Part shown: in pieces, positions 1-62,127 of the stretch
Position numbering within the stretch: the first letter of the stretch is position 1
How the letters are laid out: each line of letters starts with the position of its first letter
Origin: a virus
Lineage: Duplodnaviria > Caudoviricetes
DNA: 62,127 nt
Strand: one strand, 5' to 3'
IMG/VR virus record: IMGVR_UViG_3300026911_000014
Location: 1 to 62,127 of that record
Program-made: the position numbers and the translations under genes
The notes under the pieces: model-generated
Seen by the model: the letters and a program-made list of their open reading frames with translations, nothing else
What the model was told of the DNA's origin: nothing
Databases searched by the model: none

Positions 1-123
1 TCAGGTCGGGGATCAGGTCTGGGCTCAGGTCAGGGATCAGGTCTGGGATCAGGTCTGGGCTCAGGTCAGGGATCAGGTCTGGGCTCAGGTCAGGGATCAG
101 GTCGGGGATGAGGTCTGGGCTCA
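1..123 (+). repeat. 12-nt coding tandem repeat (tcaggtcNgggV, ~10 copies) encoding QV(W/R/G)(D/A)
   Basis: Directly visible and in frame with the CDS. Confidence 0.9.
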
Positions 124-799
124 AAAATTAGAATACCAATACACGGCTCAATACGGTAGCATTACTGATTATGGATGGGTGTCTTTCTATGATTTTTTCA
201 CGCAGATCGGCATTATTAACCATGAAGGGTTTAATCACTTTAAAGATCTTATCGGCTCAGGGATTTATGACATGATACAGCTTAATGGTTTCTGTATCGT
301 AAGCGATCTTCCTAGAAAAATTGTCCGAAATAATTCCGGTCGACTCCACAATCCTACGGGTCCAGCCATTGAATTTGCTGATGGCTACAAGCAATACTAT
401 ATTAATGGCCGAGCGCTTCCATCCTGGATCTGGGAGAAAGCTGCTGCAGGATTAATTACAAAAGAGCTGTTTATTAAAGAGCCAAATAGTGAGATAAAAG
501 GTGGCATTTACGAGGTAATGGGGCAAAAAAGAATGATGGATTTGTTAGGCGCAAAAGAAGTGGATACGCGACAGATTATCCATACTAATGGAGATATTGA
601 GACAGTAACACTTCTAAAAACCAAAGAACGATTTCAGGAGATAGACAATCAACCATTCGCATGGGTAAAAATGGTTTGCCCTTCCACTGGATCTCAGTAT
701 CTTCAAGGTGTAGAACCTCATCATAAAAATGCATTGGAAGCCATTGCCAGTCTATCTCCTTTTAGTCCAGAAGAGTATTCTTTCGACATGAGAAGCTAG
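2..799 (+). CDS. DUF6745-like phage protein, 5'-truncated by the window edge
   Basis: The frame of ORF 179..799 is open back to nt 2: [14 protein letters not shown]...[10 protein letters not shown], then [20 protein letters not shown] and [10 protein letters not shown] motifs typical of this family. Confidence 0.75.
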
Positions 800-839
800 A
801 GTTATTAACAAGTTAATTTATAAATTTTAAACTAAAAAA

Positions 840-1205
840 ATGAAAAGAATTAAATTCCATCAAGGGGATGTAATTGGAAATCAAATTGCTGAGATTCCTT
901 CTAGTGCCGTAAAAGTCCGTAATCGACCTATTGCCTTTGGCGAACATTCGGGGCATCAGCACGTTCTTACAGGGGACGTAGAGATGTTTGAGTTCGAAGG
1001 GCGGTTAATTGCATCAGTTGGCAAAGACGGAGCTCGTCTTCAGCACTGTCACGAAAGTAATTTCACAGATAAATGCTGGACTACAACTGAAGAAATTGCT
1101 GTGGCAGATCATGCATCTCATTTGCTTCCTCCGGGCAACTATGAATTTTTCATACAAAATGCCTACAATCCTTACTCCAAGTTAATGGAAAGAGTAATCG
1201 ATTAA
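840..1205 (+). CDS. Conserved His-rich phage protein, partner of the DUF6745-like gene
   Basis: HQGDV, AFGEHSGHQH, LQH..E..H and LPPGNY motifs; followed by a terminator. Confidence 0.7.
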   Translation: MKRIKFHQGDVIGNQIAEIPSSAVKVRNRPIAFGEHSGHQHVLTGDVEMFEFEGRLIASVGKDGARLQHCHESNFTDKCWTTTEEIAVADHASHLLPPGNYEFFIQNAYNPYSKLMERVID

Positions 1206-1209
1206 CTTT

Positions 1210-1242
1210 AAAAAAGGAGGGCAAATGTCTCTCCTTTTTTTT
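1210..1242 (+). terminator. Intrinsic terminator, possibly bidirectional
   Basis: aaaaaaggagggca-aa-tgtctctcctttttttt. Confidence 0.8.
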
Positions 1243-1277
1243 AAAAATGTTATGCATAATCTAAATTGTTTTTAATA

Positions 1278-1535
1278 ATGAGTGCTCCAGTTAAACCCAC
1301 TTGCCCAGATATAGATAAAATTATAAAATGTCTCAGATCGGCAATAAAAGTATGCCAAAATGGGGAAAAGGAATTTAAAGGTGAAGCGGCATTCGACTAC
1401 TTCTGGGAAGTACTATACGAGATAGAAGACTTGGAAGACGCCTTAGAAAAACTTAGATCTGATAATTCAAGTCTAAGGGCATGGGGTTATGAACTTGAAC
1501 AGCAATTGAAAGAGTTGAACGCTCAATCTTTATAA
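1278..1535 (+). CDS. Hypothetical coiled-coil protein
   Basis: ATG at 1278 (MSAPVKPTCPDID...LEKLRSDNSSLRAWG). Confidence 0.65.
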   Translation: MSAPVKPTCPDIDKIIKCLRSAIKVCQNGEKEFKGEAAFDYFWEVLYEIEDLEDALEKLRSDNSSLRAWGYELEQQLKELNAQSL

Positions 1536-1542
1536 AAATAAA

Positions 1543-1574
1543 TTTGGTTGCAATTATCATTACTAGTATCTTAG
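1543..1574 (+). promoter_or_regulatory. Bacteroidota-type sigma70 promoter for the replication operon
   Basis: TTTG (1543-1546), 20 nt spacer, TATCTTAG (1567-1574), close to the TAnnTTTG consensus. Confidence 0.5.
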
Positions 1575-1649
1575 TCCTCCAATATGTTATCCATCCAATT
1601 AAAAGTGCTACAATGCTAAATCATTTCACATAATTATATGCCTTATATT

Positions 1650-1743
1650 GTCTGGTCGCAATACAAAGGTTCTAAAGAATATCGGAGTTAAACGCCCGAG
1701 AAACTTAAGCTCCCCCGTCGACCAGCGGGGGACTTTCGTTTTT
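1650..1743 (+). promoter_or_regulatory. Structured leader/attenuator upstream of the replication initiator
   Basis: Hairpin tcccccg/cggggga (1711-1732) with a T-rich tail; its loop cgaccag is complementary to ctggtcg at 1652-1658. Confidence 0.55.
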
Positions 1744-1789
1744 GTACCTTATCCTACGAGTTTAAATAATCCCCTTGATCAAAACAAGA

Positions 1790-2566
1790 ATGGCAAAAAG
1801 ATTTACCGATACCGAGAAATGGAAAGACCCTTGGTATATATCATTGAATAACGATTATAGAATCATTTGGCAATGGTTGATAGATAATTGTTCCCACGCA
1901 GGGTTCTGTAAAAGGAACATGAGCTTGTTGAATTTAATGTGCCGTGTAAATGTATCCGAAAATGATTTGTTGGAAAAAATGGAAAATAGGGTGTTAATTG
2001 TTGGAAATGATTGGTTTATCCCAAAGTTTATAAAATTTCAATATTCAACCTTAAACAGTGGTAAACCAGCTATTTTGGGTGTTGTAAAAGAACTTTTTTA
2101 TAAGAATTGTACTAGTATGATTCCTGAATCATTTGGTAATGATTATCTAATAATTAGCAAATCATTTGATAATCATAAGAGAACTATTAAGGATAAGGAT
2201 AAGGATAAGGATAAGGATAAGGATAAGGATAGAGTTAAAGAGGCAGAAAAACCTAAAGATGTAGAACCCGTCGCTTTACCTACCCTAGGCTCAGAATTCG
2301 TAAAAAATATAGCCAAAGAAGTTTGGGAAGATAAAATTTGGGCTGAAAGTATTTGTATGGGCCAAACTTTAAGTTCCGATGATTTAATGCGCTGGATGGC
2401 CCAATTTAATTCTAGTATCTGCAACGACAATGTACCTGGATTTGGAGCAAAAGCATATAAAAAAATGTTTTTAGGATGGCTAAGTTCTCAACGAGGAAAA
2501 GGATATGTTTTACCGCCTAAAGCAACTAATGGACAACAATCACAATTAAGAACTCTAAAAGACTAA
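1790..2566 (+). CDS. Phage replication initiator (lambda O / DnaD-like)
   Basis: MAKRFTDTEKWKDPW N-terminus, DK-repeat linker, directly upstream of DnaB; ATG at 1790. Confidence 0.75.
   Translation: MAKRFTDTEKWKDPWYISLNNDYRIIWQWLIDNCSHAGFCKRNMSLLNLMCRVNVSENDLLEKMENRVLIVGNDWFIPKFIKFQYSTLNSGKPAILGVVKELFYKNCTSMIPESFGNDYLIISKSFDNHKRTIKDKDKDKDKDKDKDRVKEAEKPKDVEPVALPTLGSEFVKNIAKEVWEDKIWAESICMGQTLSSDDLMRWMAQFNSSICNDNVPGFGAKAYKKMFLGWLSSQRGKGYVLPPKATNGQQSQLRTLKD
2189..2230 (+). repeat. (AAGGAT)x7 coding microsatellite (KD linker)
   Basis: Seven perfect copies counted. Confidence 0.95.
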
Positions 2567-2567
2567 A

Positions 2568-3968
2568 ATGAATTTTGAAAAGGATATTCACTACAGCGTA
2601 GACTTGGAAGCGGCTATTCTGGGAGCTTGTCTACTTGAAGCTGACGCATTTGGTAGGACTTATGGAATAGTCGAGATGGAAAGTTTTTATTTTGAAGGTA
2701 GTAAAACTGTATATCGCGCTCTTGCAGAAATGTTTAATAACGGTGTCCCAATAGATATTTTCACAGTTCAAGACTATTTGATTAATGTTCTTGGACATAG
2801 GGAGATTTCAGGATCTCTAACACCGTATTATGTTGTTAAATTAACCAACGCTGTTGTCTCTAGTGCTCATTTAGAGTATCACTGTCATGTTGTTAAACGC
2901 ATGTGGATGGAGCGTGAATTGATTGGCCTTACGCATGGAGGGATCAAACTTGAGGGAATGGTTAAAGAGCAGATATATCAACTAAGCGAAGCAATCCAAA
3001 GAATCAATTCAGGTACTTATACCAAGGATTGGCAGGATATGAGCGAATTGATATACAACCTCATGAAGCACCAAGAGGAGATGGTTAAAACAGGGGGTAA
3101 AGGAATACCTACGGGTATAGAAGCGTTAGATAGGGAAAATGGAGGTTTTTTTGGAGGCCAATTGGTAGTAATAGGTGCACGCCCATCTGTAGGGAAAAGC
3201 GCTTTTATGGGTCAAATGGCAATAGCTATGGCAAAGAAGGGGCATACTGTTGGAATCATATCTCTTGAGATGAATAACAACGAAATTGCGGCTAGGCTTT
3301 CTTCCTTAGAAAGCAATGATGACTTCAGAACTATTTTCAGAGGACTATACAGAGACCAAGACCATCAAACAAATTGGTATGATAAGATGAGAAGCATTAT
3401 CAATTTGCCAATTTTTGTAAGCGATAAGACAAAGGTTAATACAGCAGAAATAAGAGCAAAGGCAATGAAGTTACGTCACGAACACGGGCTAAGTTGCATT
3501 ATGGTGGATTATCTTCAATTAGTAAGCACCGAAGAGGGAAACCGAAATAGGACAAGGGAAAATGAAGTAAGTCAAATAAGCCGCATGTGCAAATTATTGG
3601 CTAAAGACTTAAATATTCCGGTCATTGTACTTTGCCAATTGAATAGGGCTAGTACACAACGGACAGGAGCAAACAGATTTCCGCAATTATCTGATTTAAG
3701 GGAATCGGGAAGTATTGAGCAAGATGCAGATGTGGTAATGTTTATACATAGAGATTGGATGCTTGGAGAAGGCTACTTAGTAGATGAGAAAGGAGAGTCA
3801 ACAGAAAATAAGGCCGATCTTATTGTTAGAAAATGGAGAAATGGTGCTTCAAATGTCCACGTTCATTTGGAGTTTAACGCCCCTAAAATGATGTTTGTAT
3901 TCCAAAATGGAAGAACCGATCAGTGGAAGCCAGAAACAACTAATTATAATGACGATAATCCTTTTTAA
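2568..3968 (+). CDS. dnaB: Replicative DNA helicase, DnaB family
   Basis: GARPSVGKS Walker A, SLEM, VDYLQL, QLNR, LSDLRESGSIEQDAD and KWRNG motifs. Confidence 0.95.
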   Translation: MNFEKDIHYSVDLEAAILGACLLEADAFGRTYGIVEMESFYFEGSKTVYRALAEMFNNGVPIDIFTVQDYLINVLGHREISGSLTPYYVVKLTNAVVSSAHLEYHCHVVKRMWMERELIGLTHGGIKLEGMVKEQIYQLSEAIQRINSGTYTKDWQDMSELIYNLMKHQEEMVKTGGKGIPTGIEALDRENGGFFGGQLVVIGARPSVGKSAFMGQMAIAMAKKGHTVGIISLEMNNNEIAARLSSLESNDDFRTIFRGLYRDQDHQTNWYDKMRSIINLPIFVSDKTKVNTAEIRAKAMKLRHEHGLSCIMVDYLQLVSTEEGNRNRTRENEVSQISRMCKLLAKDLNIPVIVLCQLNRASTQRTGANRFPQLSDLRESGSIEQDADVVMFIHRDWMLGEGYLVDEKGESTENKADLIVRKWRNGASNVHVHLEFNAPKMMFVFQNGRTDQWKPETTNYNDDNPF

Positions 3969-3970
3969 TT

Positions 3971-4330
3971 ATGAACTATATGATTGTCCCAGGGCTGAAA
4001 GGAAAAGGATTACTTGGTTTGCATAATAAAATGTCCGATATAAAGGAAATTATATTTCAAATTGTGTTAGAACATTTTGGAATAAGTGAAGAATCCATTT
4101 TAAGTAAACGACGCTTTAGAAGAATAGTATATCCAAGACAAGTATGTATGTATCTTCTTTATAAGAATACCAATCTTACTCTTGTTGATATAGGAACAAT
4201 ATTTTCATCAAAAGATCATACCACAGTTATTCATGCCAAGAAAACAATCTCAGATCAAATGCAAGTAGATAGAGAGGTTAAGGACGACATAATAATTCTC
4301 AATAATAAAATTTCTAAATACGTAGACTAA
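3971..4330 (+). CDS. Stand-alone DnaA C-terminal (domain IV) HTH protein
   Basis: SKRRFRRIVYPRQVCMYL...TLVDIG..F..KDHTTVIHA signature. Confidence 0.85.
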   Translation: MNYMIVPGLKGKGLLGLHNKMSDIKEIIFQIVLEHFGISEESILSKRRFRRIVYPRQVCMYLLYKNTNLTLVDIGTIFSSKDHTTVIHAKKTISDQMQVDREVKDDIIILNNKISKYVD

Positions 4331-4393
4331 GATTACTATTACATAACATACTATTTAATCCCAAAGATTATCCCATTTTTTAAATAAAAAAAT

Positions 4394-4675
4394 ATGTCAG
4401 AGTTTAATGACTTCTTTAAAGAAAGTAAATCTTTCGATGAACTTTCGAAATTAGTATCCGTCCATAGAAAATCAATGGAAGCTGCGGATGATTTAATTGC
4501 ATTTCAAAAGACAACAATTGAAAATCTTCAAAAAAAAACATCTAATCAATCTGTAGATAAAAAGGGAAAAGAAATAGCACTTGAAGCCGCTCTAAGAATA
4601 TCTAGCGGCCAAACTACTGGAGACGAATTAGTAGACATCGCCGAGCAAATCTATAACTGGTTAATTAAAGAATAA
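4394..4675 (+). CDS. Hypothetical protein
   Basis: ORF within the operon with an A-rich leader. Confidence 0.6.
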   Translation: MSEFNDFFKESKSFDELSKLVSVHRKSMEAADDLIAFQKTTIENLQKKTSNQSVDKKGKEIALEAALRISSGQTTGDELVDIAEQIYNWLIKE

Positions 4676-4679
4676 AGAA

Positions 4680-5147
4680 ATGAAATATTTACTTTCTATA
4701 GTTTTAATTTTGACTGCATTTACTGGATATTCCCAAGACAAAGACCCATTGCACCTGCTTGACTCTACAAAAGGAAGTGCTACATTTGACAGTGTTTACC
4801 ACGATGTAAAGTGGGCAATCTCAGCATTGGCAGATGGATTAAAAACAACAGCAGATCATTTATATTCTGTTTTAGTCTATCAGCAAAGAATTAAATCGAT
4901 ATGCTGTCTATTTGTGCTCTTAGCTACCGGATTCTGTATTTACAAATGTGTAAGGGTATTTAGAAAAGGGAAGTTAAATGATGATTATGATAACCTTACA
5001 AAAAGAGGGATAGCATGTATACTTTGGGCCGGTATCTCTGGGATAGGATTTATAATCGTTTTGTCTACTTTTAATGTTATGCTCACTGGGTTTCTTAATC
5101 CTGAATATGGAGCATTAAAAGAAATTATGGATTTTGTAAAGCAATAG
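4680..5147 (+). CDS. Membrane protein with signal peptide
   Basis: MKYLLSIVLILTAFTGYS/Q, two TM segments, C-terminal GFLNPEYGA. Confidence 0.7.
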   Translation: MKYLLSIVLILTAFTGYSQDKDPLHLLDSTKGSATFDSVYHDVKWAISALADGLKTTADHLYSVLVYQQRIKSICCLFVLLATGFCIYKCVRVFRKGKLNDDYDNLTKRGIACILWAGISGIGFIIVLSTFNVMLTGFLNPEYGALKEIMDFVKQ

Positions 5148-5150
5148 ATT

Positions 5151-5408
5151 ATGGAATGGAAAGATAAAATGATTTGGGTAATAGAATCTACTTTAAATGA
5201 AGGCCGAGAAGATATTAATCCTTTTAAAGTGATAATTATAGATTCTCATAATGTTGAACTGAATTACAAGGAATTTTATGAGGAAGAAACGATAACTTCT
5301 AAATGGGAATATTTACATGATTTAGAATCTCATTGGCGCATGGTTGCCGAAGAAATTGTAAAACAAGTCTTTCTAAATCGCTTCAGAGCTAAACTTAAAG
5401 TGGTATAA
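5151..5408 (+). CDS. Hypothetical protein
   Basis: ORF closely packed in the operon. Confidence 0.55.
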   Translation: MEWKDKMIWVIESTLNEGREDINPFKVIIIDSHNVELNYKEFYEEETITSKWEYLHDLESHWRMVAEEIVKQVFLNRFRAKLKVV

Positions 5409-5433
5409 AAACGCCGACCTATAAAAGTCGGCG
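5407..5433 (-). terminator. Intrinsic terminator between convergent genes
   Basis: cgccgac/gtcggcg stem with an A-run on its left (U-tail on the minus strand). Confidence 0.65.
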
Positions 5434-5463
5434 GAATTCTAACCTTTTAAAATCTAAAAATTG

Positions 5464-5763
5464 TTAGGTGCGTGCAGAAACCAAAGTGCTAAACAAGTCG
5501 GAACAGATGTAACGGGTAGGGCTTGTGGCTGGGAGAAAAAGGCCTGTGGGATATACTTCCACAATAGAGTTGGCGGTTACGGGGCCAAATGCTGTGCCAA
5601 ATACAACTGCTGGAGAAAGAGCGATTACCCTAGTACCAGCGACTGCTAAGTTTTGGTATGAAGGATTTGCAAAACCATTACCTTTAAGCTGATACCCACC
5701 GTTTTTTGCATCGAAAACGCCTACTTGTCCGTAGGCTGTGAAAGAAAAAGCTGAATTTGCCAT
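5464..5763 (-). CDS. Hypothetical beta-rich protein (possible virion accessory protein)
   Basis: Good leader (aattaatcaaaATG), own terminator, Ala/Gly/Thr-rich composition. Confidence 0.6.
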   Translation of the reverse strand: MANSAFSFTAYGQVGVFDAKNGGYQLKGNGFANPSYQNLAVAGTRVIALSPAVVFGTAFGPVTANSIVEVYPTGLFLPATSPTRYICSDLFSTLVSART

Positions 5764-5834
5764 TTTGATTAATTTTTTCGTTTTTTAATAATATTGATAT
5801 ACTTGGCGGATTAAATATAATAATTTTAACTTAA

Positions 5835-7358
5835 ATGGAGCCCAAACAATTAGATAGAGTTACCTTAATACTGTGTGATACAGTTAATTATGGTCAGGCT
5901 ATATTGTCCATGACTAAGACGTTAACTCAAATTTTGCCAGTTCGGTCTATTTTTTTTACTGATATTGATCTTCCTGTTTTTGATGATAGAGTAGAAGTTA
6001 TTAAAATACCCTCCATTAAGTCAAAAGAAGAGTATTCTAACTTCATTGTTAAGGAGTTGTATAAATACATTGAAACTGATTTTGTTCTTATTACGCAGTG
6101 GGATGCCACCGTACTTAATGGTCAATCTTGGAAAGATGAATACTACGACTATGATATGATTGGAGCCCCTTGGCTATACCAAGATGGCCGAAATGTAGGC
6201 AATGGAGGGGGATCACTCAGAAGTAAGCGGTTGATGACTATTTTGGGAACAGATCCTTTTATTGAAATTAGTCATCCAGAAGATGAGATTTTGGGACGGC
6301 TATATAGAGGATATTTAGAAAAAACGTATGGAATTAAATTCCCTTCCGAAGAACTAGCAGATAGCTTTTCCTATGAATTGAGGGCTCCCACACAAGAAAC
6401 GTTCATGCATCATTCCTTTTTTCACAAACCGTTTAAAGGAGTTGTTGTAGTCCGCCGAACTGGCGCGATGGGGGATGTGATTATGGTTGAACCCGTTCTG
6501 GAACACTTCCATAAACAAGGCTTTAGGGTTGTATTAGAAACAATGCCACAATTCTATAATCTTTTTGCCAATCATTATTTCAAAATTCACCATCCAGAAG
6601 AATTAGATACCAGAGTTCTCAAGACCGCAAAGGCCATAAATTTGGATATGGGATATGAAATAACGCCTAAACAATTGCATTTAAAATCTTACTATGAAAT
6701 ATGTGGCATCAAGAATGGAGAAATTAGAAATCCAAAACTAAGATTGCCATTTAACCATAAAGACCCATCCGCTAAACTATTCAAAAAATATGTTGTCCTA
6801 CATTTAGACGTTCGTCCTCAGTTGTCTAGAAATTCTTATGAAATAGAGTGGGGGGATGTAGTATGGGAATTGCAAAATAGGGGATACACGGTTGTTCAAA
6901 TAGGTCAAGGAGAAAGACAAGTAGTAGAAGAAGCCGTACAAATGCACAATCTTGGAGAAATGTTATTGATGCGAGTAATAGGAGGAGCAGACATTTTTAT
7001 AGGTCATGATAGTGGCCCGGCAAACATTGCAATTGCAATGGATACGCCATCGGTGATTCTTTTCGGAAGCGTAAATCCAGATTATATCATACCTGATCAA
7101 TCTAATGTTATAGCCATAAGCAAGCATAGAAGCCGTGATTATGTTTGCAAATCCCCTTACTGCTGGTCATCTGTAATAGGTCAAGAAGGGATAGAGTGCA
7201 TCGAATTGGATGGGAGGAAACAGATGCAAATCCAACCAATGCAAGGAAAAGATGAATGCGCTGAAGTTGATTCTTCGGAGATTCCGCCTTGTGTTAAATT
7301 TACCACAGAACAAGTAATAGACGCTATAAATAAAATAACTAATGCAAATCATTCTTGA
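5835..7358 (+). CDS. Glycosyltransferase fusion: DUF5672 (GT-A-like) + GT9 heptosyltransferase-like
   Basis: LITQWD, YDMIGAPW, VGNGGGSLRSK and PED in the N-terminal half; GAMGDVIM and FIGHDSGPANIA..LFG in the C-terminal half. Confidence 0.85.
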   Translation: MEPKQLDRVTLILCDTVNYGQAILSMTKTLTQILPVRSIFFTDIDLPVFDDRVEVIKIPSIKSKEEYSNFIVKELYKYIETDFVLITQWDATVLNGQSWKDEYYDYDMIGAPWLYQDGRNVGNGGGSLRSKRLMTILGTDPFIEISHPEDEILGRLYRGYLEKTYGIKFPSEELADSFSYELRAPTQETFMHHSFFHKPFKGVVVVRRTGAMGDVIMVEPVLEHFHKQGFRVVLETMPQFYNLFANHYFKIHHPEELDTRVLKTAKAINLDMGYEITPKQLHLKSYYEICGIKNGEIRNPKLRLPFNHKDPSAKLFKKYVVLHLDVRPQLSRNSYEIEWGDVVWELQNRGYTVVQIGQGERQVVEEAVQMHNLGEMLLMRVIGGADIFIGHDSGPANIAIAMDTPSVILFGSVNPDYIIPDQSNVIAISKHRSRDYVCKSPYCWSSVIGQEGIECIELDGRKQMQIQPMQGKDECAEVDSSEIPPCVKFTTEQVIDAINKITNANHS

Positions 7359-7935
7359 AGGATTAGAGGGCAGCGGGGAAATATGGCTGGATATAATGAG
7401 AATTATATGCGGAGATTGCGTAAATCATCCAGCAAGTAGTATGTGTGATTTGATGTGCCATAGGATGCCGTATACTCCTCAACTTGAGTTTAAAGAAAGA
7501 ACTTACGTAGATATACAAGATAGAGGCTTTGATTTTCCAGAAGAGAGAAAGCATTTCCAACATATGGATGTGTTTGATTTTTTACGCCTATGTACTTGTG
7601 GTTATGATGTAATGATTTGTAGCGATGGGTTAGAGCATTTATCATTTGATCAAGGGAAAGAATTTATACGCTTAATAGAGTTACATTCTGACAAGCAAGT
7701 GATATTTACTCCTCTTGGCGACCATATGGTAGGGGTGGGCGATTTAAACAATCCGGACACTCACAGGAGCGGATGGGTACCTGACATGCTTCCCGATTAT
7801 TTATCCATTGTACTACCCAAGTTCCATCCAGAATTAGACATTGGTGCCTTCTTCGCTGTTAACTGTTCTGGTCTAGAAAAACACAGAATTTATAACGAAA
7901 TAAAAACCAAGTATTGCTTTTATGACAAAGATTGA
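7342..7935 (+). CDS. Degenerate class I SAM-methyltransferase-like protein
   Basis: YVDI, YDVMICSDGLEHL, IFTPLG and HRSGW motifs; the Gly-rich motif I is degenerate. Confidence 0.55.
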   Translation: MQIILEGLEGSGEIWLDIMRIICGDCVNHPASSMCDLMCHRMPYTPQLEFKERTYVDIQDRGFDFPEERKHFQHMDVFDFLRLCTCGYDVMICSDGLEHLSFDQGKEFIRLIELHSDKQVIFTPLGDHMVGVGDLNNPDTHRSGWVPDMLPDYLSIVLPKFHPELDIGAFFAVNCSGLEKHRIYNEIKTKYCFYDKD

Positions 7936-8560
7936 ACAAATTAAAGATGCCATTGACAAAGCACTGCGACGAGAATCTAAACTAACACCGTTGGCCTTAT
8001 CAGTACCGGCGCTAAGTTCTTTAATGCTGAGGGCTTTGATGAATAATTTAGGTTCAATATCAACACGTTACATGGAAAACGGGGTCCATAAAAGTGGTCT
8101 CACATGCGCAACTATATGCAATAATTTCAATCTACTTTCGGTAACGGCAATTGATAGTTGGGCGTCGGATGAATTTAATGAAGATAAAGCTGAACCCCAA
8201 TTTGATGAAAATGTTGCCATGCTAAAGCCGCTAAACACCGAATTGCAGAAAATAAAAAGCGATAGCTTTGACATAAATCCGGCAGATATAAAAGGACCCA
8301 TTGACCTTTATCTTTATGATTCAGATCATTCGGAAATTTGTCAATATAATGCGCTCCTTCACTATCTGCCGTGCTTATCTGAAGAATTCATTTGGTGCGT
8401 CGATGACCTTGACTTTCCGGAAGTGCTAGCTGGAACTGAACGATCGTTAAAAGATGCTCCCGTAGAAGTACTTTTCGAAAAGAGATTTAAAGGGAATGAC
8501 CATGATAATGAAGGCGCATGGAATGGTTTTGCTGTATTCCTTTTAAAAAAGAAACCATGA
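7922..8560 (+). CDS. Class I SAM-dependent methyltransferase (Methyltransf_24-like)
   Basis: YMENGVHKSG, AIDSW, IDLYLYDSDH, VDD and WNG motifs. Confidence 0.75.
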   Translation: MTKIEQIKDAIDKALRRESKLTPLALSVPALSSLMLRALMNNLGSISTRYMENGVHKSGLTCATICNNFNLLSVTAIDSWASDEFNEDKAEPQFDENVAMLKPLNTELQKIKSDSFDINPADIKGPIDLYLYDSDHSEICQYNALLHYLPCLSEEFIWCVDDLDFPEVLAGTERSLKDAPVEVLFEKRFKGNDHDNEGAWNGFAVFLLKKKP

Positions 8561-9309
8561 GTAAGACGCTAGGGGCCTTTACGTTTCTACACGAGGCCGA
8601 AAAATACGATTATTGCTATATTCAGAGCATCATAAGCCTATGCGAAGGGTGCGACAAAGTAGTGGTGATTTTGTTTGACGATGACAGAAATGAGTGCGTT
8701 GAGTTGAGTCGAGTACTAGGAACATTCCAAAATCTACAATTTTGGATGTTGCCAACTGGCATGTGGCATTACATGAAAGGGAAAACAAAACTATCCAACT
8801 TTCAGAACATGGCCGCAATGATGTTGGATACCGACTATCAACTATTAGTTCAAGCCGACGAAGTGATCATGCCTGAAAGTTTCGAAGCCATAAGAGAGGC
8901 AATGGAAACAGGTGGCGAAGGCTTCCTTTGCGAAAGGGTAAACCTATGGGGTAGTCCAAACACAAAGCTTGTTGTACCACAGGAAAGACAACCATGCAGC
9001 ACCTACGTAAACCGGCTGACCAAGAGAGGGTTCATGTGCTACGACGATGGAGAAAATATTGGATCGCCAACAACGTTAGACTTTGCCACCCGGATAAAGA
9101 TTATACATTACGGCTTCGTGCGGAAAAAAGAAATCATGAAGGCTAAGATAATCAACATGCAGGAAGGAGTATTCCAAATTTCTCACGACCCCAAGCTGGA
9201 CGGCAGCGATGTATTCGATTCGACATTATGGTTCTCCGGTGATGATCTGGCCCCAATAGACTTTGAGCATCCAGATATCATGAAAGAGTGGGTGCGCGAA
9301 AGAATGTAA
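8557..9309 (+). CDS. GT2-like (GT-A fold) glycosyltransferase
   Basis: CDKVVV, VQADEV (DxD-like) and IIHYGFVR; ATG at 8557 overlaps the upstream stop. Confidence 0.8.
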   Translation: MSKTLGAFTFLHEAEKYDYCYIQSIISLCEGCDKVVVILFDDDRNECVELSRVLGTFQNLQFWMLPTGMWHYMKGKTKLSNFQNMAAMMLDTDYQLLVQADEVIMPESFEAIREAMETGGEGFLCERVNLWGSPNTKLVVPQERQPCSTYVNRLTKRGFMCYDDGENIGSPTTLDFATRIKIIHYGFVRKKEIMKAKIINMQEGVFQISHDPKLDGSDVFDSTLWFSGDDLAPIDFEHPDIMKEWVRERM

Positions 9310-9330
9310 AATAATTACTAACTTTAAAGC

Positions 9331-9546
9331 ATGGCTAAAATAAAAGTAGGTAGTAAAAAACTACCGGAATATCCATCAGATCATAAAGTAGGAATGAGAG
9401 TTCCCCAAGGCGGATCAGACTGTCAAAAGTGCGAATATGTAGATGGGCAGAAGTGTGCTAATAAACTATTTACCCAATGGAATGGCAGTCATGTAATACC
9501 AGCACCAATTAATGCTTACTGCTGTGATTTCTTTGAATCAAAATAA
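9331..9546 (+). CDS. Small Cys-rich (metal-binding) protein
   Basis: CxxC..C...CC pattern (CQKCEY, YCCDFF). Confidence 0.6.
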   Translation: MAKIKVGSKKLPEYPSDHKVGMRVPQGGSDCQKCEYVDGQKCANKLFTQWNGSHVIPAPINAYCCDFFESK

Positions 9547-9552
9547 TCCATA

Positions 9553-10230
9553 ATGAAACATACCCAAGGAAGAATAGTTATTAAGGTAGATCATGAGTAC
9601 AAGAATTCACACAAGTTTGAAGATGGCACAGTGATTAAACTAGAACGAGGTTGGAATAATTTAAATCGCCTCGAAGTTAGTCCAGTAAATGCAATTGTTA
9701 TTTCAGGGGAGAATATTCCGGAAGGTGCTGAAGCCCTAATACATCATAACTCAGTTCATGAAACTTATAGGATAACTAATCATGGCGAACTGAGTGGCCA
9801 AAAAATTGCAGATCGTATTGAGTATTATTCGATACCCGAAGACCAATTATTCTTTTGGAGAAAAGATTCGGAAGTATGGAACCCTACAGAAGGATATGTA
9901 ACTGCCCTACGAGTTTTCAAACCGTATAAAGGCATTTTACATGGTATAGAACCAACTAAAATAAAAGATACTCTTTATATAACAAGTGGTGAACTTTTTG
10001 GGATGGTTGTACATACACTTAAGGCATGCGACTATGAGATTATATTTCAGGATTTGGATGGCAGAGAACACAGAATTATTAGAGTCCGACATTCTGACGA
10101 TACCAGCTACGAACGAGAGGAAGTGACTTGCATATCTGATTATTTAACAGATGAACTGCATAAAGATAATTTACTTGTCGGTCTTACTTCTTCGGATGCT
10201 AAACCTTTGCATGAAAAAGAAATCGCTTAA
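9553..10230 (+). CDS. Divergent, extended GroES-like protein
   Basis: GRIVIKVD N-terminal strand, AIVISGENIPEG, LIHHN; two-repeat layout; upstream of the terminase genes. Confidence 0.5.
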   Translation: MKHTQGRIVIKVDHEYKNSHKFEDGTVIKLERGWNNLNRLEVSPVNAIVISGENIPEGAEALIHHNSVHETYRITNHGELSGQKIADRIEYYSIPEDQLFFWRKDSEVWNPTEGYVTALRVFKPYKGILHGIEPTKIKDTLYITSGELFGMVVHTLKACDYEIIFQDLDGREHRIIRVRHSDDTSYEREEVTCISDYLTDELHKDNLLVGLTSSDAKPLHEKEIA

Positions 10231-10585
10231 TTTTATTATTCCATTGGTAGTGTATCCATTTGATGTAATGATTTCATTTGGAGAAACAGATCAGAAATTA
10301 ATAGCAACATTAAAAAGGAATGGTATTGTGGATGAAGAAGAATTAAAATTAGTCTTAATGAGTGGGATGGGTCGTTATTGTATGTTCAATAATAATTCTT
10401 CTTTAATTAGACTTTGGACTTATCCCGAATATGCTGCCGATTATGGGACATTGGCACATGAAGTATTCCACGCTACTACTTATATTTTAGATAAAATAGG
10501 AATGGATTTCACTTTAAAAATAAGCGATGAAGCATATGCCTATCTTATAGGATACATTACGACGGAGATTTATAAAAAATTATAA
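10211..10585 (+). CDS. HEXXH metallopeptidase-like phage protein
   Basis: TLAHEVFHA...DEAYAYLIG; ATG at 10211. Confidence 0.65.
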   Translation: MKKKSLNFIIPLVVYPFDVMISFGETDQKLIATLKRNGIVDEEELKLVLMSGMGRYCMFNNNSSLIRLWTYPEYAADYGTLAHEVFHATTYILDKIGMDFTLKISDEAYAYLIGYITTEIYKKL

Positions 10586-10596
10586 TATGTATAATT

Positions 10597-10956
10597 ATGG
10601 CAGACCAAGAATCGATAGAAGATATAAAGAAACAATTAGATCAAGAAAAGAAAAAAGTTACTTTCTTAGAGCAGAAAGTAGCAGCTTTTGAAGGCCCTGG
10701 GAAAGCTAAATTGTATTACGCGGTAAATAGAAACATGAGTGATTTGGCTGATATGTTGAATGCCAAAAGTTTAAAGTCAGTAAATATAGACGATGCATCT
10801 GATAAGACAATGGAACGTATGAAGATAATTTGGTCGGCAATAAAGTCTCTATCTGAGACGCTTTCCGTATTAAGTGTTGCCGCTGGTATTACTGGGAAAG
10901 AAGAAGAAGATTTGAAAACTCCATTTATTGAAACAATAGCCGAAACTAGAAAATAG
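10597..10956 (+). CDS. Putative terminase small subunit
   Basis: Small helical protein translationally coupled to TerL. Confidence 0.5.
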   Translation: MADQESIEDIKKQLDQEKKKVTFLEQKVAAFEGPGKAKLYYAVNRNMSDLADMLNAKSLKSVNIDDASDKTMERMKIIWSAIKSLSETLSVLSVAAGITGKEEEDLKTPFIETIAETRK

Positions 10957-13016
10957 TGCTAACTGTAGACATATACGGTCAGCTTTGCTACTATCCGGAT
11001 GCGCCTCCGGATTTATTAATTGAAGGGTGGGACTTGCCTAAGTCAGATCAATATTGGCGTAGAAAAGAACTTCCTGATTATTTTGACGTAATAAACTATG
11101 ACGAAGACAAAAATGCTATTCTTACTCCACAACAAAGATCATACGCGCAGATAGAAGTTAAAAGATGTAAAGAGGGATATTGGTTTTTTAATAATGGGAT
11201 CCCAACATATATCACAGGTAAAAACTATTTCTATCTTCAATGGTGGAAACTGGAAGATGATATCCATCCAGATTACCGAGATGCTGACCGAAGATATTTT
11301 CTATTCCTTCAGCATTGGGAAAGTGTACTATGGTGTATCGGTATAGGAAGAGGGAAGAAGCGACGAGAAGGCGCAAGTTCTCAAGCAACTTCAAATCTGA
11401 TATACGAATGTATCTTTTTCACAAATAGTAATTGCGGCTTAGTCAGCAAAACTAATATCGATAGTCGAGATACATTTACCGATATGGTTGCATTTGGGTA
11501 TAATCAATTGCCCATCTTCTTAAAACCGCGTCAACTTAATAGAGCAGATAGTGTTACAGAACTTGTTTTTGCTGCTAGAATTAATAAGGGAGAAGCTGGA
11601 GGCAAAGGCAATAAATCAAAGGTAAACTATCGTGCTCCAGTAGAAAACGCATACGACCGTGGACGTATGACTAGGGGCCTATGGGACGAAGGAGGGAAAT
11701 GGCCATTAGACGTGAAGTTTTCCAAGTTTATTTCTAAGGTCACCAAAACGATGGTGAAAGGAGCCAAGCGTGTCGGTTTTGCAGAGTGTCCATCTACCGT
11801 TAATGAAATGACGAAAGGGGGGGGGGCGGAATATAAGAAATTCTGGGATGGGGCAAACCAATTTAAAAATCCGGGAAAAAAAACAAAAAATAGATTCGTC
11901 ACCTATTTTACTCCTGCATACGACAACTACGAAGGGTTTATAGATAAATATGGAATGTCTGTTATTGATACTCCCACGGATGAACAATATCAATACCTAG
12001 TTGAAAAATGGGTAGTTAAAGATCCTAATACAGGGGAAACAGTATCAGAAATAACCGAAGAAGATATTCGGATGGGAGCCCGAAAATACATATACAGTCG
12101 TCGAGAAGGATTAGAAGGCGATTTATTGGAGGAAGAAATTAGGCAAAATCCTTGTACTGTAAAAGAAATGTTTGAGGCAGCAAATACTGACTCCGTATTT
12201 AACTCCCACAAAATCCATCTTCGGCAAACCGAACTTGAAGAAAATCCGATCTTTAAAAGGTGTATAGTATATTATAGGGATTTAGATGGATTTGTAAAAT
12301 GGAGAGATGTTGATCCAAAAGAAAATAGTTTCCATTGGCGATGCACCGATATTCTAAAACCGGAAGAAGCAAATAAATTTGTTATTGTAGATGGAGTTAG
12401 GATGCCAATTAGAACACATATTGGTGCGATGGCAGTAGATAGTTATAGCAATAGCCAAGGAGGTAGAAAGTATGGTTCTAAAGCATCTGCTTGGGTAGGT
12501 CTTAAATTTGATGTTCAAAATCCATATAATACTGGTAAGCCCATTCAGCATTTATACGGTCGCCCAGCGACCAAGGAAGAATTGCATAGCCAAGTGATGT
12601 TGGCCGCAGAATATAATAGTTTTTTAACGTGGTACGAGCATAACGCTGACGATTACGCGAGTTATTTCAAAGATAGGGGAAGATTAGGATATCTAGGAAG
12701 ATACCCACTTAGTACGATAGATCCAACAAAGAGAAAAGATGCAGATAGATTTCGAGGATTCCCCACCACTCCATTCAGTCTTACGAAGCAATTAGATACA
12801 GGTATAGCATATGTTGAAAACTATTGTGATCTTATTGATTTTGAAGAACTGTTAGCAAACTTACTATTATTCGACCCTTATGATAGAACGGCATTTGACA
12901 CAGTAGTGGCATTTCTAATTTTATTAGTGGTATTAATGGAGCCAGCTTCGCAACCTACACCGATGAAAACCCCATTAGTAAAATTATATGAAAACGAAAA
13001 ACATAGAGGATTATGA
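10956..13016 (+). CDS. terL: Terminase large subunit (crAss-like type)
   Basis: YITGKNYFYLQW, KKRREGAS ATPase motif, DEGGKW Walker B, PSTVNEM, nuclease acidic residues (AVDSY, YEHN, FDTVVA). Confidence 0.9.
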   Translation: MLTVDIYGQLCYYPDAPPDLLIEGWDLPKSDQYWRRKELPDYFDVINYDEDKNAILTPQQRSYAQIEVKRCKEGYWFFNNGIPTYITGKNYFYLQWWKLEDDIHPDYRDADRRYFLFLQHWESVLWCIGIGRGKKRREGASSQATSNLIYECIFFTNSNCGLVSKTNIDSRDTFTDMVAFGYNQLPIFLKPRQLNRADSVTELVFAARINKGEAGGKGNKSKVNYRAPVENAYDRGRMTRGLWDEGGKWPLDVKFSKFISKVTKTMVKGAKRVGFAECPSTVNEMTKGGGAEYKKFWDGANQFKNPGKKTKNRFVTYFTPAYDNYEGFIDKYGMSVIDTPTDEQYQYLVEKWVVKDPNTGETVSEITEEDIRMGARKYIYSRREGLEGDLLEEEIRQNPCTVKEMFEAANTDSVFNSHKIHLRQTELEENPIFKRCIVYYRDLDGFVKWRDVDPKENSFHWRCTDILKPEEANKFVIVDGVRMPIRTHIGAMAVDSYSNSQGGRKYGSKASAWVGLKFDVQNPYNTGKPIQHLYGRPATKEELHSQVMLAAEYNSFLTWYEHNADDYASYFKDRGRLGYLGRYPLSTIDPTKRKDADRFRGFPTTPFSLTKQLDTGIAYVENYCDLIDFEELLANLLLFDPYDRTAFDTVVAFLILLVVLMEPASQPTPMKTPLVKLYENEKHRGL

Positions 13017-13639
13017 AAAAGGTAATAAATTTAATTGGACAACGATTCGGTCGTTTGATAGTTATCGAGTTTATTGGTCGTCGAAAAGGGCATAGTATAT
13101 TCAAATGTCAATGTGATTGTGATGGTTTTACCGAAACTACTTCTAATAATTTAAGAAGAGGGCATACTTTATCATGTGGATGTTTATCCAACGAAGTCTT
13201 AATCGAAAGAAGTATTACTCATGGGCTAAGTCACCATCCGCTTTATAATATTTGGGTGGGAATGAGAAATAGATGTTATTATCACAAGCATAACAGGTCT
13301 AAAATATATGCTGGAAAAGGGATTATAGTATGTGAAGAATGGAAAAATGATTTTAAAGCCTTTTATGATTGGGCAATTGCTAATGGATGGCAACAAGGGC
13401 TAACAATAGATAGAATGGAAAATTCAGGTAATTACACACCTAAAAATTGTAGATTTAGAACCCCTCAGCAGCAATCCAGAAATAGAACAACTAATGTTAA
13501 TTTAACATATAAAGGACAAACTATGATTCTCATAGAATGGGCTGAAAAATATAATATTTGTTATGGGACATTGCGAAAACGTGTAAAAAACGGGTGGAAT
13601 CCGCATGAGTGCCTTTTTGGTAGACCAAAAGTAAAATAG
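13013..13639 (+). CDS. Free-standing HNH homing endonuclease
   Basis: GQRFGRLIV, CQCDC, SCGC, HGLS, LYNIWVGMRNRC and TIDR..NYTPKNCR. Confidence 0.85.
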   Translation: MKKVINLIGQRFGRLIVIEFIGRRKGHSIFKCQCDCDGFTETTSNNLRRGHTLSCGCLSNEVLIERSITHGLSHHPLYNIWVGMRNRCYYHKHNRSKIYAGKGIIVCEEWKNDFKAFYDWAIANGWQQGLTIDRMENSGNYTPKNCRFRTPQQQSRNRTTNVNLTYKGQTMILIEWAEKYNICYGTLRKRVKNGWNPHECLFGRPKVK

Positions 13640-13711
13640 CGATACGTTGTTTTACTATAATGCCAATATAATTGGCTCAATATCCTAACTTTAGCCAAAG
13701 AATCAATTTCA

Positions 13712-16162
13712 TTGGCTGAAATCCAAAATATTCCAGGCGTCGGAGGGTCGGAATCCTTAAAAAAGTTCCAACTGCTCACCAATGTAAAAGCAAAGAGTGA
13801 TCCAGCTTGGGGAAAATCCATTGCTGCTTATATTTCAAGCACAGTTTTTTCAGGAATTGGGAATGGGTACTTCTGGATTAGAAACTCCCGTATTCGACTT
13901 AACCGCGATATGGCTGCGGGAAAAATGGACAGTGTTCAGTGGATGGATCGACTGGATATGAATGGGAAGTTCAATTACATTAACATAGATTGGTCGTCCA
14001 TAAAAATTGTTAACACCATCGTTTCAAAGATGGTAGGGCGATGGATGGGGCGAAACGAAAAAATAGTCGTTAACGCTACCGACTCCAACTCTGTAAAAGA
14101 TAAGACGGAAGGCTATAAGCAAGCCGAATTCTACATGATGCACAAAGAAATGGTGCAACAGTTGGAACAACAGTCCGGAACTCAAATTACTCCCAAAAAT
14201 CAGTTTGTCCCAGAAGATCAAGAAGAATTAGATCTTTGGGCTAATGAATACCAACGTATTCCAGAGGAAATCCTGTATGAAAAAGGGGTTAATGAAGTGC
14301 TGGATGCGAATGGCTTTTTCAGCCAAAATAAAGAAAAATTACTTCATGACAGCGCGGAAACAGGATTAGTATGCACTTATACTAAAATGGGTTCTGATGG
14401 GGTTATTCATGTGGATTGGATTAAACCAGAAAACTTCTTCTATTCATGGTCAGAGTATAATGATTTACATGATTGTTCTTGGATGGGAGATGAAATTGGG
14501 ATGAAGATTACGGAAATTCGCGCACGTTTTGGGCAAGAATTTGGGGGGACTCTTACCGAAGAGCAATTATGGGAGATAGCTCAAACTTGCCAAGAATATC
14601 AACTATACGATAAGCTTCGCTGGTTAGTGGAATGGAATGTCTCCGTTCTACGTCCTTATGATGAATGGAATGTACCCGTAACTCGGTTCTATATAAAGTC
14701 TTTGGATAAAGACCCATATACACTTGTTCAGACCAAAAAGAACAAGAGTACTATTCTAAAAAAAGGCGCACCTGCTAAACCTGCCGATAATGAAGAATAT
14801 GTAGAGGAAAAGTACATCAAAATATACGAAGGACTATACATTCGTCGAACAGAAACCGTCCTCTCTTGGGGTTTGTGGGAAAATATGATTCGCCCCCAAG
14901 ACCCTAAAGAATACGGGGATGCCCTTTTCCCGTATTCCTGTTATATGTACCAAAATCAGGACATGAAAAATGTCGCTGTTCCTGAGAAAATTCAGGAGCC
15001 AGTAGAACAGATGATTTTGGCTCGGTACAAAATGCAGCAGTTGGTAATGCGGATGCGCCCTACTGGGTCTGCCATCAATTGGGATGCCCTTCAAGAGATT
15101 GATTACGGTCTTGGTGACAAGAATCGGACAATAGATCCTAAGAAATATTACGACCAAACAGGGGACATCTATTACCGGGGACGAGATGCGGAAGGTAACC
15201 CTATTCCTGTTCCCATCACCGAATTACAAAATTCGGGCTTTCTTGGGCAAATGCAAGGGCTTATAGCTATCTATGAATTTCACTATAAGGTATTAAAAGA
15301 TGAGCTGGGAGAAGACCCTAGCATTTCTACTTCAGCAGCTAAACCGAGAGTAACTACCGATAATGTCCAATCGGCCATGCAGGCCGCCGATGAAGCTACC
15401 GATTATATGTATGATGCCTTCCTATATTGCATGGAAGGCACAGCAAAGCGCATCTCGTGTTTACTTCATACTAGTGTGACTTACGGCGCAATGGCCTATA
15501 GGCATATTATGAAAGAGGATGATATTGCTGGAAGGGCATTTTCTACAATAGCCAAGATGCTGCCTACTGATTTGCAGATTCAGGCGTTAGAAATGTTCCT
15601 ACAGCAATCCTTACAGGCTAACCCAGAATTGATAATGTTTCTTGATCCCTTCAAATTACGTAGGTTAGCTAAGGATGATGTGAAATTGGCAGAATTGTAC
15701 ATGCGTCAATGCCAGAAGAAACAATGGGCCGCCAAACAACAAGAGGCGCAACAGAATGCCCAAATGAACGCACAAGCACAGCAGCAAGCAGTTCAGATGA
15801 AAGCGCAGGCAGATGTTCAATTGGAGCAAGTAAAGGCCCAATTGAAATCTCAAAATGATGCGGATTTGAGTAAAGCAAAGAAGGAAGAACTGTTTATTCA
15901 AATGATTTCGGCAGTTATTAGTAAAGGATTGGCTTTGCCTCCCGGATTAGATCAAGTAGCATCTGAGCTTTATCAAAACGTTGGTATCCCCCTATTTGCA
16001 GCTAATCAACAGAATAAAGTAGCATTACAACAATCTATGCAAGCGGGGATGCAACAAGCGGCACAGCAGCCCGGAACACCACCGCAACTGGGCGCTCCCG
16101 AAGATCAGCAAGGAGAAGCACAACCAGAAGAGGAACAAGAACCAGAAATGCAAGAACAATAA
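13712..16162 (+). CDS. Portal protein
   Basis: 816 aa, after TerL, Q-rich coiled-coil C-terminal barrel, crAss-like synteny. Confidence 0.85.
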   Translation: MAEIQNIPGVGGSESLKKFQLLTNVKAKSDPAWGKSIAAYISSTVFSGIGNGYFWIRNSRIRLNRDMAAGKMDSVQWMDRLDMNGKFNYINIDWSSIKIVNTIVSKMVGRWMGRNEKIVVNATDSNSVKDKTEGYKQAEFYMMHKEMVQQLEQQSGTQITPKNQFVPEDQEELDLWANEYQRIPEEILYEKGVNEVLDANGFFSQNKEKLLHDSAETGLVCTYTKMGSDGVIHVDWIKPENFFYSWSEYNDLHDCSWMGDEIGMKITEIRARFGQEFGGTLTEEQLWEIAQTCQEYQLYDKLRWLVEWNVSVLRPYDEWNVPVTRFYIKSLDKDPYTLVQTKKNKSTILKKGAPAKPADNEEYVEEKYIKIYEGLYIRRTETVLSWGLWENMIRPQDPKEYGDALFPYSCYMYQNQDMKNVAVPEKIQEPVEQMILARYKMQQLVMRMRPTGSAINWDALQEIDYGLGDKNRTIDPKKYYDQTGDIYYRGRDAEGNPIPVPITELQNSGFLGQMQGLIAIYEFHYKVLKDELGEDPSISTSAAKPRVTTDNVQSAMQAADEATDYMYDAFLYCMEGTAKRISCLLHTSVTYGAMAYRHIMKEDDIAGRAFSTIAKMLPTDLQIQALEMFLQQSLQANPELIMFLDPFKLRRLAKDDVKLAELYMRQCQKKQWAAKQQEAQQNAQMNAQAQQQAVQMKAQADVQLEQVKAQLKSQNDADLSKAKKEELFIQMISAVISKGLALPPGLDQVASELYQNVGIPLFAANQQNKVALQQSMQAGMQQAAQQPGTPPQLGAPEDQQGEAQPEEEQEPEMQEQ

Positions 16163-16173
16163 AAACATAAAGT

Positions 16174-16449
16174 ATGTCTTTTAATCTAACTAATAGGGTC
16201 CCATCTCCCGCATTACGTTCACAAGATGCGATTGTAACTTTGAATTGGAGCGATTCAAATGCTAGTTTAAAGAATATTTCAGTTGGCCAAAAATGTGGCG
16301 TCGTGAGCAACGGGAAACTAGGAACAGTCAGTGAAATAGACCCCAATGGATTATTTGTTAGATGTAAACCAGCCACTCCCGATGCTAGATTTGATAGCGC
16401 TTCCACGCCCGGGCAGTTAGCTGCAAATGAATCAATCACCTTCTTTTAA
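16174..16449 (+). CDS. Hypothetical virion-module protein
   Basis: Position between portal and scaffold. Confidence 0.6.
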   Translation: MSFNLTNRVPSPALRSQDAIVTLNWSDSNASLKNISVGQKCGVVSNGKLGTVSEIDPNGLFVRCKPATPDARFDSASTPGQLAANESITFF

Positions 16450-16458
16450 TCATTACAA

Positions 16459-16833
16459 ATGATAGCCAAACACGGAGACTATACCAATCAGTTCAACCAA
16501 GGAACAGGGAATGTTGCTGGTACGCTTGTATTAGACACATCGGGGTGGGATTATTGCATTATCCATTTGATTAATACGACAGGGACGGTTAACTTCCTTG
16601 GGTCGAACGATGGCGGCGCTATTCAGGGAGATGCGGAAGGTAATCCTGTATCTGCAACTAACTTTGTCGCTGTACAAGGCATTAATCAGTCCACGGGAAC
16701 TGCTGGGACATCCGGCGCAACAAATACGATTTATAAATTTTCATCTGTAGCAAGGTACCTTCAATTGGTGGGAACAGCATCCGCCTCTTGTAAAGTATTG
16801 GTGTATTTTGCTAAGATTTCGCAAACTATGTAA
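16459..16833 (+). CDS. Putative capsid decoration / beta-sandwich virion protein
   Basis: Gly/Thr-rich beta strands, FLGSNDG...ARYLQL pattern, head module position. Confidence 0.5.
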   Translation: MIAKHGDYTNQFNQGTGNVAGTLVLDTSGWDYCIIHLINTTGTVNFLGSNDGGAIQGDAEGNPVSATNFVAVQGINQSTGTAGTSGATNTIYKFSSVARYLQLVGTASASCKVLVYFAKISQTM

Positions 16834-16836
16834 TTT

Positions 16837-18018
16837 ATGGCAGAAGAAGCAGTAGTTGAACAGCCGAAGGCTCCTTCCTCAGTAGAGGTAATTACGCCTA
16901 ATGCTAATTTATTCTCGGATAGCATGTGGAGTGCCAATCCTGTTGTTGTAGATCCAGTTAAGACAGACGCTCCTATAACCGAAGTCAAGCCAGAGCCGAC
17001 AACCACAAAACCGGAAGATGCTGAAATTGTCGATGAGATGGAATATCTGGAGAGGCAAACCGGGTACAAATCTTGGGATGACATTAAAGCACTAAAAGCA
17101 GAAGTAGAACAACTCCGTACAAAAGCACAAACTCCAGCAGAAATAAAGTTTGCTAACGAACATAGTCAAAAACTCTTTGAAGCATTTAAAGAGGGGAAAG
17201 AAGACGATGTGTTCGGATATTTGGATACTAAGCGTAAACTATCCTCTGCTGCAAACCTTCCTGCTGCCGATGCTATCAAGTTACATTTACAGCAAACTAA
17301 CCCACACTTCAAACCAGAAGATATTGAAGACGTTTTTGAGGAGCGATATTCTATTCCTAAAAAACCAATTCAAAAAATAGATGACGATCCCGATGAGTTC
17401 AATGAACGGATACAAGAATGGAATACTAGAGTTGCAAAGATCAATCGGGCTATTGAACGGGATTCGGTAACTGCCAAGCAAGAATTGGCACAACGCATTA
17501 CGCAATTAGTTCCTCCAGAAATACCGCAGGCGCAGCCTGTTGCCGCCGGGCCAGATCCAAAAGTATTGGAAGCCGTAGAAGCAACAAGAAATGCGTATGT
17601 TCAAAAATTGGAAACAGAATTCGGATCATTTGATGCTTTTAATACTAGGGTAAAAGACGAATCAGGCGAATTACCTATAGCATTTAAAGTAGATGATAAG
17701 GATAGGGCTGAAATAAAAAGTCTTGTTCAGGATGCTGTTTTCAAAAACTTAGATGTTAATGACTATTTTACAAATCGTTGGTTCGCCAAAGATGCTACTG
17801 GTGCATTAGTCCCCAACATCCAAAAGATGATGGCCGACTTTATTTTATTGGAAAAAACTGAAAAAGTATTTCAAGGTATCGCCAATAATAGTGCCGCTTC
17901 CAGATTAGCTCATCAGATTAAATTAAATAGTAACATTAATGTGAGCGGAGAGAAAGTCAAAACTGAAATCAAGCAAGACGAAAATGCTAAGATGTTAGAG
18001 ACTTTCTGGAAGAGTTAA
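16837..18018 (+). CDS. Putative capsid scaffolding protein
   Basis: Acidic, helical, immediately upstream of the capsid gene. Confidence 0.65.
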   Translation: MAEEAVVEQPKAPSSVEVITPNANLFSDSMWSANPVVVDPVKTDAPITEVKPEPTTTKPEDAEIVDEMEYLERQTGYKSWDDIKALKAEVEQLRTKAQTPAEIKFANEHSQKLFEAFKEGKEDDVFGYLDTKRKLSSAANLPAADAIKLHLQQTNPHFKPEDIEDVFEERYSIPKKPIQKIDDDPDEFNERIQEWNTRVAKINRAIERDSVTAKQELAQRITQLVPPEIPQAQPVAAGPDPKVLEAVEATRNAYVQKLETEFGSFDAFNTRVKDESGELPIAFKVDDKDRAEIKSLVQDAVFKNLDVNDYFTNRWFAKDATGALVPNIQKMMADFILLEKTEKVFQGIANNSAASRLAHQIKLNSNINVSGEKVKTEIKQDENAKMLETFWKS

Positions 18019-18049
18019 TGCTTTTATTTAACCAACAAACAAAAACAAA

Positions 18050-19489
18050 ATGGCAACAGGAATACCTGCGAGTAATATACTACAGCCCGGCCAAATTAGC
18101 ATTGCTAATGGTGCCAATCAGGCCCTAGTATCATTTCTCCAGCTTTTAACACCGCAGTACTACAAAGATTATGTAGAAAAATACGGTAATGAGGATTTTA
18201 CTTGGTGGCTGTCGACTTTCGGCGGCATGGAACAGGTTTATAACCAGAACTTCTTTTGGTTCGAAAACAGAGGCAAATTGATGCAGGGCGTTCAGGTCAC
18301 GACTAACGTTTCTGCGGCAGTTGGAGCCACAATCACATTGACATTAGCTGCTCAAGATCACTTTAATGGCGGCACACAAGCTCCTTTACGCGTAGGGGAA
18401 ACCGTTCGCGTAGCCTCTACCAATGTGGAAGGTGTTATTCAGACAATCAATTCTGGCACTCCGGGGGCATTTACGTTCACTGTAGCACCCAAACAGACTA
18501 CTCAGTCCTTGGCTTCCGCTGGTTCTACGTCTTTCTTAAATGGAGATGTATTGCTTTTTGGTGGTATTATGGATGCCGGTGAAGCATCTGGTAGCAATAA
18601 CCCTCTTATTCATCTGGATCAGAAGTATCAGAACAATATCACGCAGATGCGCGATACGTATGCTGCTACTGATTTGGCTGAAATGACACAGGTTTATTAC
18701 ACTGGTGGTGTAACGGGATCTGCTCCTGCACAGCAAGCGGGTACTTCCTTGTTTACCTATAAGGAATTGGTAAAGACCGATACTCGGTTCAAGAACTACG
18801 TGGAATTTAAACTCTTGCGTGGAGATATCCAGAATAATACGGCTATTGTCAATGCAAATGGGTATAGTTCTTTGGGTTCTCAGGGTCTTATTCCTAAGAT
18901 TGCTACAGACGGCGAAACGGTAGGGTATACTGCTGGTACTTTGGACATTCCCAAGCTCCATGAGATTACTCGTATCATGGACGTTAATGGATGTGCTAAG
19001 CAGTGTATGTGGCTTCAGGATATTTTCCAGCGTCAGGACTTCAGTGATGGGCTGTTTGCCACTTTCCCCGCTGGTGCTTTTGTGTGGGGAGAAGGAGAGA
19101 AATCAGAAGATGCGCAGGTGTCCTATGGATTCCAGCATATCAATATTGATGGTTACATGCTGGGCGTCAAGAAATACCGTCCGTTCAATTCCGAATTTAC
19201 TACCGGCACTACGCCTAACGTGGATTTCTTCCGTAACTATGGAATGATCATCCCGAATGGCACTGCACAGGATTACAAGGATGCAACAAAGGTTTATAAT
19301 AATCTTACTGTTATGTTCCAGCAGCCGCCCGCAGGTGGTACTTTGGGTAACGGGATTCGTGTATGGCAACATGGTGGTGGTTCTCGGAACCCAAGCGATG
19401 GCACAATGGTGGATTTCATTGAGTACATTACGTACCGGTCAATTCGCGTTGTAGCAGCCAATCAGTTCATTCAAGTAGAAGCAGCTTAG
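18050..19489 (+). CDS. Major capsid protein (HK97 fold, crAss-like)
   Basis: 479 aa, FFWFENRG and GSQGLIPKI motifs, strong leader, downstream hairpin. Confidence 0.85.
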   Translation: MATGIPASNILQPGQISIANGANQALVSFLQLLTPQYYKDYVEKYGNEDFTWWLSTFGGMEQVYNQNFFWFENRGKLMQGVQVTTNVSAAVGATITLTLAAQDHFNGGTQAPLRVGETVRVASTNVEGVIQTINSGTPGAFTFTVAPKQTTQSLASAGSTSFLNGDVLLFGGIMDAGEASGSNNPLIHLDQKYQNNITQMRDTYAATDLAEMTQVYYTGGVTGSAPAQQAGTSLFTYKELVKTDTRFKNYVEFKLLRGDIQNNTAIVNANGYSSLGSQGLIPKIATDGETVGYTAGTLDIPKLHEITRIMDVNGCAKQCMWLQDIFQRQDFSDGLFATFPAGAFVWGEGEKSEDAQVSYGFQHINIDGYMLGVKKYRPFNSEFTTGTTPNVDFFRNYGMIIPNGTAQDYKDATKVYNNLTVMFQQPPAGGTLGNGIRVWQHGGGSRNPSDGTMVDFIEYITYRSIRVVAANQFIQVEAA

Positions 19490-19497
19490 TTTTTAAT

Positions 19498-19529
19498 AGG
19501 GGCAGTATTTTGCTGCCCCTTCATTCTTT
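19498..19529 (+). terminator. Hairpin/terminator after the capsid gene
   Basis: aggggcagta-ttt-tgctgcccct with a weak T-tail. Confidence 0.6.
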
Positions 19530-19539
19530 AATAGTTTTT

Positions 19540-20412
19540 ATGGCAAAAGGAATTTCACAAGCGGATGCTTTTTTAGCGAACAAAGACGAAAAAATAACAG
19601 ATCCAGTCTTTAAGGAGATTTTAGCAAAACATAGCATCACTCCCGTAGGACGTAAATCAGTCATTTTCAAACTCAGAAATGCACCCAATGGGAAAGTCCA
19701 TCTGGATGGCATCGATGATGTATATGACGAAGAGACCAAAAAAATGAGGCGTATTCGGTTGCTTCGAGGCGTTGCTTCCATTTGGCAAGACGAGCAAGAT
19801 AAACTAGACAAAACCTATATTGATAAAAATAGAATTAGTCTAACCTTTGTTCAGGGTGGGATGATTTTAGATGAAATCAAAGATGCCAATATCATTAAAG
19901 CGGCTCGGTTGATGAATGCGAACGAAGGTAACTTGCATCGTCTCCCTGGAAAGAAGAGATCATTCTACGAATGGGACCCTATTGCTCAAGAAAGAGAAGC
20001 TTTCGAAAAAGAATTACTTGAAATAGAGGTAGTTGAGTTAGCTATGGCAACTCCCCTTGAAAAAGCTAAAAAACATGCTTTATTCTTAGGCGTACCAATT
20101 ACTGATGAAATGGGCACAATCCGTTCCGAACAAGGAATTAGGGTGTTGTATGTGAGGAAGGCAAAAGAAAATCCAAAACGGTTCAAAGAAACATTGGATA
20201 GCCCAGAGGTAGAAATTAAGCATCTTATTCGGAGAGCCTTATCCGATTCAAAAATAGAGTCAAGAGGAACAAATATTCAGTGGTCAGCCGGTGGCTTAAT
20301 TTGCAAATTGCCACATGGTAGAGAAGTAGTGGATTATCTAGTAGAATTTGCTATGCTCCCCACTGAAGAATCAAAATCATTTTTGGATCGCCTTGAAAAA
20401 GCAGCTATCTAA
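19540..20412 (+). CDS. Conserved protein encoded next to the capsid gene in crAss-like virion modules
   Basis: ATG at 19540; synteny; AKENPKRF motif. Confidence 0.6.
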   Translation: MAKGISQADAFLANKDEKITDPVFKEILAKHSITPVGRKSVIFKLRNAPNGKVHLDGIDDVYDEETKKMRRIRLLRGVASIWQDEQDKLDKTYIDKNRISLTFVQGGMILDEIKDANIIKAARLMNANEGNLHRLPGKKRSFYEWDPIAQEREAFEKELLEIEVVELAMATPLEKAKKHALFLGVPITDEMGTIRSEQGIRVLYVRKAKENPKRFKETLDSPEVEIKHLIRRALSDSKIESRGTNIQWSAGGLICKLPHGREVVDYLVEFAMLPTEESKSFLDRLEKAAI

Positions 20413-21081
20413 TTGAGCGTAGATACACTATATCAGTTGGTGGTTTACATCGCAAACCAGTTTCAGCGGGGAAATATTAGTCCTGCTAGATTTAATTTAA
20501 TTATTCAGCAAGCTAATATTTCATTCCTAGATTATCTGTTGGGGGAATTACAACAGTATAATTATGGGTCTCCGGCCTCTCGTATTCAATATGGTGTGAA
20601 TGAAACGGCTAGACAGCGACTGACACCTTGTATTGGCCCTCCCATTTCACTAACAGCTGATGTTACTGGTTTAGTGCCTTATCCTAGTGATTTTCAACAA
20701 GTGGACGCGATGTATACTCCAACATACCAACGTATACGATTTGTTCCACAACATAAGTTACCCAACTATCTAAGTGATCCCATTGACCCCGTTGCTACAA
20801 ATCCAATTTACATTTTAGAAGCAGCAGGATTTCAGTTCTTTCCTGCTACAATAGGAGACGTTCTAATCAGTTATGTTAAAACGCCTCCAACTATCTTTTG
20901 GAACTCAACACCAGATGCTAATGGTCGGCCAGTATATTCAGCCGCAGGGAGTACTGATCCTATTTGGTATGAGACAGACTGGCTAGAATTAGCAGCCCGC
21001 GCACTTAAGATGGTAGGAATAAATCTATCTGCTCCAGAAGTAGCACAATATGGAGATGGAATTCTTAAAGCAGGACAATAA
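20413..21081 (+). CDS. Head-tail ring / tail tubular protein
   Basis: QRGNISPARFN, ISYVKTP and ALKMVGINL motifs of podoviral ring proteins; synteny. Confidence 0.65.
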   Translation: MSVDTLYQLVVYIANQFQRGNISPARFNLIIQQANISFLDYLLGELQQYNYGSPASRIQYGVNETARQRLTPCIGPPISLTADVTGLVPYPSDFQQVDAMYTPTYQRIRFVPQHKLPNYLSDPIDPVATNPIYILEAAGFQFFPATIGDVLISYVKTPPTIFWNSTPDANGRPVYSAAGSTDPIWYETDWLELAARALKMVGINLSAPEVAQYGDGILKAGQ

Positions 21082-21713
21082 TGGCATCATTAACCAGATT
21101 AGAGCTTATTCGTCGTATTCTCCGGCAAGTATATGGAGGACAACCTTCCATCGATAGCAATATTACGGACAATCTCGTTAATGCTTGGTTGAATGATGCC
21201 TTTGCTGCTGCTGCCAAAAAGAACTATCTTGAAAATGATCAAATAGATGGTATTGGGTATGTTAATAACAGTTTTTATTTATCGATTAAGAATTTGGTTG
21301 TTGTTCCTTATGAGCCATTTTTATTCCAAATAACACTCCCTCAAGTTCCAGTTGGAATTAGTAATAATCAGGGTATTGGGACACTTCAATTCGTGGATAC
21401 AGATGGGAGTATATCTAATCCTGCCATTCCTCTTAGTGAAAATCAAGTAGGATATTTTCAAAATCTGAAACCTATTCCCAATAAGATATTATACTATCCA
21501 GAAGGTACGTTTTTATATGTTATTAGCGATTTGCAATTGGATAGTTATACAGCAAAAGTAAGAATGATATCAGCAGGCGATAGAACAGATTTAAGCAGTA
21601 CGGTTACAATTCCAGAAGATTATATGCCAGATATAATTGAATATGTTAAAAAACAATTGGCCTTTGAAAGACAGATGCCCAAAATCCCTACGGATGATGG
21701 CAGCGATAGTTAA
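21081..21713 (+). CDS. Tail ring / tubular protein
   Basis: Coupled to the previous gene; IPEDY C-terminal motif. Confidence 0.6.
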   Translation: MASLTRLELIRRILRQVYGGQPSIDSNITDNLVNAWLNDAFAAAAKKNYLENDQIDGIGYVNNSFYLSIKNLVVVPYEPFLFQITLPQVPVGISNNQGIGTLQFVDTDGSISNPAIPLSENQVGYFQNLKPIPNKILYYPEGTFLYVISDLQLDSYTAKVRMISAGDRTDLSSTVTIPEDYMPDIIEYVKKQLAFERQMPKIPTDDGSDS

Positions 21714-21731
21714 AATAAAATAATAAACAAT

Positions 21732-22262
21732 ATGGAAGAGTGGAGAGCAATCGAAGGATACGAAGGATTGTATGAAGTTAGCGACTTTGGTGAAGTGCGT
21801 TCATTGGATAAGGTTGTTAAGTGTAGATTTGAAAAATTTAGAACCAGACGCGGTAAAAATATGAAACAAAGCTTGACTGTTCATGGATATCCGTTTGTTG
21901 AATTATATAAAGATGGAGTTGGTAGATTCAAGACCGTTCACCGGTTAGTATTAGAGGCTTTCGTTGAAAATGGCGAACATCTTCCTTTTGTAAACCACAA
22001 AAACGGAATCAAAACAGACAATCGAGTAGAAAATTTGGAGTGGATATCCAAAGAAGGAAACGTAAGACATGCCTTTGAATCTGGACTTAAAGTGGCTCCC
22101 AAAGGAAGCAAGCATTACAAGTCAAAGAAAGTTATTAATATAGAAACAGGAACAACTTATGAATCATTAAAAGAGGCATCTTTAAAAGAAAATATCCCAT
22201 ACGGCACATTAAAGACAAGAATGATGCTTAGTCTAACTGTTAATAAACATAAATACATATGA
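21732..22262 (+). CDS. NUMOD4-HNH homing endonuclease
   Basis: EEWRAIEGYEGLYEVSDFGEVRS; VHRLV..AF; VNHKNGIKTDNRVENLEW. Confidence 0.92.
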   Translation: MEEWRAIEGYEGLYEVSDFGEVRSLDKVVKCRFEKFRTRRGKNMKQSLTVHGYPFVELYKDGVGRFKTVHRLVLEAFVENGEHLPFVNHKNGIKTDNRVENLEWISKEGNVRHAFESGLKVAPKGSKHYKSKKVINIETGTTYESLKEASLKENIPYGTLKTRMMLSLTVNKHKYI

Positions 22263-22525
22263 TAACCCCAATCCGTAACCAAGTTCTAATTAAGTTATTC
22301 AAAGGTGACGGCAAAAGCACAGGCGGCATTATTGTAGCCGATAGTTTTAAAACCGAATCCAACAAAGGAGAAGTGATTGCCGTTGGAGAAGGCCTTAAAG
22401 GAAGCCCAATGCAGTTTAAGAAAGGAGATATTGTTTTCCGAGTCCAAGACCACGGCACCCCTATTGAAGAAAATGGAGAGCGTTTCTATCTTATGGAGCA
22501 AGGGACTATTTTGGCAACTACTTAA
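22259..22525 (+). CDS. groES: Co-chaperonin GroES (Cpn10)
   Basis: PIRNQVLIK, STGGIIV, GEVIAVGEG, KGDIV and ILA motifs. Confidence 0.9.
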   Translation: MITPIRNQVLIKLFKGDGKSTGGIIVADSFKTESNKGEVIAVGEGLKGSPMQFKKGDIVFRVQDHGTPIEENGERFYLMEQGTILATT

Positions 22526-22535
22526 TTCTTATGGT

Positions 22536-23306
22536 ATGGCTAATCAAAGACAAGGCTGGGTAAGTTTAGAGGAATGCATTAACTTATACTTAGATCGTAG
22601 TGAACAGAGTAACCATAAATTCTATAAATTATGGAACATAGGATGTAGCGGATGTGAACAAATGGGGTTAAATTTCTTTTATCAAGTCCAAACGGTAAAA
22701 CTTCCAGTCAATTCCAATTATACCGTAAATCTGCCAGATAATTACATAAAGTGGGTAAAAGTGGGAGTGGGGAACTCAATTAGTGAAATTATCCCACTTG
22801 ACTATAACAATAAGCTAAATCTATTTGCTGATCTTCAGACGAATCGACTAGAGCAGACGCAAGATAGCAGTTTATTCAATTTCTATTTCGCCAACTCTTT
22901 TATATTCTATAATTATTGGAATGGAGAGTCTTTTGAAAATCTATATGGATTGCCTAGTGGAGGCCCATTCGTAGGTGGATTTAAAATAGACAATACGAAT
23001 AGTCTGATTGTACTCACTAACTATTTTCATTATCCTTATTGTTATTTAGAATACTTGGCTTCTCCTGCTGAAGGATCAACAATAAGATTGCCCATACAGT
23101 TTAAAGAAGCCATGATTTCCTTCTTAGGATGGCAAGACAATTATTACAAGCCTTCCAATTCCCATATGGCGCGCGGAGACAAAGAAAGCTTAAAGCATAA
23201 CTTTTACAACGAACGAAGATTAGCTAGAGCAGCCTATAAACCTTGGGAAATGGAAGAGGCGTACGAATTTAACCTTAAAAATCAGCGCCTGACTGTGAAG
23301 GCGTAA
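22536..23306 (+). CDS. Tail tubular / ring protein
   Basis: ATG at 22536; VNLPDNYIKWVKVG and LEYLA motifs; precedes the stabilisation protein. Confidence 0.6.
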   Translation: MANQRQGWVSLEECINLYLDRSEQSNHKFYKLWNIGCSGCEQMGLNFFYQVQTVKLPVNSNYTVNLPDNYIKWVKVGVGNSISEIIPLDYNNKLNLFADLQTNRLEQTQDSSLFNFYFANSFIFYNYWNGESFENLYGLPSGGPFVGGFKIDNTNSLIVLTNYFHYPYCYLEYLASPAEGSTIRLPIQFKEAMISFLGWQDNYYKPSNSHMARGDKESLKHNFYNERRLARAAYKPWEMEEAYEFNLKNQRLTVKA

Positions 23307-23311
23307 TACCG

Positions 23312-26300
23312 ATGATAGAAACATACCCTTTTGCTGGTCGTATGGATACGGATTCCCCTGATCTTGTATTTCCTAGGGGAAGCCACAGAAGTGCCTTTAA
23401 TGGAGTATTTAAGGGTACACAAGGGAATATGCAATTTCAAACTGCTCCTGGAACTACGCTTATTCCTAACTCATTTCTTCCTGATGTTGGCACTAACATG
23501 ACTATAGGATGTAAATATGATGCCGTAAAACAGCGTCTATTTATATTCAATGCTAATTCTGCTGGTAATAACGCTATTTTTATTTATTACACTGTACAAG
23601 GTAATTTTGTTAGATTAATACAAGATGGGGTAAACACATCAGATGCCCCATTAAGTTTCAATGCAGCACAACGAATAAATGGGGTATCTATATTATATGG
23701 CGATGGTCAAAGCGGGGATTTATTGTTTTTTGTAGATAGTCTTTTTCGTCCTAGAAAACTAAATATAGATCGTCTATTAAATAATGGATATTCTCCTATT
23801 AAAAGTGATTTTTTAAAGGTCATTAAGGCTCCTCCTGTGATGGTTCCGCAAGTAACTTATGAAAATGACTTTACCGTTACTGCAAATAATTTAATAAATT
23901 GTTTATGGCAATTTGCATATACATTTCTATACGATGATTATGAAGAAAGCGTTATTTCAAGTGCTTCCATAGTGCCCCTCCCCTCTGTTGCATTTGACAC
24001 TTCAAAAAACATTCCTGTTTCAGAAAGTGCAAGAATCGGGTGTTATCTGCAAACAGGAGATCAAAATGTTACTAAGATTAGGTTATATGGAAGACAAACC
24101 ACTAATGGAGGTAGTAGCGGGTGGCTGATCATAGACACACTTATAAAATCAGATCTATCGATACCCAATAATACGGTTTATAAATATCTTTTTTATAATA
24201 ATGGTAATTATATTGCTGTAGACCCCGCATTTGCTGTTGAATTATTTGACCTTGTTCCATTAAAAGCCAACGACCAAGCTCTCTTGGATGGTAATGTTAT
24301 TTCCTACGGAGCAATTACAGAAGGATATAATTACTTCACTCCAACCAATATTGGGTCTTCGATCCCGAATCAAATGGTGCCTGCTTATACCATTAATAGC
24401 GTTTTATTTTTTGGATCTTCTAATGGGCAATTTACAGGCGGCCAACCTCAATTTACTTTTTATTTGACAGGAGTGGGGCAAAATGATGGTTCAGGGAATG
24501 CTACAGATTTGGATTTGGCTCCAGCCAATTTGATTGTCGTTGCCAAGTCCGATGGAACTGATATAGGATTTACGCTTTCAAACACTAATAGAAATATAGC
24601 TACAGTCTTATTTAATTTAAGATCAAGCGCAGCGACTGCGGGATGGCAATTTGTATCATCTACCTCTAATTCATTGACAATATATTATCCATCAGGTAAT
24701 GTGGTTTTAGAGAATGCTCATTTATTTGGTGCTACTTCTGAAACGCAGCCTTATAATTTAGATCAATTTGCTCATTTTCCGCAAGCCAACTATCAGTATG
24801 GTATTGTTTACTTTGATGAAGATGGTCGCACAAATGGGGTAATAACCAACGCGCAGGCTCAGATTACCACTCCGGGATATGCTCCTAATGTTACTCAAAT
24901 TCCAGAAGTAACTATTCAGTTTGAATATACTCCTCCTGTATGGGCCACCTACTATAATTTGGTAAGAACCGATAATCTAACCTATCAGAAGTATTTGCAA
25001 TGGGTTTCTGCTTCCGCTTACGGCAACAATCTAGCAACTGAAGCACAACAATTTGGATATTTTGGGATTAGTAATATTCAGGATTATAATCTATCTATCA
25101 ATGCTACAACTAATGTAGTAAGCTACCAATTCTCTCCCGGCGATAGAATTCGTATTACAGCTAGATATGATGGAAGTGGTAATCTCGTTAATATATTAAA
25201 CTTAGACTATACTATTTTAGGAGTTGCCGTAAACCCTATCGTAAATGGTGTTCAACAAACTGGAAGCTTCGTACAAATTAGTTATCCTTCTGCGGACATT
25301 AATGGTAACTTCAAATTAGATGGGACGCCCAATTATCAGAATTATCAAATTTTACTTTATTCCTATAAAGCTCAAAATCCAACTGGACAAAATGTATTTT
25401 ATGAAATAGGGCAACGATTTGGTATAGGCAATCCGGGAACGCCAGCTGCCTACCATTTTGGTACCAATGAAGATAATGTATTGACTGTTACCGATGGAGA
25501 TGTATTTTACAGAACCAGAATAGTTCCAATTACGGCAGAATATACAGTACCCACAGGTAACTTTATACAAGGTTCATCCTACAGCACTATGTGGATTAAT
25601 CCGGGTGGGGGAGGAATTCCCATAGTAGACAATGGGCGGTATGCCATTCGCGGTAGCGTTAATAAAGTAGCTGGGTTAACAAATACTACATATCCAACAT
25701 TTTCAGATTCGGATTATGATATTTTGAATGAATCTGGATCTACCCTTACCGTACGAGTTAGGTATACTCTCAATGTTACAGATACAACAGATCCTAATGG
25801 GCAATTCCAAGGGTATATAAAAATTGCTGCACCTGGTAATGTAATTACTGTATATACAGTTCTTCCATTGCAAACTGGGTTAAAGGTAGGCGTAACAAAT
25901 ACTTATATTATAGATGCTACGGTTCCTCTTCCAGCAGGTGCTAAGATGTGGTTTGTTAATTTTGCTCAAAATCAAATGAGCATTGTGTCTTCTGCTATTA
26001 CGGTAGACTTCGTTACTAATATTACTTTAAATGTTTATGATTATTCCTATAGCGATATTTACGAATTAAAAACTAATGCGGATAATCGGCCAAATGTAGT
26101 TGATACAACAGCCCTTCAAACATATTTTAGCACCTTATTCAGATACAGTGAACCGTATCAATTAGGTGCTAATATAAATAATACTAATAGATTTTATGCG
26201 GTTAATTTTGATGAATTTGATAAATCGTATGGGGACATTATTAGGCTAATTGTAAGGCAAAGAGAAATGCGCGTCTTTCAAAAAAGGAGGTGCGGCAGAG

Positions 26301-27226
26301 TTGGGATTTACCAAAAATTCATTAAAAATAACGCTGGCAATACGGATTTAGTAGTTTCCGATACAATTATCACTCAAAATAATATTCAATATTTTGAAGG
26401 CGAATGGGGTATTGGCAATCAGTCATCTAGTCTTTCCAGTGCAGGATATGCAGATTATTTTGCAGACCCTGTTAAAGGGTACTTCTGTAGATTATCCTTA
26501 GATGGGATTGTTCCAATAAGTGAATTATATAAGTGTCAGACTTTCGCTGGTAGTAATCTCCCGAATTATTTAACTAACTATTTCTATGGATTTGGAGGTT
26601 TCGCATCCATTCTTTCAGTTTACAATGTACTACCAGATAGAGATAGCGAAATAATATTCTGTCTCCAAAGTGGAGGGCCTACTATTCCAGGAGGATCAGG
26701 GATACCCATGCAGGCTATTTCGTTTAACGAGACCATGAATGCATGGCAAAGTTTTTATGATTTTGCTCCAGATAGTATAGTGTGCTGTGAAAATCTATTG
26801 TATAGTTTTTGGAATGGGAATGTCTATACACATAATAGTACAAACTATGCCAATTATTATGGCGTGCAGCATCCAGTCAACATTAATCCTTTGTATATCT
26901 ATCCTGCCTTAGAAAAGAAGAACTTTTTGGCATTAACCCAAGTATGCTCCCAACCTTGGGAATCGCCAGAAATCTACACTAATACTAATTCTTATGGAAC
27001 CCAAAGGCAAGAAAGCAATTTAGTGGCGGCTGACTACGCTTTATTAGGTGCTGATTATCATGCTGGATTTTGGTTTGACCAACATTCACAAGCTGGATTG
27101 ATCGATGGAGACGTTCTGTCTGGGAACTTGCTATCGATTCTGTTTCAATTAGATGATCCGGCAGTTTTTGCGTATCTTTCAAATATTTCCATAAGTTGGA
27201 CAGAAAATAAAATGACCAATAAATGA
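23312..27226 (+). CDS. Tail stabilisation / nozzle protein (P22 gp10-like)
   Basis: 1304 aa beta-rich; GRMDTD N-terminus, PRKLNI, FDKSYGDI, RLSLDGIVPISE; podoviral synteny. Confidence 0.75.
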   Translation: MIETYPFAGRMDTDSPDLVFPRGSHRSAFNGVFKGTQGNMQFQTAPGTTLIPNSFLPDVGTNMTIGCKYDAVKQRLFIFNANSAGNNAIFIYYTVQGNFVRLIQDGVNTSDAPLSFNAAQRINGVSILYGDGQSGDLLFFVDSLFRPRKLNIDRLLNNGYSPIKSDFLKVIKAPPVMVPQVTYENDFTVTANNLINCLWQFAYTFLYDDYEESVISSASIVPLPSVAFDTSKNIPVSESARIGCYLQTGDQNVTKIRLYGRQTTNGGSSGWLIIDTLIKSDLSIPNNTVYKYLFYNNGNYIAVDPAFAVELFDLVPLKANDQALLDGNVISYGAITEGYNYFTPTNIGSSIPNQMVPAYTINSVLFFGSSNGQFTGGQPQFTFYLTGVGQNDGSGNATDLDLAPANLIVVAKSDGTDIGFTLSNTNRNIATVLFNLRSSAATAGWQFVSSTSNSLTIYYPSGNVVLENAHLFGATSETQPYNLDQFAHFPQANYQYGIVYFDEDGRTNGVITNAQAQITTPGYAPNVTQIPEVTIQFEYTPPVWATYYNLVRTDNLTYQKYLQWVSASAYGNNLATEAQQFGYFGISNIQDYNLSINATTNVVSYQFSPGDRIRITARYDGSGNLVNILNLDYTILGVAVNPIVNGVQQTGSFVQISYPSADINGNFKLDGTPNYQNYQILLYSYKAQNPTGQNVFYEIGQRFGIGNPGTPAAYHFGTNEDNVLTVTDGDVFYRTRIVPITAEYTVPTGNFIQGSSYSTMWINPGGGGIPIVDNGRYAIRGSVNKVAGLTNTTYPTFSDSDYDILNESGSTLTVRVRYTLNVTDTTDPNGQFQGYIKIAAPGNVITVYTVLPLQTGLKVGVTNTYIIDATVPLPAGAKMWFVNFAQNQMSIVSSAITVDFVTNITLNVYDYSYSDIYELKTNADNRPNVVDTTALQTYFSTLFRYSEPYQLGANINNTNRFYAVNFDEFDKSYGDIIRLIVRQREMRVFQKRRCGRVGIYQKFIKNNAGNTDLVVSDTIITQNNIQYFEGEWGIGNQSSSLSSAGYADYFADPVKGYFCRLSLDGIVPISELYKCQTFAGSNLPNYLTNYFYGFGGFASILSVYNVLPDRDSEIIFCLQSGGPTIPGGSGIPMQAISFNETMNAWQSFYDFAPDSIVCCENLLYSFWNGNVYTHNSTNYANYYGVQHPVNINPLYIYPALEKKNFLALTQVCSQPWESPEIYTNTNSYGTQRQESNLVAADYALLGADYHAGFWFDQHSQAGLIDGDVLSGNLLSILFQLDDPAVFAYLSNISISWTENKMTNK

Positions 27227-27657
27227 TCGTAAAAGATATTTCTGGGGATGAATTTAAAAAGGCCATTTCGATTGCTTTTTCAAACGACAGCCAAATATTG
27301 AGTCTTTATGATCCTAATGTTACCGTGGAATCGGTCGAAGAAATAGTGCAAGATATTATTAAAAAAGTAACCGAACATGGAAATGTTCAATGTAAGGGGA
27401 TATACGATAAAAATAAACTAGTTGGCTATTTTGTAAGAGGGGCCGGTATGTTGATTAGTTTTGGTCTATGCGTACAATATAGGGTTAGAAAGTATAAAAA
27501 GGAATTGTTTGCACTGATAAAGGAAGACTTTAAGGGGATGTTTGTGTGCTTCTTATGGTCAAAGAATGTAAGAGGAATCAGGTATTTGGAAAAGTGTGGG
27601 ATGAAGGTTATTCAAACAGATTACCAATTAACTAAATTGATTTACAATGCCCGCTAG
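27223..27657 (+). CDS. GNAT-like protein between tail and ejection genes
   Basis: KNVRGIRYLEKCG motif; position equivalent to T7 gp13 / P22 gp14. Confidence 0.55.
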   Translation: MIVKDISGDEFKKAISIAFSNDSQILSLYDPNVTVESVEEIVQDIIKKVTEHGNVQCKGIYDKNKLVGYFVRGAGMLISFGLCVQYRVRKYKKELFALIKEDFKGMFVCFLWSKNVRGIRYLEKCGMKVIQTDYQLTKLIYNAR

Positions 27658-28357
27658 CGCATCTGCAATACAAGCAATGGCTGGAAAGACACTCGATCAA
27701 TTAACGGGTGCTGGCCAATTTATAGGGGGTCTTATTGGGCGTGGAAGAAATCAAAAAAATCTGAACAATCTTCAAAACCCAACATATACCCCTAATAAAG
27801 CAATTTCAGACTATTATCAGCAAGCTCTTAATAAGGCTATGACAAGTGCCTATAATTCCAATTTCTATAATCAGGCAGAGACGAATGCAGGAAGAGGATT
27901 GGCGACAGGAATAAGTGCTTTAGGTGACCGTCGTTCTGGTGTTGCAGGGATTGGTGGATTAGTACAAGGCTCTCAAGATGCCTTAAATAAAGCTGGCGTC
28001 CAAGCGGAAGGCTTACAGCGACAAGCATTTGGACAACTTGGACAAGCCACACAAATGAAAGCAGGAGACGACCGATATGCTTTTGATATTAATCAAGAAG
28101 CCCCTTTTGAAAGAAAGTATTCCGAATTTTCTGGAAAATTAGCTGCTAATAACCAGCTTATCAATGCTGGGATACAAAATTTGAGCAATGGTCTTACGGG
28201 GGGAGGAGGTAATCCAGTTCCACAAGGATTGGGCGGTCTGGGATCAATGATAGGAAATCATTCTGCCTCGTTGCCCTATGCAACGTATAATCCTTCATTG
28301 GCTGCAACAAGTGGAGGATACACAAGTCCAGCTAGTAATTTCCCAACTATTCAATAA
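27647..28357 (+). CDS. Internal virion (DNA ejection) protein
   Basis: Gly/Ala/Gln-rich; first of three ejection-type genes. Confidence 0.65.
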   Translation: MPASASAIQAMAGKTLDQLTGAGQFIGGLIGRGRNQKNLNNLQNPTYTPNKAISDYYQQALNKAMTSAYNSNFYNQAETNAGRGLATGISALGDRRSGVAGIGGLVQGSQDALNKAGVQAEGLQRQAFGQLGQATQMKAGDDRYAFDINQEAPFERKYSEFSGKLAANNQLINAGIQNLSNGLTGGGGNPVPQGLGGLGSMIGNHSASLPYATYNPSLAATSGGYTSPASNFPTIQ

Positions 28358-28358
28358 A

Positions 28359-29831
28359 ATGGCTAGAAGGCATATATTTCAATCGAATCCTAACATGTGG
28401 AGCGCTGGTGCGGTGGTGTTGCCGCATCAACAAGCGCATGCTCAGTACGCCAATCAATTAGCGCTACATCAACAAGCTAAGGATCAAGCCCTGTCTCAAT
28501 ACTATGATAAGGTCCAAAGCTCAATAAATCCACAAGGTATTCGAGATGTAGATATGGATGGGTGGCAAAAAAAGGCTGATGAATGGAATAAATTCGGTAT
28601 AGAGAACAGGCAATTTCTAATTGATCCTAGGCGTGATGGAGGAAAAGCGTTGGGACAATTTAATTCTATGCATAGGGATCTTTTGGGAGATTTGGCTAAA
28701 TCGAAACAAGCTGCACAAACGGAATTACAGTTAAAAAACATTTGGCTAGACCCTAAAAAAAGGCAGTTATCTACAGCCAAGGATTTAGAAATGTCACACA
28801 GAATAGGATTACCAATTTATGATCAGAATCATTATAAGGACGGCATAGCAACTCCATTCGGGGCAGAAGATTTTTCGTTTAATGCCCCCCCCTTCGATTT
28901 ACCAAAGCAGAAAATGTTATTTCAGGAAGCGACAAGGGGGTTAAAAAAAGATAGGACGTATAACGAGAAACAAGGTAGCGTAAATACTGCATTACAAAGA
29001 ATATCAGTTCCATACTCTGAGAGATATTCTAATGAGAATCTTAAAGCGATAGCTGAAAGAGTTGGAGCGGCCTATGAAGGAGATCCGTCTATGCAATCCT
29101 ATTTTGAAAATACTATTCATGATCCCGAGCAATTTGAAAAATTAAATACGGCCTTTCAGTCTGTATATAAAGATAAAAATATAAGCAGTCCAAGAGATGC
29201 CGCTATGGCCTTTGGTATTTTAAATAACCAAGGAGTGAACGTGGGAGCCGAGGATAGAAAATGGTCACGACCTCCTGTTGGTAGATCCGGTGGAATGGCC
29301 GGGCAACAGTATAACGACATGATAAATTGGGTAAATGGAACCGCTAACGCAATTCAGAAGGGAGATGTATCAGAATTAAAGAGATACGGATCAGCACTTT
29401 ATCAAGGACCTGTAAAAACTACTCGGTATCAAGATGTAGATTTTGGGCCTTTTCAAGAGCAGTCTGATGTCAACAATTATACTGATCCAGATACCAAAAA
29501 TATTATTAACGGCAAAGTGGGGGAAGCTGGAAATATAAAACAAGGAGCGATTTTCTATCATAAGGATCATCAATGGAATCCTGATACAAGACAATGGGAA
29601 GATGTAATGAATAATACTAAATTCAGTAAAGATGATCCATATTTAAAGCAAAAACTAACTGGCTATTTTCAAACTCACTATGGCCCCATTAGAAAACTTA
29701 ACGCTACCCCATTCTATCAAAATCAGGGGCAAGAAGATACCGATCAACAGCCGCCTCCTACTGCGGTTAAGACCCCAGCTAACATTAAGGTAGACCCAGA
29801 TGCATTGTTAAAGAAATATGGCGTGAACTAA
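28359..29831 (+). CDS. Internal virion (DNA ejection) protein
   Basis: ATG at 28359; helical; synteny. Confidence 0.6.
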   Translation: MARRHIFQSNPNMWSAGAVVLPHQQAHAQYANQLALHQQAKDQALSQYYDKVQSSINPQGIRDVDMDGWQKKADEWNKFGIENRQFLIDPRRDGGKALGQFNSMHRDLLGDLAKSKQAAQTELQLKNIWLDPKKRQLSTAKDLEMSHRIGLPIYDQNHYKDGIATPFGAEDFSFNAPPFDLPKQKMLFQEATRGLKKDRTYNEKQGSVNTALQRISVPYSERYSNENLKAIAERVGAAYEGDPSMQSYFENTIHDPEQFEKLNTAFQSVYKDKNISSPRDAAMAFGILNNQGVNVGAEDRKWSRPPVGRSGGMAGQQYNDMINWVNGTANAIQKGDVSELKRYGSALYQGPVKTTRYQDVDFGPFQEQSDVNNYTDPDTKNIINGKVGEAGNIKQGAIFYHKDHQWNPDTRQWEDVMNNTKFSKDDPYLKQKLTGYFQTHYGPIRKLNATPFYQNQGQEDTDQQPPPTAVKTPANIKVDPDALLKKYGVN

Positions 29832-32800
29832 TGGCAGATAATGATACTATACAGGAGCCTCCAGAAGTAGATAACCAAGATCAAAAACTCCCAGACAATG
29901 GTCCGGGACCACAACAGCCTACTTTAAAGGATGAAGATAAACAGCGATTGGTAAAGATTATTACCAAGATGCAAAGCGCTGGAGAGTCGGATGATAATAT
30001 TAAGGCTGTAGTCAAGAGATTTCAGGAGATAAATGGAGCACCAACTAATTCATTGCCTTCCGTTGATAAATCAGTTAAATCAACTAGCCAAACACTTGAT
30101 CAACCTATTCAATTCAATGGTACATTTCAGCCTGATTTAGAGGGAGAGAAAAAGGGGCTATATTTGAATGACCCTCAGTATCAGCAACAAAAAAACGATT
30201 TTGTTGATAGGGTATTGACTGACCCTAAAGGAAGATTATTATATCCTGAGCAAGATCCAGCTACTGGCAAGTGGCAAAACTACTACACTAAAGAGCCTCT
30301 GCCTAACTTTGATCCACAGGAGATGCAAGGAAGAATTTTGCAAGTTCCGCATGCATATTTGTCCGCAACTGGTGGTAAGCAGTTTATAAGTCCAGTATAC
30401 GACAAAGAAACGAATTCCTACAAATTCCCAGGAGTTCAGACTCCCGATGTACCTACTATACAAACACTTCCTCAAGCTACTGTATATGTTAAAAAATGGG
30501 AAGAACCAGATAAAACGGCATATCAAGGTCCGACTAAGTTAATGGTGGATGAATCTGATAGCCAAAGAGGAGAATTAAGAGATGTTTTAAAAGAACACCC
30601 AGAATTAGATCAGCAAATTAAAGAAACCCTCAATAAATATGGTTCTCAATACGGCCATTCATTGCAAACTGGAAGTGGTTCAATGGCTAATGTCCTTCAA
30701 AAAACAGTAGAAGATCACTACGACTTAACTAAGCCGCTGCCTAAAACTATCGATCAGGAAGTATTAAATGGGCATCTTAATATCTTAAACAATTTCGATA
30801 CTAATCGACAAGAGTTCGAGGCTCGCCAAAGAGATTTACAGCATCAGGCTGATTTATTGACTGATAGAGCAAAGCGAACAGGGCAGCCAGTCTCTTCGGA
30901 AGATGCTGAACGGTTAGCTCAGAAAGCCTCCCAAAACATTAAAACGTGGCAAGAGTATGCTAAGTCAGTTCAATTCTCACAAAATTATGTGAATCAACCA
31001 GAAGTCCAAGATTATCTTACTCAATTCAAAAAGAGACAACAAGGCATACAACTATTGGATGAGATAAATCAACGGGCATTCCCCAATGAGGTTAAATCTC
31101 AAATTAAGCAAGATGAATATGATCGAAAAGCTATTGAAGGCAATTTGAATGCGTGGGACTATACAAAAAATACACTAGGCCGAGCATTTAGTGGTCTTTC
31201 TAATGTAGGCGAAACAGCACTTAAAATATTACCCGGAGTACTCACCGGAGGTGCTGTTAATTTTGATCCATCCTTTATTGAGAAGTTGAATAATAATGCG
31301 CAACAAGTAATAGCAAAACATTTGCCAACGATTTCGCAAGAAGGACTAGAGGAAATGACAAAGCATGGAATGGGACATACCATTAACGATCTTACAGGGA
31401 TGGTAGGAAGTTTTGCACCATATATTGTTCCCGGATTAGCAGAAGAGGGGCTAGGGGCTAAAGCGGCCACATTTGGAACGGCTCTTGCCGAATCCATGCC
31501 AGAAGCCCAAAGAGAAGCTGAAAAACAAGGATTAACAGGTTCGGCCTATAATATGTACGTAACGGCCAAACCATTGGTGAATGCCGCCTTTATGACGTTA
31601 TTGCCAAATGCCAAATTTGCCAAAGGGTTTGATAATGATGTGGCCAAAGCTGTAGTAAATGGTGAATTTAATAATCCTCGTGCAGCATTAATTAATCTAG
31701 CTAAAAAGGTAGCAACAGTACATCCTGGAGATGTGGCGCATTTGCAAGCCATGTTGTCTGGAACGGCACTAGGAAATGCTTTGGTTAATGGAATTACCAA
31801 TACACTTCAAAGTTCTCAGGATTTACAAAGAGGAATAGGGAGAAAAGAAGGACTTCCTGTAGAACTATCGGGCATCTTCAATCCAAGGCAAACCGTTATT
31901 ATGGCTATGGCTGGAAAATTATTGGAAGCCGTACCTACCCTGAAGAATTCGATAGGAGACTTGCAAAAAGGAAAAAACATTCAAGAGACCTATAACAATA
32001 TTGAAAATAACTTAGTTGAATTGGCTGGTCATAATTTAGAAGGAGTTAGCCAACAAGTACAGAAATTGTTGAAGAAAGATCCGGGAAACATATATGCCCA
32101 GCATTTAAAGAACACTTTAGAGGATTTTGCTCACGCAGAAGCCAGAATGCCAGAGGGATTAGAACCTGAGCAAAAAGCTGCTTTGTTCGGGGTACAGAAG
32201 CAAATCGAACAGAAAAAGAGACAAATGGCATATGCTGATCCAGCGTATGCTACTCACCTTCAAAAGAATATAGACGAATTAAATAAGCAAATTCCTGAAA
32301 TATTAAAGGACAATAAGAAGGCTCTTGATTACATGAAAGATGCCCATAAAGACTTTGCAGAATCAATTTTATCATCTAAAACAGAAAGCGATGAAGAAAC
32401 CAAAGCCGCTACAGATCCCGAAGCCGAAGGGCAGCAAGGGCAAATAAGCGAAAAACCAGTTGAAGGGGCAGCTATTAAAGGCGAGGAAGGTGGTGCTGCT
32501 CCTTCTCTTTCAGTTGAAAAAGATCCTAATTTTAGAACATTGGATTATGGTGATAACAAGGGTAAGGAAGAGAATGAGGAAGCCCAAGAAAAAATTAAAC
32601 AAGAGATTCTGAATGATGATAGGATAGGATCTAATGGGGAAAAATTTAGTGAATTTGTTGGTCGGGTAATCCCTGCAATGCAGTATGCAATGGAAAGTGA
32701 GCCACATAATACAGCCATTATAACTCACTCTTCCGTTATTAAAGCCCTTAGAGTATGGGAAGAAATGGGGCGTCCCGACAAAATTGAAGGGAGTAAATTA

Positions 32801-35764
32801 AAAGAATTTTCTCAGAGATATGTAGATTTGAAACCAGAAGCAGAAGGGAAGGTTCATACGTTCAAAGGGGATAATGGGAATGATATAAAAGTGGTTAGGC
32901 ATGGAGAGACAGAGGACAATAAACTTTCTGAATTTAGGCAAGATGACACCCAGCTAACCGAAAAAGGTAAAACGCAAGCAGAAAATGCTGGTAGTAATCT
33001 AATTAAAGAAACTAATGGCGAAGTGCCAAAAATAATTTCATCTGATTTGCCTAGAACACTTCACACATCTGATATTATTAATCAAAAGTTACTAGATCAT
33101 GTACGAAAGCAACCAACAGAGGAAGTACTTCAACGTGAACAAGAAGAAACTGGAAGCACAAGAGGTGAACGTGGACGAGTGGAATCAGGAGAGCAAGGGG
33201 ATGAATCTTCCAGAGAAAGTGGACAGTCCAGAAAGTCAGACAAAGAAGAAAGTAAAAGTGAGAGTAAAGAAGCAGATGTAAGCGACTTGCCTTTTATAGA
33301 CGAAGAAGGAGATGATGAATTTACTAGTACTCGTAATAAAGTTACAAGAGAAAAAGTAAAGGAAAGCGGGTTAAAGCCAGCAATGGAAGAAGCGGCCAGA
33401 GATTTTGGTACAGTATGGGAACAAGCAAAGAAAAAAATAGCCAAAGGGGAAAATATAGAAGGACTCATAGATAACCTTTCTAAAAAACCTAGGGCCGTTA
33501 CAGATTTGGAAAATGCCATGATTTTATGGCATCAAAATGTAAAAGAATCTCAATTAGCAGCGGCAAACAAGGATTTAAAAGAAGCAACTGAATCTGGTGA
33601 TGATGAAGCATGGAATAATGCACAGGATAGACGAGTTAAATTATTAGATGACCTTCAGAAAATCTATAATGTAGATAAGGCAATAGGACGTGAAACGGCT
33701 AGGGGGTTGAATGCCAGAAAAATGATAGCGGATAGACGGTTCTCTTTAATCAATATGCAGCTGGAGAAAAGTGCTGCGAATGGCGGCAAGGAACTCACAA
33801 CAGAACAACAATCCGAACTTCAGAAGCAATACGAGGATATTAAAAAGACGAAGGAGGCATATGAGGCAAAAATAGAGGAATTAACCAAACAAAATGCTAA
33901 ACTCGCTGCTGAGAGACAAATTGCTACCGAAAAGAAGGGAGTTTCAAGAAATAGAAAAACAAAGCAAGAATACAATACAGAACGAAAGGATATTTTAAAG
34001 AAAATGAGGGCAGATCTTTTAAAGGCCGCTAAGGGTGGCGAAGGATTAACTTCTTCAATTCCATTCGCCGCTCAATTAAAAGCGATTGCCCCTCACATAC
34101 CGGATTTAGTAAAGAGTTTCATTGAGGAGGGTATTGATAAGATAGAGGATATTACCAAGCACATAGTTGATTTGCTCAAACCAGATATTCCAGATATTGA
34201 AGAACGTCATGTACATGATTTAATATCAGGAGTTTACAATACCAAAGAAGAGCCAAAAGAACTCACAGATAAAGAGAAGGCTAGAAAGGGGAAAAATGAA
34301 AAAATAAGGAATGTAAAAAAAGAGGCTCAAATACAAAAATATAGAGTTACTGATCCGAAGTTGTTAAAAGCACAAGCTGATTATGAAAGAGCTAAGGATA
34401 AATACTTGCAAGGGCTAAAGGTTGATGAGAAAAAATCAAGATCTTTATTCCAAAAGACGCAAGATACATTCTTAAAATACGAGCGGTTTGCAAAATTATC
34501 GAATCCGATAACATTAGGCAAATTGACGGCTGCCGCTATCACAAGATTAGCAACTACGCCTATCGAAAGCGGAGTGGGAGCAGTATATTCTGCTGTATTA
34601 CCGGGAATAGCTAAAAAGGCTCCGGGAGAAGCCGGAATAAATGTTAATGCGGCTGCTAGAGGATATAGGGAGGCTTTCATGAAAGGATTATCGGATGCGG
34701 CCATTGTTGCCAAAGGGGGTAAAACAGATATTGAGGCCGTCTTTGGTAAAAAAGGACATCCGCCACCAGAGGCTATAGATTTCTTCGGTCAACTGCATAG
34801 CGCTATTAAAGCCCCTGTGAAGAGGTTTGCATTTGAGCGGTCATTCCAGAAAAGATTAGCTAATAATATTAAAAATGGAGTTGCCATAGATGGCATGACA
34901 GAAGCTCGGATTGCTATGGAAGCGTATAAAGATGCGGAAAGATCTATCTTCATGCAGGACAACCCGATTTCTAAAGGCTGGACAACAGCTATGAGTCAAT
35001 TGGAAAAGTCCGGGGAAACAGGCAAACTGGTAGCCACAATAGGGCAATGGCTAATTCCTTTCGTAAAAGTACCCACAAATATATTGGGCGAAACTCTTTC
35101 AAATGTTATTGGACCTGAAGTAGCCATTGGTAAGATTATAGCCACAAGCCTGGGTAAGGGATTAAAAAATCTATCTCAGGATGAGGCGGAAAGTATTATG
35201 CGAAACCTTAAAAAGGGAACTATTGGGCATGTAGCATTAATGGCTGGGTATCTTCATCCGGAAGTCTTTGGTGGATATTACCAGAAAGGAGAGAAGAGAA
35301 AACCGGGAGATGTTAAACCGGGAGATATTAAGATAGGAGATGTAACAATTCCTGCGTGGGTTACAGAAGCCCCCATCTTTCAAGCCATGCAAATTGGGGC
35401 TACAGTTCGTCGTGTAAAGGATTCCTTAGTTAAGGGGAAAGCGAAAGGATTGGGAGAAGGCATTTGGGGCGGCGCTTTAGGGTTAATGTCTCATGAACCA
35501 CTAATTGACGAGCCGTCCCGACTTACTGGAATGATGGCTAGTGCCAAAGAAAGAGAATATTTCCTAGGGGAATTAGCCAAGAGTACTTTAGTCCCAGCGG
35601 TATCCGAATATGCGGCTAAAGTATTGGACCCCGTTGATTCACGGCCTACACCTGAAAAGATGATAGAACCTGCTAATTTAAGACAACCTTCCACTATAGG
35701 AGAACATATAGAGAGCGCTATACCTGTATTGAGAGAGAATGTAGGTAAAAAGAAAAAGAAATGA
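29831..35764 (+). CDS. Large ejection / polyvalent protein with a histidine-phosphatase domain
   Basis: 1977 aa; contains RHGET, LTEKGKTQA, ISSDLPRT and ITHSSVI motifs; helical C-terminus with IPFVKVPTNI typical of ejection proteins. Confidence 0.75.
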   Translation: MADNDTIQEPPEVDNQDQKLPDNGPGPQQPTLKDEDKQRLVKIITKMQSAGESDDNIKAVVKRFQEINGAPTNSLPSVDKSVKSTSQTLDQPIQFNGTFQPDLEGEKKGLYLNDPQYQQQKNDFVDRVLTDPKGRLLYPEQDPATGKWQNYYTKEPLPNFDPQEMQGRILQVPHAYLSATGGKQFISPVYDKETNSYKFPGVQTPDVPTIQTLPQATVYVKKWEEPDKTAYQGPTKLMVDESDSQRGELRDVLKEHPELDQQIKETLNKYGSQYGHSLQTGSGSMANVLQKTVEDHYDLTKPLPKTIDQEVLNGHLNILNNFDTNRQEFEARQRDLQHQADLLTDRAKRTGQPVSSEDAERLAQKASQNIKTWQEYAKSVQFSQNYVNQPEVQDYLTQFKKRQQGIQLLDEINQRAFPNEVKSQIKQDEYDRKAIEGNLNAWDYTKNTLGRAFSGLSNVGETALKILPGVLTGGAVNFDPSFIEKLNNNAQQVIAKHLPTISQEGLEEMTKHGMGHTINDLTGMVGSFAPYIVPGLAEEGLGAKAATFGTALAESMPEAQREAEKQGLTGSAYNMYVTAKPLVNAAFMTLLPNAKFAKGFDNDVAKAVVNGEFNNPRAALINLAKKVATVHPGDVAHLQAMLSGTALGNALVNGITNTLQSSQDLQRGIGRKEGLPVELSGIFNPRQTVIMAMAGKLLEAVPTLKNSIGDLQKGKNIQETYNNIENNLVELAGHNLEGVSQQVQKLLKKDPGNIYAQHLKNTLEDFAHAEARMPEGLEPEQKAALFGVQKQIEQKKRQMAYADPAYATHLQKNIDELNKQIPEILKDNKKALDYMKDAHKDFAESILSSKTESDEETKAATDPEAEGQQGQISEKPVEGAAIKGEEGGAAPSLSVEKDPNFRTLDYGDNKGKEENEEAQEKIKQEILNDDRIGSNGEKFSEFVGRVIPAMQYAMESEPHNTAIITHSSVIKALRVWEEMGRPDKIEGSKLKEFSQRYVDLKPEAEGKVHTFKGDNGNDIKVVRHGETEDNKLSEFRQDDTQLTEKGKTQAENAGSNLIKETNGEVPKIISSDLPRTLHTSDIINQKLLDHVRKQPTEEVLQREQEETGSTRGERGRVESGEQGDESSRESGQSRKSDKEESKSESKEADVSDLPFIDEEGDDEFTSTRNKVTREKVKESGLKPAMEEAARDFGTVWEQAKKKIAKGENIEGLIDNLSKKPRAVTDLENAMILWHQNVKESQLAAANKDLKEATESGDDEAWNNAQDRRVKLLDDLQKIYNVDKAIGRETARGLNARKMIADRRFSLINMQLEKSAANGGKELTTEQQSELQKQYEDIKKTKEAYEAKIEELTKQNAKLAAERQIATEKKGVSRNRKTKQEYNTERKDILKKMRADLLKAAKGGEGLTSSIPFAAQLKAIAPHIPDLVKSFIEEGIDKIEDITKHIVDLLKPDIPDIEERHVHDLISGVYNTKEEPKELTDKEKARKGKNEKIRNVKKEAQIQKYRVTDPKLLKAQADYERAKDKYLQGLKVDEKKSRSLFQKTQDTFLKYERFAKLSNPITLGKLTAAAITRLATTPIESGVGAVYSAVLPGIAKKAPGEAGINVNAAARGYREAFMKGLSDAAIVAKGGKTDIEAVFGKKGHPPPEAIDFFGQLHSAIKAPVKRFAFERSFQKRLANNIKNGVAIDGMTEARIAMEAYKDAERSIFMQDNPISKGWTTAMSQLEKSGETGKLVATIGQWLIPFVKVPTNILGETLSNVIGPEVAIGKIIATSLGKGLKNLSQDEAESIMRNLKKGTIGHVALMAGYLHPEVFGGYYQKGEKRKPGDVKPGDIKIGDVTIPAWVTEAPIFQAMQIGATVRRVKDSLVKGKAKGLGEGIWGGALGLMSHEPLIDEPSRLTGMMASAKEREYFLGELAKSTLVPAVSEYAAKVLDPVDSRPTPEKMIEPANLRQPSTIGEHIESAIPVLRENVGKKKKK

Positions 35765-36714
35765 GAAAATATTATGCTTTAGATAGTGGGGATGTTGCTT
35801 CTAGTCCTTCCTTGGCCGAAGTGTCTAAAATGGTTACCCCCATAGATGCGGCTGCCCCCACATCAATTAGGCCACTTCCTATTACCGCCCCTGTTTTAAA
35901 GTCTACTCCTAATAGGATTCCTCTTCCCAATTATGAAGATCCAAAATCAAGAGCCAACTATCTAACGCAATGGCAGTCTGTTCATGGCCCTTTAGAAGGA
36001 AGAGGGGATACTGTATTAAAAGTCAATGAAATACCTAGGGGGAGCACTTTGAGTGCTAAAGTATTATCTGCACAAGCTGCTAGTAAATATGGCATCGATC
36101 CAGCACTTCTATACTCTTCTGCTATGGAAGAAGGAATGAGCGGCTTATTCAAAGACAAGAATACTGGGATTGATACCAAACATCGAAAACCTACAGATGT
36201 AGGGTACCAAGATTTCTATGGAGATAAAGATTTCCCTGTAAATGGGGATTGGAGTTTTGGGCTAAATACTTTCTCAGATCGATATCCGGATCTTGTTAAA
36301 AAAGGCTACTTGCCTTCCTCTTTTGTCAATAATTTTAGAGGCCCTAAGAATGAAGGTCAATGGAATAAGAATGATTTTAAAGATGCAGGTAGTGCTATGC
36401 AGGCTAAAGCTGCTATGCTTAAATATCACTATGATGATATAGATTCTTATGCTCGCCAACGTGGAATTACGCTTTCCCCTAAAGCAAGAGACTTTTTTGC
36501 ACTTGCAGAATATAATGGCGGAGAAGGCACCGGCCATCAGATGTTAAACGACTATTATAATAACGGACACCTAGAAGGAGATAAATTTTTGGAAAGTCGT
36601 CCCACAACGGGAAAAGGGTTGAAGTCAACTTCTTATAAAACCGTATACGATAATGTATCTAGGAGATTGAAAATGAGGGAAGGGCTAAAAAGCGAAGGAT
36701 TATTTGATAATTAG
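35761..36714 (+). CDS. Lytic transglycosylase / lysozyme-like virion protein
   Basis: ASKYGIDPALLYSSAMEEG (catalytic Glu position) and ALAEYNGGEG. Confidence 0.7.
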   Translation: MRKYYALDSGDVASSPSLAEVSKMVTPIDAAAPTSIRPLPITAPVLKSTPNRIPLPNYEDPKSRANYLTQWQSVHGPLEGRGDTVLKVNEIPRGSTLSAKVLSAQAASKYGIDPALLYSSAMEEGMSGLFKDKNTGIDTKHRKPTDVGYQDFYGDKDFPVNGDWSFGLNTFSDRYPDLVKKGYLPSSFVNNFRGPKNEGQWNKNDFKDAGSAMQAKAAMLKYHYDDIDSYARQRGITLSPKARDFFALAEYNGGEGTGHQMLNDYYNNGHLEGDKFLESRPTTGKGLKSTSYKTVYDNVSRRLKMREGLKSEGLFDN

Positions 36715-36732
36715 AGAATCTTTATTTAATTT

Positions 36733-36756
36733 GGCATCTATATACAATAAGGGACA
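36733..36756 (+). repeat. Left terminal inverted repeat GGCATCTATATACAATAAGGGACA
   Basis: Matches the reverse complement of 41690-41713 at 18/24 positions. Confidence 0.6.
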
Positions 36757-36774
36757 GACCCAAAAAAATAAAAA

Positions 36775-36865
36775 TCCCCTTTATCAAAATTCTGTTAAAT
36801 ACAGATAAGCCCATTAGATATGGTGGAATAGTCGAGAACTATCCATATCATTTATGTAAAGGGGA
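36775..36865 (-). ncRNA. Branched structured RNA / terminator near the element end
   Basis: Closing stem tcccctttat/gtaaagggga; inner stems gatatgg/ccatatc and tctgt/acaga; U-tail on the minus strand. Confidence 0.4.
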
Positions 36866-36875
36866 GAATCCCAAA

Positions 36876-37274
36876 TTAATTTTCTCTAAACCAGTCAACA
36901 ATGGCTTGAAGATTCTCTTTCATAAGCTCAAAGGGGGGACAAAAAATGGTTTTTGGAAGGGTACTATCCTTGGCTACCGCAGTTGCCAACACATTTTTAA
37001 AAACGTTAGTGGTATTAGAGAATAGAGGGTATAGTTCGTCTGCTGTTAGGCTTCCATCAGTGTGAATATGATGGAGGAACTCCATATAAGCAATAGTATA
37101 TTTTGATCGTTCGGCAATGTTAGTACCTTGAACAACTGGAGTGATTTGCAGAAAAAGAAGATTTCCAGATTTTTCTTTTTTAATATCAAAAAGGTATTCG
37201 CAATCTGGATTTTTAAAAAGGGGGATATCAAATTTAGGTTGCCCGATTTGTGGAGTTTTAATACTCAGAATCAT
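36876..37274 (-). CDS. Hypothetical passenger protein
   Basis: ORF with an A-rich leader. Confidence 0.6.
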   Translation of the reverse strand: MILSIKTPQIGQPKFDIPLFKNPDCEYLFDIKKEKSGNLLFLQITPVVQGTNIAERSKYTIAYMEFLHHIHTDGSLTADELYPLFSNTTNVFKNVLATAVAKDSTLPKTIFCPPFELMKENLQAIVDWFREN

Positions 37275-37335
37275 GTTTTATTTTTTGATTGTTTATAAAT
37301 GAGTGCCCTTTCTGCTTCCAACAGGAGGGCATTTT

Positions 37336-37761
37336 TCATATTCTTTCTACATAATACAAGTAGGTTTTGTCTGGGTATTCGATAATGAAGGCTGCATAAT
37401 GAGGGGCTTTCTCGGATTCGTATATTTTTTGGCTGATTTTGCACTTAACTTGTTTAAAATCAGATGCCCAGAAGGTATAAGTCGCCACACTATCTTGTTC
37501 AAAGGCTTCTATTGGTTTTCCTATAAGGTGATATACCTGGAGGGAGGGCGAGTGGATATAAAGAACGGAGCTATCCATATCGAACTCTACGGGCATATTC
37601 TTTAGATTCTTGATTTCTGGCGGATCTACCACTTGATTCTGATACTTAGTGCATATAAATTGGGAAGCTGTAAAACGGTACAATTGAGCGATACAATGAT
37701 TCGCCAATAGTATAAAAACTGCTATTAATGTATAGATTCTCTTTTTTGAAGTAGAAGGCAT
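37336..37761 (-). CDS. Secreted hypothetical passenger protein
   Basis: Signal peptide ...KKRIYTLIAVFILLANHCIA/Q. Confidence 0.65.
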   Translation of the reverse strand: MPSTSKKRIYTLIAVFILLANHCIAQLYRFTASQFICTKYQNQVVDPPEIKNLKNMPVEFDMDSSVLYIHSPSLQVYHLIGKPIEAFEQDSVATYTFWASDFKQVKCKISQKIYESEKAPHYAAFIIEYPDKTYLYYVERI

Positions 37762-37772
37762 AGATATTATTA

Positions 37773-38255
37773 TTAGCTAGTGGCATATTTTTCATCATGA
37801 TTAGCCATTATATAATAACTCCATATTGGGAATATAAAACAACTTATCAGTAGAAATAAATCCAATATAGATTTTGCATCTTTTTGGGATGCATCATAAG
37901 GGGTAAATACTTTTTCTGTTTCTGTAGTCTCTCCATTTTCCCACTTTGTGGTATACGAATATGATTTTGTTTGACCAGCCATAATTTTCTCGCAAATAAA
38001 AGCTGATGCGCGTTGACGACTAAAAAATAAAATCAACCCGCATAAAACGGTCAAATAAAAACCAGCGTGCTTAATAGTTCGATTAGATAAGGAAAATGAA
38101 TTAATGCTAAATCCCTTTAAAAGAATGCAGGTAATTGGCGTCAAGATTAACAGAGATAAATAAACATAGGGGAGCAGAAAAAGAGCGCACATTATGACAC
38201 AGACAATGCCAGCCATAATAAATCCTAAGATGTAATCTTTAATACTTTGAAACAT
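37773..38255 (-). CDS. Multi-pass membrane passenger protein
   Basis: About four hydrophobic segments. Confidence 0.6.
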   Translation of the reverse strand: MFQSIKDYILGFIMAGIVCVIMCALFLLPYVYLSLLILTPITCILLKGFSINSFSLSNRTIKHAGFYLTVLCGLILFFSRQRASAFICEKIMAGQTKSYSYTTKWENGETTETEKVFTPYDASQKDAKSILDLFLLISCFIFPIWSYYIMANHDEKYATS

Positions 38256-38297
38256 GGTAAATGATTAAATAGCCCATCGTCCCTAAATGGCGGTATT

Positions 38298-38450
38298 AAA
38301 AAAATTTGCGTGGGACATTAGCCACTCAGGATCAAGAGGTACTAGCAATACCCGACGTTCCATGAAATGACTAAAGCCCACGCATTGCGTGAGCGATCAG
38401 TCTGAGTTTCGTTGGAACGTTAAAGGAAAGTGCTAGTTTTCTTGATCCCG
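38298..38450 (-). ncRNA. c4/CI-like antisense-attenuator RNA
   Basis: tgcgtggg/cccacgca closing stem with U-tail; three internal segments complementary to upstream leader segments. Confidence 0.5.
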
Positions 38451-38600
38451 GAAATCAGCTAAACGCTAATTATATGTAAGGACAAATGTTAGGATAAACA
38501 CTTTATCCGGGGGAGCTCTTGTTAATTCTCATATCTGGCGATATTTTGCGTTAATAAATTACGTTGCTTTACAAAGAACGATAAAATAGTAGAAATAGTG

Positions 38601-38678
38601 AAGCGGCAACTGTTCTCTTTCCGCCAACGCAGGGAATCGCCAGAGTCCCGTAGACAGATTGAGGGGTTGCCGCTTTTT
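38601..38678 (+). ncRNA. Structured RNA / terminator
   Basis: Perfect 10-bp stem aagcggcaac/gttgccgctt enclosing 55 nt, followed by a T-run. Confidence 0.4.
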
Positions 38679-38917
38679 AGTTAAATCAGGCCATTAGGAG
38701 GATAAACCCACCTCTCAATAGGACGAAATGGGATTACGTTTTCACTAAGTAATTGAGAAGTAACCCAAAGGAATAGAAAATAGCCGACAAGGACAATACG
38801 GGCAACTACTTATTTAACCTGTAGCCTTAAAGGGCTAAAAAAGGGTGTTTTAACGGTATGGGTGAAAGTTCTTTTGAATTATCTTTCGATTCTTAAAGTT
38901 AACTTTCGCATCATAAA

Positions 38918-39451
38918 ATGAAAGAGGCCATTGATTTATATGCTAAAATCGTAATCGCTATGTTTAGCTTCATTGGCCCTTCTTTTACTCTTTTGATTGC
39001 TTTATTTGTTCCTGCCATAGAAAGGTCAAAAATTAGACATAAATCAAGAATGAGTACCTTGCAGGAGATTATATCTAAAAATATTGTAGAGGGAACCAAT
39101 TTTGAAGCTATGGTTTCCACTGGGAAAGAACAGTTAGATAAATTACAAAAGACTAATAAAAAGGAACTTACGTTTTTGAATCCCAAAATTCAGGTGAAGA
39201 GGTTGTCGTTTGGGTTGGTTCTTTCTATAATTGGGATCGAATTTTATTATTTTGAACATTCTCAGTTTTGGCATTGGGCATCTCCCTGGTGGAAGATAGG
39301 AGTGCTATTAATAAGTGCGGGAGGATTCGTATATTGTATATATGTTCTTTGGCAGTTATTTTGCACTATTATACGGATAAAGACAGAGGATGAAACGACC
39401 AAACAAGAAGGGATCAAACCACAAGTTAATCCCTCTATAAATACACAATAA
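38918..39451 (+). CDS. Membrane passenger protein (3 TM)
   Basis: Hydrophobic segments separated by a coiled-coil region. Confidence 0.65.
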   Translation: MKEAIDLYAKIVIAMFSFIGPSFTLLIALFVPAIERSKIRHKSRMSTLQEIISKNIVEGTNFEAMVSTGKEQLDKLQKTNKKELTFLNPKIQVKRLSFGLVLSIIGIEFYYFEHSQFWHWASPWWKIGVLLISAGGFVYCIYVLWQLFCTIIRIKTEDETTKQEGIKPQVNPSINTQ

Positions 39452-39771
39452 TGAGCACTTTTAAAGTCATACAAATACTAAGTGCCAATACCATCCGCGT
39501 CGCTCCCGGATGGACAGTTGCTATAAATGGGGAATCATTTGAAGACGATAAAGTAAGAATTTCTGGACTAAAGGTAGATCCTACCAATGCATATGTCCAG
39601 CATCGATTGACTTCCTTTCTTTTACAGAAAGGGGTTGAACTTATCAACGCGACACTTATTCCGAATGTTGATTTTGTCGGAGCAAAAATATCTTGCGATG
39701 TTATTTTGGATGGGACAAACATCACTTATTATTTCCCTGAATTTAGGGAAGGTTTAAAGGTTACGGGATAA
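39451..39771 (+). CDS. Thermonuclease (SNase)-like OB-fold protein lacking catalytic residues
   Basis: FKVIQILSANTIRV...VRISGL...LLQKGV...CDVILDG follows the SNase pattern, but DGDT, DAPE and GR are replaced. Confidence 0.5.
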   Translation: MSTFKVIQILSANTIRVAPGWTVAINGESFEDDKVRISGLKVDPTNAYVQHRLTSFLLQKGVELINATLIPNVDFVGAKISCDVILDGTNITYYFPEFREGLKVTG

Positions 39772-39780
39772 CTTTCCCAA

Positions 39781-40014
39781 TCACCTAAGAGTAAGAACAA
39801 ACTCTTGGTTATCAAACTCCACCTTAGAAGAAATCCCCTTTTCCGCGTACTGAGCTAAGAGGAACCGAGCAAATTCCTTGTTTATCGGCGACTGAAGCCA
39901 TTCTTCCCCTATCTCTACTCTTATAGACCATTGTCTTGTAGGAGCCCAATAGCGAAGATGGGTAATACGGGCTATCTTCTCCGCCCTTTTCTTTTTAAAT
40001 AGTGATTTAAACAT
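39781..40014 (-). CDS. Hypothetical protein
   Basis: ORF divergent from the transposase. Confidence 0.5.
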   Translation of the reverse strand: MFKSLFKKKRAEKIARITHLRYWAPTRQWSIRVEIGEEWLQSPINKEFARFLLAQYAEKGISSKVEFDNQEFVLTLR

Positions 40015-40135
40015 AGACCTCTAACCTAAGAGATCTTGAAGAGTATGCTTTACGGAAAGCCGTAATTAGGTGTAGTTAATCCTTTTTAACAATTTAAAAT
40101 TAGGCAGAATCGTGGACAAGATATATCTTAGAGCC

Positions 40136-41101
40136 ATGGTAAAGAACATGAAAGAGTTGGCTAAGAAATTTCCCGACGAGGCGAGCTGCCGGGCATTTTT
40201 AGTTGAATACCGCTGGAATGGTGTTCCGACATGCCCTTACTGTAATTGTCCGAGATCCTATGCCATTGAGGGAGGAAAGCGGTTTAAATGCGCCAATAAG
40301 GAGTGCTTCAAAAAGTATAGTGTACTGATGGGAACGCCAATGGAAGGGAGCAATATTCCATTAACCACATGGTTCTTAGCTATATATATGATGACGGCCC
40401 ATAAAAAGGGGATAAGCTCTTGTCAATTAGCCAGAAATGTAGGAGTAACGCAGAAAACAGCTTGGTTTATGCTTATGCGCATCCGGGAAATGCTTCGGGA
40501 AAAGGCTCCCCTCCTCCTGGAAGGAGAAGTGCAAGCTGACGAATGCTATATAGGAGGATCAGAGAGCAATAAACACAAGGATAAGCAGGCAGCCAACAGG
40601 GAAGAGGCCGCAGCCAAGAAAATGCCCGTAGTAGGTCTCCTTCAAACTAAAGGCCCCTTGATATTAAAGGCTATGCCATGGGTTGCCAAAAAAGAGGTTG
40701 AAGACTTTGTTCTTGCCCACGTAAAGACAGCCTCAACTTTTGTAACAGACGGCCTCACATTATATAATAAAGTGGGCAAAAAGATGAACCACATCGTAGT
40801 GGACACTAGAATTTCGAACAAAACCAAGGGGAAGCACAAAAATGGCATAGAAAACGCTTGGAGGCACTTCCGTCTTTGTATTGACGGCACCTACCATAGC
40901 GTCAGCGATGAGCACATGCAACGATACTGTGAGGAATTCTGTTATAGGTTTAATAGCCGGCATCTGTCTGATGGATTCAGATTTTGCCTAACTTTCCATC
41001 AAATGGAAGGTCGATTGACCTACAAACAACTCACAGATCATGGCCAAGACGAAAAAAGAGAAAACGGCACCCCCTTCTACCCCATCGAAACGGGCGAGTA
41101 A
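40136..41101 (+). CDS. IS1595-family (ISXO2-like) DDE transposase
   Basis: Zn ribbon CPYC..CxxxxC, KKGISSCQL, VTQKTAWFM, QADECYIGG, VTDG, NGIENAW and EFCYRFN; likely start ATG 40136. Confidence 0.95.
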   Translation: MVKNMKELAKKFPDEASCRAFLVEYRWNGVPTCPYCNCPRSYAIEGGKRFKCANKECFKKYSVLMGTPMEGSNIPLTTWFLAIYMMTAHKKGISSCQLARNVGVTQKTAWFMLMRIREMLREKAPLLLEGEVQADECYIGGSESNKHKDKQAANREEAAAKKMPVVGLLQTKGPLILKAMPWVAKKEVEDFVLAHVKTASTFVTDGLTLYNKVGKKMNHIVVDTRISNKTKGKHKNGIENAWRHFRLCIDGTYHSVSDEHMQRYCEEFCYRFNSRHLSDGFRFCLTFHQMEGRLTYKQLTDHGQDEKRENGTPFYPIETGE

Positions 41102-41189
41102 GTATGAAAAGAAGGTCAAGATAAAGGGCTCTTTCGAAGATGTCATGAAAGCTATGATGACTCCTCCCCGCCCCCCTAAAGAAAAATAG
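41040..41189 (+). CDS. Small basic peptide overlapping the transposase end
   Basis: MAKTKKEK...KVKIKGSFEDVMKAMMTPPRPPKEK (49 aa), read manually. Confidence 0.5.
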   Translation: MAKTKKEKTAPPSTPSKRASKYEKKVKIKGSFEDVMKAMMTPPRPPKEK

Positions 41190-41192
41190 GAA

Positions 41193-41627
41193 TTGGGAGA
41201 AGTGCCAGAAAATATAACTCATATAGTACAGCCAGATAGATTTTGGTGGAACGTCATTGAGGCGAAAGCGCTTTTTGCCGAGCCAGACATAAATTATTCC
41301 TACCATCCCTATACATTAGTTTTTCAGGAGCCTAATCTTCCCAAGATGATAAAAGTGAGATCATTTATCTATCTGGATATTATTTTGGGCAATTCTCAAC
41401 TCTTAGATGCTGGGGTAGTAACTGATTATGATGTTCACGTAGATAGTATCGGTAATATAATAGACGAACTACTGAGAATAGGAGAGGACGCTCATCTTCG
41501 ATTCCTACAAATATTTAAAGAGCGCAATTCTCCACCATATATTTCTCCCACATTTCAGCCGATTTTGGACCTTGAGGTTTTGGATCAAAAAATCCGACAA
41601 CTTGTCGAGACTGGAGCTTCCTATTAA
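41193..41627 (+). CDS. Hypothetical passenger protein
   Basis: ORF downstream of the transposase, inside the right repeat. Confidence 0.6.
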   Translation: MGEVPENITHIVQPDRFWWNVIEAKALFAEPDINYSYHPYTLVFQEPNLPKMIKVRSFIYLDIILGNSQLLDAGVVTDYDVHVDSIGNIIDELLRIGEDAHLRFLQIFKERNSPPYISPTFQPILDLEVLDQKIRQLVETGASY

Positions 41628-41689
41628 CGCCTTCTACAAATGCTAGTGTAGTTTTCAAAATTTCTACTACTGATTGGTCTTTTTTCTCT

Positions 41690-41713
41690 TGTCCCATATT
41701 ATATATAAGTACT
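41690..41713 (-). repeat. Right terminal inverted repeat (AGTACTTATATATAATATGGGACA on minus)
   Basis: Partner of 36733-36756. Confidence 0.6.
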
Positions 41714-41737
41714 AAAGACTTCGGTTTAGAAAGATAA

Positions 41738-41771
41738 TTTGTCCAAATATAGGAAATTTAGTATAAATTTG
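41738..41771 (+). promoter_or_regulatory. Bacteroidota-type promoter for the tail-fibre module
   Basis: TTTG (41738-41741), 22 nt spacer, TAAATTTG (41764-41771). Confidence 0.55.
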
Positions 41772-41789
41772 GGAAATTCCTGTTAAAAG

Positions 41790-42290
41790 ATGGCATTCAG
41801 CGCTAGTTATACAATAACGCCAACGGGAAATCCAGCGGCTTTCACCATTACTGACACTAGTACGGGGTCAGACGGGGCCATCACCGACAGATCTATCCTT
41901 CTCTATACAAGTTCCAATTCTTTATATGTTCCTGCTATAGACTTTCCCCTTTCTGATGGAAGTTCTATAACAATAGCACCATTGACTTCAGATGTTGCTT
42001 TAAATGTAGTCGTTTTATGGAAAGATAGTAGTGGGAATACACTTTATACTGCTAGTCAGATTTTTGCCTTTGTCCAATACGGCCTTCAATTTTTACAGTC
42101 ATTAACACAGACCCAAATATCCAATCCCCTCGTTATTAACGAACAAAGTTGGATTAATAACAAATTCCTTATTTTCTTAGAGATTCAAAGCGCACTAAAT
42201 GCCATTAATATAGGACAATCATTGTATGCAGCTCAGTCTTGCATTCTTAGGTATACTCAAATGATTACAAACCAAAACTTGTATTTCTAA
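41790..42290 (+). CDS. Virion structural protein (tail hub / fibre adaptor candidate)
   Basis: FTITDTSTGSD N-terminus; no signal peptide; precedes the fibre genes. Confidence 0.55.
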   Translation: MAFSASYTITPTGNPAAFTITDTSTGSDGAITDRSILLYTSSNSLYVPAIDFPLSDGSSITIAPLTSDVALNVVVLWKDSSGNTLYTASQIFAFVQYGLQFLQSLTQTQISNPLVINEQSWINNKFLIFLEIQSALNAINIGQSLYAAQSCILRYTQMITNQNLYF

Positions 42291-43156
42291 TGGCATCTGA
42301 GTTTACCATAATACAAATACTTGAATTCGCTCAAATATCTCAATATATATCAGGGAATGATAAGTCCTCTTTGAAACAATTGCAAAGTGGGTCTTTTATA
42401 GGCAATCTTTCTCGATTACTTTATATGGAAGGGACATTGTTGCAAAACTTAAATAGCCTTAATCCGAGTAGTTCTACCTTACGAGGAACAGCCGAATATG
42501 TTCTTTCTCTTTGTGGGAAATACCTATTGCAAGCCCAGAATATTATTAACGGATTAGCGGGGTCCCCTCCAGTTATTTCTGGACCGTCTAATCAAAGTGT
42601 AAATGTAGGTCAAACAGCAACATTCAGCGTTTCGGTAACGGGAACAGCACCATTTACTTATAAATGGTTTTTGAATGGGAATCCAATTATCGGGGCAACA
42701 TCATCTACTTATTGGGTGCCTAATGCTCAATTATCCGATAGCGGAGGTTTGTATTCTGTTCAAGTAACAAATTCTGCGGGGCAAGCCACTAGCAATACTG
42801 CTACTCTTACGGTAACAGCCTCAATACAAGCATTTTGGTATTATGGTTCTGCTGATCCATATCCAGCATTAAGCATGGGAGTAGATAATTTAACCTACCA
42901 GATTAGCCAGTCTATTACACATAATACACCCATTGTAATAACCTATCCCACGGCCGCAGAAAATAATCAATATACCGTATTGAGATACCCTATTACGGAA
43001 AACGCCAAAACTGCTTGGGTAAATACTCAACTCAACCAAGGTCAAATTCCCGATTCCATTATGAGAGCTATTTTTACAATTGGGAATAATCAATATGTGG
43101 TATCGCGTGTAGCTATGAGTTTGGACAGTACCGCATCCACCCTAACATATTCTTAG
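42290..43156 (+). CDS. Virion protein with an Ig-like (I-set) domain
   Basis: PVISGPSNQSVNVGQTATFSVSVTGTAPFTYKW...DSGGLYSVQVTNSAG. Confidence 0.75.
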   Translation: MASEFTIIQILEFAQISQYISGNDKSSLKQLQSGSFIGNLSRLLYMEGTLLQNLNSLNPSSSTLRGTAEYVLSLCGKYLLQAQNIINGLAGSPPVISGPSNQSVNVGQTATFSVSVTGTAPFTYKWFLNGNPIIGATSSTYWVPNAQLSDSGGLYSVQVTNSAGQATSNTATLTVTASIQAFWYYGSADPYPALSMGVDNLTYQISQSITHNTPIVITYPTAAENNQYTVLRYPITENAKTAWVNTQLNQGQIPDSIMRAIFTIGNNQYVVSRVAMSLDSTASTLTYS

Positions 43157-43157
43157 C

Positions 43158-46100
43158 ATGAAGAAATTTATAAGTATATTTTTTTTATTGTGTTTTATTA
43201 AGGGCGTAGCTCAGTATAACCCAGCACTTTTCACTACTACTAATAAAAGTTTAGGCGTAGCGCAAGCTGTAAGTACAGATGCCCGGTCTTGGTTCTATGA
43301 TGCGGCTAATTTTGTGATGAGAGATTACCAATCCGCTAATGAAGTAAACACATATCTTAATCAACCAAAATATAGGAGCGGCCACTTCCCCGTGTACATT
43401 CATCTTGGAGGCACCTTAACTAGTGGAGTATGGTTAGGAGGAACAACCCAAGTTTGGTGGTATCAAAATGGAGTTGCAGACTCTAATTTGGTTAGATGGT
43501 ACACCGATTCTGTTTCAGGAGGACCATTCTTTGCGGTCGCTAACAATCTGTCAGAGGGGAATCCTTCATTAATTAAAACTACCCTTGGCCTAGATAATGT
43601 AGATAATACGTCAGATGCTCAAAAAAATGCAGCAACAGCTACTTTAACTAATAAAACAATTTCAGGGTTAAATAATACCTTTTCAAATATTCCAAATAAC
43701 GCGTTATCCAATAATTCTATTGGATTAACTATAGGGACCTCTGGGATAGATATTGGTGTTACAACAACGCCCGCACAATTGGGAACTAGTTTGGTTTTGC
43801 AAATTCCATCTGCTGGAACTGGATCAAGGGGGGCATTAACTTCGACAGATTGGAATAAATTCAATAACAAATTAGATAGTGTAGTTGTTTCTGGAGACTC
43901 TATTTATGATTGCACTAATGGCACATGCACTTTCAGGGGATTATTTAGTGGAACGGGGGGCATCGCAGTACTGAATGGTCTGAATGCCACTACTCAATCT
44001 TTTGCTACAGGGACTAGTGGCTCAGATTTTAATATTATTTCTGCCGGTAGCACACACACCTTCAACTTACCAGATGCATCCGCTACTACACGAGGATTAC
44101 TTAATTCTACCGATTGGAGTGTATTTAATGCAAAACAAACCCAACTCAATGGGACTGGATTAGTTCGGATGTCTGGGACTACTGTATCCTATGATAATTC
44201 AGTATATTTAACTAATATTACTGGGTTAATTACGGCAGGAACGGGGATATCTATTGGTGGAAGCGGGACTTCTGGATCTCCATATACTATTACTGCCACG
44301 GGAAGCGGAGGTCTATCATTGACCACAACTGGTACGTCTGGTGCTTCTACTCTAACGGGATCAGTGCTCAACATCCCTCAATATCAAGGACAACTTACCT
44401 TAACTACTACAGGATCTTCGGGAGCAGCTACTCTTATAGGAAATACCTTAAATATACCTCAGTATAGTGGAGGGGGAGGGGGAAACACAAACAGTAATAT
44501 AGGATCTGGGTTTAGATGGGCTGTGCCGAATACGAATAACATCAAAACTTTTTTTGTAGTAGGAGGTACATTAGATAGTACAACTAACTCAAATGCTCTC
44601 ACACTAACGATTCCCACCTATCAACCTAATCTGACTAATAGGGGGAGTGGATTTAGGCTCTTTGATCCAACAACTAATGGGATTAAATCTCTAACCTGTA
44701 CTGGTTGTACATTAGACTCTACAACTACAGGTCAAATTGGTATTACAGTTACAGCAGGAGGAAGTGGAACAGTAACCACCGTTAGTGCTGGTAATCTCTC
44801 CCCTCTTTTTACTACTTCTGTAGCTACAGCCACAACAACCCCTGCGCTTACTTTTACGTTAAGCAATGCGACGGCAAATAGTATTTTCGGTAATAACAGC
44901 GGATCTAGTGCTGCGCCATCATTCTTTGTACCCACTGCAACTACCCTTAATACTTGGTTTGGGGGGACTATTCAGGGGGCGTTAACTGTAACAACAACAG
45001 GCACTTCTGGGCCTGCTACTTTAACGGGAACCACATTGAATATCCCTCAGTATTCAGGTGGCGGAGGGAGTGCTGCTGGTCCTTTAAATAGTGTTCAAAT
45101 AGATAGTGCTGGATCGTTTGGGTCAGTCCCTGGATTTTTGGCTACAAGAGCAAATGGTTTTGTACAGGCGACCTTATTTGAAGGCAAACAAGCGGTTTAT
45201 GTAGGAGATACAGCAAGCTCCTTAATTGTTGGAACAGTATTTTCCGATAATTTTAATAGGGCATCTCTTGGGGGCAATTACAATTCTAATCTTACTGGAA
45301 CTGCACTTACCTTCCCATCGTCCTCCTACATGCATGTGGTTGGCGGATCTACAAGTTTCGATAGCTACATAGAAAGAGTTATACCTACTGGATTGAATTT
45401 ACATAGCGATTCGGTCGTGTTTATTCCTCAATCGCTAACCTCATCTGACTTTGGTTTTGGTTTTGGTATGTATTCAAAAAATACAACCTATTCCAGAGGG
45501 TACACTGTTCAGGCTCCAATGTCAACCGGGTTAGCTGGTACAGAGCTTTTTTATACTGACGATGGGACTATCCACACGCAGCAGTATCCGGGGGGGGCTA
45601 TGATTGGGATGTCAGTGGGAGATACTTTGGTGGCTACGGCAACACGTACCGATTCTACCGTTATATTTACTCTTAGGAATAGAGCCACTAATGATGTATT
45701 TACACATACATACCTTTATCCTGCCACGGTTACAACAGGCTCTACCCAATTGTCAAATACTGGGTACTATAGAATGTATTTCTTTGGGGGAACATTCGAT
45801 ATTCTCAATTGGACGGTCTTCTCTCCAGAACACCAACACGGGATAGTTTGGGTGGGGAATAGCATCGAGGCGGGATATGCTGCTACTAATTGGGATGAAA
45901 GGTATTTAAACTTATTATACCCACTGAACAGGGCAATATTTGATGCCCAAGGAGGGCCGGGAGATAAATCAGCCGATGGTCTCGTGGGCGTTCCTTCTTT
46001 ACTTTCACATAATCCAAAGACGGTTGTCATCGCCTTAGGGGTAAATGATAGAGGGACAGGCGTCCCAACAAGCACGTATTCGACCAATATCGACAGCCTG

Positions 46101-48095
46101 ATAAGAGTGTCAATAGCAGCCGGCGCTACGCCTTACCTCCTTGGAAATGCACCTCAAAATTCCGGAGATATTACACCGTATAATGACACATTGATAGCAT
46201 TAGCTGGGAGGTATCACATACAATACATAGACATATTTGATACGCTGGCTAATGGAACAAATTATGCGGATCAGTTTACCGTAGATGGCGTCCATCCAAA
46301 TAGCGCAGGACACGCTGCAATAGCTGCTCAAATAAGACTTCAAGCCCCATCTTTATTAGTGAACCCTCAATTAAGGATGGATAACGCCCAGTCATTATTA
46401 AACGATCCAAATGCTAGGATTGCTCTTTGGAGTCCCACAGCAGGATTTGGGGCAGGTATCCTCTTAAGAGATACTACACCATACGTGAAGCTAAGCCCAA
46501 CTAGCCAGCAAGTAGGGTTTATTAATGTACAGTCGATACAAAATGGGGTTACCCCAGATGGTAATTTACCAAACTGGTTTGTCAATAATAAGCAGAATTA
46601 TGTCAACTTCGGGTTGCAAAATATTTCCGATATAGGGTATTCTGGTTTTGCACTTTATCAAGCCAACAATAATTTAGGAGCAACCATAGCATGGAATAAT
46701 GGGGGTATCACCGGATTGGGCGTAAATGGGCCGAATAATTTTAATATAAGAACTCGAATGGCAGGATCAGGCATAGGCTTAACCGGTGGTGATGGTGGCA
46801 ATAGAGCCACCTCCGATTTTGAAGTAGATTCAGGCCTAATCGTTAACCGGTCAGCAGCCACTTTTCAAACGTTAGCCACTTTTGCGGCAGCGACTACTTC
46901 CACTCCGTCTATTTTATTAACTTCTTCCGGTGGGGTTAATCCAACCACTCCTTCTTCAGGTATGTTGTGGTGGAACGGGACTAACTTGTATTTTAATAAT
47001 GGCAGTGGCAATGTAGATCTTTTGGCTGGTGGAGGTGGTGGAATTTCATTGACTACTACGGGCACTTCAGGCGCTTCTACGTTGACAGGGACTACGCTTA
47101 ATATTCCTCAATATCAAGGGGCGTTAACATTAACAACTTCTGGGACATCTGGAGCAGCTACTCTCAGTGGAAATACCTTAAACATTCCGCAATATAGCGG
47201 CGGAGGGGGCTCTCAAAATTTAGAATCAGTATTGACTACGGGCGCTACCTTAACGAATCCGCATACTATCACCAACACTAGTCAGATATTGTCCTTTACA
47301 GGAGGGTTGTATAAGTTCAATGGATTCTCGGCAGATACGACTAACACCGCCTATATCATAGGAAAGAAAAAGGATAGCTCACTTTATGAAATTCCTTTAT
47401 CTCAATTCTCCTCCTTGTTAGGATCAGATACATTGTTCGCTAATGGTAGTCTTCAGTTAAGCGGGGATACGATCTCTTTAATAGGAGATAACGTAAGTCC
47501 CGGTAACAGTATGTATTATGGCACTAACGCCAGTGGAGTTAAAGGATTTTTCGCGTTAACAGGGGGCGGCACTAATATATATACTTCAGATGGAACTATT
47601 TCTTCTTCGAATAGAACGGTAACGATACCTTCAAATGGGAGCCTTACTTTTCTTGGAAGCGGGGCCGACAATATTAACATAAATGCTGCCCCTTCTGGGA
47701 CGATCACATTAGAAGGGAATGCTATTAATTTACAATCTGGGAACACTGGGGCGGTAGTGGTTACCGGAGGTGTAGCTTTAGGACAAACAGATATAACTAC
47801 AAGCGGAAGCGGGATAGTGGTAGCTATAAATTTTTCTAATTATGCCATTGATCCCGCAAGCGTTATACCAACATACACTATAACACTGCCATCCACGTTG
47901 CCAGATGGATTTATTGCAAATTTCTTTTTTGGAGGAACCATAACATCCGGCACGGTTATAACTACACTTTCGGTAGGAACGAGTGGTGCTACAATAGTTC
48001 AAAATTCGGCTCCAACAACAGCATCTGCTGGAGATTATATATCGTATAAATTTTTTACAAATGGTACAATTAAAAGGTGGTACAGGGTTCATTAG
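43158..48095 (+). CDS. Tail fibre-like protein with SGNH hydrolase domain and N-terminal signal peptide
   Basis: LGLDNVDNTSD fibre motif, Gly/Thr/Ser repeats, SGNH blocks (GNSI, GGPG, LGVND, DGVHP), MKKFISIFFLLCFIKGVA/Q. Confidence 0.8.
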   Translation: MKKFISIFFLLCFIKGVAQYNPALFTTTNKSLGVAQAVSTDARSWFYDAANFVMRDYQSANEVNTYLNQPKYRSGHFPVYIHLGGTLTSGVWLGGTTQVWWYQNGVADSNLVRWYTDSVSGGPFFAVANNLSEGNPSLIKTTLGLDNVDNTSDAQKNAATATLTNKTISGLNNTFSNIPNNALSNNSIGLTIGTSGIDIGVTTTPAQLGTSLVLQIPSAGTGSRGALTSTDWNKFNNKLDSVVVSGDSIYDCTNGTCTFRGLFSGTGGIAVLNGLNATTQSFATGTSGSDFNIISAGSTHTFNLPDASATTRGLLNSTDWSVFNAKQTQLNGTGLVRMSGTTVSYDNSVYLTNITGLITAGTGISIGGSGTSGSPYTITATGSGGLSLTTTGTSGASTLTGSVLNIPQYQGQLTLTTTGSSGAATLIGNTLNIPQYSGGGGGNTNSNIGSGFRWAVPNTNNIKTFFVVGGTLDSTTNSNALTLTIPTYQPNLTNRGSGFRLFDPTTNGIKSLTCTGCTLDSTTTGQIGITVTAGGSGTVTTVSAGNLSPLFTTSVATATTTPALTFTLSNATANSIFGNNSGSSAAPSFFVPTATTLNTWFGGTIQGALTVTTTGTSGPATLTGTTLNIPQYSGGGGSAAGPLNSVQIDSAGSFGSVPGFLATRANGFVQATLFEGKQAVYVGDTASSLIVGTVFSDNFNRASLGGNYNSNLTGTALTFPSSSYMHVVGGSTSFDSYIERVIPTGLNLHSDSVVFIPQSLTSSDFGFGFGMYSKNTTYSRGYTVQAPMSTGLAGTELFYTDDGTIHTQQYPGGAMIGMSVGDTLVATATRTDSTVIFTLRNRATNDVFTHTYLYPATVTTGSTQLSNTGYYRMYFFGGTFDILNWTVFSPEHQHGIVWVGNSIEAGYAATNWDERYLNLLYPLNRAIFDAQGGPGDKSADGLVGVPSLLSHNPKTVVIALGVNDRGTGVPTSTYSTNIDSLIRVSIAAGATPYLLGNAPQNSGDITPYNDTLIALAGRYHIQYIDIFDTLANGTNYADQFTVDGVHPNSAGHAAIAAQIRLQAPSLLVNPQLRMDNAQSLLNDPNARIALWSPTAGFGAGILLRDTTPYVKLSPTSQQVGFINVQSIQNGVTPDGNLPNWFVNNKQNYVNFGLQNISDIGYSGFALYQANNNLGATIAWNNGGITGLGVNGPNNFNIRTRMAGSGIGLTGGDGGNRATSDFEVDSGLIVNRSAATFQTLATFAAATTSTPSILLTSSGGVNPTTPSSGMLWWNGTNLYFNNGSGNVDLLAGGGGGISLTTTGTSGASTLTGTTLNIPQYQGALTLTTSGTSGAATLSGNTLNIPQYSGGGGSQNLESVLTTGATLTNPHTITNTSQILSFTGGLYKFNGFSADTTNTAYIIGKKKDSSLYEIPLSQFSSLLGSDTLFANGSLQLSGDTISLIGDNVSPGNSMYYGTNASGVKGFFALTGGGTNIYTSDGTISSSNRTVTIPSNGSLTFLGSGADNININAAPSGTITLEGNAINLQSGNTGAVVVTGGVALGQTDITTSGSGIVVAINFSNYAIDPASVIPTYTITLPSTLPDGFIANFFFGGTITSGTVITTLSVGTSGATIVQNSAPTTASAGDYISYKFFTNGTIKRWYRVH
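44313..47194 (+). repeat. Five copies of the ~24-aa module LTTTGTSG(A/P)xTLxGxxLNIPQY
   Basis: Two copies at ~44313-44465, one at ~44982-45053 and two at ~47043-47194. Confidence 0.85.
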
Positions 48096-48462
48096 TATGC
48101 TATTGATTATAGTATTGCCAATGGGTTTAAAAGGGCAATCGTTATTTGATATTTATTCTAGACCGTCTAAACTAATATCTAGTAATTATTCTATCTCCCT
48201 ATTCGATGTAACTTTGGTAGTTAACTCTAATTCAGGCAATGACACCCTGACTCTTCCTGCTGGGGCTCAGGCTTATTCATCTGCCAATCAAACCGGATTA
48301 ATATATCATATTAAGAATATAGGGGTAAATAATGTGTATTTAAGAGTGTTCCCTTCTTCTGGAGATTCTATTGAGAGTTCAATATCAATATATTTAATAT
48401 CTCCATCTATGACAAGTAGAGAGGTGCAGCCTGCCACAATTCATAGTTGGTTTGTTCATTAG
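48061..48462 (+). CDS. Small fibre-associated protein with signal peptide
   Basis: FISMLLIIVLPMGLKG/Q; TLTLPA..G.IYHIKNIG fibre-tip-like motif. Confidence 0.6.
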   Translation: MVQLKGGTGFISMLLIIVLPMGLKGQSLFDIYSRPSKLISSNYSISLFDVTLVVNSNSGNDTLTLPAGAQAYSSANQTGLIYHIKNIGVNNVYLRVFPSSGDSIESSISIYLISPSMTSREVQPATIHSWFVH

Positions 48463-48480
48463 CATAAAAAATCAATATTC

Positions 48481-48900
48481 ATGTTGCATAAATTTGGGTG
48501 GGTATTATTTTTAGGAGCCGTCGCATTTGGATTTATAGTTCATTCGTTTGATCAGCAAACTTTGTACTATAATAAAAGTGGTCAAATTAAAAAGCAAATA
48601 AGGGTATGGAATGATACTGTATCCGTATCTGCTGCTTCACCTACTATAGACATATCTAGTGCCGGGTTTTCAAATATCATAGACATTCAGCCACAGATAA
48701 TTCAAAACGCATCTACTTTAACCAACTTCGCGTGGTGTAATGTAAAGTCATATACCACTACATCGGTTACCTTAAATTTAGCTCAACAAAACAATAACAC
48801 AATAACCATATTGGGAATATCGGTATTGTCGGGATCTCCTATTGCCCCACCTACTGGGTTTTCTGGAACTTTTGTTTCATTAAGGGTAACTGGAAATTGA
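48481..48900 (+). CDS. Small beta-rich protein with N-terminal signal/TM segment
   Basis: MLHKFGWVLFLGAVAFGF followed by a beta-sandwich-like body. Confidence 0.6.
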   Translation: MLHKFGWVLFLGAVAFGFIVHSFDQQTLYYNKSGQIKKQIRVWNDTVSVSAASPTIDISSAGFSNIIDIQPQIIQNASTLTNFAWCNVKSYTTTSVTLNLAQQNNNTITILGISVLSGSPIAPPTGFSGTFVSLRVTGN

Positions 48901-50588
48901 AAATCCTTTTAACTATACTGCTTAACATACCGTTGCTACTCTGTGGGCAACGGCATTTTACTTTCTTCCCTGGAGAGTATCTGAATCAAATGGTGGATAA
49001 TACCACGCATAAATTGTATACTATAAATACAACTGCATCATTGGTGGGTGGTGTTCCAGATAGTATAACTGGTGGATGTAGCGGAGCGCATCATATGTTG
49101 TCCCTATCTTCCAATGGACGTGTGTATGCCTTCGGTGATGATACGAATGGGGAGCTAGGGGATGGCGGAAGCGGTGTTGGCGGATTAATATTAACGGATA
49201 GTTTAGGTAACCCGTTCAGAAATGTAGTTCAGGTTTCTTGTGGCGGCACTGCTGGGGGGTGGAATAGCATGGCGCTTAAATCAGACGGGACGGTTTGGGC
49301 ATGGGGGGCCCTAGATGGAGGCTTGCGAGGGAATAACACACACGGCGGACAAGCCAATCGACCGGTACAAATTCCATTTCCGGGAGGAACGTTCATTAAG
49401 CAAGTATATTTGTCCTTTATAGGGTTAGCATTGGATAACACTGGGCATGTGTGGACATGGGGTGGGGAGTATTCTTTTCACGCCCCTTATGTACTGGCTC
49501 AAGGAACGCCCACTCCTAATATATACAACCCTACACAGCTTAATAGCAGCGTATTTGGGGGTGAGCAAATAAAAACTATAGTAGGGGGGGGCAATAACAT
49601 GCAGTACGCCATAACTGCTACGGGCAAAGTATATGCTTGGGCGTTTTATGCGCACTATATCGCCATCCCTGACGGAGATATGTCAGTCACTGGGTTCAAC
49701 CCTTGGCATATCGATACGGCCTTGAATCTCCCCCATCCAGTGGATACAATGGTTGTAAATGATATCGCCACATACGCTATTCTCAGCGATTCCTCACTGT
49801 GGGCATGGGGTGATTGTCCCGTAGGCAACTTCGGCAATGGGACTACCTTAGATATGCGACATTATCATTCAGCAGATGGGGCATATACACCTTATGGATG
49901 GGATCAAGGTATCGACGAGAACATGCAACTAAAGCCGGTAAATGTAGCCCCCGGAAAGCACGACTTTACCCAGATATTCGCCTCCCCGCAATTAGCTTTT
50001 TACATCCAATGTAGTGATGTAAACGATCGTTATTATTTCGCTGGAAGGAATAAGGGCGGTATAGCTTGTAATGGGATCAATGGCATAGACTCGGTTGGCG
50101 GAGATTTAGGAGCTATGTATCCAGACTCATGGGATCAGCCGTATCTGCAGCAAATATATCCGATGGGCACCCGCGTGAATAGAACTACATGCCCGCTATT
50201 CAAAGATACGACGGGAGCCGTCTTACAGAGCACATATCCTCTTAATACCTCAGGATCTCCACCGGTAGCAAATGCGGGCAGCAATCAGACGGTTAATACA
50301 ACGACAGCGACTTTAAAAGGTAGTTTTACCTATACTTCCCCGTCCCGCGGAATGATCAATAGAATGTGGACGAAAATTTCTGGTCCCAATACCCCTCAAA
50401 TCCCAATAGTAAACGCAGATACGGTGAGCGTATTAGGATTGACAAAAGGCACCTACGTATTCAATTATGCCATTATGGACAATAATTTTAAAACGGCGTC
50501 CGCAAACGTCACAGTAACAGTAACCGCCGCCTGCCCTAATTGTGTCATTCGTCAAAGAGGCAAAAAGCACAGATTTATAAGCCTTTAA
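48897..50588 (+). CDS. Secreted RCC1/BLIP-II repeat beta-propeller + PKD/Ig domain protein
   Basis: NGRVYAFGDDTNGELGDG, ALKSDGTVWAWG and SLWAWG repeats; PPVANAGSNQTV; signal MKILLTILLNIPLLLCG/Q. Confidence 0.8.
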   Translation: MKILLTILLNIPLLLCGQRHFTFFPGEYLNQMVDNTTHKLYTINTTASLVGGVPDSITGGCSGAHHMLSLSSNGRVYAFGDDTNGELGDGGSGVGGLILTDSLGNPFRNVVQVSCGGTAGGWNSMALKSDGTVWAWGALDGGLRGNNTHGGQANRPVQIPFPGGTFIKQVYLSFIGLALDNTGHVWTWGGEYSFHAPYVLAQGTPTPNIYNPTQLNSSVFGGEQIKTIVGGGNNMQYAITATGKVYAWAFYAHYIAIPDGDMSVTGFNPWHIDTALNLPHPVDTMVVNDIATYAILSDSSLWAWGDCPVGNFGNGTTLDMRHYHSADGAYTPYGWDQGIDENMQLKPVNVAPGKHDFTQIFASPQLAFYIQCSDVNDRYYFAGRNKGGIACNGINGIDSVGGDLGAMYPDSWDQPYLQQIYPMGTRVNRTTCPLFKDTTGAVLQSTYPLNTSGSPPVANAGSNQTVNTTTATLKGSFTYTSPSRGMINRMWTKISGPNTPQIPIVNADTVSVLGLTKGTYVFNYAIMDNNFKTASANVTVTVTAACPNCVIRQRGKKHRFISL

Positions 50589-50713
50589 TGTTAAAAAAAA
50601 TAGTATTTTTATAAGGCATGGGAATTGCCGTCTGTTTAGTAAGCAAAACCGATAAAAATGAAACACAACATGGGTGCAACAAACCAATCATATCCTACTA
50701 ATACGCTACCAAA

Positions 50714-51022
50714 ATGGAACCATCTGTATGGGCAAAAATTCAATCGTTCCTCAGAGAATGCTTTAAAGAAAAATTTAAAATCTTTTTTCCGGGCTCTTTG
50801 TTGGGGCTGTTCGCTGGCAAGTCTCTTTTATTTTCTGGACTTCCTGCTGAGCTCGTTACATTTGGAGCGTATTTGCTCAAATTTGTGGGCACTGTTTTGA
50901 TGGCAGTAGCTTCTGGAGCTGCTACCACCTATGGAGCAAAGTGGGTAGAGAAAAAATTGTCCCCAAATGAAAAAAAAAGTCCAGACCCAATAAAAAAAGG
51001 AAGAAACAAAAACGCAGCATAA
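50714..51022 (+). CDS. Holin-like membrane protein
   Basis: Two TM segments, basic C-terminal tail, upstream of the endolysin. Confidence 0.5.
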   Translation: MEPSVWAKIQSFLRECFKEKFKIFFPGSLLGLFAGKSLLFSGLPAELVTFGAYLLKFVGTVLMAVASGAATTYGAKWVEKKLSPNEKKSPDPIKKGRNKNAA

Positions 51023-51150
51023 TGTCAACAACGAATGGACCCGAAAAACCGCAACCGCCTAAACCAAGTATTCCGAAGCCTAAGCCGGATGATGCGCCGG
51101 ATAGCGGCCCCCTTCCTGGCGGCCCAATCCAACCTCCGCCGCCTCACTAG
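51022..51150 (+). CDS. Proline-rich 42-aa peptide
   Basis: TAATG coupling to the previous stop; MSTTNGPEKPQPPKPSIPKPKPDDAPDSGPLPGGPIQPPPPH. Confidence 0.5.
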   Translation: MSTTNGPEKPQPPKPSIPKPKPDDAPDSGPLPGGPIQPPPPH

Positions 51151-51568
51151 GTGGATCAAAGAAATCGTAGCCATTAGCATAGCCGCTAGGTTAATCACCT
51201 ATTCGGCTATGTTTCTTAGCTGGGTATCTAAGCCGTTGGCAGAAAGAATTGTTGATCCATTCTTGTGTCCGTGGTATTCCAATCCGATGAAATTAAAATG
51301 GTTCATTTACTATTGTAGTCAGGATTTGGCATGGGTATTCTCTAGTTATGCATTTTGTAAATGTGCTGTTAGGTTGAGCGACTATCTTTTTCTGGTATCT
51401 ATAATATTATTAGGCTATCAACTGATTGACGCGTTTATGTTATTCTGGAATTTTAAGCAGTCTAATTTAATATACCTAGATCTTATGTGGACCGTATTGG
51501 CATTTATTTCTTCTGTTTTTAAAGGGTATAAACCAGAAACAGTAGCACGCGTCAAATCTCTTTTTTAA
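51035..51568 (+). CDS. Multi-pass membrane protein (true start uncertain)
   Basis: About four TM segments; the Arg-rich N-terminus overlaps the Pro-rich ORF. Confidence 0.55.
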   Translation: MDPKNRNRLNQVFRSLSRMMRRIAAPFLAAQSNLRRLTRWIKEIVAISIAARLITYSAMFLSWVSKPLAERIVDPFLCPWYSNPMKLKWFIYYCSQDLAWVFSSYAFCKCAVRLSDYLFLVSIILLGYQLIDAFMLFWNFKQSNLIYLDLMWTVLAFISSVFKGYKPETVARVKSLF

Positions 51569-51586
51569 TTGCTAAAATCTAATTAT

Positions 51587-52012
51587 ATGCAGAAAGTAAA
51601 ACAATTCCTAATAGATAATAAAGTGTTTCTATTCGGTATTTTATCAGCAGCTATTATAACAGTTCAGCAACTAGCCACATCTTACCCCAAAGACTATAGA
51701 CTGTTTATCTTAGCTGCGTTCTTTGCTGGTATATCTTATTCCGCTCGTAATTTAAGAGGACAATGGGGGTCTATCCTAGGGTCTTTAATCCCGTCATTGG
51801 GGATTGCCTTAAATAACATGGAGACTCATACGCCCATTAGTTGGTTTTCTCTTGCAGGAGCGGCAGCCTTGGCAGTAATGGGGGTTATAGCACCCCCCGC
51901 CAAGAGTTTGTCGTACGAGACTACACCTGAAATTACAGCGGCCAAGCAGGATGCGGCTAAGGCAGATGCTGCTGCTGAACCACCAAAGAACCCTCCTGTC
52001 TCTGTCAAGTAA
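51587..52012 (+). CDS. Holin-like membrane protein
   Basis: Four hydrophobic segments; lysis-module position; ATG at 51587. Confidence 0.55.
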   Translation: MQKVKQFLIDNKVFLFGILSAAIITVQQLATSYPKDYRLFILAAFFAGISYSARNLRGQWGSILGSLIPSLGIALNNMETHTPISWFSLAGAAALAVMGVIAPPAKSLSYETTPEITAAKQDAAKADAAAEPPKNPPVSVK

Positions 52013-52028
52013 ACATAAAATATACATC

Positions 52029-52514
52029 ATGAAATTTAAACTGCTTTTAATCTCGATCTTATTTGTAGGAAATATCGACGCTCAATCTCTTTGGCACGGC
52101 CTGCCTCCATATAAAGCCCCTCAAAAATTCAATACCTTTGAGCGAATCGTATTGCCAACAGATACCCTTCCCTCCATCTCGACAAATAAATGGAACGGAT
52201 TACGCCTAGCAGGCCCCGATGTAATGGCGGCCCTTCCTGATTTTACCCTCTACACAGGCGTAGGCATAGATTATGTCTGGGCAACAGCCAATACGGCAAC
52301 AGGCAAATGGGATTACGACTATACAATAGGCCTTCGTGTGGTTGGTGGTGCGAATCTACCTAGTCCGGGAAGTGTGAAGACGGTGGGAGGATTTGGCGCA
52401 AGAGCAACATTCTTTAAAGGATTGTTAGCCGTAGGTGCGATTTATAACCTGACACTAAAGAAACCGCAATTTGCAGTAGGTAATCCTGCCGCTTTGATCC
52501 CCGGATTAAACTAA
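52029..52514 (+). CDS. Secreted amphipathic beta-strand protein
   Basis: MKFKLLLISILFVGNIDA/Q; alternating strands (GVGIDY, YTIGLRV, GFGARATF, AVGAIY). Confidence 0.6.
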   Translation: MKFKLLLISILFVGNIDAQSLWHGLPPYKAPQKFNTFERIVLPTDTLPSISTNKWNGLRLAGPDVMAALPDFTLYTGVGIDYVWATANTATGKWDYDYTIGLRVVGGANLPSPGSVKTVGGFGARATFFKGLLAVGAIYNLTLKKPQFAVGNPAALIPGLN

Positions 52515-52681
52515 TGGGCATGAACATAAGAAAGTTATTAGGCTTTTTTCCTAAAGATTATACATTAACCCGTTTTAATGGAGTTTGGTGGCTGCATTAT
52601 AAAGGGTATAATACTCAACATGCATCCAAAAACAAAAAGCACCTAAGAGGAAAAGCATGGGAACATAATAAACTAAAATAA
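52514..52681 (+). CDS. Small basic hypothetical protein (55 aa)
   Basis: Read manually; coupled to the previous stop. Confidence 0.4.
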   Translation: MGMNIRKLLGFFPKDYTLTRFNGVWWLHYKGYNTQHASKNKKHLRGKAWEHNKLK

Positions 52682-52694
52682 ATCGTAAACGTTT

Positions 52695-53339
52695 ATGACC
52701 ATAGCATTTGCTCCAGCCGGGTCTCGTGGATTTGACTGTAATCAGCCGTTATCTCGCTCTCAGGCTATGATGTTTGCAGAAGCTGGATATTCCTTTTGTA
52801 TCAGATATCTGCCTCGTACATCATCCTTACTTAACGGGAATCTAACAATCGTAGAAATACAGTCTATTCTTGCTGCTAATTTAAGCCTAATGGCCGTCCA
52901 GCATTGCCCACTCCCAAATTGGAAGCCTACGGGACTGTTGGGGACTCAATACGGCCAATATGCTGGCCAATATGCCTCCGAAATAGGCCTGCCGCAAGGG
53001 ATTAATTTATGGCTGGATTTAGAAGAAGTGGCTGCTGAATCAAGCGATCAAGATGTAATTGACTATTGTAATAACTGGGCTGTAGAGGTATCGGGTCATG
53101 GGTATATCCCTGGATTATATGTTGGGTATCATCCCGGTCTTTCCAATGATCAATTATACTTCGATCTGTCTATTAAACATTATTGGCGAGCATATAATGC
53201 AGATAACGAGATATCAACAAGAGGGTATCAACTTGTTCAGCACCCACAGCAGAAACTAGACAACATTGCTTTTGATCCAAACACTACTCAAATCGACAAA
53301 ATGGGAGATTCGGTCATTTGGTTGTCCCCGGGCAAATAA
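52695..53339 (+). CDS. Endolysin, DUF1906 / GH25-like muramidase
   Basis: RGFDC, GYSFCIRYL, LWLDLE and GYIPGLYVG motifs. Confidence 0.85.
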   Translation: MTIAFAPAGSRGFDCNQPLSRSQAMMFAEAGYSFCIRYLPRTSSLLNGNLTIVEIQSILAANLSLMAVQHCPLPNWKPTGLLGTQYGQYAGQYASEIGLPQGINLWLDLEEVAAESSDQDVIDYCNNWAVEVSGHGYIPGLYVGYHPGLSNDQLYFDLSIKHYWRAYNADNEISTRGYQLVQHPQQKLDNIAFDPNTTQIDKMGDSVIWLSPGK

Positions 53340-53368
53340 TTTAAACTAGCTACAGGTTGGTGGATTTC

Positions 53369-53405
53369 AAGCGGTTGGAGAAGGCAAGTCTCTGGCCGCT
53401 TTTTT
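53369..53405 (+). terminator. Intrinsic terminator ending the lysis operon
   Basis: aagcggttggaga/tctctggccgctt followed by a T-run. Confidence 0.75.
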
Positions 53406-53430
53406 ATTTTAAAATAATTCATGAAAAATA

Positions 53431-53462
53431 TTTGGTAGTATCGTAGGGGCCATGTACCTTGG
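53431..53462 (+). promoter_or_regulatory. Bacteroidota-type promoter, near-leaderless
   Basis: TTTG (53431-53434), 20 nt spacer, TACCTTGG (53455-53462); ATG at 53467. Confidence 0.5.
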
Positions 53463-53466
53463 TGTC

Positions 53467-53646
53467 ATGGGAGATAAGAAAGACAAAGAAGTAGTAAAAA
53501 CGATAAAGGTGAGTGATAGCATTTGGAGAAGACTTCGAGTTCTGGCCGGTGTGAATGGAGAAGAAATGATTGAATGTGCCGACAAAGTATTGGATAAAGC
53601 CCTCCCTCCCCTTCCTAAACAAAGTTTAAAAAATACACCCAAATGA
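53467..53646 (+). CDS. Ribbon-helix-helix DNA-binding protein
   Basis: KTIKVSDSIWRRLRVLA pattern. Confidence 0.6.
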   Translation: MGDKKDKEVVKTIKVSDSIWRRLRVLAGVNGEEMIECADKVLDKALPPLPKQSLKNTPK

Positions 53647-53753
53647 AAGCATTATTATTTGTGGCCGTTATGGCTTTGATGGTTCTATCTCTATCATCTT
53701 GTAGTACTCAGCGAAAAGGATGTTTTGCAACTCAGGGAAAGGTGGGCTATTGA
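53643..53753 (+). CDS. Small lipoprotein (36 aa)
   Basis: MKALLFVAVMALMVLSLSS/CSTQRKGCFATQGKVGY; lipobox LSSC. Confidence 0.65.
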   Translation: MKALLFVAVMALMVLSLSSCSTQRKGCFATQGKVGY

Positions 53754-53795
53754 ATTGTACAAAATATTAAGATTTGTGGCAAGCAATCGTTAATC

Positions 53796-53832
53796 AGCCG
53801 GTAGGTTTCTACCTTTTAGCTGGCTCTTTTTT
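53796..53832 (+). terminator. TTCT-loop hairpin 1 with T-tail
   Basis: agccggt-aggt[ttct]acct-ttt-agctggct ctttttt. Confidence 0.55.
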
Positions 53833-53885
53833 AAGAAATTGTTCCGTATCTTATAGGATAGAGGTTTTAAAGTTAATGGAGACAA

Positions 53886-53913
53886 GCCTCCTATTTCTAT
53901 AGGAGGTCTTTTT
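53886..53913 (+). terminator. TTCT-loop hairpin 2 with T-tail
   Basis: gcctcctat[ttct]ataggaggt cttttt. Confidence 0.65.
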
Positions 53914-53917
53914 AGAG

Positions 53918-53993
53918 GGGGAGATGCCAGAGTGGCTTATTGGCTCCCATCTTGCGGATGGGATGTTCTAAGGTTCGAATCCTTATCTCTTCT
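53918..53993 (+). tRNA. Atypical tRNA (TGC anticodon, Ala-like) or pseudo-tRNA
   Basis: GGGGAGA/TCTCTTC acceptor, D-arm CCAGAGTGGCTTATTGG, 6-bp anticodon stem with loop CTTGCGG, T-arm TAAGG-TTCGAAT-CCTTA. Confidence 0.6.
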
Positions 53994-54036
53994 CGATTTT
54001 TTTTCATAGGATAAGGTTTAATGGTTAAGGATTGTT

Positions 54037-54065
54037 CCCTCCGGAGATTCTGCCGGAGGGTTTTT
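54037..54065 (+). terminator. TTCT-loop hairpin 3 with T-tail
   Basis: ccctccgg[agattctg]ccggaggg ttttt. Confidence 0.65.
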
Positions 54066-54078
54066 AAAAGCTAAAAGA

Positions 54079-54165
54079 ATGTCTTTAGACGATATAGATA
54101 GAATATGTGGTTATTGGGCGGTATTTCTAATGGTCATTGCTACAATCAGTTTGATTTTGATGTAA
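54079..54165 (+). CDS. 28-aa hydrophobic peptide
   Basis: MSLDDIDRICGYWAVFLMVIATISLILM with an A-rich leader. Confidence 0.35.
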   Translation: MSLDDIDRICGYWAVFLMVIATISLILM

Positions 54166-54199
54166 ATTACTAGTATAGGATAAGTGCTATTTTTTAGTT

Positions 54200-54265
54200 C
54201 CTCTTATGACTGGTATAGAGGCCGAAAGGATGATAAAAGCAGGCAGTCAGTCGCCGGACGCTTTT
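54200..54265 (+). ncRNA. Candidate kissing-loop structured RNA
   Basis: Three hairpins; the loops of the first (gactgg) and third (tcagtc) are complementary. Confidence 0.4.
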
Positions 54266-54329
54266 GAAGACAATTTATAGAATACTGTCCTATTTTTTTA
54301 ACTTATTGCTTGATATTGATTAAAAAAAC

Positions 54330-54609
54330 TGAAATGGTAAGCCGGACAAATCCAAACCAGAGGCGACGACGAGGAGGGATATGCCTATGACTCGATTCGC
54401 TCAATGTCAAGCAAAACTTACTTTTTGGATGCGAACTAGCAGTGTAAACGATGATAAGATTAGTTCTGTTATTTCTGAAACTGCTTATGTCAAATTGTAA
54501 GCGTACGCGCATTAACCGCTTATACCCGAGCCAACGTTGTGTGGGCCTAGTTGCAAGGAGGGCATGAAATTGGTAACTTGCTGACAGCCGGGAAAGACCG
54601 GCATCTTTT
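54330..54609 (+). ncRNA. Candidate multi-hairpin ncRNA ending in GCCGG-GAAAGA-CCGGC
   Basis: Higher-GC stretch without a credible ORF; several stems. Confidence 0.35.
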
Positions 54610-54632
54610 AACCCCGCTAAAATCCCCAAGCC

Positions 54633-54815
54633 ATGTATAATTTATTAATGTCCGCCACTGCTAATACTATTCTATCTTCAATTATTGGGTTTACGCTAGG
54701 AGTACTAGCGGGTGCGGCATGGTATAGCGCGCATAAAAAAACACAGAAAGAAGAACACGTATTTGACGAAAGAGATATTTATACTACTCCGGTAAGAAAA
54801 ATAAACAATGTTTAG
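54633..54815 (+). CDS. Small membrane protein
   Basis: One TM segment (IIGFTLGVLAGAAW). Confidence 0.5.
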   Translation: MYNLLMSATANTILSSIIGFTLGVLAGAAWYSAHKKTQKEEHVFDERDIYTTPVRKINNV

Positions 54816-54887
54816 GACTTTTAGCTCAGTTGGGAGAGCGGCAGCCTCATAAGCTGCGGGTCATCGGTTCGAGTCCGATAAGGTCCA
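54815..54887 (+). tRNA. tRNA with CAT anticodon (probably Ile2, otherwise elongator Met)
   Basis: Canonical cloverleaf GGACTTT...GCAGC-CTCATAA-GCTGC...ATCGG-TTCGAGT-CCGAT-AAGGTCC-A; C4-G69 pair as in TilS substrates; no initiator features. Confidence 0.9.
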
Positions 54888-54965
54888 CACTCTCCGATAT
54901 TGGAGAGCTTTCTGCTTCGGTTTGGTAGAGGCAGGCAAGTGACATGGCGTCACAAGTAAGGTCGA

Positions 54966-54999
54966 TCCCCTCTGTGTTCTCATAGAGGGGACATTTTTA
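54966..54999 (+). terminator. TTCT-loop hairpin 4 with T-tail
   Basis: tcccctctgtg[ttct]catagagggga catttttt. Confidence 0.65.
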
Positions 55000-55011
55000 A
55001 AATCTAATAAA

Positions 55012-55467
55012 ATGACTTATCAACAATTATATGCGTTTGTTAAATCACATCATAGGTTATTAACCGTTACTGAAATGGCCTACGAATGCGAAGTAGGGAA
55101 GCATGTAATAGATAGAATTTGTAAAAAGAAGTGGTTTGTGCCGATTAAACAATCAGAAAGGAATAATGCTTTCATAATGGAGTATTATCAAAAGAAACCA
55201 TTGTCATGGATAGCCCAAAAATTAAACTTCGGAATTGAGCATACGCAAAGATTATACAGGGCTTTGCATATTAAAGAACCTTCATTTAAAGACTCTAATG
55301 AAATACCCATAAAACCTATTGCTAAAGTATACAGCGAAGAGAAAAAGATTTCCGTCCGAGATGTTTTCTCTGGCTATAAAATACTTACTTCTGCATATAC
55401 TGTGATGGATTCTATGTCAGAAGCATTAAGGAAAACATTTCCAAATCGTCAACAAGATAACTCATGA
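55012..55467 (+). CDS. Hypothetical protein with two HTH-like segments
   Basis: LTVTEMAYECEV and PLSWIAQKLN. Confidence 0.5.
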   Translation: MTYQQLYAFVKSHHRLLTVTEMAYECEVGKHVIDRICKKKWFVPIKQSERNNAFIMEYYQKKPLSWIAQKLNFGIEHTQRLYRALHIKEPSFKDSNEIPIKPIAKVYSEEKKISVRDVFSGYKILTSAYTVMDSMSEALRKTFPNRQQDNS

Positions 55468-55537
55468 AACAATATGGTAAAAAGGAATTATTCTGAATAT
55501 GTGGGTTGTCGGATTAATACTTTGACTATCATCACGC

Positions 55538-55939
55538 TTGGCGAAAGACGATCTAGCGGCGGGTGAAGTCCGAGAGTATTTGGAGATTGCCGGACGCAAA
55601 GAGTACACTTGGGTTGGTGCGGCAGTAAAAGAATGGAGAAGACTTGTTGGAATGCCAGTAGTGGGATCTTATACCGAAATGCACATTCTGATGGAGCATC
55701 TACTATTTCACTCCTCATGGGATTGGATCATGCCTGTGGTAGAACGTATAGAATCTTTGGAGAATCGACGATTTGGTTTATGGATAGATCCGCATGGCGT
55801 AGAGATATACGATTATATAGAGTCTCCAGAAAGAACAATCGTTGCTTCTTTTAAATGGGATTCAGAAAGTAAGATATCATTGGTCTGGGCTGCTGTAGTA
55901 AATTTCATAAAATGGTATAAAGAAATAACAAATGAATAA
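55538..55939 (+). CDS. Conserved phage hypothetical protein (5' end uncertain)
   Basis: FHSSWDWIMPVVERIE...AVVNFIKWY motif. Confidence 0.6.
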   Translation: MAKDDLAAGEVREYLEIAGRKEYTWVGAAVKEWRRLVGMPVVGSYTEMHILMEHLLFHSSWDWIMPVVERIESLENRRFGLWIDPHGVEIYDYIESPERTIVASFKWDSESKISLVWAAVVNFIKWYKEITNE

Positions 55940-56126
55940 CGAATCAATCCCAGCGATAGAAATATGGTGGTTTAAAGACCTCATTGCAATGGCTCAAGAT
56001 GGTGATAAACTCAATCGCAGGAATGCAGTGCATGAAGAATTTTTAAGGGAGAACAAGGAAGTCTTGTCCGCCGCTAAATCTTACCTGCGATACATCGAAT
56101 CAATCCCCTCCGCTGAACCTAAATAA
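55932..56126 (+). CDS. Hypothetical protein
   Basis: ORF coupled to the previous gene. Confidence 0.5.
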   Translation: MNNESIPAIEIWWFKDLIAMAQDGDKLNRRNAVHEEFLRENKEVLSAAKSYLRYIESIPSAEPK

Positions 56127-56137
56127 AAATTAAAATC

Positions 56138-57079
56138 ATGCCAACACCAGCACTTAACCGAGAGTACGAAAAAAGAAAAGAGCGGGCAAAAGAATTGATT
56201 GCAGCGGGCGGATGCGCCGCTATAAAGTATTGGTCCGCAACAGATGCCGAAAGGCTTTGCCCGAAAGAGCATAGCGCGGAGGTGAAATTCGAGCCGCTGG
56301 AGGGGATGGTATATATCTCCGAATGGCTTACCGCTGCAAAAAAGGCCGTCGAATTAATAACCCGCGGAATTTCGCTTTTGGAACCCGTCCCCGCTGAACC
56401 CACCAAAGAGTCCCAGCCACATCCAGAAGATGTGAAGGAGGTGGAGAAGACAGTCCTGAAGATTATGGATGAACACCTTACGCTTGCCGATAGTGTGTTA
56501 TCGTCTGGAGGAAGCATTATCCGTGGTCGGCAAGATGCGGCTAAATATTTAGCTCTTTGGATGACAGGCTTTTGGGCTGCTATGGACGAAGGCGCTGCAC
56601 AATGGGAATCCGATTGTAAGGATGCGCAACGCGAAATAAAAAGGATTATTCATAACGTTTTGAAAGCTCGCGATGCCATTGTTCAAGGCGATAAAGACGA
56701 AGCCTACCACTGGCTATATCAAATCGCTTCCCCACATTTCAATAAAACCTGCCAAGGGGTTTGGACTGAGTTAGAAAAAATGGCGGATTACCAAGGCTCC
56801 ACACCCCATCCCGAACCATCCGAACAGGTTAAAAGCATTTGGGACGCATGGGAGGCATTTGAAAAAGCTAATTTAGAGATGAATCCTGCAAATGCCGAAG
56901 TGCATCCGAATGCGTTACTTGCCAAAAACCACTATATAATTCGACGAGCAGCTTCTGAGCGAGGAGCAAAATGGATGAGAATAGCGTTAGATGAGCGACT
57001 AAAGGAGCAAGAAGATGTTGTTAAACAGTTGAAAGCTAAAGTAAAAGAGCTTCAGGATTGGCACGATAGTCACTGTTAG
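56138..57079 (+). CDS. Mosaic hypothetical protein
   Basis: Modules separated by P-x-x-E-P linkers. Confidence 0.55.
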   Translation: MPTPALNREYEKRKERAKELIAAGGCAAIKYWSATDAERLCPKEHSAEVKFEPLEGMVYISEWLTAAKKAVELITRGISLLEPVPAEPTKESQPHPEDVKEVEKTVLKIMDEHLTLADSVLSSGGSIIRGRQDAAKYLALWMTGFWAAMDEGAAQWESDCKDAQREIKRIIHNVLKARDAIVQGDKDEAYHWLYQIASPHFNKTCQGVWTELEKMADYQGSTPHPEPSEQVKSIWDAWEAFEKANLEMNPANAEVHPNALLAKNHYIIRRAASERGAKWMRIALDERLKEQEDVVKQLKAKVKELQDWHDSHC

Positions 57080-57088
57080 TTATTAAAC

Positions 57089-57349
57089 ATGAAAAAATAT
57101 TTTCCTTTTCTATTCTTACTTATTGTATTCTGTGGGGAAGGGTGTTTATCCGCATCGGATAAATACTTGGATGAAAGCGGTAAGTATAGCGAGTTATCTT
57201 CTAGCGCTTATTATGCAGCTAAGGTGGCCAAGACATCGGAAGATTTTAAATACTTCGATTCGTTATCACGTGTTTACGATTCTATACGGTTGGTTTATTG
57301 GAAAAAGTATGATACAGCAACTTGGGAAGAAAGAAAACTAAAAAGATGA
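57089..57349 (+). CDS. Small secreted protein / lipoprotein
   Basis: MKKYFPFLFLLIVFCGEGC; three D-S/T-hydrophobic sequons. Confidence 0.55.
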   Translation: MKKYFPFLFLLIVFCGEGCLSASDKYLDESGKYSELSSSAYYAAKVAKTSEDFKYFDSLSRVYDSIRLVYWKKYDTATWEERKLKR

Positions 57350-59064
57350 AAAACTATTTGCCAGTCTTATTTTTGTTGATACTCTCTTGCGCTAGTACGC
57401 AGTCAACAACTACTTGTCCTACGCCAACTAGTGTACATGATACTGTGTATAAGGATAAGTTGGTTATAGATAGCATCCCATACCCAGTAGATAGCTTTGT
57501 GTATGTTCAATTACCACCCATCCATGATTCATTTACGAGGGTACTACAAGTCGATACCAATAAGCCCTACGTACTCTTATACCCAGATCCATCCGGAGAC
57601 AGCTACTCCATGCTTCAGACGGCCATAGATAACTATATCAACCAAACAGCAGGGTGGCCATATCTTACCGCAGGAGAGTATAGGTACTCTCGCCCATTAA
57701 TATGGGCGAAGATCGTTAACGGGGATTATGTACAAGTAAGCCCTCACATGGAGGGGCCGCAGTTTGCCAAAAATACCCCATATCAGTACGTGGCTCATTT
57801 GATCCCAATGTATAATAATGGTTTCGCGATGGCAGTGCAAAAAGGAAAAGGAGGGAAGATTGCTAATTTGGAATTAGATGGCCCTTTTGCCTATTTGGCC
57901 AGCCTTACTCCCATGCAAATTTGTACGTACTTATTAGATCAATGGAATGATGGAAGTACATCGATAAATAGGACTGCTTCTAGCTCCGCGATCGTCATAG
58001 ATCCATTTAGCCCTCCCTCGGCGTTTGATGGAGTTATCTGTAAGATGTACCACGGCTTAGAAGCAAACTATTTGCCCACAATGAGTAGTGGGGGAAGTAC
58101 AGCCATTAAAATAATTGGTTGTGCTGCTAAACAGTTTGCTGTAGGTTACCTGATTGGGGGAGGCTTCCAGCAGAACGGGGAAGAGATAGATATAACCGAT
58201 TGTGCTGCTCAAAATTGTATTTCCGCGGTAGCGAACACGAGTGCTCAGGGTAAAACCAACACGATCGATAGGATGCAAATATGGGGTAATGTGCATACTA
58301 TCATCGACTGTGCTAATTGGGGAGGACCAGGAAGGGCAGGAACGGTTCCGATAGTGAATATCATGAATATAGGTGGAGTGAACCATGAGTTAATATATGC
58401 GACTACAGCGCTATTCTCTGCCAATCTTAAAGGGATATTGTGCGATCCAGCAGCGCTATTTAAGGTGGGCTTTTGTAGTGGGGTGACAGGCACCCAGTTT
58501 GATGGGGCGCAAATAGATTTCGACAATTCATACGCAGGCCAACGTCTACCAGCCCCAGACTGCCCCTATTATGGGTATAACACCGTATGGAGATCATCTA
58601 CGGTTAGGTTATATGTCCAAAATGGATCGTATGCAAGATTTGTGTGGAATAGCCCTTTTAATGTCTTTGATGGTGGATGTATAAGCGTACAGCCGGCGAT
58701 TGATCATGCCAATCCTCCTGTTTTCACCCGCACTCAGTTGTTCTATAAAAACCCATTTTTTAGCGACACTTCTGGAAGCTATGATACCATCCTATATCCC
58801 ACTAGAGATAGCGTTCAAGTGGTAATGGATACAACCACATATACCGGGTATGTATTAGGGTTACAGCTGGGATCTATTCAGTATGGAGACATCATGCTGA
58901 CACAAGCCCCTTACATGGAATACAAAGAAAACCTTCCTAAATACAACATGCAAACTCAGGTAGGTTATCCAACAAGCATATCGGGAGATACCACCTTTTT
59001 TATCAGAGGCGGATGGGGGATTCGAACTGGAACGTACTATATAAATGTTAGTCGGTTAAAATAA
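57346..59064 (+). CDS. Lipoprotein with a pectate-lyase-like / tailspike-like beta-helix
   Basis: MKNYLPVLFLLILS/C lipobox; DSYSMLQTAID...YLTAGEYR entry motif of right-handed beta-helices. Confidence 0.65.
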   Translation: MKNYLPVLFLLILSCASTQSTTTCPTPTSVHDTVYKDKLVIDSIPYPVDSFVYVQLPPIHDSFTRVLQVDTNKPYVLLYPDPSGDSYSMLQTAIDNYINQTAGWPYLTAGEYRYSRPLIWAKIVNGDYVQVSPHMEGPQFAKNTPYQYVAHLIPMYNNGFAMAVQKGKGGKIANLELDGPFAYLASLTPMQICTYLLDQWNDGSTSINRTASSSAIVIDPFSPPSAFDGVICKMYHGLEANYLPTMSSGGSTAIKIIGCAAKQFAVGYLIGGGFQQNGEEIDITDCAAQNCISAVANTSAQGKTNTIDRMQIWGNVHTIIDCANWGGPGRAGTVPIVNIMNIGGVNHELIYATTALFSANLKGILCDPAALFKVGFCSGVTGTQFDGAQIDFDNSYAGQRLPAPDCPYYGYNTVWRSSTVRLYVQNGSYARFVWNSPFNVFDGGCISVQPAIDHANPPVFTRTQLFYKNPFFSDTSGSYDTILYPTRDSVQVVMDTTTYTGYVLGLQLGSIQYGDIMLTQAPYMEYKENLPKYNMQTQVGYPTSISGDTTFFIRGGWGIRTGTYYINVSRLK

Positions 59065-59085
59065 AAAGCCACAAATCCTTTACTG

Positions 59086-59250
59086 TTAAATACACAGCAG
59101 TATCATCTCTAAAAATAGCACCACCAATCCCGAATTAATTGCCATCTTCCAAAGTTGATTATTGATTTCTATTCCTTCCTTCACAGCAGCTTCTAATCTA
59201 TTCATTTCCTCATAGAAATTATCTGATAGAGGATCTATTGACTGATTCAT
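59086..59250 (-). CDS. Small membrane-anchored hypothetical protein (54 aa)
   Basis: Read manually: MNQSIDPL...VVLFLEMILLCI. Confidence 0.35.
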   Translation of the reverse strand: MNQSIDPLSDNFYEEMNRLEAAVKEGIEINNQLWKMAINSGLVVLFLEMILLCI

Positions 59251-59476
59251 TTTCAAGTATTTTAGATGATGTAATAAGTTTAGCAGCCGCCATATAGTCG
59301 CCTCGGGCGGCCTCTAAAATGACCTCAGCTTCTGAGTCGCCGTTGGCTACAGCCTTTTTAAGGGAGTCAGCAATGGCCCGTTCTTGTGATCCATCGAAGC
59401 CATTGAAGACAGCCTCCATCATAGTGCGTGATTGGCTTAAAGTCATAATTGACTGCATGTAAGGTGTTCTTTCCAT
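59219..59476 (-). CDS. Hypothetical protein
   Basis: ORF with an A-rich leader. Confidence 0.55.
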   Translation of the reverse strand: MERTPYMQSIMTLSQSRTMMEAVFNGFDGSQERAIADSLKKAVANGDSEAEVILEAARGDYMAAAKLITSSKILENESVNRSSIR

Positions 59477-59497
59477 AACGTTTATTTTTTTAATTTA

Positions 59498-59889
59498 TTA
59501 ATCCATCGACTGTACCATATCATCAGAAACTTGGAAGCAAGATATTTTATCTATGCAATCCTCCAAAAAAACAATGATGCTGCTTTTGTTGACTCTAGGA
59601 CTGAATACCTTAACGATGGTATGTTTGTCCTCATTCAAATGCTTCCATACGGGCACATTCCATTTGTCGAATTGTCCGTAATCTTCAATCTTGTTGAAGA
59701 TTACAACCTTTGAGGTGGAAATTTAAAAGTTACCATTTGCATATAGGCCATATACTTTGAGAGACTATAGTCCCCACTGGAATATCCGGTTACTACTTGT
59801 TGTTGCGCATCAGACAATGCCTTTTGGGCATTAACTTTTGTTTTGAGGGGTCTATTCTCTTTTGGAGGAAGAATTTTTTTGTATTTCAT
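59498..59889 (-). pseudogene. Frameshifted hypothetical gene
   Basis: ORF 59701-59889 continues in the -1 frame as ISTSKVVIFNKIEDYGQFDKWNVPVW...QSMD* down to 59498. Confidence 0.5.
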
Positions 59890-59904
59890 GGCTTTACTTA
59901 TTAG

Positions 59905-60102
59905 CTACCGTTGATAATAGATTGTAGTTGTCAGTCCGTTTGGCTCCTTTGTAGTGCGGCCCTCAACCAAATCAAATGCTTCGAACATTTGCAAGGCTGT
60001 TTTAGTAGTGAGCTTAAAATACTTTCCATCTAGGGTTAAGTAATAATATACCCACTTGCTTCCAATGATTTGTTCTGTTCGTAAGAGGCTATCAAATTTC
60101 AT
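59905..60102 (-). CDS. Hypothetical protein
   Basis: ORF in the minus-strand cluster. Confidence 0.5.
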   Translation of the reverse strand: MKFDSLLRTEQIIGSKWVYYYLTLDGKYFKLTTKTALQMFEAFDLVEGRTTKEPNGLTTTIYYQR

Positions 60103-60109
60103 ATAACTG

Positions 60110-60271
60110 TTAATTAAATGATTGAGTTAAATTAATGTCGTATTTGTAGCGCTCCCATAGAATGGTTTCTACGCGATTTATGTATGATTTCTTTTTTTGC
60201 AAGTTATATTCTCCTATACAGCGCATGTCATACAGTTCATACCAAAGGAAGCATCGGTCATTCTTTTCCAT
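60110..60271 (-). CDS. Hypothetical protein (53 aa)
   Basis: Read manually: MEKNDRCFLWYELYD...; overlaps the end of the HTH gene. Confidence 0.35.
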   Translation of the reverse strand: MEKNDRCFLWYELYDMRCIGEYNLQKKKSYINRVETILWERYKYDINLTQSFN

Positions 60272-60429
60272 ATCTTAACTGGCTTTTCTCCTAGTTTAGA
60301 GGCAATTTCTTCATAAGTCATCGGACCATACTCTTTTAAGCAGTTAGCTATTTTTAGATACATAGCTTTGATGTCTCTTTGATCTAGGCTATGATAAGCA
60401 TCTATGCTGGTTTGCACTTTCTTTTTCAT
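60214..60429 (-). CDS. Winged-HTH protein, possibly C-terminally truncated
   Basis: TSIDAY...GPMTYEEIASKLG...IWKRMTD. Confidence 0.55.
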   Translation of the reverse strand: MKKKVQTSIDAYHSLDQRDIKAMYLKIANCLKEYGPMTYEEIASKLGEKPVKIWKRMTDASFGMNCMTCAV

Positions 60430-60784
60430 TATGTTTATTTTCTAGTTCATTAAATATAAATGGTAAGCAAAGTTGATTAGGGTCATCTGGGAAATTGGGT
60501 GGTGGATCAATGATATTTCCATCATCATCGTAACCCCAATCCCAATTCTTCCATGCGGTGCATTTGGGTTTTCCATCATCCCCGAATACCCATTCAGATG
60601 GGTATTCTTTGTCGTTTAATTCGTACACAATGGAATAACTTAGAATTTTACATGGAGGGTCTTCTGACTTATGAGTATGTTCGTATTTTCCATGAATACA
60701 ATTGCGGCACCATTTATTTATAAACCAATCACCTTCGGACCAATTAGAAGGTCTGTATTTTTGGAATTGCCTTTCTTCACTCAT
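60389..60784 (-). CDS. Cys-containing conserved phage protein
   Basis: YRPSNWSEG.WF..KWCRNC...C.IL...C; DDPNQL.LPF tail. Confidence 0.6.
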   Translation of the reverse strand: MSEERQFQKYRPSNWSEGDWFINKWCRNCIHGKYEHTHKSEDPPCKILSYSIVYELNDKEYPSEWVFGDDGKPKCTAWKNWDWGYDDDGNIIDPPPNFPDDPNQLCLPFIFNELENKHNEKESANQHRCLS

Positions 60785-60823
60785 TATTTATGGATTAATC
60801 TTTTAATGATCCTATTCAGTTTT

Positions 60824-61060
60824 CTATTCTGTATCCTCTCCGGAGGAATGCCCCGGACAACCGGTTATATAATCAAACCCTTCGCATTCTCCAACAGGGA
60901 ACAATTTTTTACCTTCTGCCAACATTTGAGCAAGCATTTCCCTCGCTTCAATATTTCCTAATACCCTTCCATTTTCATCTTCAAACATTCCTTTAAGAGA
61001 CTTTCTTTTCCATTTATCTCCTAAAATACCAGCAATGTTTATGGTCATGTGACGCATCAT
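60824..61060 (-). CDS. Hypothetical protein
   Basis: Likely start at 61060; ends CEGFDYITGCPGH. Confidence 0.55.
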   Translation of the reverse strand: MMRHMTINIAGILGDKWKRKSLKGMFEDENGRVLGNIEAREMLAQMLAEGKKLFPVGECEGFDYITGCPGHSSGEDTE

Positions 61061-61082
61061 GAATGTAAAGTAAAAAATAGTT

Positions 61083-61113
61083 TTTGATATTGCCAAATCT
61101 TTCTTTACATTTG
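61083..61113 (+). promoter_or_regulatory. Consensus Bacteroidota promoter in a divergent intergenic region
   Basis: TTTG (61083-61086), 19 nt spacer, TACATTTG (61106-61113); ATG 5 nt downstream. Confidence 0.7.
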
Positions 61114-61118
61114 TTGGC

Positions 61119-61289
61119 ATGGAGCAAAGGGACAATAACAAAAACCTTAACATACGGCCAGACAAGCATAACCCAGATATGATTACCAATCTGAGAAAAT
61201 TGGCTGAAGTTGATGGAAGAACAGTAAATAACTACGTGGTTAGACTGCTATCTTCTCATATTAAGCGAAACATAAATAAGTTAAAGTAA
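61119..61289 (+). CDS. Arc/RHH-family repressor (56 aa)
   Basis: KNLNIR...LRKLAEVDGRTVNNYVVRLL; read manually. Confidence 0.65.
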   Translation: MEQRDNNKNLNIRPDKHNPDMITNLRKLAEVDGRTVNNYVVRLLSSHIKRNINKLK

Positions 61290-61295
61290 TTCACA

Positions 61296-61553
61296 ATGGG
61301 GTATACGACTTTGAAAGGGGGAAAGATAGTAATATGGACATCGAAGATCTTCGTTGCTGATCCATGGCCCCATCACGATGATGGACAAAATCACACCTTG
61401 TTTTTTAAAAATTTAAAAGGGCCTTCTTTTGGTCGATGTTTAGCTAGGTTAACTGCTTCCGAAAAAATTGATTTCGTTTCTAAAAAACTAGAATTGAATC
61501 CGGATAAGATAGTTCTTAAAACAAGGAGATCTCATTTCAAACAAAAAAAATGA
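61296..61553 (+). CDS. Hypothetical protein
   Basis: ORF within the operon. Confidence 0.5.
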   Translation: MGYTTLKGGKIVIWTSKIFVADPWPHHDDGQNHTLFFKNLKGPSFGRCLARLTASEKIDFVSKKLELNPDKIVLKTRRSHFKQKK

Positions 61554-62083
61554 TTTACCGTAATAATAGTACGATAGCAATAAAAAGGAAACCATGTAGG
61601 TCGTGTGGGAGGGATTCTATTATATTCAGTAAGGGAAGGTGTCAGAATTGCGCCAAGATAGAAGACACCCAAACTAAAATATCTGCTTCCATTATGGAAG
61701 AAGCGGGGCTTCCAGAACTTATTGAAAAACTAGACGAATTAGTGAGTAAGTGGGTTCGGTACAGTAATTTGAACGAACATGATCTATGCGAGTGCTACAC
61801 ATGTGAGAAATGGGATATTCCAAGTTGTATGGATGCTGGGCATTATATTACTAGGGCGTGCATGTATTTAAGATTTGATCTACGAAATATAAAACCACAA
61901 TGCACTCCTTGTAATAGAGGTAGATACGGGATGGCTCCTGAGTTTGGCAAACATCTTGAATTAGACAATCCAGGAATCACCGAAATTCTATTGGATGAAA
62001 GTCAGATCATTCATAAATGGTCAAGAAGTGAACTAGAATCTATGATTGAAGAATATAAAATTAAATTAAAACGACTAAAATAA
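61550..62083 (+). CDS. ninG: NinG/Rap-family recombination endonuclease
   Basis: LDELVSKWVR, CYTC, DAGHY and LRFDLRNIKPQCTPCN. Confidence 0.85.
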   Translation: MIYRNNSTIAIKRKPCRSCGRDSIIFSKGRCQNCAKIEDTQTKISASIMEEAGLPELIEKLDELVSKWVRYSNLNEHDLCECYTCEKWDIPSCMDAGHYITRACMYLRFDLRNIKPQCTPCNRGRYGMAPEFGKHLELDNPGITEILLDESQIIHKWSRSELESMIEEYKIKLKRLK

Positions 62084-62127
62084 TGGCTATTAAAAAAGTT
62101 ACGGTCCATTTCGAAGGAGAATTTCAG
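62083..62127 (+). CDS. Partial CDS, truncated by the window edge
   Basis: TAATG coupling; MAIKKVTVHFEGEFQ... Confidence 0.45.
   Translation, partial: MAIKKVTVHFEGEFQ

Follow-up and report, generated by a model that had tools for sequence, protein, structure and literature searches.

The window analysed here spans positions 1 to 62,127 of an IMG/VR virus record (IMGVR_UViG_3300026911_000014; Caudoviricetes). Its plus strand carries a virion module at positions 10956..29831 that encodes the terminase (10956-13016), the portal (13712-16162), virion structural proteins, among them one of 1304 aa (23312-27226), and also includes three small ORFs. It is followed, on the same strand, by the ORF of a giant mosaic protein of 1977 aa (29831..35764, stop codon counted in), whose ATG shares one base with the stop codon of the ORF before it. 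The giant-protein gene sits in the terminase-portal-structural block, and the gene order equals that of a related phage in culture, Flavobacterium phage elemoF, which has a 3694-aa protein annotated as 'structural protein' at the corresponding position. Searching the portal, capsid-like and 1304-aa proteins against PDB sequences with phmmer gave no match.

The 1977-aa protein is built from three modules and the linkers that separate them, all encoded on the plus strand, and the modules swap independently among relatives. The N-terminal module (aa 1-840, 29831..32350) is common to 17 of the 185 relatives whose half order could be typed and has no family match; it is joined by an acidic low-complexity linker (aa 841-894, 32351..32512) to a histidine phosphatase, which is the only recognised family in the protein. 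The first half of the phosphatase, equivalent to the canonical C-terminal part (aa 895-1012, 32513..32866), carries T903 where the canonical domain has its Glu, together with D905, G911, E937, R945 and H966 (codon 32726-32728), which is the second catalytic His. A junction turn, GDNGND (aa 1013-1018, 32867..32884), then makes a direct connection between the former last and first strands; in the relative P0057 an insert of ~178 aa lies at this point. The second half, equivalent to the canonical N-terminal part (aa 1019-1090, 32885..33100), carries R1023-H1024-G1025 (R1023-H1024 codons 32897-32902), D1029, N1030, R1036 and R1075. Downstream are a charged low-complexity linker (aa 1091-1165, 33101..33325), in which aa 1091-1160 are 80% D/E/K/R/S/G/Q, and an all-helical module (aa 1166-1977, 33326..35761) that is shared with 33 of the 185 relatives and always forms the C-terminal end of the protein. 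The giant protein was also inspected for D.DGD motifs of the RNA-polymerase type and for hydrophobic membrane segments, and has neither.

A preliminary description of this DNA had proposed that the two halves of the phosphatase are swapped, and the six motifs on which it relied are all found in the claimed order in frame 1 of 32516-33091. The Pfam family His_Phos_1 (PF00300) matches the whole protein with an E-value of 3.8e-21 (76.1 bits), in two stretches. Taken alone, aa 893-974 match positions 69-155 of the 194 in the profile with 37.3 bits, and aa 1021-1087 match positions 3-67 with 48.6 bits; the curated cut-off is 21.7 bits, so either half passes it separately. The swap also appears in the alignment to PhoE from Geobacillus stearothermophilus (1EBB, 1H2E), in which PhoE residues 5-68 align with the later stretch and residues 74-158 with the earlier one, placing the break in chain order at PhoE residues ~68/74. 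The order of elements (RHG strand first, second His late in the canonical fold) is thus non-canonical in the phage domain. When the whole giant protein was searched against PDB sequences with phmmer, it matched phosphatase entries and nothing else, with the PhoE group giving the best match (E 0.0011). The split, swapped family match is far beyond chance, and these results confirm that aa ~893-1092 constitute one circularly permuted branch-1 histidine phosphatase domain. We found no published circular permutation of histidine phosphatases in the literature.

Structure prediction, which the preliminary description had suggested as a check, placed both halves in one domain: the AlphaFold2 model of the 201-aa region is compact, with a pLDDT of 96.2 and a pTM of 0.92. 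In a fold search against 48,161 PDB representatives, every one of the best 16 chains was a histidine phosphatase (Z 5.0-6.9, with 103-121 aligned residues, about 60% of the domain model), and the best of these, at Z 6.8-6.9, belonged to the PhoE group. Z values below 8 lie in the range that the tool labels as common, and they are informative here because all 16 of the top 16 rows come from a single family. The register of the alignments runs from model residue 1 onwards against chain residues ~63-88 onwards, and partial coverage at modest Z is to be expected when a permuted chain is aligned sequentially. Foldseek returned no global match of the domain model in the PDB, and matched bisphosphoglycerate mutase only locally (2f90_A; 35% identity and rmsd 1.6 over 66 columns). 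We read the lack of a global Foldseek match as what a permuted chain should produce in such an aligner, and not as the sign of a new fold.

The catalytic quartet, as defined in passages of PMC12051542, corresponds to R1023, H1024, R1075 and H966, which bears out the earlier claim that the phospho-acceptor His, the second His and the two Arg are retained. The quartet is near-invariant among 165 permuted domains, with R1023, H1024 and R1075 present in all 165 and H966 in 158. The phosphate-pocket Asn that follows RHG is also present, as N1030 (154 of 165), and R945 (163), R1036 (162) and D1029 (155) are similarly conserved. The Glu proton donor of the L-x-E-x-x-x-G motif is absent. The preliminary description had assigned DPNFRTLDYGDNKG to this motif ('L.E..G'), but the motif glutamate is lost and the PhoE Glu aligns to T903; this replacement, which had been missed, bears on the earlier description of the domain as active. 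Column 903 holds T in 139 of the 165 domains, A in 19 and S in 2. The D905 column mixes D (118), N (31) and E (8), which argues against D905 being a strict acid. The canonical domains of P0147 retain E at the proton-donor position.

The domain has many relatives. Of 1.84 billion library representatives, 460 match with E <= 0.001 and 156 of them reach E <= 1e-10, and the permuted form accounts for at least 156 clusters (50% identity) at the latter threshold; 63 large proteins match at E <= 0.001. Half-profiles typed the order as C-half then N-half in 179 of the 185 relatives. Nearly all occurrences of the permuted form are in giant proteins from uncultivated phages. Of the 185 relatives, 142 have at least 1000 aa, and the giant proteins span 1000-5655 aa. 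Free-standing members of 192-219 aa, which start with M and contain the two halves only, also occur. Across 17 full-length homologues, mean identity is 0.67 in the phosphatase domain, 0.47 and 0.41 in the flanking modules and 0.29 in the linkers, a pattern of clear purifying selection on the domain. The phosphatase is retained in relatives in which the N- or C-module has been exchanged, and a Kinase-PolyVal domain is present in 6 of the 185.

Carriers of the domain were also sought in other collections. Neither megablast of the ORF nor tblastn of the domain and the whole protein gave a match in 50,697 GenBank phage records, and no cultured carrier was found among them. In 72,556 plasmids, tblastn gave one match, which covered the N-half only and was to an ordinary histidine phosphatase. 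A pattern scan of prokaryotes at one genome per species, with a reach limited to close relatives, gave 11 loci, none with both halves, and an IMG/VR scan with a single protein gave 4 loci.

Canonical order is rare, being found in 3 of the 185 relatives (P0141, P0149 and P0170), and a dedicated search yielded 2 proteins only. In these three the N-half precedes the C-half, and the halves match those of the phage domain with E-values of 1e-7 to 1e-14. P0141 and P0149, which combine NUDIX with His_Phos_1, have T-W-D-L-G in place of L-x-E, RHGETEDN...R, GESFN and THSSV, as in the permuted clade; P0170 likewise has T-W-D, but M takes the place of D1029 and H that of R1036. Trees were built from 73 of the 165 permuted domains (<55% mutual identity) together with the 3 rows in canonical order and a single outgroup domain. 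In the free trees the canonical-order relatives are nested among permuted rows. The tree in which the 73 permuted rows are held together scores 15.08 log-likelihood units higher (p-AU 0.714), so a single origin of the permutation stands unrejected, and we make no claim of a flip back to canonical order or of repeated permutation.

The preliminary description had called the giant protein an ejection protein, and the gene order and the predicted fold of the C-module make an internal virion or ejection role plausible. The C-module model (pLDDT 75) gave 39 matches in BFVD at E <= 0.001, whose names, which are annotations and not experiments, include internal virion proteins, PolyVal ADP-ribosyltransferase, LPD3 and MuF C-terminal proteins. 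Models bearing the name 'Internal virion protein' came from Synechococcus phages S-CBP3, S-RIP1 and S-CBP2 (E 8.3e-5 to 5e-4) and from a Pelagibacter phage (E 5.3e-3), with low TM values of 0.28-0.34 (about 0.2-0.4) for the internal virion protein models. A solved chain of the cyanophage A4 pre-ejectosome (9k3a_A) matched at E 1.6 only, and no PDB entry was a significant Foldseek match to the C-module. Pfam polyvalent-protein domains (LPD, MuF, ART-PolyVal, Kinase-PolyVal) were not detected in the 1977-aa protein, and an Atlas search gave leads only, to LPD38, LPD14 and LPD22.

The closest known enzymes are those of the PhoE group, small branch-1 histidine phosphatases that include CobC, iPSP1 and the Aquifex HFP (9MMH). 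The Aquifex enzyme has the same quartet and pocket Asn as the phage domain (R8, H9, R58, H149 and N15; passages of PMC12051542). The phage domain differs in carrying Thr where PhoE has its Glu and the Aquifex HFP its proton donor E82, and in adding the near-invariant D1029 and R1036; moreover, PhoE is a free enzyme, whereas the phage domain is embedded in a 1977-aa protein. SixA, which acts on phospho-histidine and is not known to have a clear Glu donor, was not among the matches listed. It belongs to the same superfamily, where it represents the minimal core fold (passages of PMC12051542), and has the normal chain order. In its setting the phage protein resembles the polyvalent proteins that Iyer et al. 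2017 described from phages and conjugative elements, which are likewise giant, have exchangeable modules and lie among virion genes; the published interpretation of proteins of this type is delivery with the DNA (PMC5512222). Neither 'phosphoglycerate' nor 'histidine phosph' nor 'permut' occurs in the main text of that paper. Precedents for head-packaged enzymes that are injected with DNA are T4 Alt and the N4 virion RNA polymerase (PMC5512222), although their folds and activities are unrelated to those of the phage phosphatase domain.

Taken together, we favour, with a probability of about 70%, a folded permuted phosphatase that is most likely catalytic and that resides in a virion protein probably delivered with the DNA. 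In this model the chain begins at the normal third strand and proceeds to the normal C-terminus, the short GDNGND hairpin leads to the normal first strand with its RHG, and the second catalytic Arg is followed by one more helix, after which the domain ends. The phosphate pocket is complete, with R1023, the nucleophile H1024, N1030, R1075 and H966, and most likely supports phosphoryl hydrolysis through a phospho-histidine intermediate. The clade-specific exchange of the Glu general acid for Thr, together with the near-invariant additions D1029 and R1036, suggests that the leaving-group chemistry, and thus the substrate, is probably unlike that of PhoE-type enzymes. The domain is a self-contained module between two low-complexity linkers of a mosaic, polyvalent-type internal virion protein in a Bacteroidota-type podophage. 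Judging from gene order and the similarity of the C-module fold, the domain is probably packaged and enters the host with the DNA, where it would act early.

Three other explanations were weighed against this model. Permutation usually arises by duplication followed by loss of the outer halves, and the two halves could accordingly be leftovers of two tandem normal-order domains, with only the end of the first and the start of the second surviving, a condition that the preliminary description had itself named as refuting; Pfam matches that extend past the N-half in P0102, P0097, P0124 and P0082 also pointed in this direction. Half-profiles run with filters off and E up to 100 detected no further half-copy in the 1977 aa, flanks included, and the extra half in the four relatives reached a best E of only 0.66, so that a C-N-C intermediate in these proteins is unsupported. 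The flanks are moreover low-complexity linkers, the 192-aa free-standing members have no room for additional halves, and the predicted fold is that of one domain (pTM 0.92), which makes the tandem origin of the present halves highly improbable.

A pseudo-enzyme that, lacking the Glu general acid, binds a phosphorylated ligand or protein (as a sponge or an anchor) or acts as a structural spacer would account for T and A at the catalytic Glu position in 139 and 19 of the 165 domains, respectively, and for the E that is kept in the P0147 canonical domains. This is difficult to reconcile with a nucleophile His and two Arg that are preserved in 165 of 165 domains and a second His in 158, as the nucleophile would be superfluous for a pure binder, or with the domain being the best-conserved part of the protein. 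Histidine phosphatases without the donor can also be active: in branch 2, Ala occupies the donor position of MINPP, and activity is raised in the E991A mutant of Vip1 (passages of PMC11836120), while proton-donating residues differ between histidine phosphatase families (passages of PMC12051542). We consider the pseudo-enzyme unlikely. Slightly less unlikely is an active phosphatase that is never injected and instead works late in the producing cell or during assembly, tethered to a structural protein. The position of the gene within the late structural block would suit such a role, and the free-standing members of 192-219 aa need no packaging, but embedding in giant proteins, flanked by flexible linkers, is the rule (142 of 185 with at least 1000 aa), the C-module resembles models named as T7-like internal virion or polyvalent proteins, and such proteins are read in print as delivered together with the DNA (PMC5512222).

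Within the preferred reading of a delivered phosphatase, a more specific and tentative possibility, which we regard as doubtful, is that the permuted clade acts on phosphoryl groups with good leaving groups and, once injected, erases a host phosphorylation signal at the first moments of infection. The loss of the Glu and the extra Arg and Asp in the pocket would be tied to substrates of this kind. Candidates would be the phospho-His or phospho-Asp of host two-component or PTS proteins, or pyrophosphate-bearing nucleotides such as alarmones and defence signals. The preliminary description had suggested, for its part, that the injected phosphatase may target nucleotide signals or phosphoproteins, possibly to counter host defence.

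The permuted form is a large family of a textbook fold that is kept while the neighbouring modules are swapped, and this pattern points to a common activity that phages would carry in their particles. Its substrate, once found, would add a phosphatase to the short list of phage enzymes that are delivered together with DNA, and the Glu-to-Thr change provides enzymologists with a naturally occurring system for probing catalysis when the usual proton donor is missing. If the tentative assignment to substrates with good leaving groups is true, the clade would represent a widespread, newly recognised class of injected phage counter-signalling enzyme.

The open reading frame at 29831..35764 on the plus strand encodes a giant protein of 1977 aa. 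The window containing it is an entire virus record, linear, 62,127 bases long and with an estimated completeness of ~90%. The motifs of a histidine phosphatase in swapped order, quoted from this protein in the preliminary description, are all present and in the order reported. Against Pfam, the protein matches His_Phos_1 (PF00300) at E 3.8e-21 in two stretches. In separate scans of the two halves, aa 893-974 covered positions 69-155 of the 194-position profile (37.3 bits) and aa 1021-1087 covered positions 3-67 (48.6 bits). Since each half alone exceeds the curated cut-off of 21.7 bits, the profile is cut cleanly between positions 67 and 69, and the split HMM match that had been named as a check of the permutation was thus obtained. 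Among PDB sequences, the canonical-order enzyme PhoE (1ebb/1h2e) matches in two parts: the later stretch pairs with its residues 5-68, and the earlier stretch with its residues 74-158. Taken together, the Pfam halves and the PhoE alignment confirm that the canonical C-terminal part (the C-half) precedes the canonical N-terminal part with the RHG motif (the N-half).

A swapped order could also be left by remnants of two tandem, normally ordered domains. To examine the giant protein for further half-copies, we used half-profiles built from 165 family members with all filters off and E-values up to 100. This search returned a single C-half, at aa 895-1012, and a single N-half, at aa 1018-1087, with no further half-copy anywhere in the 1977 aa. 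The domain is flanked by low-complexity charged linkers. In addition, the AlphaFold2 model of aa 892-1092, built with a 47-sequence alignment, is a single compact domain with a mean pLDDT of 96.2 and a pTM of 0.92, and none of its segments falls below 50. The lack of extra halves, the linker flanks and the single-domain fold speak strongly against tandem remnants, and the two halves form one domain, as had been proposed.

The AlphaFold2 model contains the strands and helices of the canonical sandwich, and a tight turn links the old last strand (model residues 117-121) to the old first strand (127-132). Foldseek found no global match to the model in the PDB; its only match was local, with bisphosphoglycerate mutase 2f90_A at 35% identity and an rmsd of 1.6 over 66 columns, and, judging by its length and identity, this match probably corresponds to the N-half match of the PhoE sequence alignment. 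When the model was compared with 48,161 representative chains, the top 16 places were taken by 16 histidine phosphatases (Z 5.0-6.9, 103-121 residues aligned), including HFP (9mmh), iPSP1 (4ij5), PhoE (1h2e), CobC, fructose-2,6-bisphosphatase and dPGM. In each of these matches the model, from its residue 1, pairs with the chain from residues ~63-88 through to the chain end. These Z-scores would be modest alone, and the pattern is that expected from a sequential aligner on a permuted chain.

We next consider the catalytic residues, numbered as in the giant protein. Over 165 permuted domains, R1023, H1024 and R1075 are kept in every case, R945 in 163, G911 and R1036 in 162 each, H966 in 158, D1029 in 155 and N1030 in 154, and position 937 is E in 151 and D in 13. 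In the canonical-order enzyme HFP, R8, H9, R58 and H149 form the catalytic quartet and N15 is the pocket Asn; the permuted domain has the same quartet and pocket Asn, matching HFP and the superfamily (PMC12051542). The likely proton donor of HFP, E82, overlays the PhoE Glu (PMC12051542). Unlike PhoE, in which this Glu is the proton donor, the permuted domain has T903 in its place (T in 139, A in 19 and S in 2 of the 165); two residues further on, position 905 is D in 118, N in 31 and E in 8. The preliminary description was therefore right about the His/Arg quartet but overlooked the absence of the donor Glu. Proton-donor residues vary across histidine phosphatase families (PMC12051542). In branch 2, Ala occupies the donor position of MINPP, and a Vip1 E991A mutant shows higher activity on the pyrophosphate substrate of Vip1 (PMC11836120). 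Loss of the Glu thus does not imply an inactive domain. Rather, its replacement suggests a different leaving-group chemistry. The canonical domains of the homologue P0147 have E at the T903 position and W, T or A at the D1029 position; T903, D1029 and R1036 thus serve as markers of the permuted clade. P0147 itself is oddly built: within its 1161 aa, a class-I aminoacyl-tRNA synthetase region at the N-terminus (tRNA-synt_1, E 1.6e-74) is combined with a tandem array of four His_Phos_1 domains in normal order (E 9.9e-126).

When proteins of 1087-3460 aa were searched with a word index, 63 of them matched at E <= 0.001, the giant protein included, and all were co-linear with the query. An exhaustive search of 1.84 billion cluster representatives returned 460 matches at E <= 0.001, 156 at E <= 1e-10 and 47 at E <= 1e-30, and the best 150 of the 460 formed the family sample from this search. 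The permuted order, with both halves in one stretch, was seen in 165 of the 186 proteins compared. Typing by half-profiles (n=185) gave 179 proteins with C-then-N order, 3 with N-then-C order, 1 multi-domain canonical protein and 2 fragments. The proteins carrying the domain are of very different lengths: 12 are shorter than 300 aa, 31 have 300-1000, 121 have 1000-3000 and 21 have at least 3000 aa. The permuted unit is self-sufficient, since short members that start with M (P0110, 192 aa; P0179, 199; P0108, 213; P0112, 219) contain the two halves only. Large insertions lie inside the domain in two members: P0057 has ~178 aa exactly at the junction turn, and in P0016 the variable loop close to aa 986 is extended by ~107 aa.

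The three normal-order proteins are P0141, P0149 and P0170. P0141 and P0149 bear the full clade signature (T-W-D-L-G, RHGETEDN...R, GESFN, THSSV), and P0170 shares T-W-D without the clade Asp and Arg. P0141 and P0149 are fusions of a NUDIX hydrolase with a normal-order, Thr-for-Glu histidine phosphatase, and a dedicated search found no further fusions of this kind. As normal-order relatives also bear the Thr, the permutation did not bring about the Glu-to-Thr change. Fusion to a NUDIX hydrolase hints weakly at nucleotide-derived substrates. In free trees of 73 non-redundant permuted domains, the three normal-order rows and one outgroup, the normal-order rows nest among the permuted ones. Uniting all permuted rows nevertheless gave a tree whose log-likelihood was better by 15.08 units (p-AU 0.714), so this comparison does not reject a single origin of the permutation.

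Across 17 full-length homologues, mean identity to the giant protein is 0.67 in the phosphatase domain, 0.47 in the N-module (aa 1-840), 0.41 in the C-module (aa 1166-1977) and 0.29 in each linker. BLAST of the three parts found the N-module in 17 and the C-module in 33 of 185 relatives, each shared independently of the other. P0004, P0007, P0012 and P0015 retain the N-module and the phosphatase (67-76% identity), followed by an unrelated C-terminal region, and P0022, P0035 and P0065 keep the phosphatase and C-module without the N-module; in all 33 proteins that have it, the C-module is the C-terminal end. With its flanking modules exchanged and the phosphatase kept, the latter is a retained cassette in a shuffled protein. 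Kinase-PolyVal was found in 6 of 185 relatives by a local iterated search. Among 45 relatives scanned against Pfam, the domain combinations include Kinase-PolyVal (P0064, P0097, P0131), a Zeta-toxin-type P-loop kinase (P0079), AAA_30 (P0111), DnaJ (P0155 above the cut-off, P0134 just below) and DUF5856 (P0082). Within the C-module, nine residues are invariant over 29 aligned relatives (K1564, E1600, H1656, K1660, F1707, N1750, G1799, G1806 and P1890; window 34520-35500), several of them polar, and these may mark a functional site.

The gene for the giant protein closes a block that encodes a terminase (phrog_6681), a portal protein (phrog_6547) and members of several 'virion structural protein' families, among them the 1304-aa protein shortly upstream. 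For the terminase and the 1304-aa protein, the only relatives found are distant ones, sharing 23-30% identity, from podophages of Flavobacterium, Cellulophaga, Tenacibaculum and Maribacter. In Flavobacterium phage elemoF, terminase and portal are followed by structural proteins, then by a 1493-aa virion structural protein and then by three small genes; the position of the giant gene is taken there by a 3694-aa 'structural protein'. Two IMG/VR contigs, L001 and L002, show full synteny with the locus. The C-module was modelled by AlphaFold2 as nearly all helical (pLDDT 75, pTM 0.68). It has no significant match in the PDB and 39 BFVD matches at E <= 0.001 with TM-scores of only 0.2-0.4, among whose names are PolyVal ADP-ribosyltransferase, ART-PolyVal-like, LPD3, MuF C-terminal domain protein and nuclease, as well as 'Internal virion protein' of the T7-like cyanophages S-CBP3, S-RIP1 and S-CBP2. 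An Atlas feature search gave leads only, linking the C-module to LPD38 and the N-module to LPD14 and LPD22. Gene order, the elemoF parallel and the C-module fold matches support an internal virion, polyvalent-type protein. The published view of proteins of this type is that they enter the host together with the DNA (PMC5512222), and the giant protein is probably packaged and delivered into the host. It belongs to an uncultivated Bacteroidota-type podophage.

Other features of the structural region were also observed. At 21081-21713, a weak match to crAss tail ring protein 2 (PF25702, E 1.4e-4) scores 22 bits against a cut-off of 27 bits and hints that the tail may be built in a crAss-like way. 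An HNH endonuclease ORF (21732-22262; phrog_59, E 2.9e-41) sits inside the structural block between this ring-like protein and the next virion structural gene. Between genes for 317-aa and 166-aa proteins, a ~5 kb block (36715-41789) absent from the syntenic L001 and L002 holds an IS1595-family transposase ORF (40112-41101; DDE_Tnp_IS1595, E 2e-33, plus zinc ribbon) and six ORFs without Pfam or PHROG match, of which three are encoded on the minus strand; the block resembles a mobile insertion. An Ig-domain protein (42290-43156) precedes a 1645-aa protein (43158-48095) with a GDSL lipase/acylhydrolase at aa 899-1054 (Pfam E 1.4e-18), which may be a tail fibre with an esterase. Also in the tail region, 48897-50588 encodes a protein of 563 aa that carries RCC1-like repeats together with a PKD-like domain.

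A full-text search, with most subscription journals outside its coverage, found no circularly permuted histidine phosphatase. Searches combining polyvalent proteins or crAss-like phages with phosphoglycerate mutase or histidine phosphatase gave nothing relevant among the matches listed, and the terms 'phosphoglycerate', 'histidine phosph' and 'permut' were not found in the main text of the polyvalent-protein paper (PMC5512222). Collectively, our results show that a probable internal virion protein contains a genuine and conserved histidine phosphatase module that is circularly permuted. The module is probably an active phosphatase, and its delivery into the host is likewise probable.

Follow-up and report, generated by a model that had tools for sequence, protein, structure and literature searches.

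A fibre-like protein of a Bacteroidota phage with a conserved signal-peptide-like leader and an excess of O-glycosylation sequons

To our knowledge, all known tailed-phage tail parts are assembled in the cytoplasm, and the question therefore arises why the fibre-like protein described here starts with what resembles a signal peptide. The window, by which we mean the entire stretch of DNA analysed (62,127 nucleotides), is the whole 62-kb phage contig, and the protein in question, of 1645 aa with the N-terminus MKKFISIFFLLCFIKGVAQYNP, is encoded by ORF 43158-48095 (features given with both start and end lie on the plus strand). A sequence-only reading of the locus had proposed that the fibre is exported, glycosylated and disulfide-folded in the periplasm, and that it joins the virion at or after lysis. 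The host is probably a member of the Chitinophagaceae, since the relatives of the transposase (45% to Ferruginibacter), of an RCC1-like protein (Puia) and of the fibre repeats (Sediminibacterium) come from there.

The leader claimed in that reading is present at aa 1-18 (43158-43211) and has the layout MKK / FISIFFLLCFI / KGVA followed by Gln19, that is a positive n-region, an 11-residue hydrophobic core, G at -3, A at -1 and Gln at +1. This corresponds to a Sec/signal-peptidase-I substrate (n-region, h-region of about 7-15 residues, small residues at -3/-1), and Q19 agrees with the Q-rule described for Bacteroidetes signal-peptidase-I substrates in PMC5837995 and PMC10653852. No lipobox is found on the fibre, as the sole Cys of the leader (..FLLC-F..) lies within the h-region, 7 residues before Gln. 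Leader calls derive from our own heuristic and from conservation across homologues rather than from SignalP, and the latter is extensive: the N-domain that follows the leader is present in 162 of 202 fetched fibre relatives, 146 of which have a strict leader with [AGSTC]/Q and 9 more a leader with G/Q or N/Q as judged by eye, the remainder comprising 3 with cut leaders and 4 without any. Hence leader and Gln are kept in about 155/162, as the export proposal had asked of homologous fibres. Position -1 is A/G/S in 142 and -3 is G/A/S/V/T in 139 of the 146 strict homologues, and Q19 is invariant in our alignment A1. As the leaderless copies of the N-domain have Met-Ser/Ala in place of Gln, the residue is tied to the leader and not to the fold.

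Across the window, the heuristic marked 12/75 ORFs as leader-like, while portal, capsid, the 1304-aa protein and a 1977-aa protein were unflagged; calls on DnaB (2568), on 56138 and on a multi-pass membrane protein (37773) were discounted. At the predicted site, six ORFs have a small residue and then Gln, namely 4680, 37336 (minus strand), 43158, 48061, 48897 and 51951, the leader and Gln of the last being counted from an internal ATG at 52029.

We then compared the number of D-S/T-(AILVMT) sequons with the expectation from composition-preserving shuffles. This motif is found on Bacteroidota general O-glycoproteins, which are host rather than phage proteins, in PMC8550257, and passages of PMC12871550, a review in which the word 'phage' occurs 0 times, describe it on non-cytoplasmic Bacteroidota proteins, enriched over chance and glycosylated in the periplasm with near-full occupancy. 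The fibre has 17 sequons against 6.6 expected, a number reached in 0/1000 shuffles, and the RCC1-like protein 7 against 1.9 (p 0.004); the 1304-aa protein has 6 against 4.1 (p 0.23) and the capsid protein 0, so that the counts made by hand in the sequence-only reading were exact. Pooling the nine leader-bearing ORFs of the window yields 37 sequons versus 12.4 expected, compared with 28 versus 32.6 for all other ORFs of at least 100 aa. The fibre hence combines sequons above chance with the features of a non-cytoplasmic protein, as would be predicted for an O-glycosylation substrate.

The same pattern extends through the family. The 161 leader-bearing fibres together carry 2163 sequons versus 833 expected (2.6x), with a ratio above 1 in 158 of them and a median ratio of 2.42 once the first 260 residues are removed, as opposed to 224 versus 257 (0.87x) in 34 leaderless fibre-like relatives (Mann-Whitney p = 4e-15, the rows not being independent). 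Even leaderless fibres that retain the N-domain are not enriched (4 versus 9.5 in P0019, 3 versus 3.2 in L053), and five control motifs yielded ratios of 0.55-1.20 and no enrichment, including 0.98 for the reversed motif and 0.55 for E-S/T-x. Analogously, ORFs that pass the leader and Gln heuristic in nine related loci hold 202 sequons versus 66.5, and the other ORFs 87 versus 82.7, the outliers among the latter being lysis-cassette membrane proteins or lipoproteins.

These data bear on a conventional explanation, in which the virion-bound pool of the fibre does not pass through Sec despite its leader but folds and is assembled in the cytoplasm as usual. The hydrophobic N-terminus would then have some other role, for instance as a transient membrane tether or as a piece that a phage protease cuts off, and the excess of sequons would be structural. 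This explanation has in its favour the cytoplasmic assembly of all known tailed-phage tail parts, the demands that a 1645-aa chain would place on Sec, and a suggestion, in passages of PMC10367356, that predicted 'signal peptides' of Porphyromonas gingivalis phage capsid proteins are cut by the prohead protease. However, the small-residue/Gln junction is invariant, is a signature of host signal peptidase I and the Q-rule, and is lost together with the leader, and the MKK preceding the hydrophobic core predicts an N-in/C-out topology. Moreover, the sequon excess is confined to leader-bearing fibres, with none in leaderless fibres of similar composition or for the control motifs, which argues against a structural cause. 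We consider this explanation improbable; export and O-glycosylation of the fibre, as the sequence-only reading had it, are strongly supported by computation, through the retention of leader and Gln and the specificity of the sequon excess. Less can be said of disulfide folding. The Cys residues do come in close pairs, the four of the mature fibre being arranged as C252-x4-C257 and C514-x2-C517, and they are clustered, but leader-bearing fibres display no even-number bias (66 even, 85 odd, 10 none), so that this part of the proposal is weakly supported.

Is the protein a virion fibre? Its build is that of a tail fibre, with a conserved N-terminal part, motif and shaft, and a variable distal part. 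The N-domain (aa 19-125, 43212-43532), a candidate docking domain conserved among homologues, is located at the extreme N-terminus in all of them, with 0 internal occurrences, and ends in a conserved sequon, D117-S-V, a sequon being present at that column in 37/65 rows. Its AF2 model has a pLDDT of about 90 in the core, and a fold search of the PDB retrieved no match at E<1. The phage-fibre motif LGLDNVDNTSD, reported in the sequence-only reading, is indeed found at aa 143-153 (43584-43616), and the DNVDNTSD peptide with its surroundings, used as a query, recovers fibre-like ORFs in 33 IMG/VR loci and 11 genome loci. Repeats and an SGNH/GDSL esterase domain follow (aa 899-1059, 45852-46334; Pfam PF13472, 1.4e-18, 68.5 bits versus a curated cut-off of 32.9), the latter with GNS at aa 900-902, GVND at 961 and DGVH at 1043, which we take to be the SGNH blocks I, III and V, and then a variable C-part. 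In the family, the conserved N-domain is combined with swapped C-terminal domains (SGNH, pectate-lyase-3, SASA and others). No fibre homologue was detected among the isolates of the GenBank phage set. The fibre C-part in the related locus L050 is akin to a lipoprotein of the window (57322).

The surroundings of the gene are conserved as well. The fibre gene comes directly after structural genes in related loci, and the order giant protein-gp35761-gp41790-gp42290-fibre is intact in most of nine; in the window itself, the blocks are set apart by an insert of 5 kb that holds the transposase. Both upstream companions, taken for tail adaptors in the sequence-only reading, are leaderless and without an adaptor-family match in Pfam, PHROGs or NCBIfam. 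The gene for gp41790 (166 aa, 41790-42290) has homologues of 31-52% identity that immediately precede the fibre N-domain in 9/10 related IMG/VR loci; the protein has no family match of any kind in these three databases, and the atlas gives just weak Ig/PKD-like leads. For gp42290 (288 aa, 42290-43156), whose gene stops 1 nt ahead of the fibre start, we found 339 homologues, mostly of 285-292 aa, and the single one flagged by the leader heuristic among 120 was a false call. It consists of a three-helix N-part, an Ig-like domain (aa 93-177; Pfam I-set, 7.5e-10) and a beta-sandwich C-part, modelled by AF2 with a pLDDT of 89.6, and its fold matches (Hoc, decoration and tail proteins) are driven by the Ig domain, which is of a kind seen on virion-surface proteins.

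Further insight comes from relatives that lack the leader. In L053, a siphovirus-type locus, a leaderless and sequon-poor copy of the N-domain follows the head-tail adaptor, major tail and tape-measure genes, and by this position it is the predicted tail fibre of a siphovirus-type phage. The leaderless fibres of L053, P0019, Elemovirus and phi38:1 share with the window fibre a conserved N-part, an NVDNTSD-type motif, shaft repeats, swapped distal esterase/lyase domains and a place adjoining lysis genes, but differ in having neither leader (they start MAYNPS.., MSYNPS.. or MARIKNT..) nor sequon excess. Since the related Elemovirus and phi38:1 have leaderless fibres, export is not required for the podovirus virion type.

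An analogy in the opposite direction is offered by the Cellulophaga phage phi18:3 (Pachyviridae, KC821620.1), a distant Bacteroidota podovirus with a portal about 22% identical. Its consecutive gp085, gp086 and gp087 start with ..GYS/Q, ..VSA/Q and ..LNA/Q, respectively, and immediately precede the lysis genes, which encode small membrane proteins and a glycosyl hydrolase. Their annotation reads 'structural protein, experimental MS/MS proteomics', while a leader is present in 0 of the other nine MS/MS structural proteins of this phage examined. The proteomics reportedly stem from Holmfeldt et al. 2013; in the literature searched, to which that original paper did not belong, we found no comment on the leaders, and the annotation could also reflect co-purifying free protein. 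Compared with the fibre, the three proteins are shorter (547-785 aa), have no detectable sequence similarity to the window module and are sequon-poor, with 1 sequon each versus 2.9-3.7 expected, and glycosylation thus does not generally accompany the export of phage fibres. Together with the modular build, the conserved place of the gene and the homologue in L053, the annotation of these proteins supports the identity of the protein as a virion fibre, as claimed at the outset.

Downstream of the fibre, the hydrophobic leaders noticed at the starts of the next three genes were all recovered. The first gene (48061-48462, or from an alternative ATG at 48097, just past the fibre stop) encodes a small protein with the leader ..GLKG/Q, 2 sequons versus 0.4 expected and no family match in Pfam, PHROGs or NCBIfam. 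The second (48481-48900) starts with the hydrophobic segment MLHKFGWVLFLGAVAFG, without a clear cleavage site and likely a signal anchor. The third (48897-50588) specifies the 563-aa RCC1-like beta-propeller and PKD protein with its leader ..LLLCG/Q and the 7 sequons. In 6 related loci an RCC1-like homologue is encoded downstream of the fibre; 5 of these proteins have a leader, and the one of L050 has an anchor-like N-terminus. Leader and Gln are present in 34 of the best 53 RCC1 homologues examined, and the closest phage-type ones carry 7-12 sequons versus about 1.7 expected.

The export of fibre and RCC1-like protein, as predicted, and the frequency of Ig/PKD/RCC1-type domains in surface adhesins would also suit the alternative of the sequence-only reading, namely display of these adhesins on the infected or lysogenic cell. 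An outer-membrane route is however lacking, because neither protein matches a T9SS C-terminal sorting domain (PF18962 / TIGR04183 type) in Pfam or NCBIfam and the fibre has no lipobox, whereas bacterial RCC1 relatives (Puia sp.) do carry the T9SS domain PF18962. Furthermore, no integrase or lysogeny gene was found among the scanned proteins of the window, a subset of its ORFs. We regard display as very improbable.

The lysis region follows. It includes a putative holin, a small membrane protein with two hydrophobic segments and a charged C-tail (50714-51022) whose homologues adjoin lysis genes in L051 and L052, and two multi-pass membrane proteins (51035-52012, comprising 51035-51568, with homologues in L046, L051 and L052, and 51569-52012), all three without a family match. 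Next are a predicted exported protein with the leader MKFKLLLISILFVGNIDA/Q (52029-52514, the internal start of ORF 51951), 58% identical to a homologue in L045, and a leaderless endolysin-like protein of the Rv2525c-like glycoside hydrolase type (52695-53339; Pfam PF08924, 6.5e-22), 56% identical to a homologue in L054.

A more serious contender, though one we consider less likely than not, is that the fibre-like esterase and the RCC1-like protein are exported and glycosylated yet are no part of the particle, acting from the periplasm or freed at lysis, for instance as a receptor-destroying or matrix-modifying enzyme against sticking of progeny to debris, or in a superinfection block. Leader and sequons fit this equally well, and deacetylation of surface glycans is a possible task for the SGNH esterase. 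The RCC1-like relatives are ordinary secreted Chitinophagaceae proteins, and the kinship between lipoprotein 57322 and the L050 fibre points the same way. There are also precedents: WceF of Pantoea stewartii is, in passages of PMC7949094, a Tat-exported, trimeric, tailspike-like glycan enzyme with no virion role, although it is a bacterial gene product with no phage docking domain; and P. gingivalis phages encode signal-peptidase-I substrates with Gln at +1, which passages of PMC10367356 read as an adaptation to the host secretion system. The latter are products of five genes of unknown function, proposed as host-envelope modifiers and forming no fibre family, and a sequon analysis such as that made for the window fibre is absent from those passages. 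On the other hand, an N-domain, long shaft repeats and swapped distal domains are the build of a docked fibre, and in L053 the N-domain heads a leaderless protein in the tail-fibre position. The fibre gene stays in close linkage with the genes of two conserved leaderless proteins and with the structural block, and no other fibre-like receptor-binding candidate emerged among the scanned window proteins. In addition, phi18:3 has proteins with leader and Gln whose annotation places them in the virion, and a lytic-type genome would devote about 8% of its sequence to an accessory enzyme.

From what the computation shows, namely a leader conserved together with its Gln, an export-specific sequon excess, a conserved gene order and the build of a fibre, we somewhat favour the joint reading that the phage is short-tailed, infects Bacteroidota and carries a periplasm-matured, probably glycosylated, receptor-binding virion fibre with an SGNH esterase, which joins the particle after the holin has opened the membrane. 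The very hydrophobic leader would direct the fibre chain across the inner membrane via Sec, signal peptidase I would cut after ..GVA, and Gln19 would be converted to pyroglutamate by the host glutaminyl cyclase, in line with the Bacteroidetes Q-rule. The general O-glycosylation system of the host may then add glycans at up to 17 sequons in the periplasm, where the fibre would fold; the proteins encoded after it would likewise be made as Sec substrates. Heads, tails and the leaderless gp41790 and gp42290 would meanwhile be built in the cytoplasm. Opening of the inner membrane by the holin would bring both pools together, and the N-domain (aa 19-125) could then dock the fibre before or during envelope breakdown, a late joining that we purely infer. 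Docking after membrane opening would compete with dilution at lysis.

Filamentous phages, in comparison, are non-tailed and extruded at the membrane, with no cytoplasmic capsid to join. Their coat proteins resemble the fibre as virion proteins with signal peptides that use host export machinery (PMC4823517). For the tailed phages of Bacteroidota, we see an even chance that a large clade assembles its virions in two compartments, heads and tails in the cytoplasm and the recognition gear along the host's secretory route, where it would receive a pyroglutamate cap and host O-glycans before being fitted only at the time the holin connects the compartments. If true, this would parallel, in bacteria, the maturation of envelope glycoproteins in eukaryotic viruses, and glycans of host origin on the fibre could protect it against proteases or against host-like recognition.

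The 1645-aa fibre protein (ORF 43158-48095, + strand) begins with MKKFISIFFLLCFIKGVA-QYNP, with a positive n-region, a hydrophobic core of 11 residues, G at -3 and A at -1, and then Gln. The signal-peptide-like start with Gln at +1 proposed in the sequence-only reading is present at this ORF, as seen by our own leader heuristic and by conservation in homologues, and the LGLDNVDNTSD fibre motif was found as well, at aa 143. The fibre also contains an SGNH/GDSL esterase domain at aa 899-1059 (PF13472, 68.5 bits vs a cut-off of 32.9), in which the GNS, GVND and DGVH blocks are all present. Applied to 75 window ORFs, the heuristic flagged 12 as leader-like, three of which (DnaB, 56138 and one multi-pass membrane protein) were discounted as leaders; among those it left unflagged are the portal, the capsid protein and the proteins of 1304 and 1977 aa. 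A predicted site followed by Gln occurs in six ORFs, namely 4680, 37336 (-), 43158, 48061, 48897 and 51951 (internal ATG at 52029). Outside the fibre module, 4680-5147 and 37336-37761 (-) encode small proteins that each start with a classical leader and have Gln at +1, without Pfam match. The further proposal that the three ORFs following the fibre start with signal-like segments held in part: all begin hydrophobic, and 48061 and 48897 have the small residue and Gln, whereas 48481 resembles an uncleaved anchor. A leaderless fibre isoform from a downstream start was rejected, as the next Met is residue 54, within the candidate docking domain at aa 19-125 (hereafter the N-domain).

To assess conservation, a word-indexed search with the whole fibre recovered 699 relatives at E<=0.001 among 7999 scored, 120 being listed, and aa 1-240, used as query in an exhaustive search without a profile, returned 1718 cluster representatives at E<=0.001 (555 at <=1e-10, 111 at <=1e-30), with 150 listed. 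From the matches listed, 202 distinct relatives were taken, and BLASTP detected the N-domain in 162 of them, forming the extreme N-terminus in 162/162. Homologous fibres keep the signal: 146 of the 162 display a leader, charged and hydrophobic, that spans 17-38 residues (median 20) and ends in A, G, S, T or C and then Gln, and nine more (P0008, P0015, P0024, P0041, P0048, P0066, P0082, P0090 and P0137), read by eye, have a leader with a G/Q or N/Q junction masked by the alignment offset. Leaders are visibly cut in three others (P0069, P0170 and P0196), with the ends ..GQ, ..AQ or ..SQ kept, and four (P0019, P0156, P0166 and P0168) are without leader. Gln19 is invariant across a 14-row alignment, and truly leaderless copies start M-S/A-Y/I-N-P, Gln and leader being lost together. 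This joint loss matches the prediction of the Bacteroidetes Q-rule, as set out in portions of PMC5837995 and PMC10653852, and not that of a structural role for Gln. Judged from these alignments, the fibre leader is conserved among homologues, and their number, about 160, suggests a widespread trait rather than a single-contig oddity.

We then considered the Bacteroidota O-glycosylation sequon, D-[ST]-[AILVMT]. The earlier hand counts proved exact: the fibre has 17 (6.6 expected from shuffles preserving each protein's composition; 0/1000 shuffles reach 17), the RCC1 protein 7 (1.9 expected, p 0.004), the capsid protein 0 and the 1304-aa protein 6 (4.1 expected, p 0.23). Lipoprotein 57322 has 6 vs 1.9 expected (p 0.01) and the 1977-aa protein 2 vs 4.4. 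Across the window, the nine leader-bearing ORFs sum to 37 vs 12.4 expected and the other ORFs of at least 100 aa to 28 vs 32.6. The suspected enrichment relative to virion proteins is recovered for the leader-bearing ORFs, the 1304-aa protein being close to and the 1977-aa protein below expectation.

The same pattern extends to the relatives. In 161 leader-bearing proteins (at least 500 aa, mature parts), 2163 sequons were counted vs 833 expected (2.6x; per-protein median 2.59), with a ratio above 1 in 158 and above 2 in 128, and the median is still 2.42 minus the first 260 mature residues. The 34 relatives without leader call, which have the shaft repeats and start like ordinary fibres, carry 224 vs 257 expected (0.87x); once five N-domain members whose leaders are cut or offset are set aside, 4/29 show a ratio above 1 and the median is 0.46. 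The two groups differ by Mann-Whitney at p = 4e-15, a value that is no true probability as the rows are related. Control motifs in the leader-bearing set were unenriched (E-[ST]-x 0.55, N-[ST]-x 0.95, reversed 0.98, D-[ST]-other 0.65, D-[AG]-x 1.19). Congruently, in nine related loci the ORFs with leader and Gln by the heuristic, including one false call (the gp42290 homologue in locus L050), hold 202 vs 66.5 expected, and the remaining ORFs 87 vs 82.7; sequon-rich outliers among the latter are envelope proteins, i.e. lysis-cassette proteins and one anchored RCC1 protein. Long leaderless N-domain fibres are unenriched (P0019, 4 vs 9.5; the protein of locus L053, 3 vs 3.2). As far as sequence statistics can tell, the sequon excess is tied to export.

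According to sections of PMC12871550, the motif occurs above chance in Bacteroidota non-cytoplasmic proteins, glycosylation takes place in the periplasm, motif sites are almost fully occupied, and an engineered motif gets glycosylated. Combining these rules with export and 17 sequons, the fibre should be heavily glycosylated. As regards the possible disulfide folding also put forward for the fibre, Cys numbers per homologue speak against it, showing no even-number excess (66 even, 85 odd, 10 none), and Cys positions speak for it, being clustered (gaps of <=12 aa between neighbours number 243/780 vs 53.9 +/- 6.6 at random). Separately, the densest sequon load seen is that of lysis-cassette proteins of 217-225 aa in four related loci (L046:14713-15366, L048:19508-20185, L051:17967-18641 and L052:18588-19256), which bear either an anchor at the N-terminus or a lipobox-like Cys, and 6-9 sequons vs 0.7-0.9 expected. 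These may be glycosylated spanin-like proteins; no homologue of them was detected in the window.

Four lines say that the 1645-aa protein is a virion fibre, namely its build, its gene order, the L053 locus and the cultured phage phi18:3. The build unites the conserved N-domain with a fibre motif that is widespread and with shaft units that recur, NIPQY standing at aa 405, 432, 628, 1315 and 1342; the distal domains vary among the relatives listed (PF13472, PF12708, PF03629, PF19264, PF26696 and others). A model of the N-terminal part (pLDDT 76.6) had no match at E<1 in a fold search against the PDB, leaving the fold unassigned. Loci recovered by searching with the fibre protein alone share just the generic NVDNTSD motif, are not N-domain relatives and were excluded from all counts; in the genome contigs among them (L034-L044), the NVDNTSD region matches proteins of Saccharibacteria and other candidate-phyla MAGs, with no N-domain kinship.

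In IMG/VR, ten loci have an N-domain relative, and in nine of them (L045-L052 and L054, contigs of 21-79 kb) a homologue of the leaderless protein gp41790 lies immediately upstream. Among these nine, a homologue of the likewise leaderless gp42290 is present in eight by ORF list (the L049 list is without one, and a 287-aa member of the family comes from a contig of equal length), one of the giant 1977-aa protein lies upstream in eight (L051 being the exception), one of gp35761 was found by BLAST in six (none in L047, L051 and L054), and the fibre is a full-length ORF with leader and Gln in eight, the contig end cutting that of L047. In the window a stretch of about 5 kb (36876-41627) interrupts this order, with small genes, part of them on the minus strand, and an IS1595-type transposase (40112-41101) separating gp35761 from gp41790; the pair is adjacent in the six related loci having both. 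L053, the last of the ten, comes from another phage, in which PHROGs matches show a head-tail adaptor, Neck1 and major tail proteins and a tape-measure-like gene. Its N-domain protein of 776 aa forms the end of the tail module and starts MAYNPS, an in-frame upstream start codon being absent. Leaderless, unenriched and within a tail module, it indicates that the N-domain heads a tail fibre whether exported or not.

The gp42290 family has 339 detected members, mostly of 285-292 aa, and no real leader, as the only one flagged among 120 members is a false call; many members stem from contigs equal in length to contigs that bear the fibre. In its model (pLDDT 89.6), three helices form the N-part, followed by an Ig domain and a beta-sandwich; matches in PDB and BFVD, among them Hoc, decoration and tail proteins, stem from the Ig domain, and these searches gave no identification for the N- and C-terminal domains. 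Judged from the model, gp42290 fits a virion-surface protein. For gp41790, Pfam, PHROGs and NCBIfam were without informative match and the protein atlas offered sub-threshold leads only. Given this, and as the gp42290 fold matches give no role, the earlier designation of both as tail adaptors is a guess. Complex prediction of gp41790, gp42290 and the mature N-domain (aa 20-135), with alignments as input, scored 0.00 and speaks neither way on binding. Leader-bearing or anchored relatives of the RCC1+PKD protein lie 3' of the fibre in six related loci; its secreted bacterial cousins have a T9SS sorting domain that is absent from the phage copies. In the lysis region, 52029-52514 encodes an exported-type protein (..NIDA/Q) of 161 aa with 58% identity to an L045 protein. 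Further downstream, 57322-59064 (580 aa) starts with a leader of lipobox type (..LILSC) and, among the window proteins, matches the distal L050 fibre best (26% over 524 aa). As a fibre-type domain borne on a lipoprotein, it may mask a receptor or block superinfection.

The fourth line comes from Cellulophaga phage phi18:3 (KC821620.1), where gp085, gp086 and gp087 are annotated 'structural protein' from experimental MS/MS proteomics and start MKNKITIIMILMSISFGYS-Q, MKKTIYILSILLLTISGVSA-Q and MKHTFSIVLFFILSIGLNA-Q, respectively. Their genes (8892-14584) directly precede small membrane proteins and a glycosyl hydrolase, and nine other MS/MS structural proteins of this phage that we translated are all without leader. 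The three have no detected sequence similarity to the window module and, unlike the window fibre, are sequon-poor (1 vs 2.9-3.7 expected each); fibre export and sequon loading thus appear to be separable traits. The main rival, a protein exported and glycosylated yet not on the particle, is weakened by this annotation of leader-bearing proteins as structural, by the docking-type architecture of the fibre and by the position of the L053 protein in a tail module. Surface display on the cell, the alternative of the sequence-only reading, lacks a route across the outer membrane as judged from the Pfam and NCBIfam searches. In the full-text literature searched (most subscription journals excluded), no description of a Sec-exported or host-O-glycosylated tailed-phage fibre was found; the closest precedent, from part of PMC10367356, concerns Q-rule proteins, without assigned function, in P. 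gingivalis phages.

The window, one contig of 62,127 bp and the whole assembly of the genome, is by its gene content a tailed phage, with nearly all genes on the + strand. PHROGs matches include a portal (phrog_6547, 5.7e-49), a capsid-type 'virion structural protein' (phrog_13704, 3.7e-20) and the 1304-aa structural protein (phrog_14478, 3.1e-51), and a DnaB helicase is also encoded. The giant 1977-aa protein (29831-35764), with a histidine-phosphatase domain at aa 1021-1091 (PF00300, 3.8e-21), has probable counterparts in Elemovirus and phi18:3, namely their giant structural proteins. Among cultured phages, those closest to the window are podoviruses infecting Flavobacteriia (Flavobacterium Elemovirus; Cellulophaga, Maribacter and Tenacibaculum phages), at just 21-25% identity. 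With the fibre and capsid protein as queries, tblastn gave zero matches at 1e-5 in 50,697 GenBank phage records. Hints of a Chitinophagaceae host come from sequence relatives: the transposase at 40112 best matches copies of Ferruginibacter and Chitinophagaceae (44-45%), relatives of the RCC1-like protein occur in Puia sp., and one fibre-repeat relative stems from Sediminibacterium. The phage also encodes a protein with DUF5672 and glycosyltransferase family 9 (heptosyltransferase-like) domains (5835-7358) and, two genes on, a methyltransferase-like protein (7922-8560); these products could modify host LPS or the glycan reaching exported phage proteins.

Aggregated, the best-supported account is that Sec would export the fibre and its downstream partners; beyond export, we infer that signal peptidase I would cleave before Gln19, that pyroglutamate would form and that fibre and partners would be O-glycosylated in the periplasm. 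Heads and tails would be made in the cytoplasm and would join the fibre after holin-like proteins (50714 onward) breach the inner membrane. The endolysin-like protein 52695 is without leader and would thus need holin-type holes.

Tailed-phage particles are held to assemble entirely in the cytoplasm. If true, a Sec-exported, periplasm-glycosylated receptor-binding fibre would represent a new assembly route, with the final assembly step tied to lysis timing and host-made glycans sitting on the phage part that sets host range. Fibres expressed in the E. coli cytoplasm would then be misfolded or unmodified, and pipelines counting a signal peptide against 'virion protein' would misannotate them. 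Q-rule and sequon could serve as Bacteroidota-phage markers in host prediction, and the proposal is directly testable because cultured phi18:3 (host Cellulophaga baltica) has leader-bearing structural proteins.

Follow-up and report, generated by a model that had tools for sequence, protein, structure and literature searches.

A tRNA-associated cassette of putative short RNA units in a soil phage and its likeness to a chromosomal small-RNA family of Chitinophagaceae

The window, by which the whole analysed stretch of 62,127 nt is meant (IMG/VR record IMGVR_UViG_3300026911_000014, positions 1 to 62,127), encodes a DnaB-like helicase, a large terminase, a portal and virion proteins and was therefore assigned to a phage. 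On its plus strand, positions 53778 to 54998 hold four units that end in a hairpin and a T-tail, with TTCT in every loop, and two tRNA genes (Table 1). We read this region as a non-coding cassette in which short RNA units stand between and around the two tRNA genes, carried by a Bacteroidota phage of lytic appearance; this reading is given a probability of about 0.6. The source phage, which stems from soil, probably infects Chitinophagaceae (Bacteroidota). Neither an integrase nor a resolvase was found in the record, which is estimated to be 90% complete, when tyrosine and serine recombinases were sought. The stretch was contained in six soil DNA sequencing runs (two with the full stretch, from which this DNA may stem, and four with small shares of it) and in no RNA run. 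A search with the lysin gave no close relatives among viral contigs, matches to isolated phages were limited to the tRNAs, and comparison of the window proteins with other viral loci yielded distant matches only.

Table 1. Features of the cassette, in coordinates of the window.
Feature	Position	Strand	Details
Unit 1	53778..53832	+	17-mer GGCAAGCAATCGTTAAT (53778-53794); bulged hairpin 53796-53825; loop UUCU 53807-53810; T-tail 53826-53832
Unit 2	53845..53913	+	ATAGGATAGAGGTTTTAA (53853-53870), then AGTTAATGG; hairpin 53887-53906, loop TTCT; tail TCTTTTT
tRNA-Ala (anticodon UGC)	53918..53994	+	ARAGORN; Rfam tRNA 37.7 bits
Unit 3	53997..54070	+	T-run; 20-nt core CATAGGATAAGGTTTAATGG (54005-54024); hairpin 54037-54060, loop AGATTCTG; tail TTTTT
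Third ATAGGATAAG	54175..54184	+	no hairpin downstream; family HMM E 7.3, not significant alone
tRNA-Met (anticodon CAU)	54815..54888	+	ARAGORN; Rfam tRNA 67.9 bits
Unit 4	54889..54998	+	110 nt directly after tRNA-Met; four hairpins, the last at 54966-54991 with loop TTCT, then CATTTTT

The four TTCT-loop hairpins with T-tails, which had been proposed from the sequence-only reading of this DNA, are all present as judged from the sequence, the fold and terminator scans. The units are predicted to share one build, namely a single-stranded 5' stretch, a GC-rich hairpin and a U-tail. As likewise proposed, the 5' stretch of Unit 3 lies just after a tRNA: it starts 3 nt past the end of tRNA-Ala. In this tRNA the pair G3:U70 is visible, and CCA is not encoded. 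On the plus strand of the whole window, a stem finder detected 29 terminator-like hairpins. Exactly three of them have a TTCT loop and all three lie in the array, which is more clustering than expected by chance; Unit 1 is missing from these 29 hairpins because its stem contains a bulge. The sequence ATAGGATA occurs seven times in the window compared to 4.0 expected occurrences, and three of the seven are found inside 330 nt at the array. Upstream of Units 2-4, no ORF of at least 80 codons ends within 100 nt. The hairpin of Unit 1 follows the stop codon of a lipoprotein ORF (53643-53753) by 43 nt and could be its terminator.

Unit 3 is clearly recognizable as a copy of a putative, uncurated small-RNA gene family found in the chromosomes of Chitinophagaceae. 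It contains the exact 20-nt core of this family; more than 120 genome stretches have this core, the majority of them from Chitinophagaceae or Chitinophagales. A check by means of a family profile came out in favour of Unit 3: an HMM deduced from an alignment of 105 family sequences matches it with an E-value of 2.5e-10 (nhmmer), and the exact core recurs in 15 viral stretches, where it is combined with unrelated hairpins. When up to one mismatch was allowed, 33 of the 101 Chitinophagaceae genomes sampled contained the core, with one to four copies each, and a control pattern matched none. Some of the core-bearing genome records carry the name of a cultured strain in their title, for example Niastella caeni, Pinibacter soli and Terrimonas pollutisoli, and the host side is therefore directly accessible to experiments. 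Several of the 16 inspected chromosomal core loci have the same neighbouring genes, and Rfam matches at the scanned family loci included no family dedicated to this Chitinophagaceae sRNA.

A TAnnTTTG box precedes many of the chromosomal copies by about 7 nt, and a terminator lies within 85 nt of the core at 107 of 113 chromosomal and 9 of 14 viral sites, compared to 87 of 2000 random positions. A chromosomal gene of the family thus appears to consist of a promoter, about 70 nt and a terminator. In Unit 3, a hairpin with a T-run is located within the same 85 nt downstream of the core. Note that RNAalifold missed the terminator when applied to a MAFFT alignment of the family; since the variable stems are misaligned there, the presence of a hairpin was tested in place of formal covariation counts. 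Unit 3 is identical to the host family in 24 nt, its remainder is unlike the long host form, and for its 5' part weak pairing is predicted. In one other phage record, the core is preceded by tRNA-Met and followed by tRNA-Trp. This is the only one among 18 scanned phage loci with a tRNA beside the unit, and 16 of the 18 are without any tRNA. Some of the other core-bearing phage records have two copies. A stretch between the two units of record G009, which looks like a tRNA by eye, was called by neither ARAGORN nor Rfam and was discarded.

A second family (GGCAAGCAAUCGUU...), in which GGCAAGCAATCGTTRAT precedes a hairpin, probably includes Unit 1, which would then be a phage copy of a small-RNA gene from a host chromosome. 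Unit 1 has the form of this family, a 17-mer with a terminator-like hairpin within a few nt, and its fold shows an inner UUCU loop with a closing U-A pair. Fourteen viral matches to the 17-mer were found; four of these loci have the hairpin form and represent three distinct phage sequences (two of the loci, L443 and L453, have the same sequence in the stretch shown), and the other ten lie in coding-looking regions. The 17-mer is present in 4 of 201 Chitinophagaceae genomes, each time with a hairpin, and a control pattern matched once. In three of these four genomes, another hairpin unit comes before it, and tRNA-Cys lies about 115-130 nt upstream. One of the phages that carry the 17-mer also has the lysin, a lipoprotein gene and a small membrane-protein gene in common with the window. 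The 17-mer has been kept among phages whose lysins are about 48% identical in the aligned part.

Unit 2 is best interpreted as a private variant of Unit 3 that has diverged from it and whose seed has changed. The relatedness of the 5' sequences of Units 2 and 3, which had been pointed out earlier, is confirmed by a gapped pattern that was written after seeing both units and that gave two matches compared to none in 100 shuffles. The family HMM reaches Unit 2 with an E-value of 0.75 at rank 3 in the window, which is not significant alone. A 19-mer of Unit 2 was found in no viral contig and in five unrelated genomes, compared to about four genome matches expected by chance according to our own arithmetic. 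The third ATAGGATAAG may be what is left of an additional unit. Unit 4 is likely to be a structured RNA unrelated to the other units: its predicted fold has an energy of -45.9 kcal/mol (z -4.78), none of 200 shuffled sequences was equally stable, and a search for relatives found none.

The idea that the TTCT loop is a shared handle was not borne out. Although enriched among related sRNA-like terminators and in short forms, TTCT is present in just 19 of 133 of these terminators. The proposal that the units are phage sRNAs with antisense seeds stands in part. It is supported by Unit 3, which falls into an sRNA family and has an anti-start core, and by the conserved 5' stretch of Unit 1. An anti-start seed is not a property of every unit, as Unit 2 contains UAU in place of CAU and no such motif is present in Unit 1 or Unit 4. 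The core of Unit 3 resembles a start-codon region in mirror image, which is a general likeness to gene starts. In an AUG-anchored comparison, 643 Chitinophagaceae starts match the ideal target of the core in 10.8 of 34 positions and 640 internal ATGs in 8.8 (p 1e-30), in agreement with the earlier remark that the complement of Unit 3 looks like a translation start.

The seeds were expected to have target mRNAs, and none was identified among 29 susC starts or among near-complements in five genomes. For the Unit 3 seed, the mean pairing energy with the susC starts was -17.5 compared to -16.3 kcal/mol (p 0.07), and 3 of 100 shuffled seeds performed equally. The susC genes were rejected as a target class because of this weak difference. 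A search of the five genomes for 21-mers with up to three mismatches mostly retrieved further sRNA paralogues and not mRNAs. With 16-mers and up to two mismatches, 143 matches were obtained compared to 61 for the control, and gene starts were few among the 30 loci examined. Perfect complements elsewhere in the phage comprise 13 nt for Unit 2 (at position 1201) and 11 nt for Unit 3 (at position 1746); these were not counted as evidence, because they were noticed post hoc and neither is situated at a start codon.

No TAnnTTTG box is present on the plus strand between 53340 and 55020, and hence no unit has a host-type promoter. Since the units are promoterless and another phage carries the core between two tRNAs, it is plausible to assume that the units are released by tRNA processing. 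The cassette would be co-transcribed with the tRNAs, as suggested by the lack of host-type promoters of the units' own, and the units would be freed by RNase P and RNase Z cuts at the tRNAs. The freed 5' stretches may then pair near start codons of host (or phage) mRNAs and block their translation; alternatively, these stretches may tie up the protein by which such sRNAs are normally handled in the host. In both cases, a host regulatory circuit would be taken over by the phage. Efficient termination at the hairpin of each unit would block the read-through that this model needs. We infer the expression, the processing and the targets of the units, and the mechanism as a whole, from sequence comparisons.

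Other explanations of the cassette have to be considered. If the hairpins were ordinary terminators or spacers of the phage tRNA region, the 5' stretches would be passively captured host DNA without function. The terminator-like hairpins at the end of all four units, the ORF 43 nt ahead of Unit 1, the lack of an RNA run among the runs listed as containing the stretch and the lack of an identified target fit this explanation. However, it is considered unlikely: of the four units only Unit 1 follows an ORF, Unit 3 has retained the 24 nt of the host family while its remainder is unlike the long host form, the core is kept in the 15 viral stretches despite their unrelated hairpins, and the 17-mer of Unit 1 has survived among phages with lysins of just about 48% identity in the aligned part. 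Quite unlikely is a role as cis-acting parts of the tRNA transcript, such as processing guides, stabilisers or sponges comparable to tRNA spacer RNAs, in place of regulation in trans. Such a role would explain the tight adjacency to tRNAs in the window and in a second phage record, the position of the Unit 1 17-mer downstream of tRNA-Cys in three of four chromosomes and the highly structured Unit 4. It does not explain why most chromosomal copies of the Unit 3 family stand alone, with their own promoter and away from tRNAs, or why a tRNA adjoins the unit so rarely among the scanned phage loci (1 of 18, with 16 free of tRNAs).

The host-like core could also be an attachment site, used by temperate phages that integrate into a chromosomal sRNA gene and carry the replacement part, as is known for tRNA genes. 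A tyrosine integrase is encoded in three of the five other core-bearing phage records, one of which has a variant copy of the core about 1.5 kb from the integrase, and two records are classed as proviruses. The window is a different case: its record is about 90% complete and lacks tyrosine and serine recombinases, and it contains tandem diverged units and full-length tRNAs. Moreover, the two copies in the two-copy record are in opposite orientation, and we regard an attachment site as highly improbable.

Returning to the reading as a cassette of short RNA units, the most far-reaching interpretation would be a modular array of host-sRNA mimics. The mimics would differ in their seeds (anti-start, GGCAAGCAAUCGUU, private variants) and have in common a short hairpin with a U-UUCU-A loop; they would be placed between tRNAs and released by host tRNA-processing enzymes. 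The loop would be recognised by an RNA-binding protein that serves several sRNA families of the host, and the array would serve as a programmable shut-off of the translation of secreted or outer-membrane proteins of the host. This interpretation is doubtful. As for the main reading, it would imply that start-codon-masking sRNAs occur beyond gut Bacteroides in soil Chitinophagaceae, about one third of whose sampled genomes carry the family. Phages of the Chitinophagaceae clade repeatedly carry such units, sometimes in tRNA clusters, and if the units are expressed, a phage has copied the seed of a host regulatory RNA. This opens a testable route to sRNA targets and protein partners in a phylum without obvious Hfq and ProQ. 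A survey of the literature on phage-encoded small RNAs in Bacteroidota and on Chitinophaga sRNAs yielded nothing relevant.

The closest comparison is with FopS and GibS of Bacteroides thetaiotaomicron. According to PMC11697453, FopS sRNAs pair with susC mRNAs at the start codon and thereby prevent their translation, and the FopS sequence was also noted in one Caudovirales phage. Bacteroidota are without obvious homologues of Hfq and ProQ (GibS paper). The Unit 3 family resembles these RNAs in its length of about 65-75 nt, in the motif UUUUCAU (the mirror of AUGAAAA) within a putatively single-stranded 5' stretch, in a single Rho-independent terminator and in the occurrence of several paralogues per genome. 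Compared to the Rfam model RF04319 (BTncRNA_FopS), Unit 3 gave a full-length match of 24.8 bits (E 0.5), which is below the gathering score of 56, and is identical in 25 of the first 31 consensus positions by our own count. One of five family loci matched this model at E up to 1 (32.1 bits), and four did not. In a lax search (E up to 10), 8 of 14 control genomes also matched, one of them above the cut-off. The reciprocal search with the family HMM matched 6 of 119 classical FopS sites, none at E below 0.01; due to this failure, common descent is not shown, and the likeness is best described as a resemblance. The family further differs from FopS and GibS in scores of 24.8-32.1 bits that stay below the 56-bit cut-off, in its hosts, which are soil Chitinophagaceae and not Bacteroidaceae, and in a phage copy that adjoins a tRNA and is without its own TAnnTTTG promoter. 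FopS is further marked by binding to RbpB and by start-codon repression of susC-type mRNAs.

With regard to the arrangement, the cassette is similar to other short non-coding RNAs between tRNA genes. The species 1 and 2 RNAs of phage T4 are small stable RNAs within a tRNA cluster, 3'ETS-leuZ of E. coli is a non-coding tRNA-spacer RNA, and all of them are released by tRNA-processing enzymes. None of these RNAs is known to resemble a family of regulatory sRNAs of the host, whereas at least two units described here appear to copy chromosomal sRNA genes. With regard to function, AgvB and AsxR from prophages of enterohaemorrhagic E. coli, as well as DicF, are prophage sRNAs that mimic the sRNAs of the host or act against them. 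The common element would be a mobile element equipped with small RNAs for post-transcriptional networks of the host; the phylum is a different one, and here the units are arrayed with tRNAs. Because Unit 3 shares the seed of the host sRNA itself, it may be a mimic and not an anti-sRNA.

The window record stems from soil metagenomes and is a complete-looking genome of 62 kb (CheckV estimate 90%). Nearly all of its genes lie on the + strand, and it encodes a DnaB-like helicase, a large terminase, a portal and virion proteins. On the host side, relatives of the large terminase with 48-54% identity were found in Bacteroidota metagenome bins, and one bin that has such a relative also contains a canonical chromosomal copy of the unit-3 family, a Chitinophagaceae small-RNA gene family. 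The organization of the cassette, which is separated from the preceding terminator by two small ORFs, is given in the table.

Features of the small-RNA/tRNA cassette and its surroundings (window positions)
Feature	Position	Strand	Description
Rv2525c-like glycoside hydrolase	52695-53339		among lysis genes
strong terminator	53369-53401		3' of lysis genes
unit 1	53778-53832	+	17-mer, bulged hairpin, T-tail
unit 2	53845-53913	+	diverged 5' stretch, hairpin, T-tail
tRNA-Ala(UGC)	53918-53994	+	
unit 3	53997-54070	+	family core, hairpin, T-tail
small ORF	54079-54165		28 codons
ORF-poor stretch	54166-54632		467 nt
small membrane-protein ORF	54633-54815		60 codons
tRNA-Met(CAU)	54815-54888	+	
unit 4	54889-54998	+	four hairpins

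In the tRNA-Ala(UGC), which is atypical with its 77 nt and long D-loop, the G3:U70 pair is kept and G2:U71 is added. This tRNA scored only 37.7 bits with the Rfam tRNA model and was absent from the output of the gathering-mode scan. Although the phage genome is otherwise compact, the ORF-poor stretch lacks any convincing ORF. The fold of 54290-54632 is unremarkable (z -0.48); a GC hairpin at ~54581-54604 coincides with an exact 24-nt stretch common to the window and phage record G008, and over 24-40 nt the beginning of the small ORF after 54632 is ~84-92% identical to phage record G007.

As the sequence-only reading had stated, the four units each end with a T-run after a GC-rich hairpin whose loop contains TTCT. 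A uniform scan of the whole window detected 29 terminator-like hairpins on the + strand; three have a TTCT loop, all of them in the array, and the scan missed the bulged hairpin of unit 1, whose loop is also UUCU. For the 5' stretches of units 2 and 3, proposed to be related, a gapped pattern composed after the units had been seen gave two matches compared to none in 100 shuffles. ATAGGATA occurs seven times in the window (4.0 expected), and three of these copies lie inside 330 nt of sequence in the array. The third copy of ATAGGATAAG, at 54175, is not followed by a hairpin.

A degenerate pattern combining unit 3 with the consensus of FopS, a Bacteroides sRNA family, matches more than 109 viral and more than 120 genomic stretches. 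A hairpin plus T-run follows at 86 of 109 viral and 104 of 128 genomic sites, and an opposite-strand ORF of at least 60 codons was found at only 12 and 5 sites, respectively. The sites fall into two classes, namely the classical Bacteroidales FopS form and a second form, CATAGGATAAGGTTTAATGG, which is identical to unit 3. This 20-mer is present in at least 120 genome stretches and 15 viral stretches; the genome matches listed carry mostly Chitinophagaceae or Chitinophagales titles (Niastella, Terrimonas, Puia, Ferruginibacter and others). Allowing at most one mismatch, it occurs in 33 of 101 sampled Chitinophagaceae genomes with 1-4 copies each, compared to 0 for a control pattern. An HMM built from 105 distinct family members recognized unit 3 with an E-value of 2.5e-10.

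The 5' conservation of the family extends well past the 20-mer used for the search (GGTTAATGGTWTTTGATTAG), and many genomic copies possess a TAnnTTTG box ~7 nt 5' of UUUUCAU. The hairpin sequences are varied; a hairpin plus T-run lies within 85 nt in 107 of 113 distinct sites, compared to 87 of 2000 random positions of the same loci. Several paralogues exist per genome, some with point changes in the core, and tandem copies occur, for example three within 400 nt in one Chitinophagaceae genome (G077:C11:243463-243866). In another chromosome (G050:C1:3093800-3093975), two core copies are 156 nt apart. At several of 16 loci inspected, a putative UbiX-like or thioredoxin-fold gene, assigned by reading the translations, is located on one side and a putative aminotransferase gene on the other. 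At the five family loci scanned, Rfam detected no family except for a sub-threshold FopS match at one of them (32.1 bits).

Unit 2 can be aligned end to end with this family if two 1-nt insertions are allowed, and it has UAU where the family has CAU (E only 0.75). Its 19-mer matched no viral contig and only five unrelated genomes, where ~4 matches are expected by chance according to our own arithmetic. Unit 2 is read as a putative private, diverged duplicate. Unit 4 forms a highly stable predicted fold (z -4.78), and no relatives of this unit were detected.

The 5' stretch of unit 1, GGCAAGCAATCGTTAAT, recurs in G007, where it is located ~65 nt upstream of a unit-3 core copy. Genes for a lysin (84 residues aligned with ~48% identity), a lipoprotein and the small membrane protein are also common to G007 and the window. 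Among viruses, the 17-mer of unit 1 gave 14 matches. Four are followed by a hairpin and represent three distinct sequences, two being identical; the other ten lie in apparent coding regions, and by our own estimate from the size of the collection, approximately that many chance matches are expected. In 201 genomes of the family Chitinophagaceae the 17-mer matched four times and a control pattern once. All four genomic copies precede a hairpin and T-run, and three are located ~115-130 nt 3' of tRNA-Cys, with another hairpin unit in between. Given these hairpin-bearing viral and genomic copies, unit 1 is a second recurrent small unit as judged from its sequence; in the window it could also serve as terminator for the ORF that ends 43 nt before its hairpin.

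At three Chitinophagaceae loci (L455, L456, L457), tRNA-Cys(GCA) is directly followed by a pair of hairpin units in succession, whose loops are TTTCTA or TTTCCA; the second unit bears the 17-mer. These loci represent a chromosomal small-unit array attached to a tRNA. The phage contig L443, which also bears a unit-1-type element, contains a type III hammerhead ribozyme match at 10479-10533 (44.4 bits, Rfam cut-off 48.5). In G007 (L434, L437), the lipoprotein gene is separated from the small-RNA units by a long GC-rich ORF-free stretch, ~360 nt before the unit-1-type element, in which Rfam found nothing.

The TTCT loop had been proposed as a shared protein-binding handle, with a generic terminator loop of the host as the counter-reading. 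In 111 distinct units of the unit-3 family the loops vary (TTCT 9, TTCC 8, TTCG 6); by our own count TTCT occurs in 4 of 7 short forms (at most 63 nt) and in 5 of 104 longer ones. Within 1.2 Mb of Chitinophagaceae loci, it was found in 19 of 133 hairpins after an anti-start-like stretch, compared to 11 of 389 after long ORFs and 29 of 1740 other hairpins. Among tetraloops outside the family, TTCT ranks first under strict criteria (8 of 95), and it occurs in 0 of 20 hairpins directly 3' of long ORFs; six of the eight are further UUUUCAUA-type units, as read from their contexts. Five of eight units with the unit-1 17-mer, the window counted, have the TTCT loop, and in the three chromosomes with tRNA-Cys upstream, the additional hairpin units contain TTTCTA as well. 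In Bacteroidales loci TTCT is absent from the 15 commonest loops. These counts argue against both a universal handle and a generic loop of the clade: TTCT characterizes some of the small-RNA-type units, possibly because a mobile short form was inherited in common or because the loop has some function. At four Chitinophagaceae loci (L349, L252, L264, L331), UUUUCAUAGAAUAUUGGAUUGAAAC is followed by a hairpin with a TTTCTA loop and a T-run, a third anti-start-type small-RNA-like family in the same genomes.

The window and five other core-bearing virus records have only the core in common. In one of these records, tRNA-Met is followed after 7 nt by the core with a TTCT-loop hairpin and then by tRNA-Trp; another contains two copies of the core. 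In a further one, two units surround a stretch that is tRNA-like by eye and was called by neither ARAGORN nor Rfam. Among 18 viral loci scanned, the tRNA-Met/tRNA-Trp record alone has tRNAs beside the unit; one has tRNAs ~8 kb off and 16 have none. In contrast to the chromosomal copies, the window has no TAnnTTTG box in 53340-55020, which fits a scheme in which the units would be co-transcribed with the tRNAs and set free by RNase P and RNase Z. However, the succession of terminators speaks at best for termination that is leaky, and promoters specific to the phage are a further possibility. Transcription, processing, pairing and any benefit to the phage are inferred steps that go beyond sequence, structural potential and distribution.

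That the units are plain terminators is improbable, since this leaves their conserved 5' stretches unexplained. A role in cis, in tRNA maturation, is improbable and clashes with the stand-alone chromosomal genes of the unit-3 family. The window has no recombinase, and an attachment site is therefore unlikely here; this reading may apply to some temperate phages that bear the core near an integrase.

Small RNAs with a seed against start regions, as the sequence-only reading had suggested, agree with the likeness of the core to the mirror of a start region. For 643 Chitinophagaceae gene starts, the mean match to the ideal target of the core, AUG anchored, was 10.8 of 34 positions, compared to 8.8 for 640 internal ATGs (p ~1e-30). 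The excess originates from A-rich positions -12 to -10 and +4 to +7. The targets themselves did not follow: susC starts are just marginally better than neighbouring genes, and close complements of the core in five genomes were mostly extra sRNA genes, with no single strong target. Two true gene starts complementary to the core with 2-3 mismatches were found in other genomes.

A literature search, at the level of search results, returned nothing on a Chitinophagaceae sRNA family or tRNA-interleaved arrays. The accessible part of PMC11697453 describes FopS sRNAs as an unpaired 5' stretch plus terminator, with 14 paralogues in B. thetaiotaomicron, which bind RbpB and repress susC-type mRNAs by pairing beside the start codon. 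It also mentions that one Caudovirales phage contains the FopS sequence and proposes phages as vehicles of its spread. GibS acts similarly, according to the accessible part of PMC7366714. Unit 3 has the FopS architecture and is identical at 25 of the first 31 consensus positions (counted from the alignment). In a permissive scan, it aligned to the full length of the Rfam model RF04319 with only 24.8 bits, below the cut-off of 56. At a lax threshold (E up to 10), matches also appeared in 8 of 14 control genomes, one alone above the cut-off, and the reciprocal HMM search against 119 classical FopS sites found only six, none with E < 0.01. Unit 3 is therefore not filed as a FopS member. It probably works like FopS, of which it may be a distant relative.
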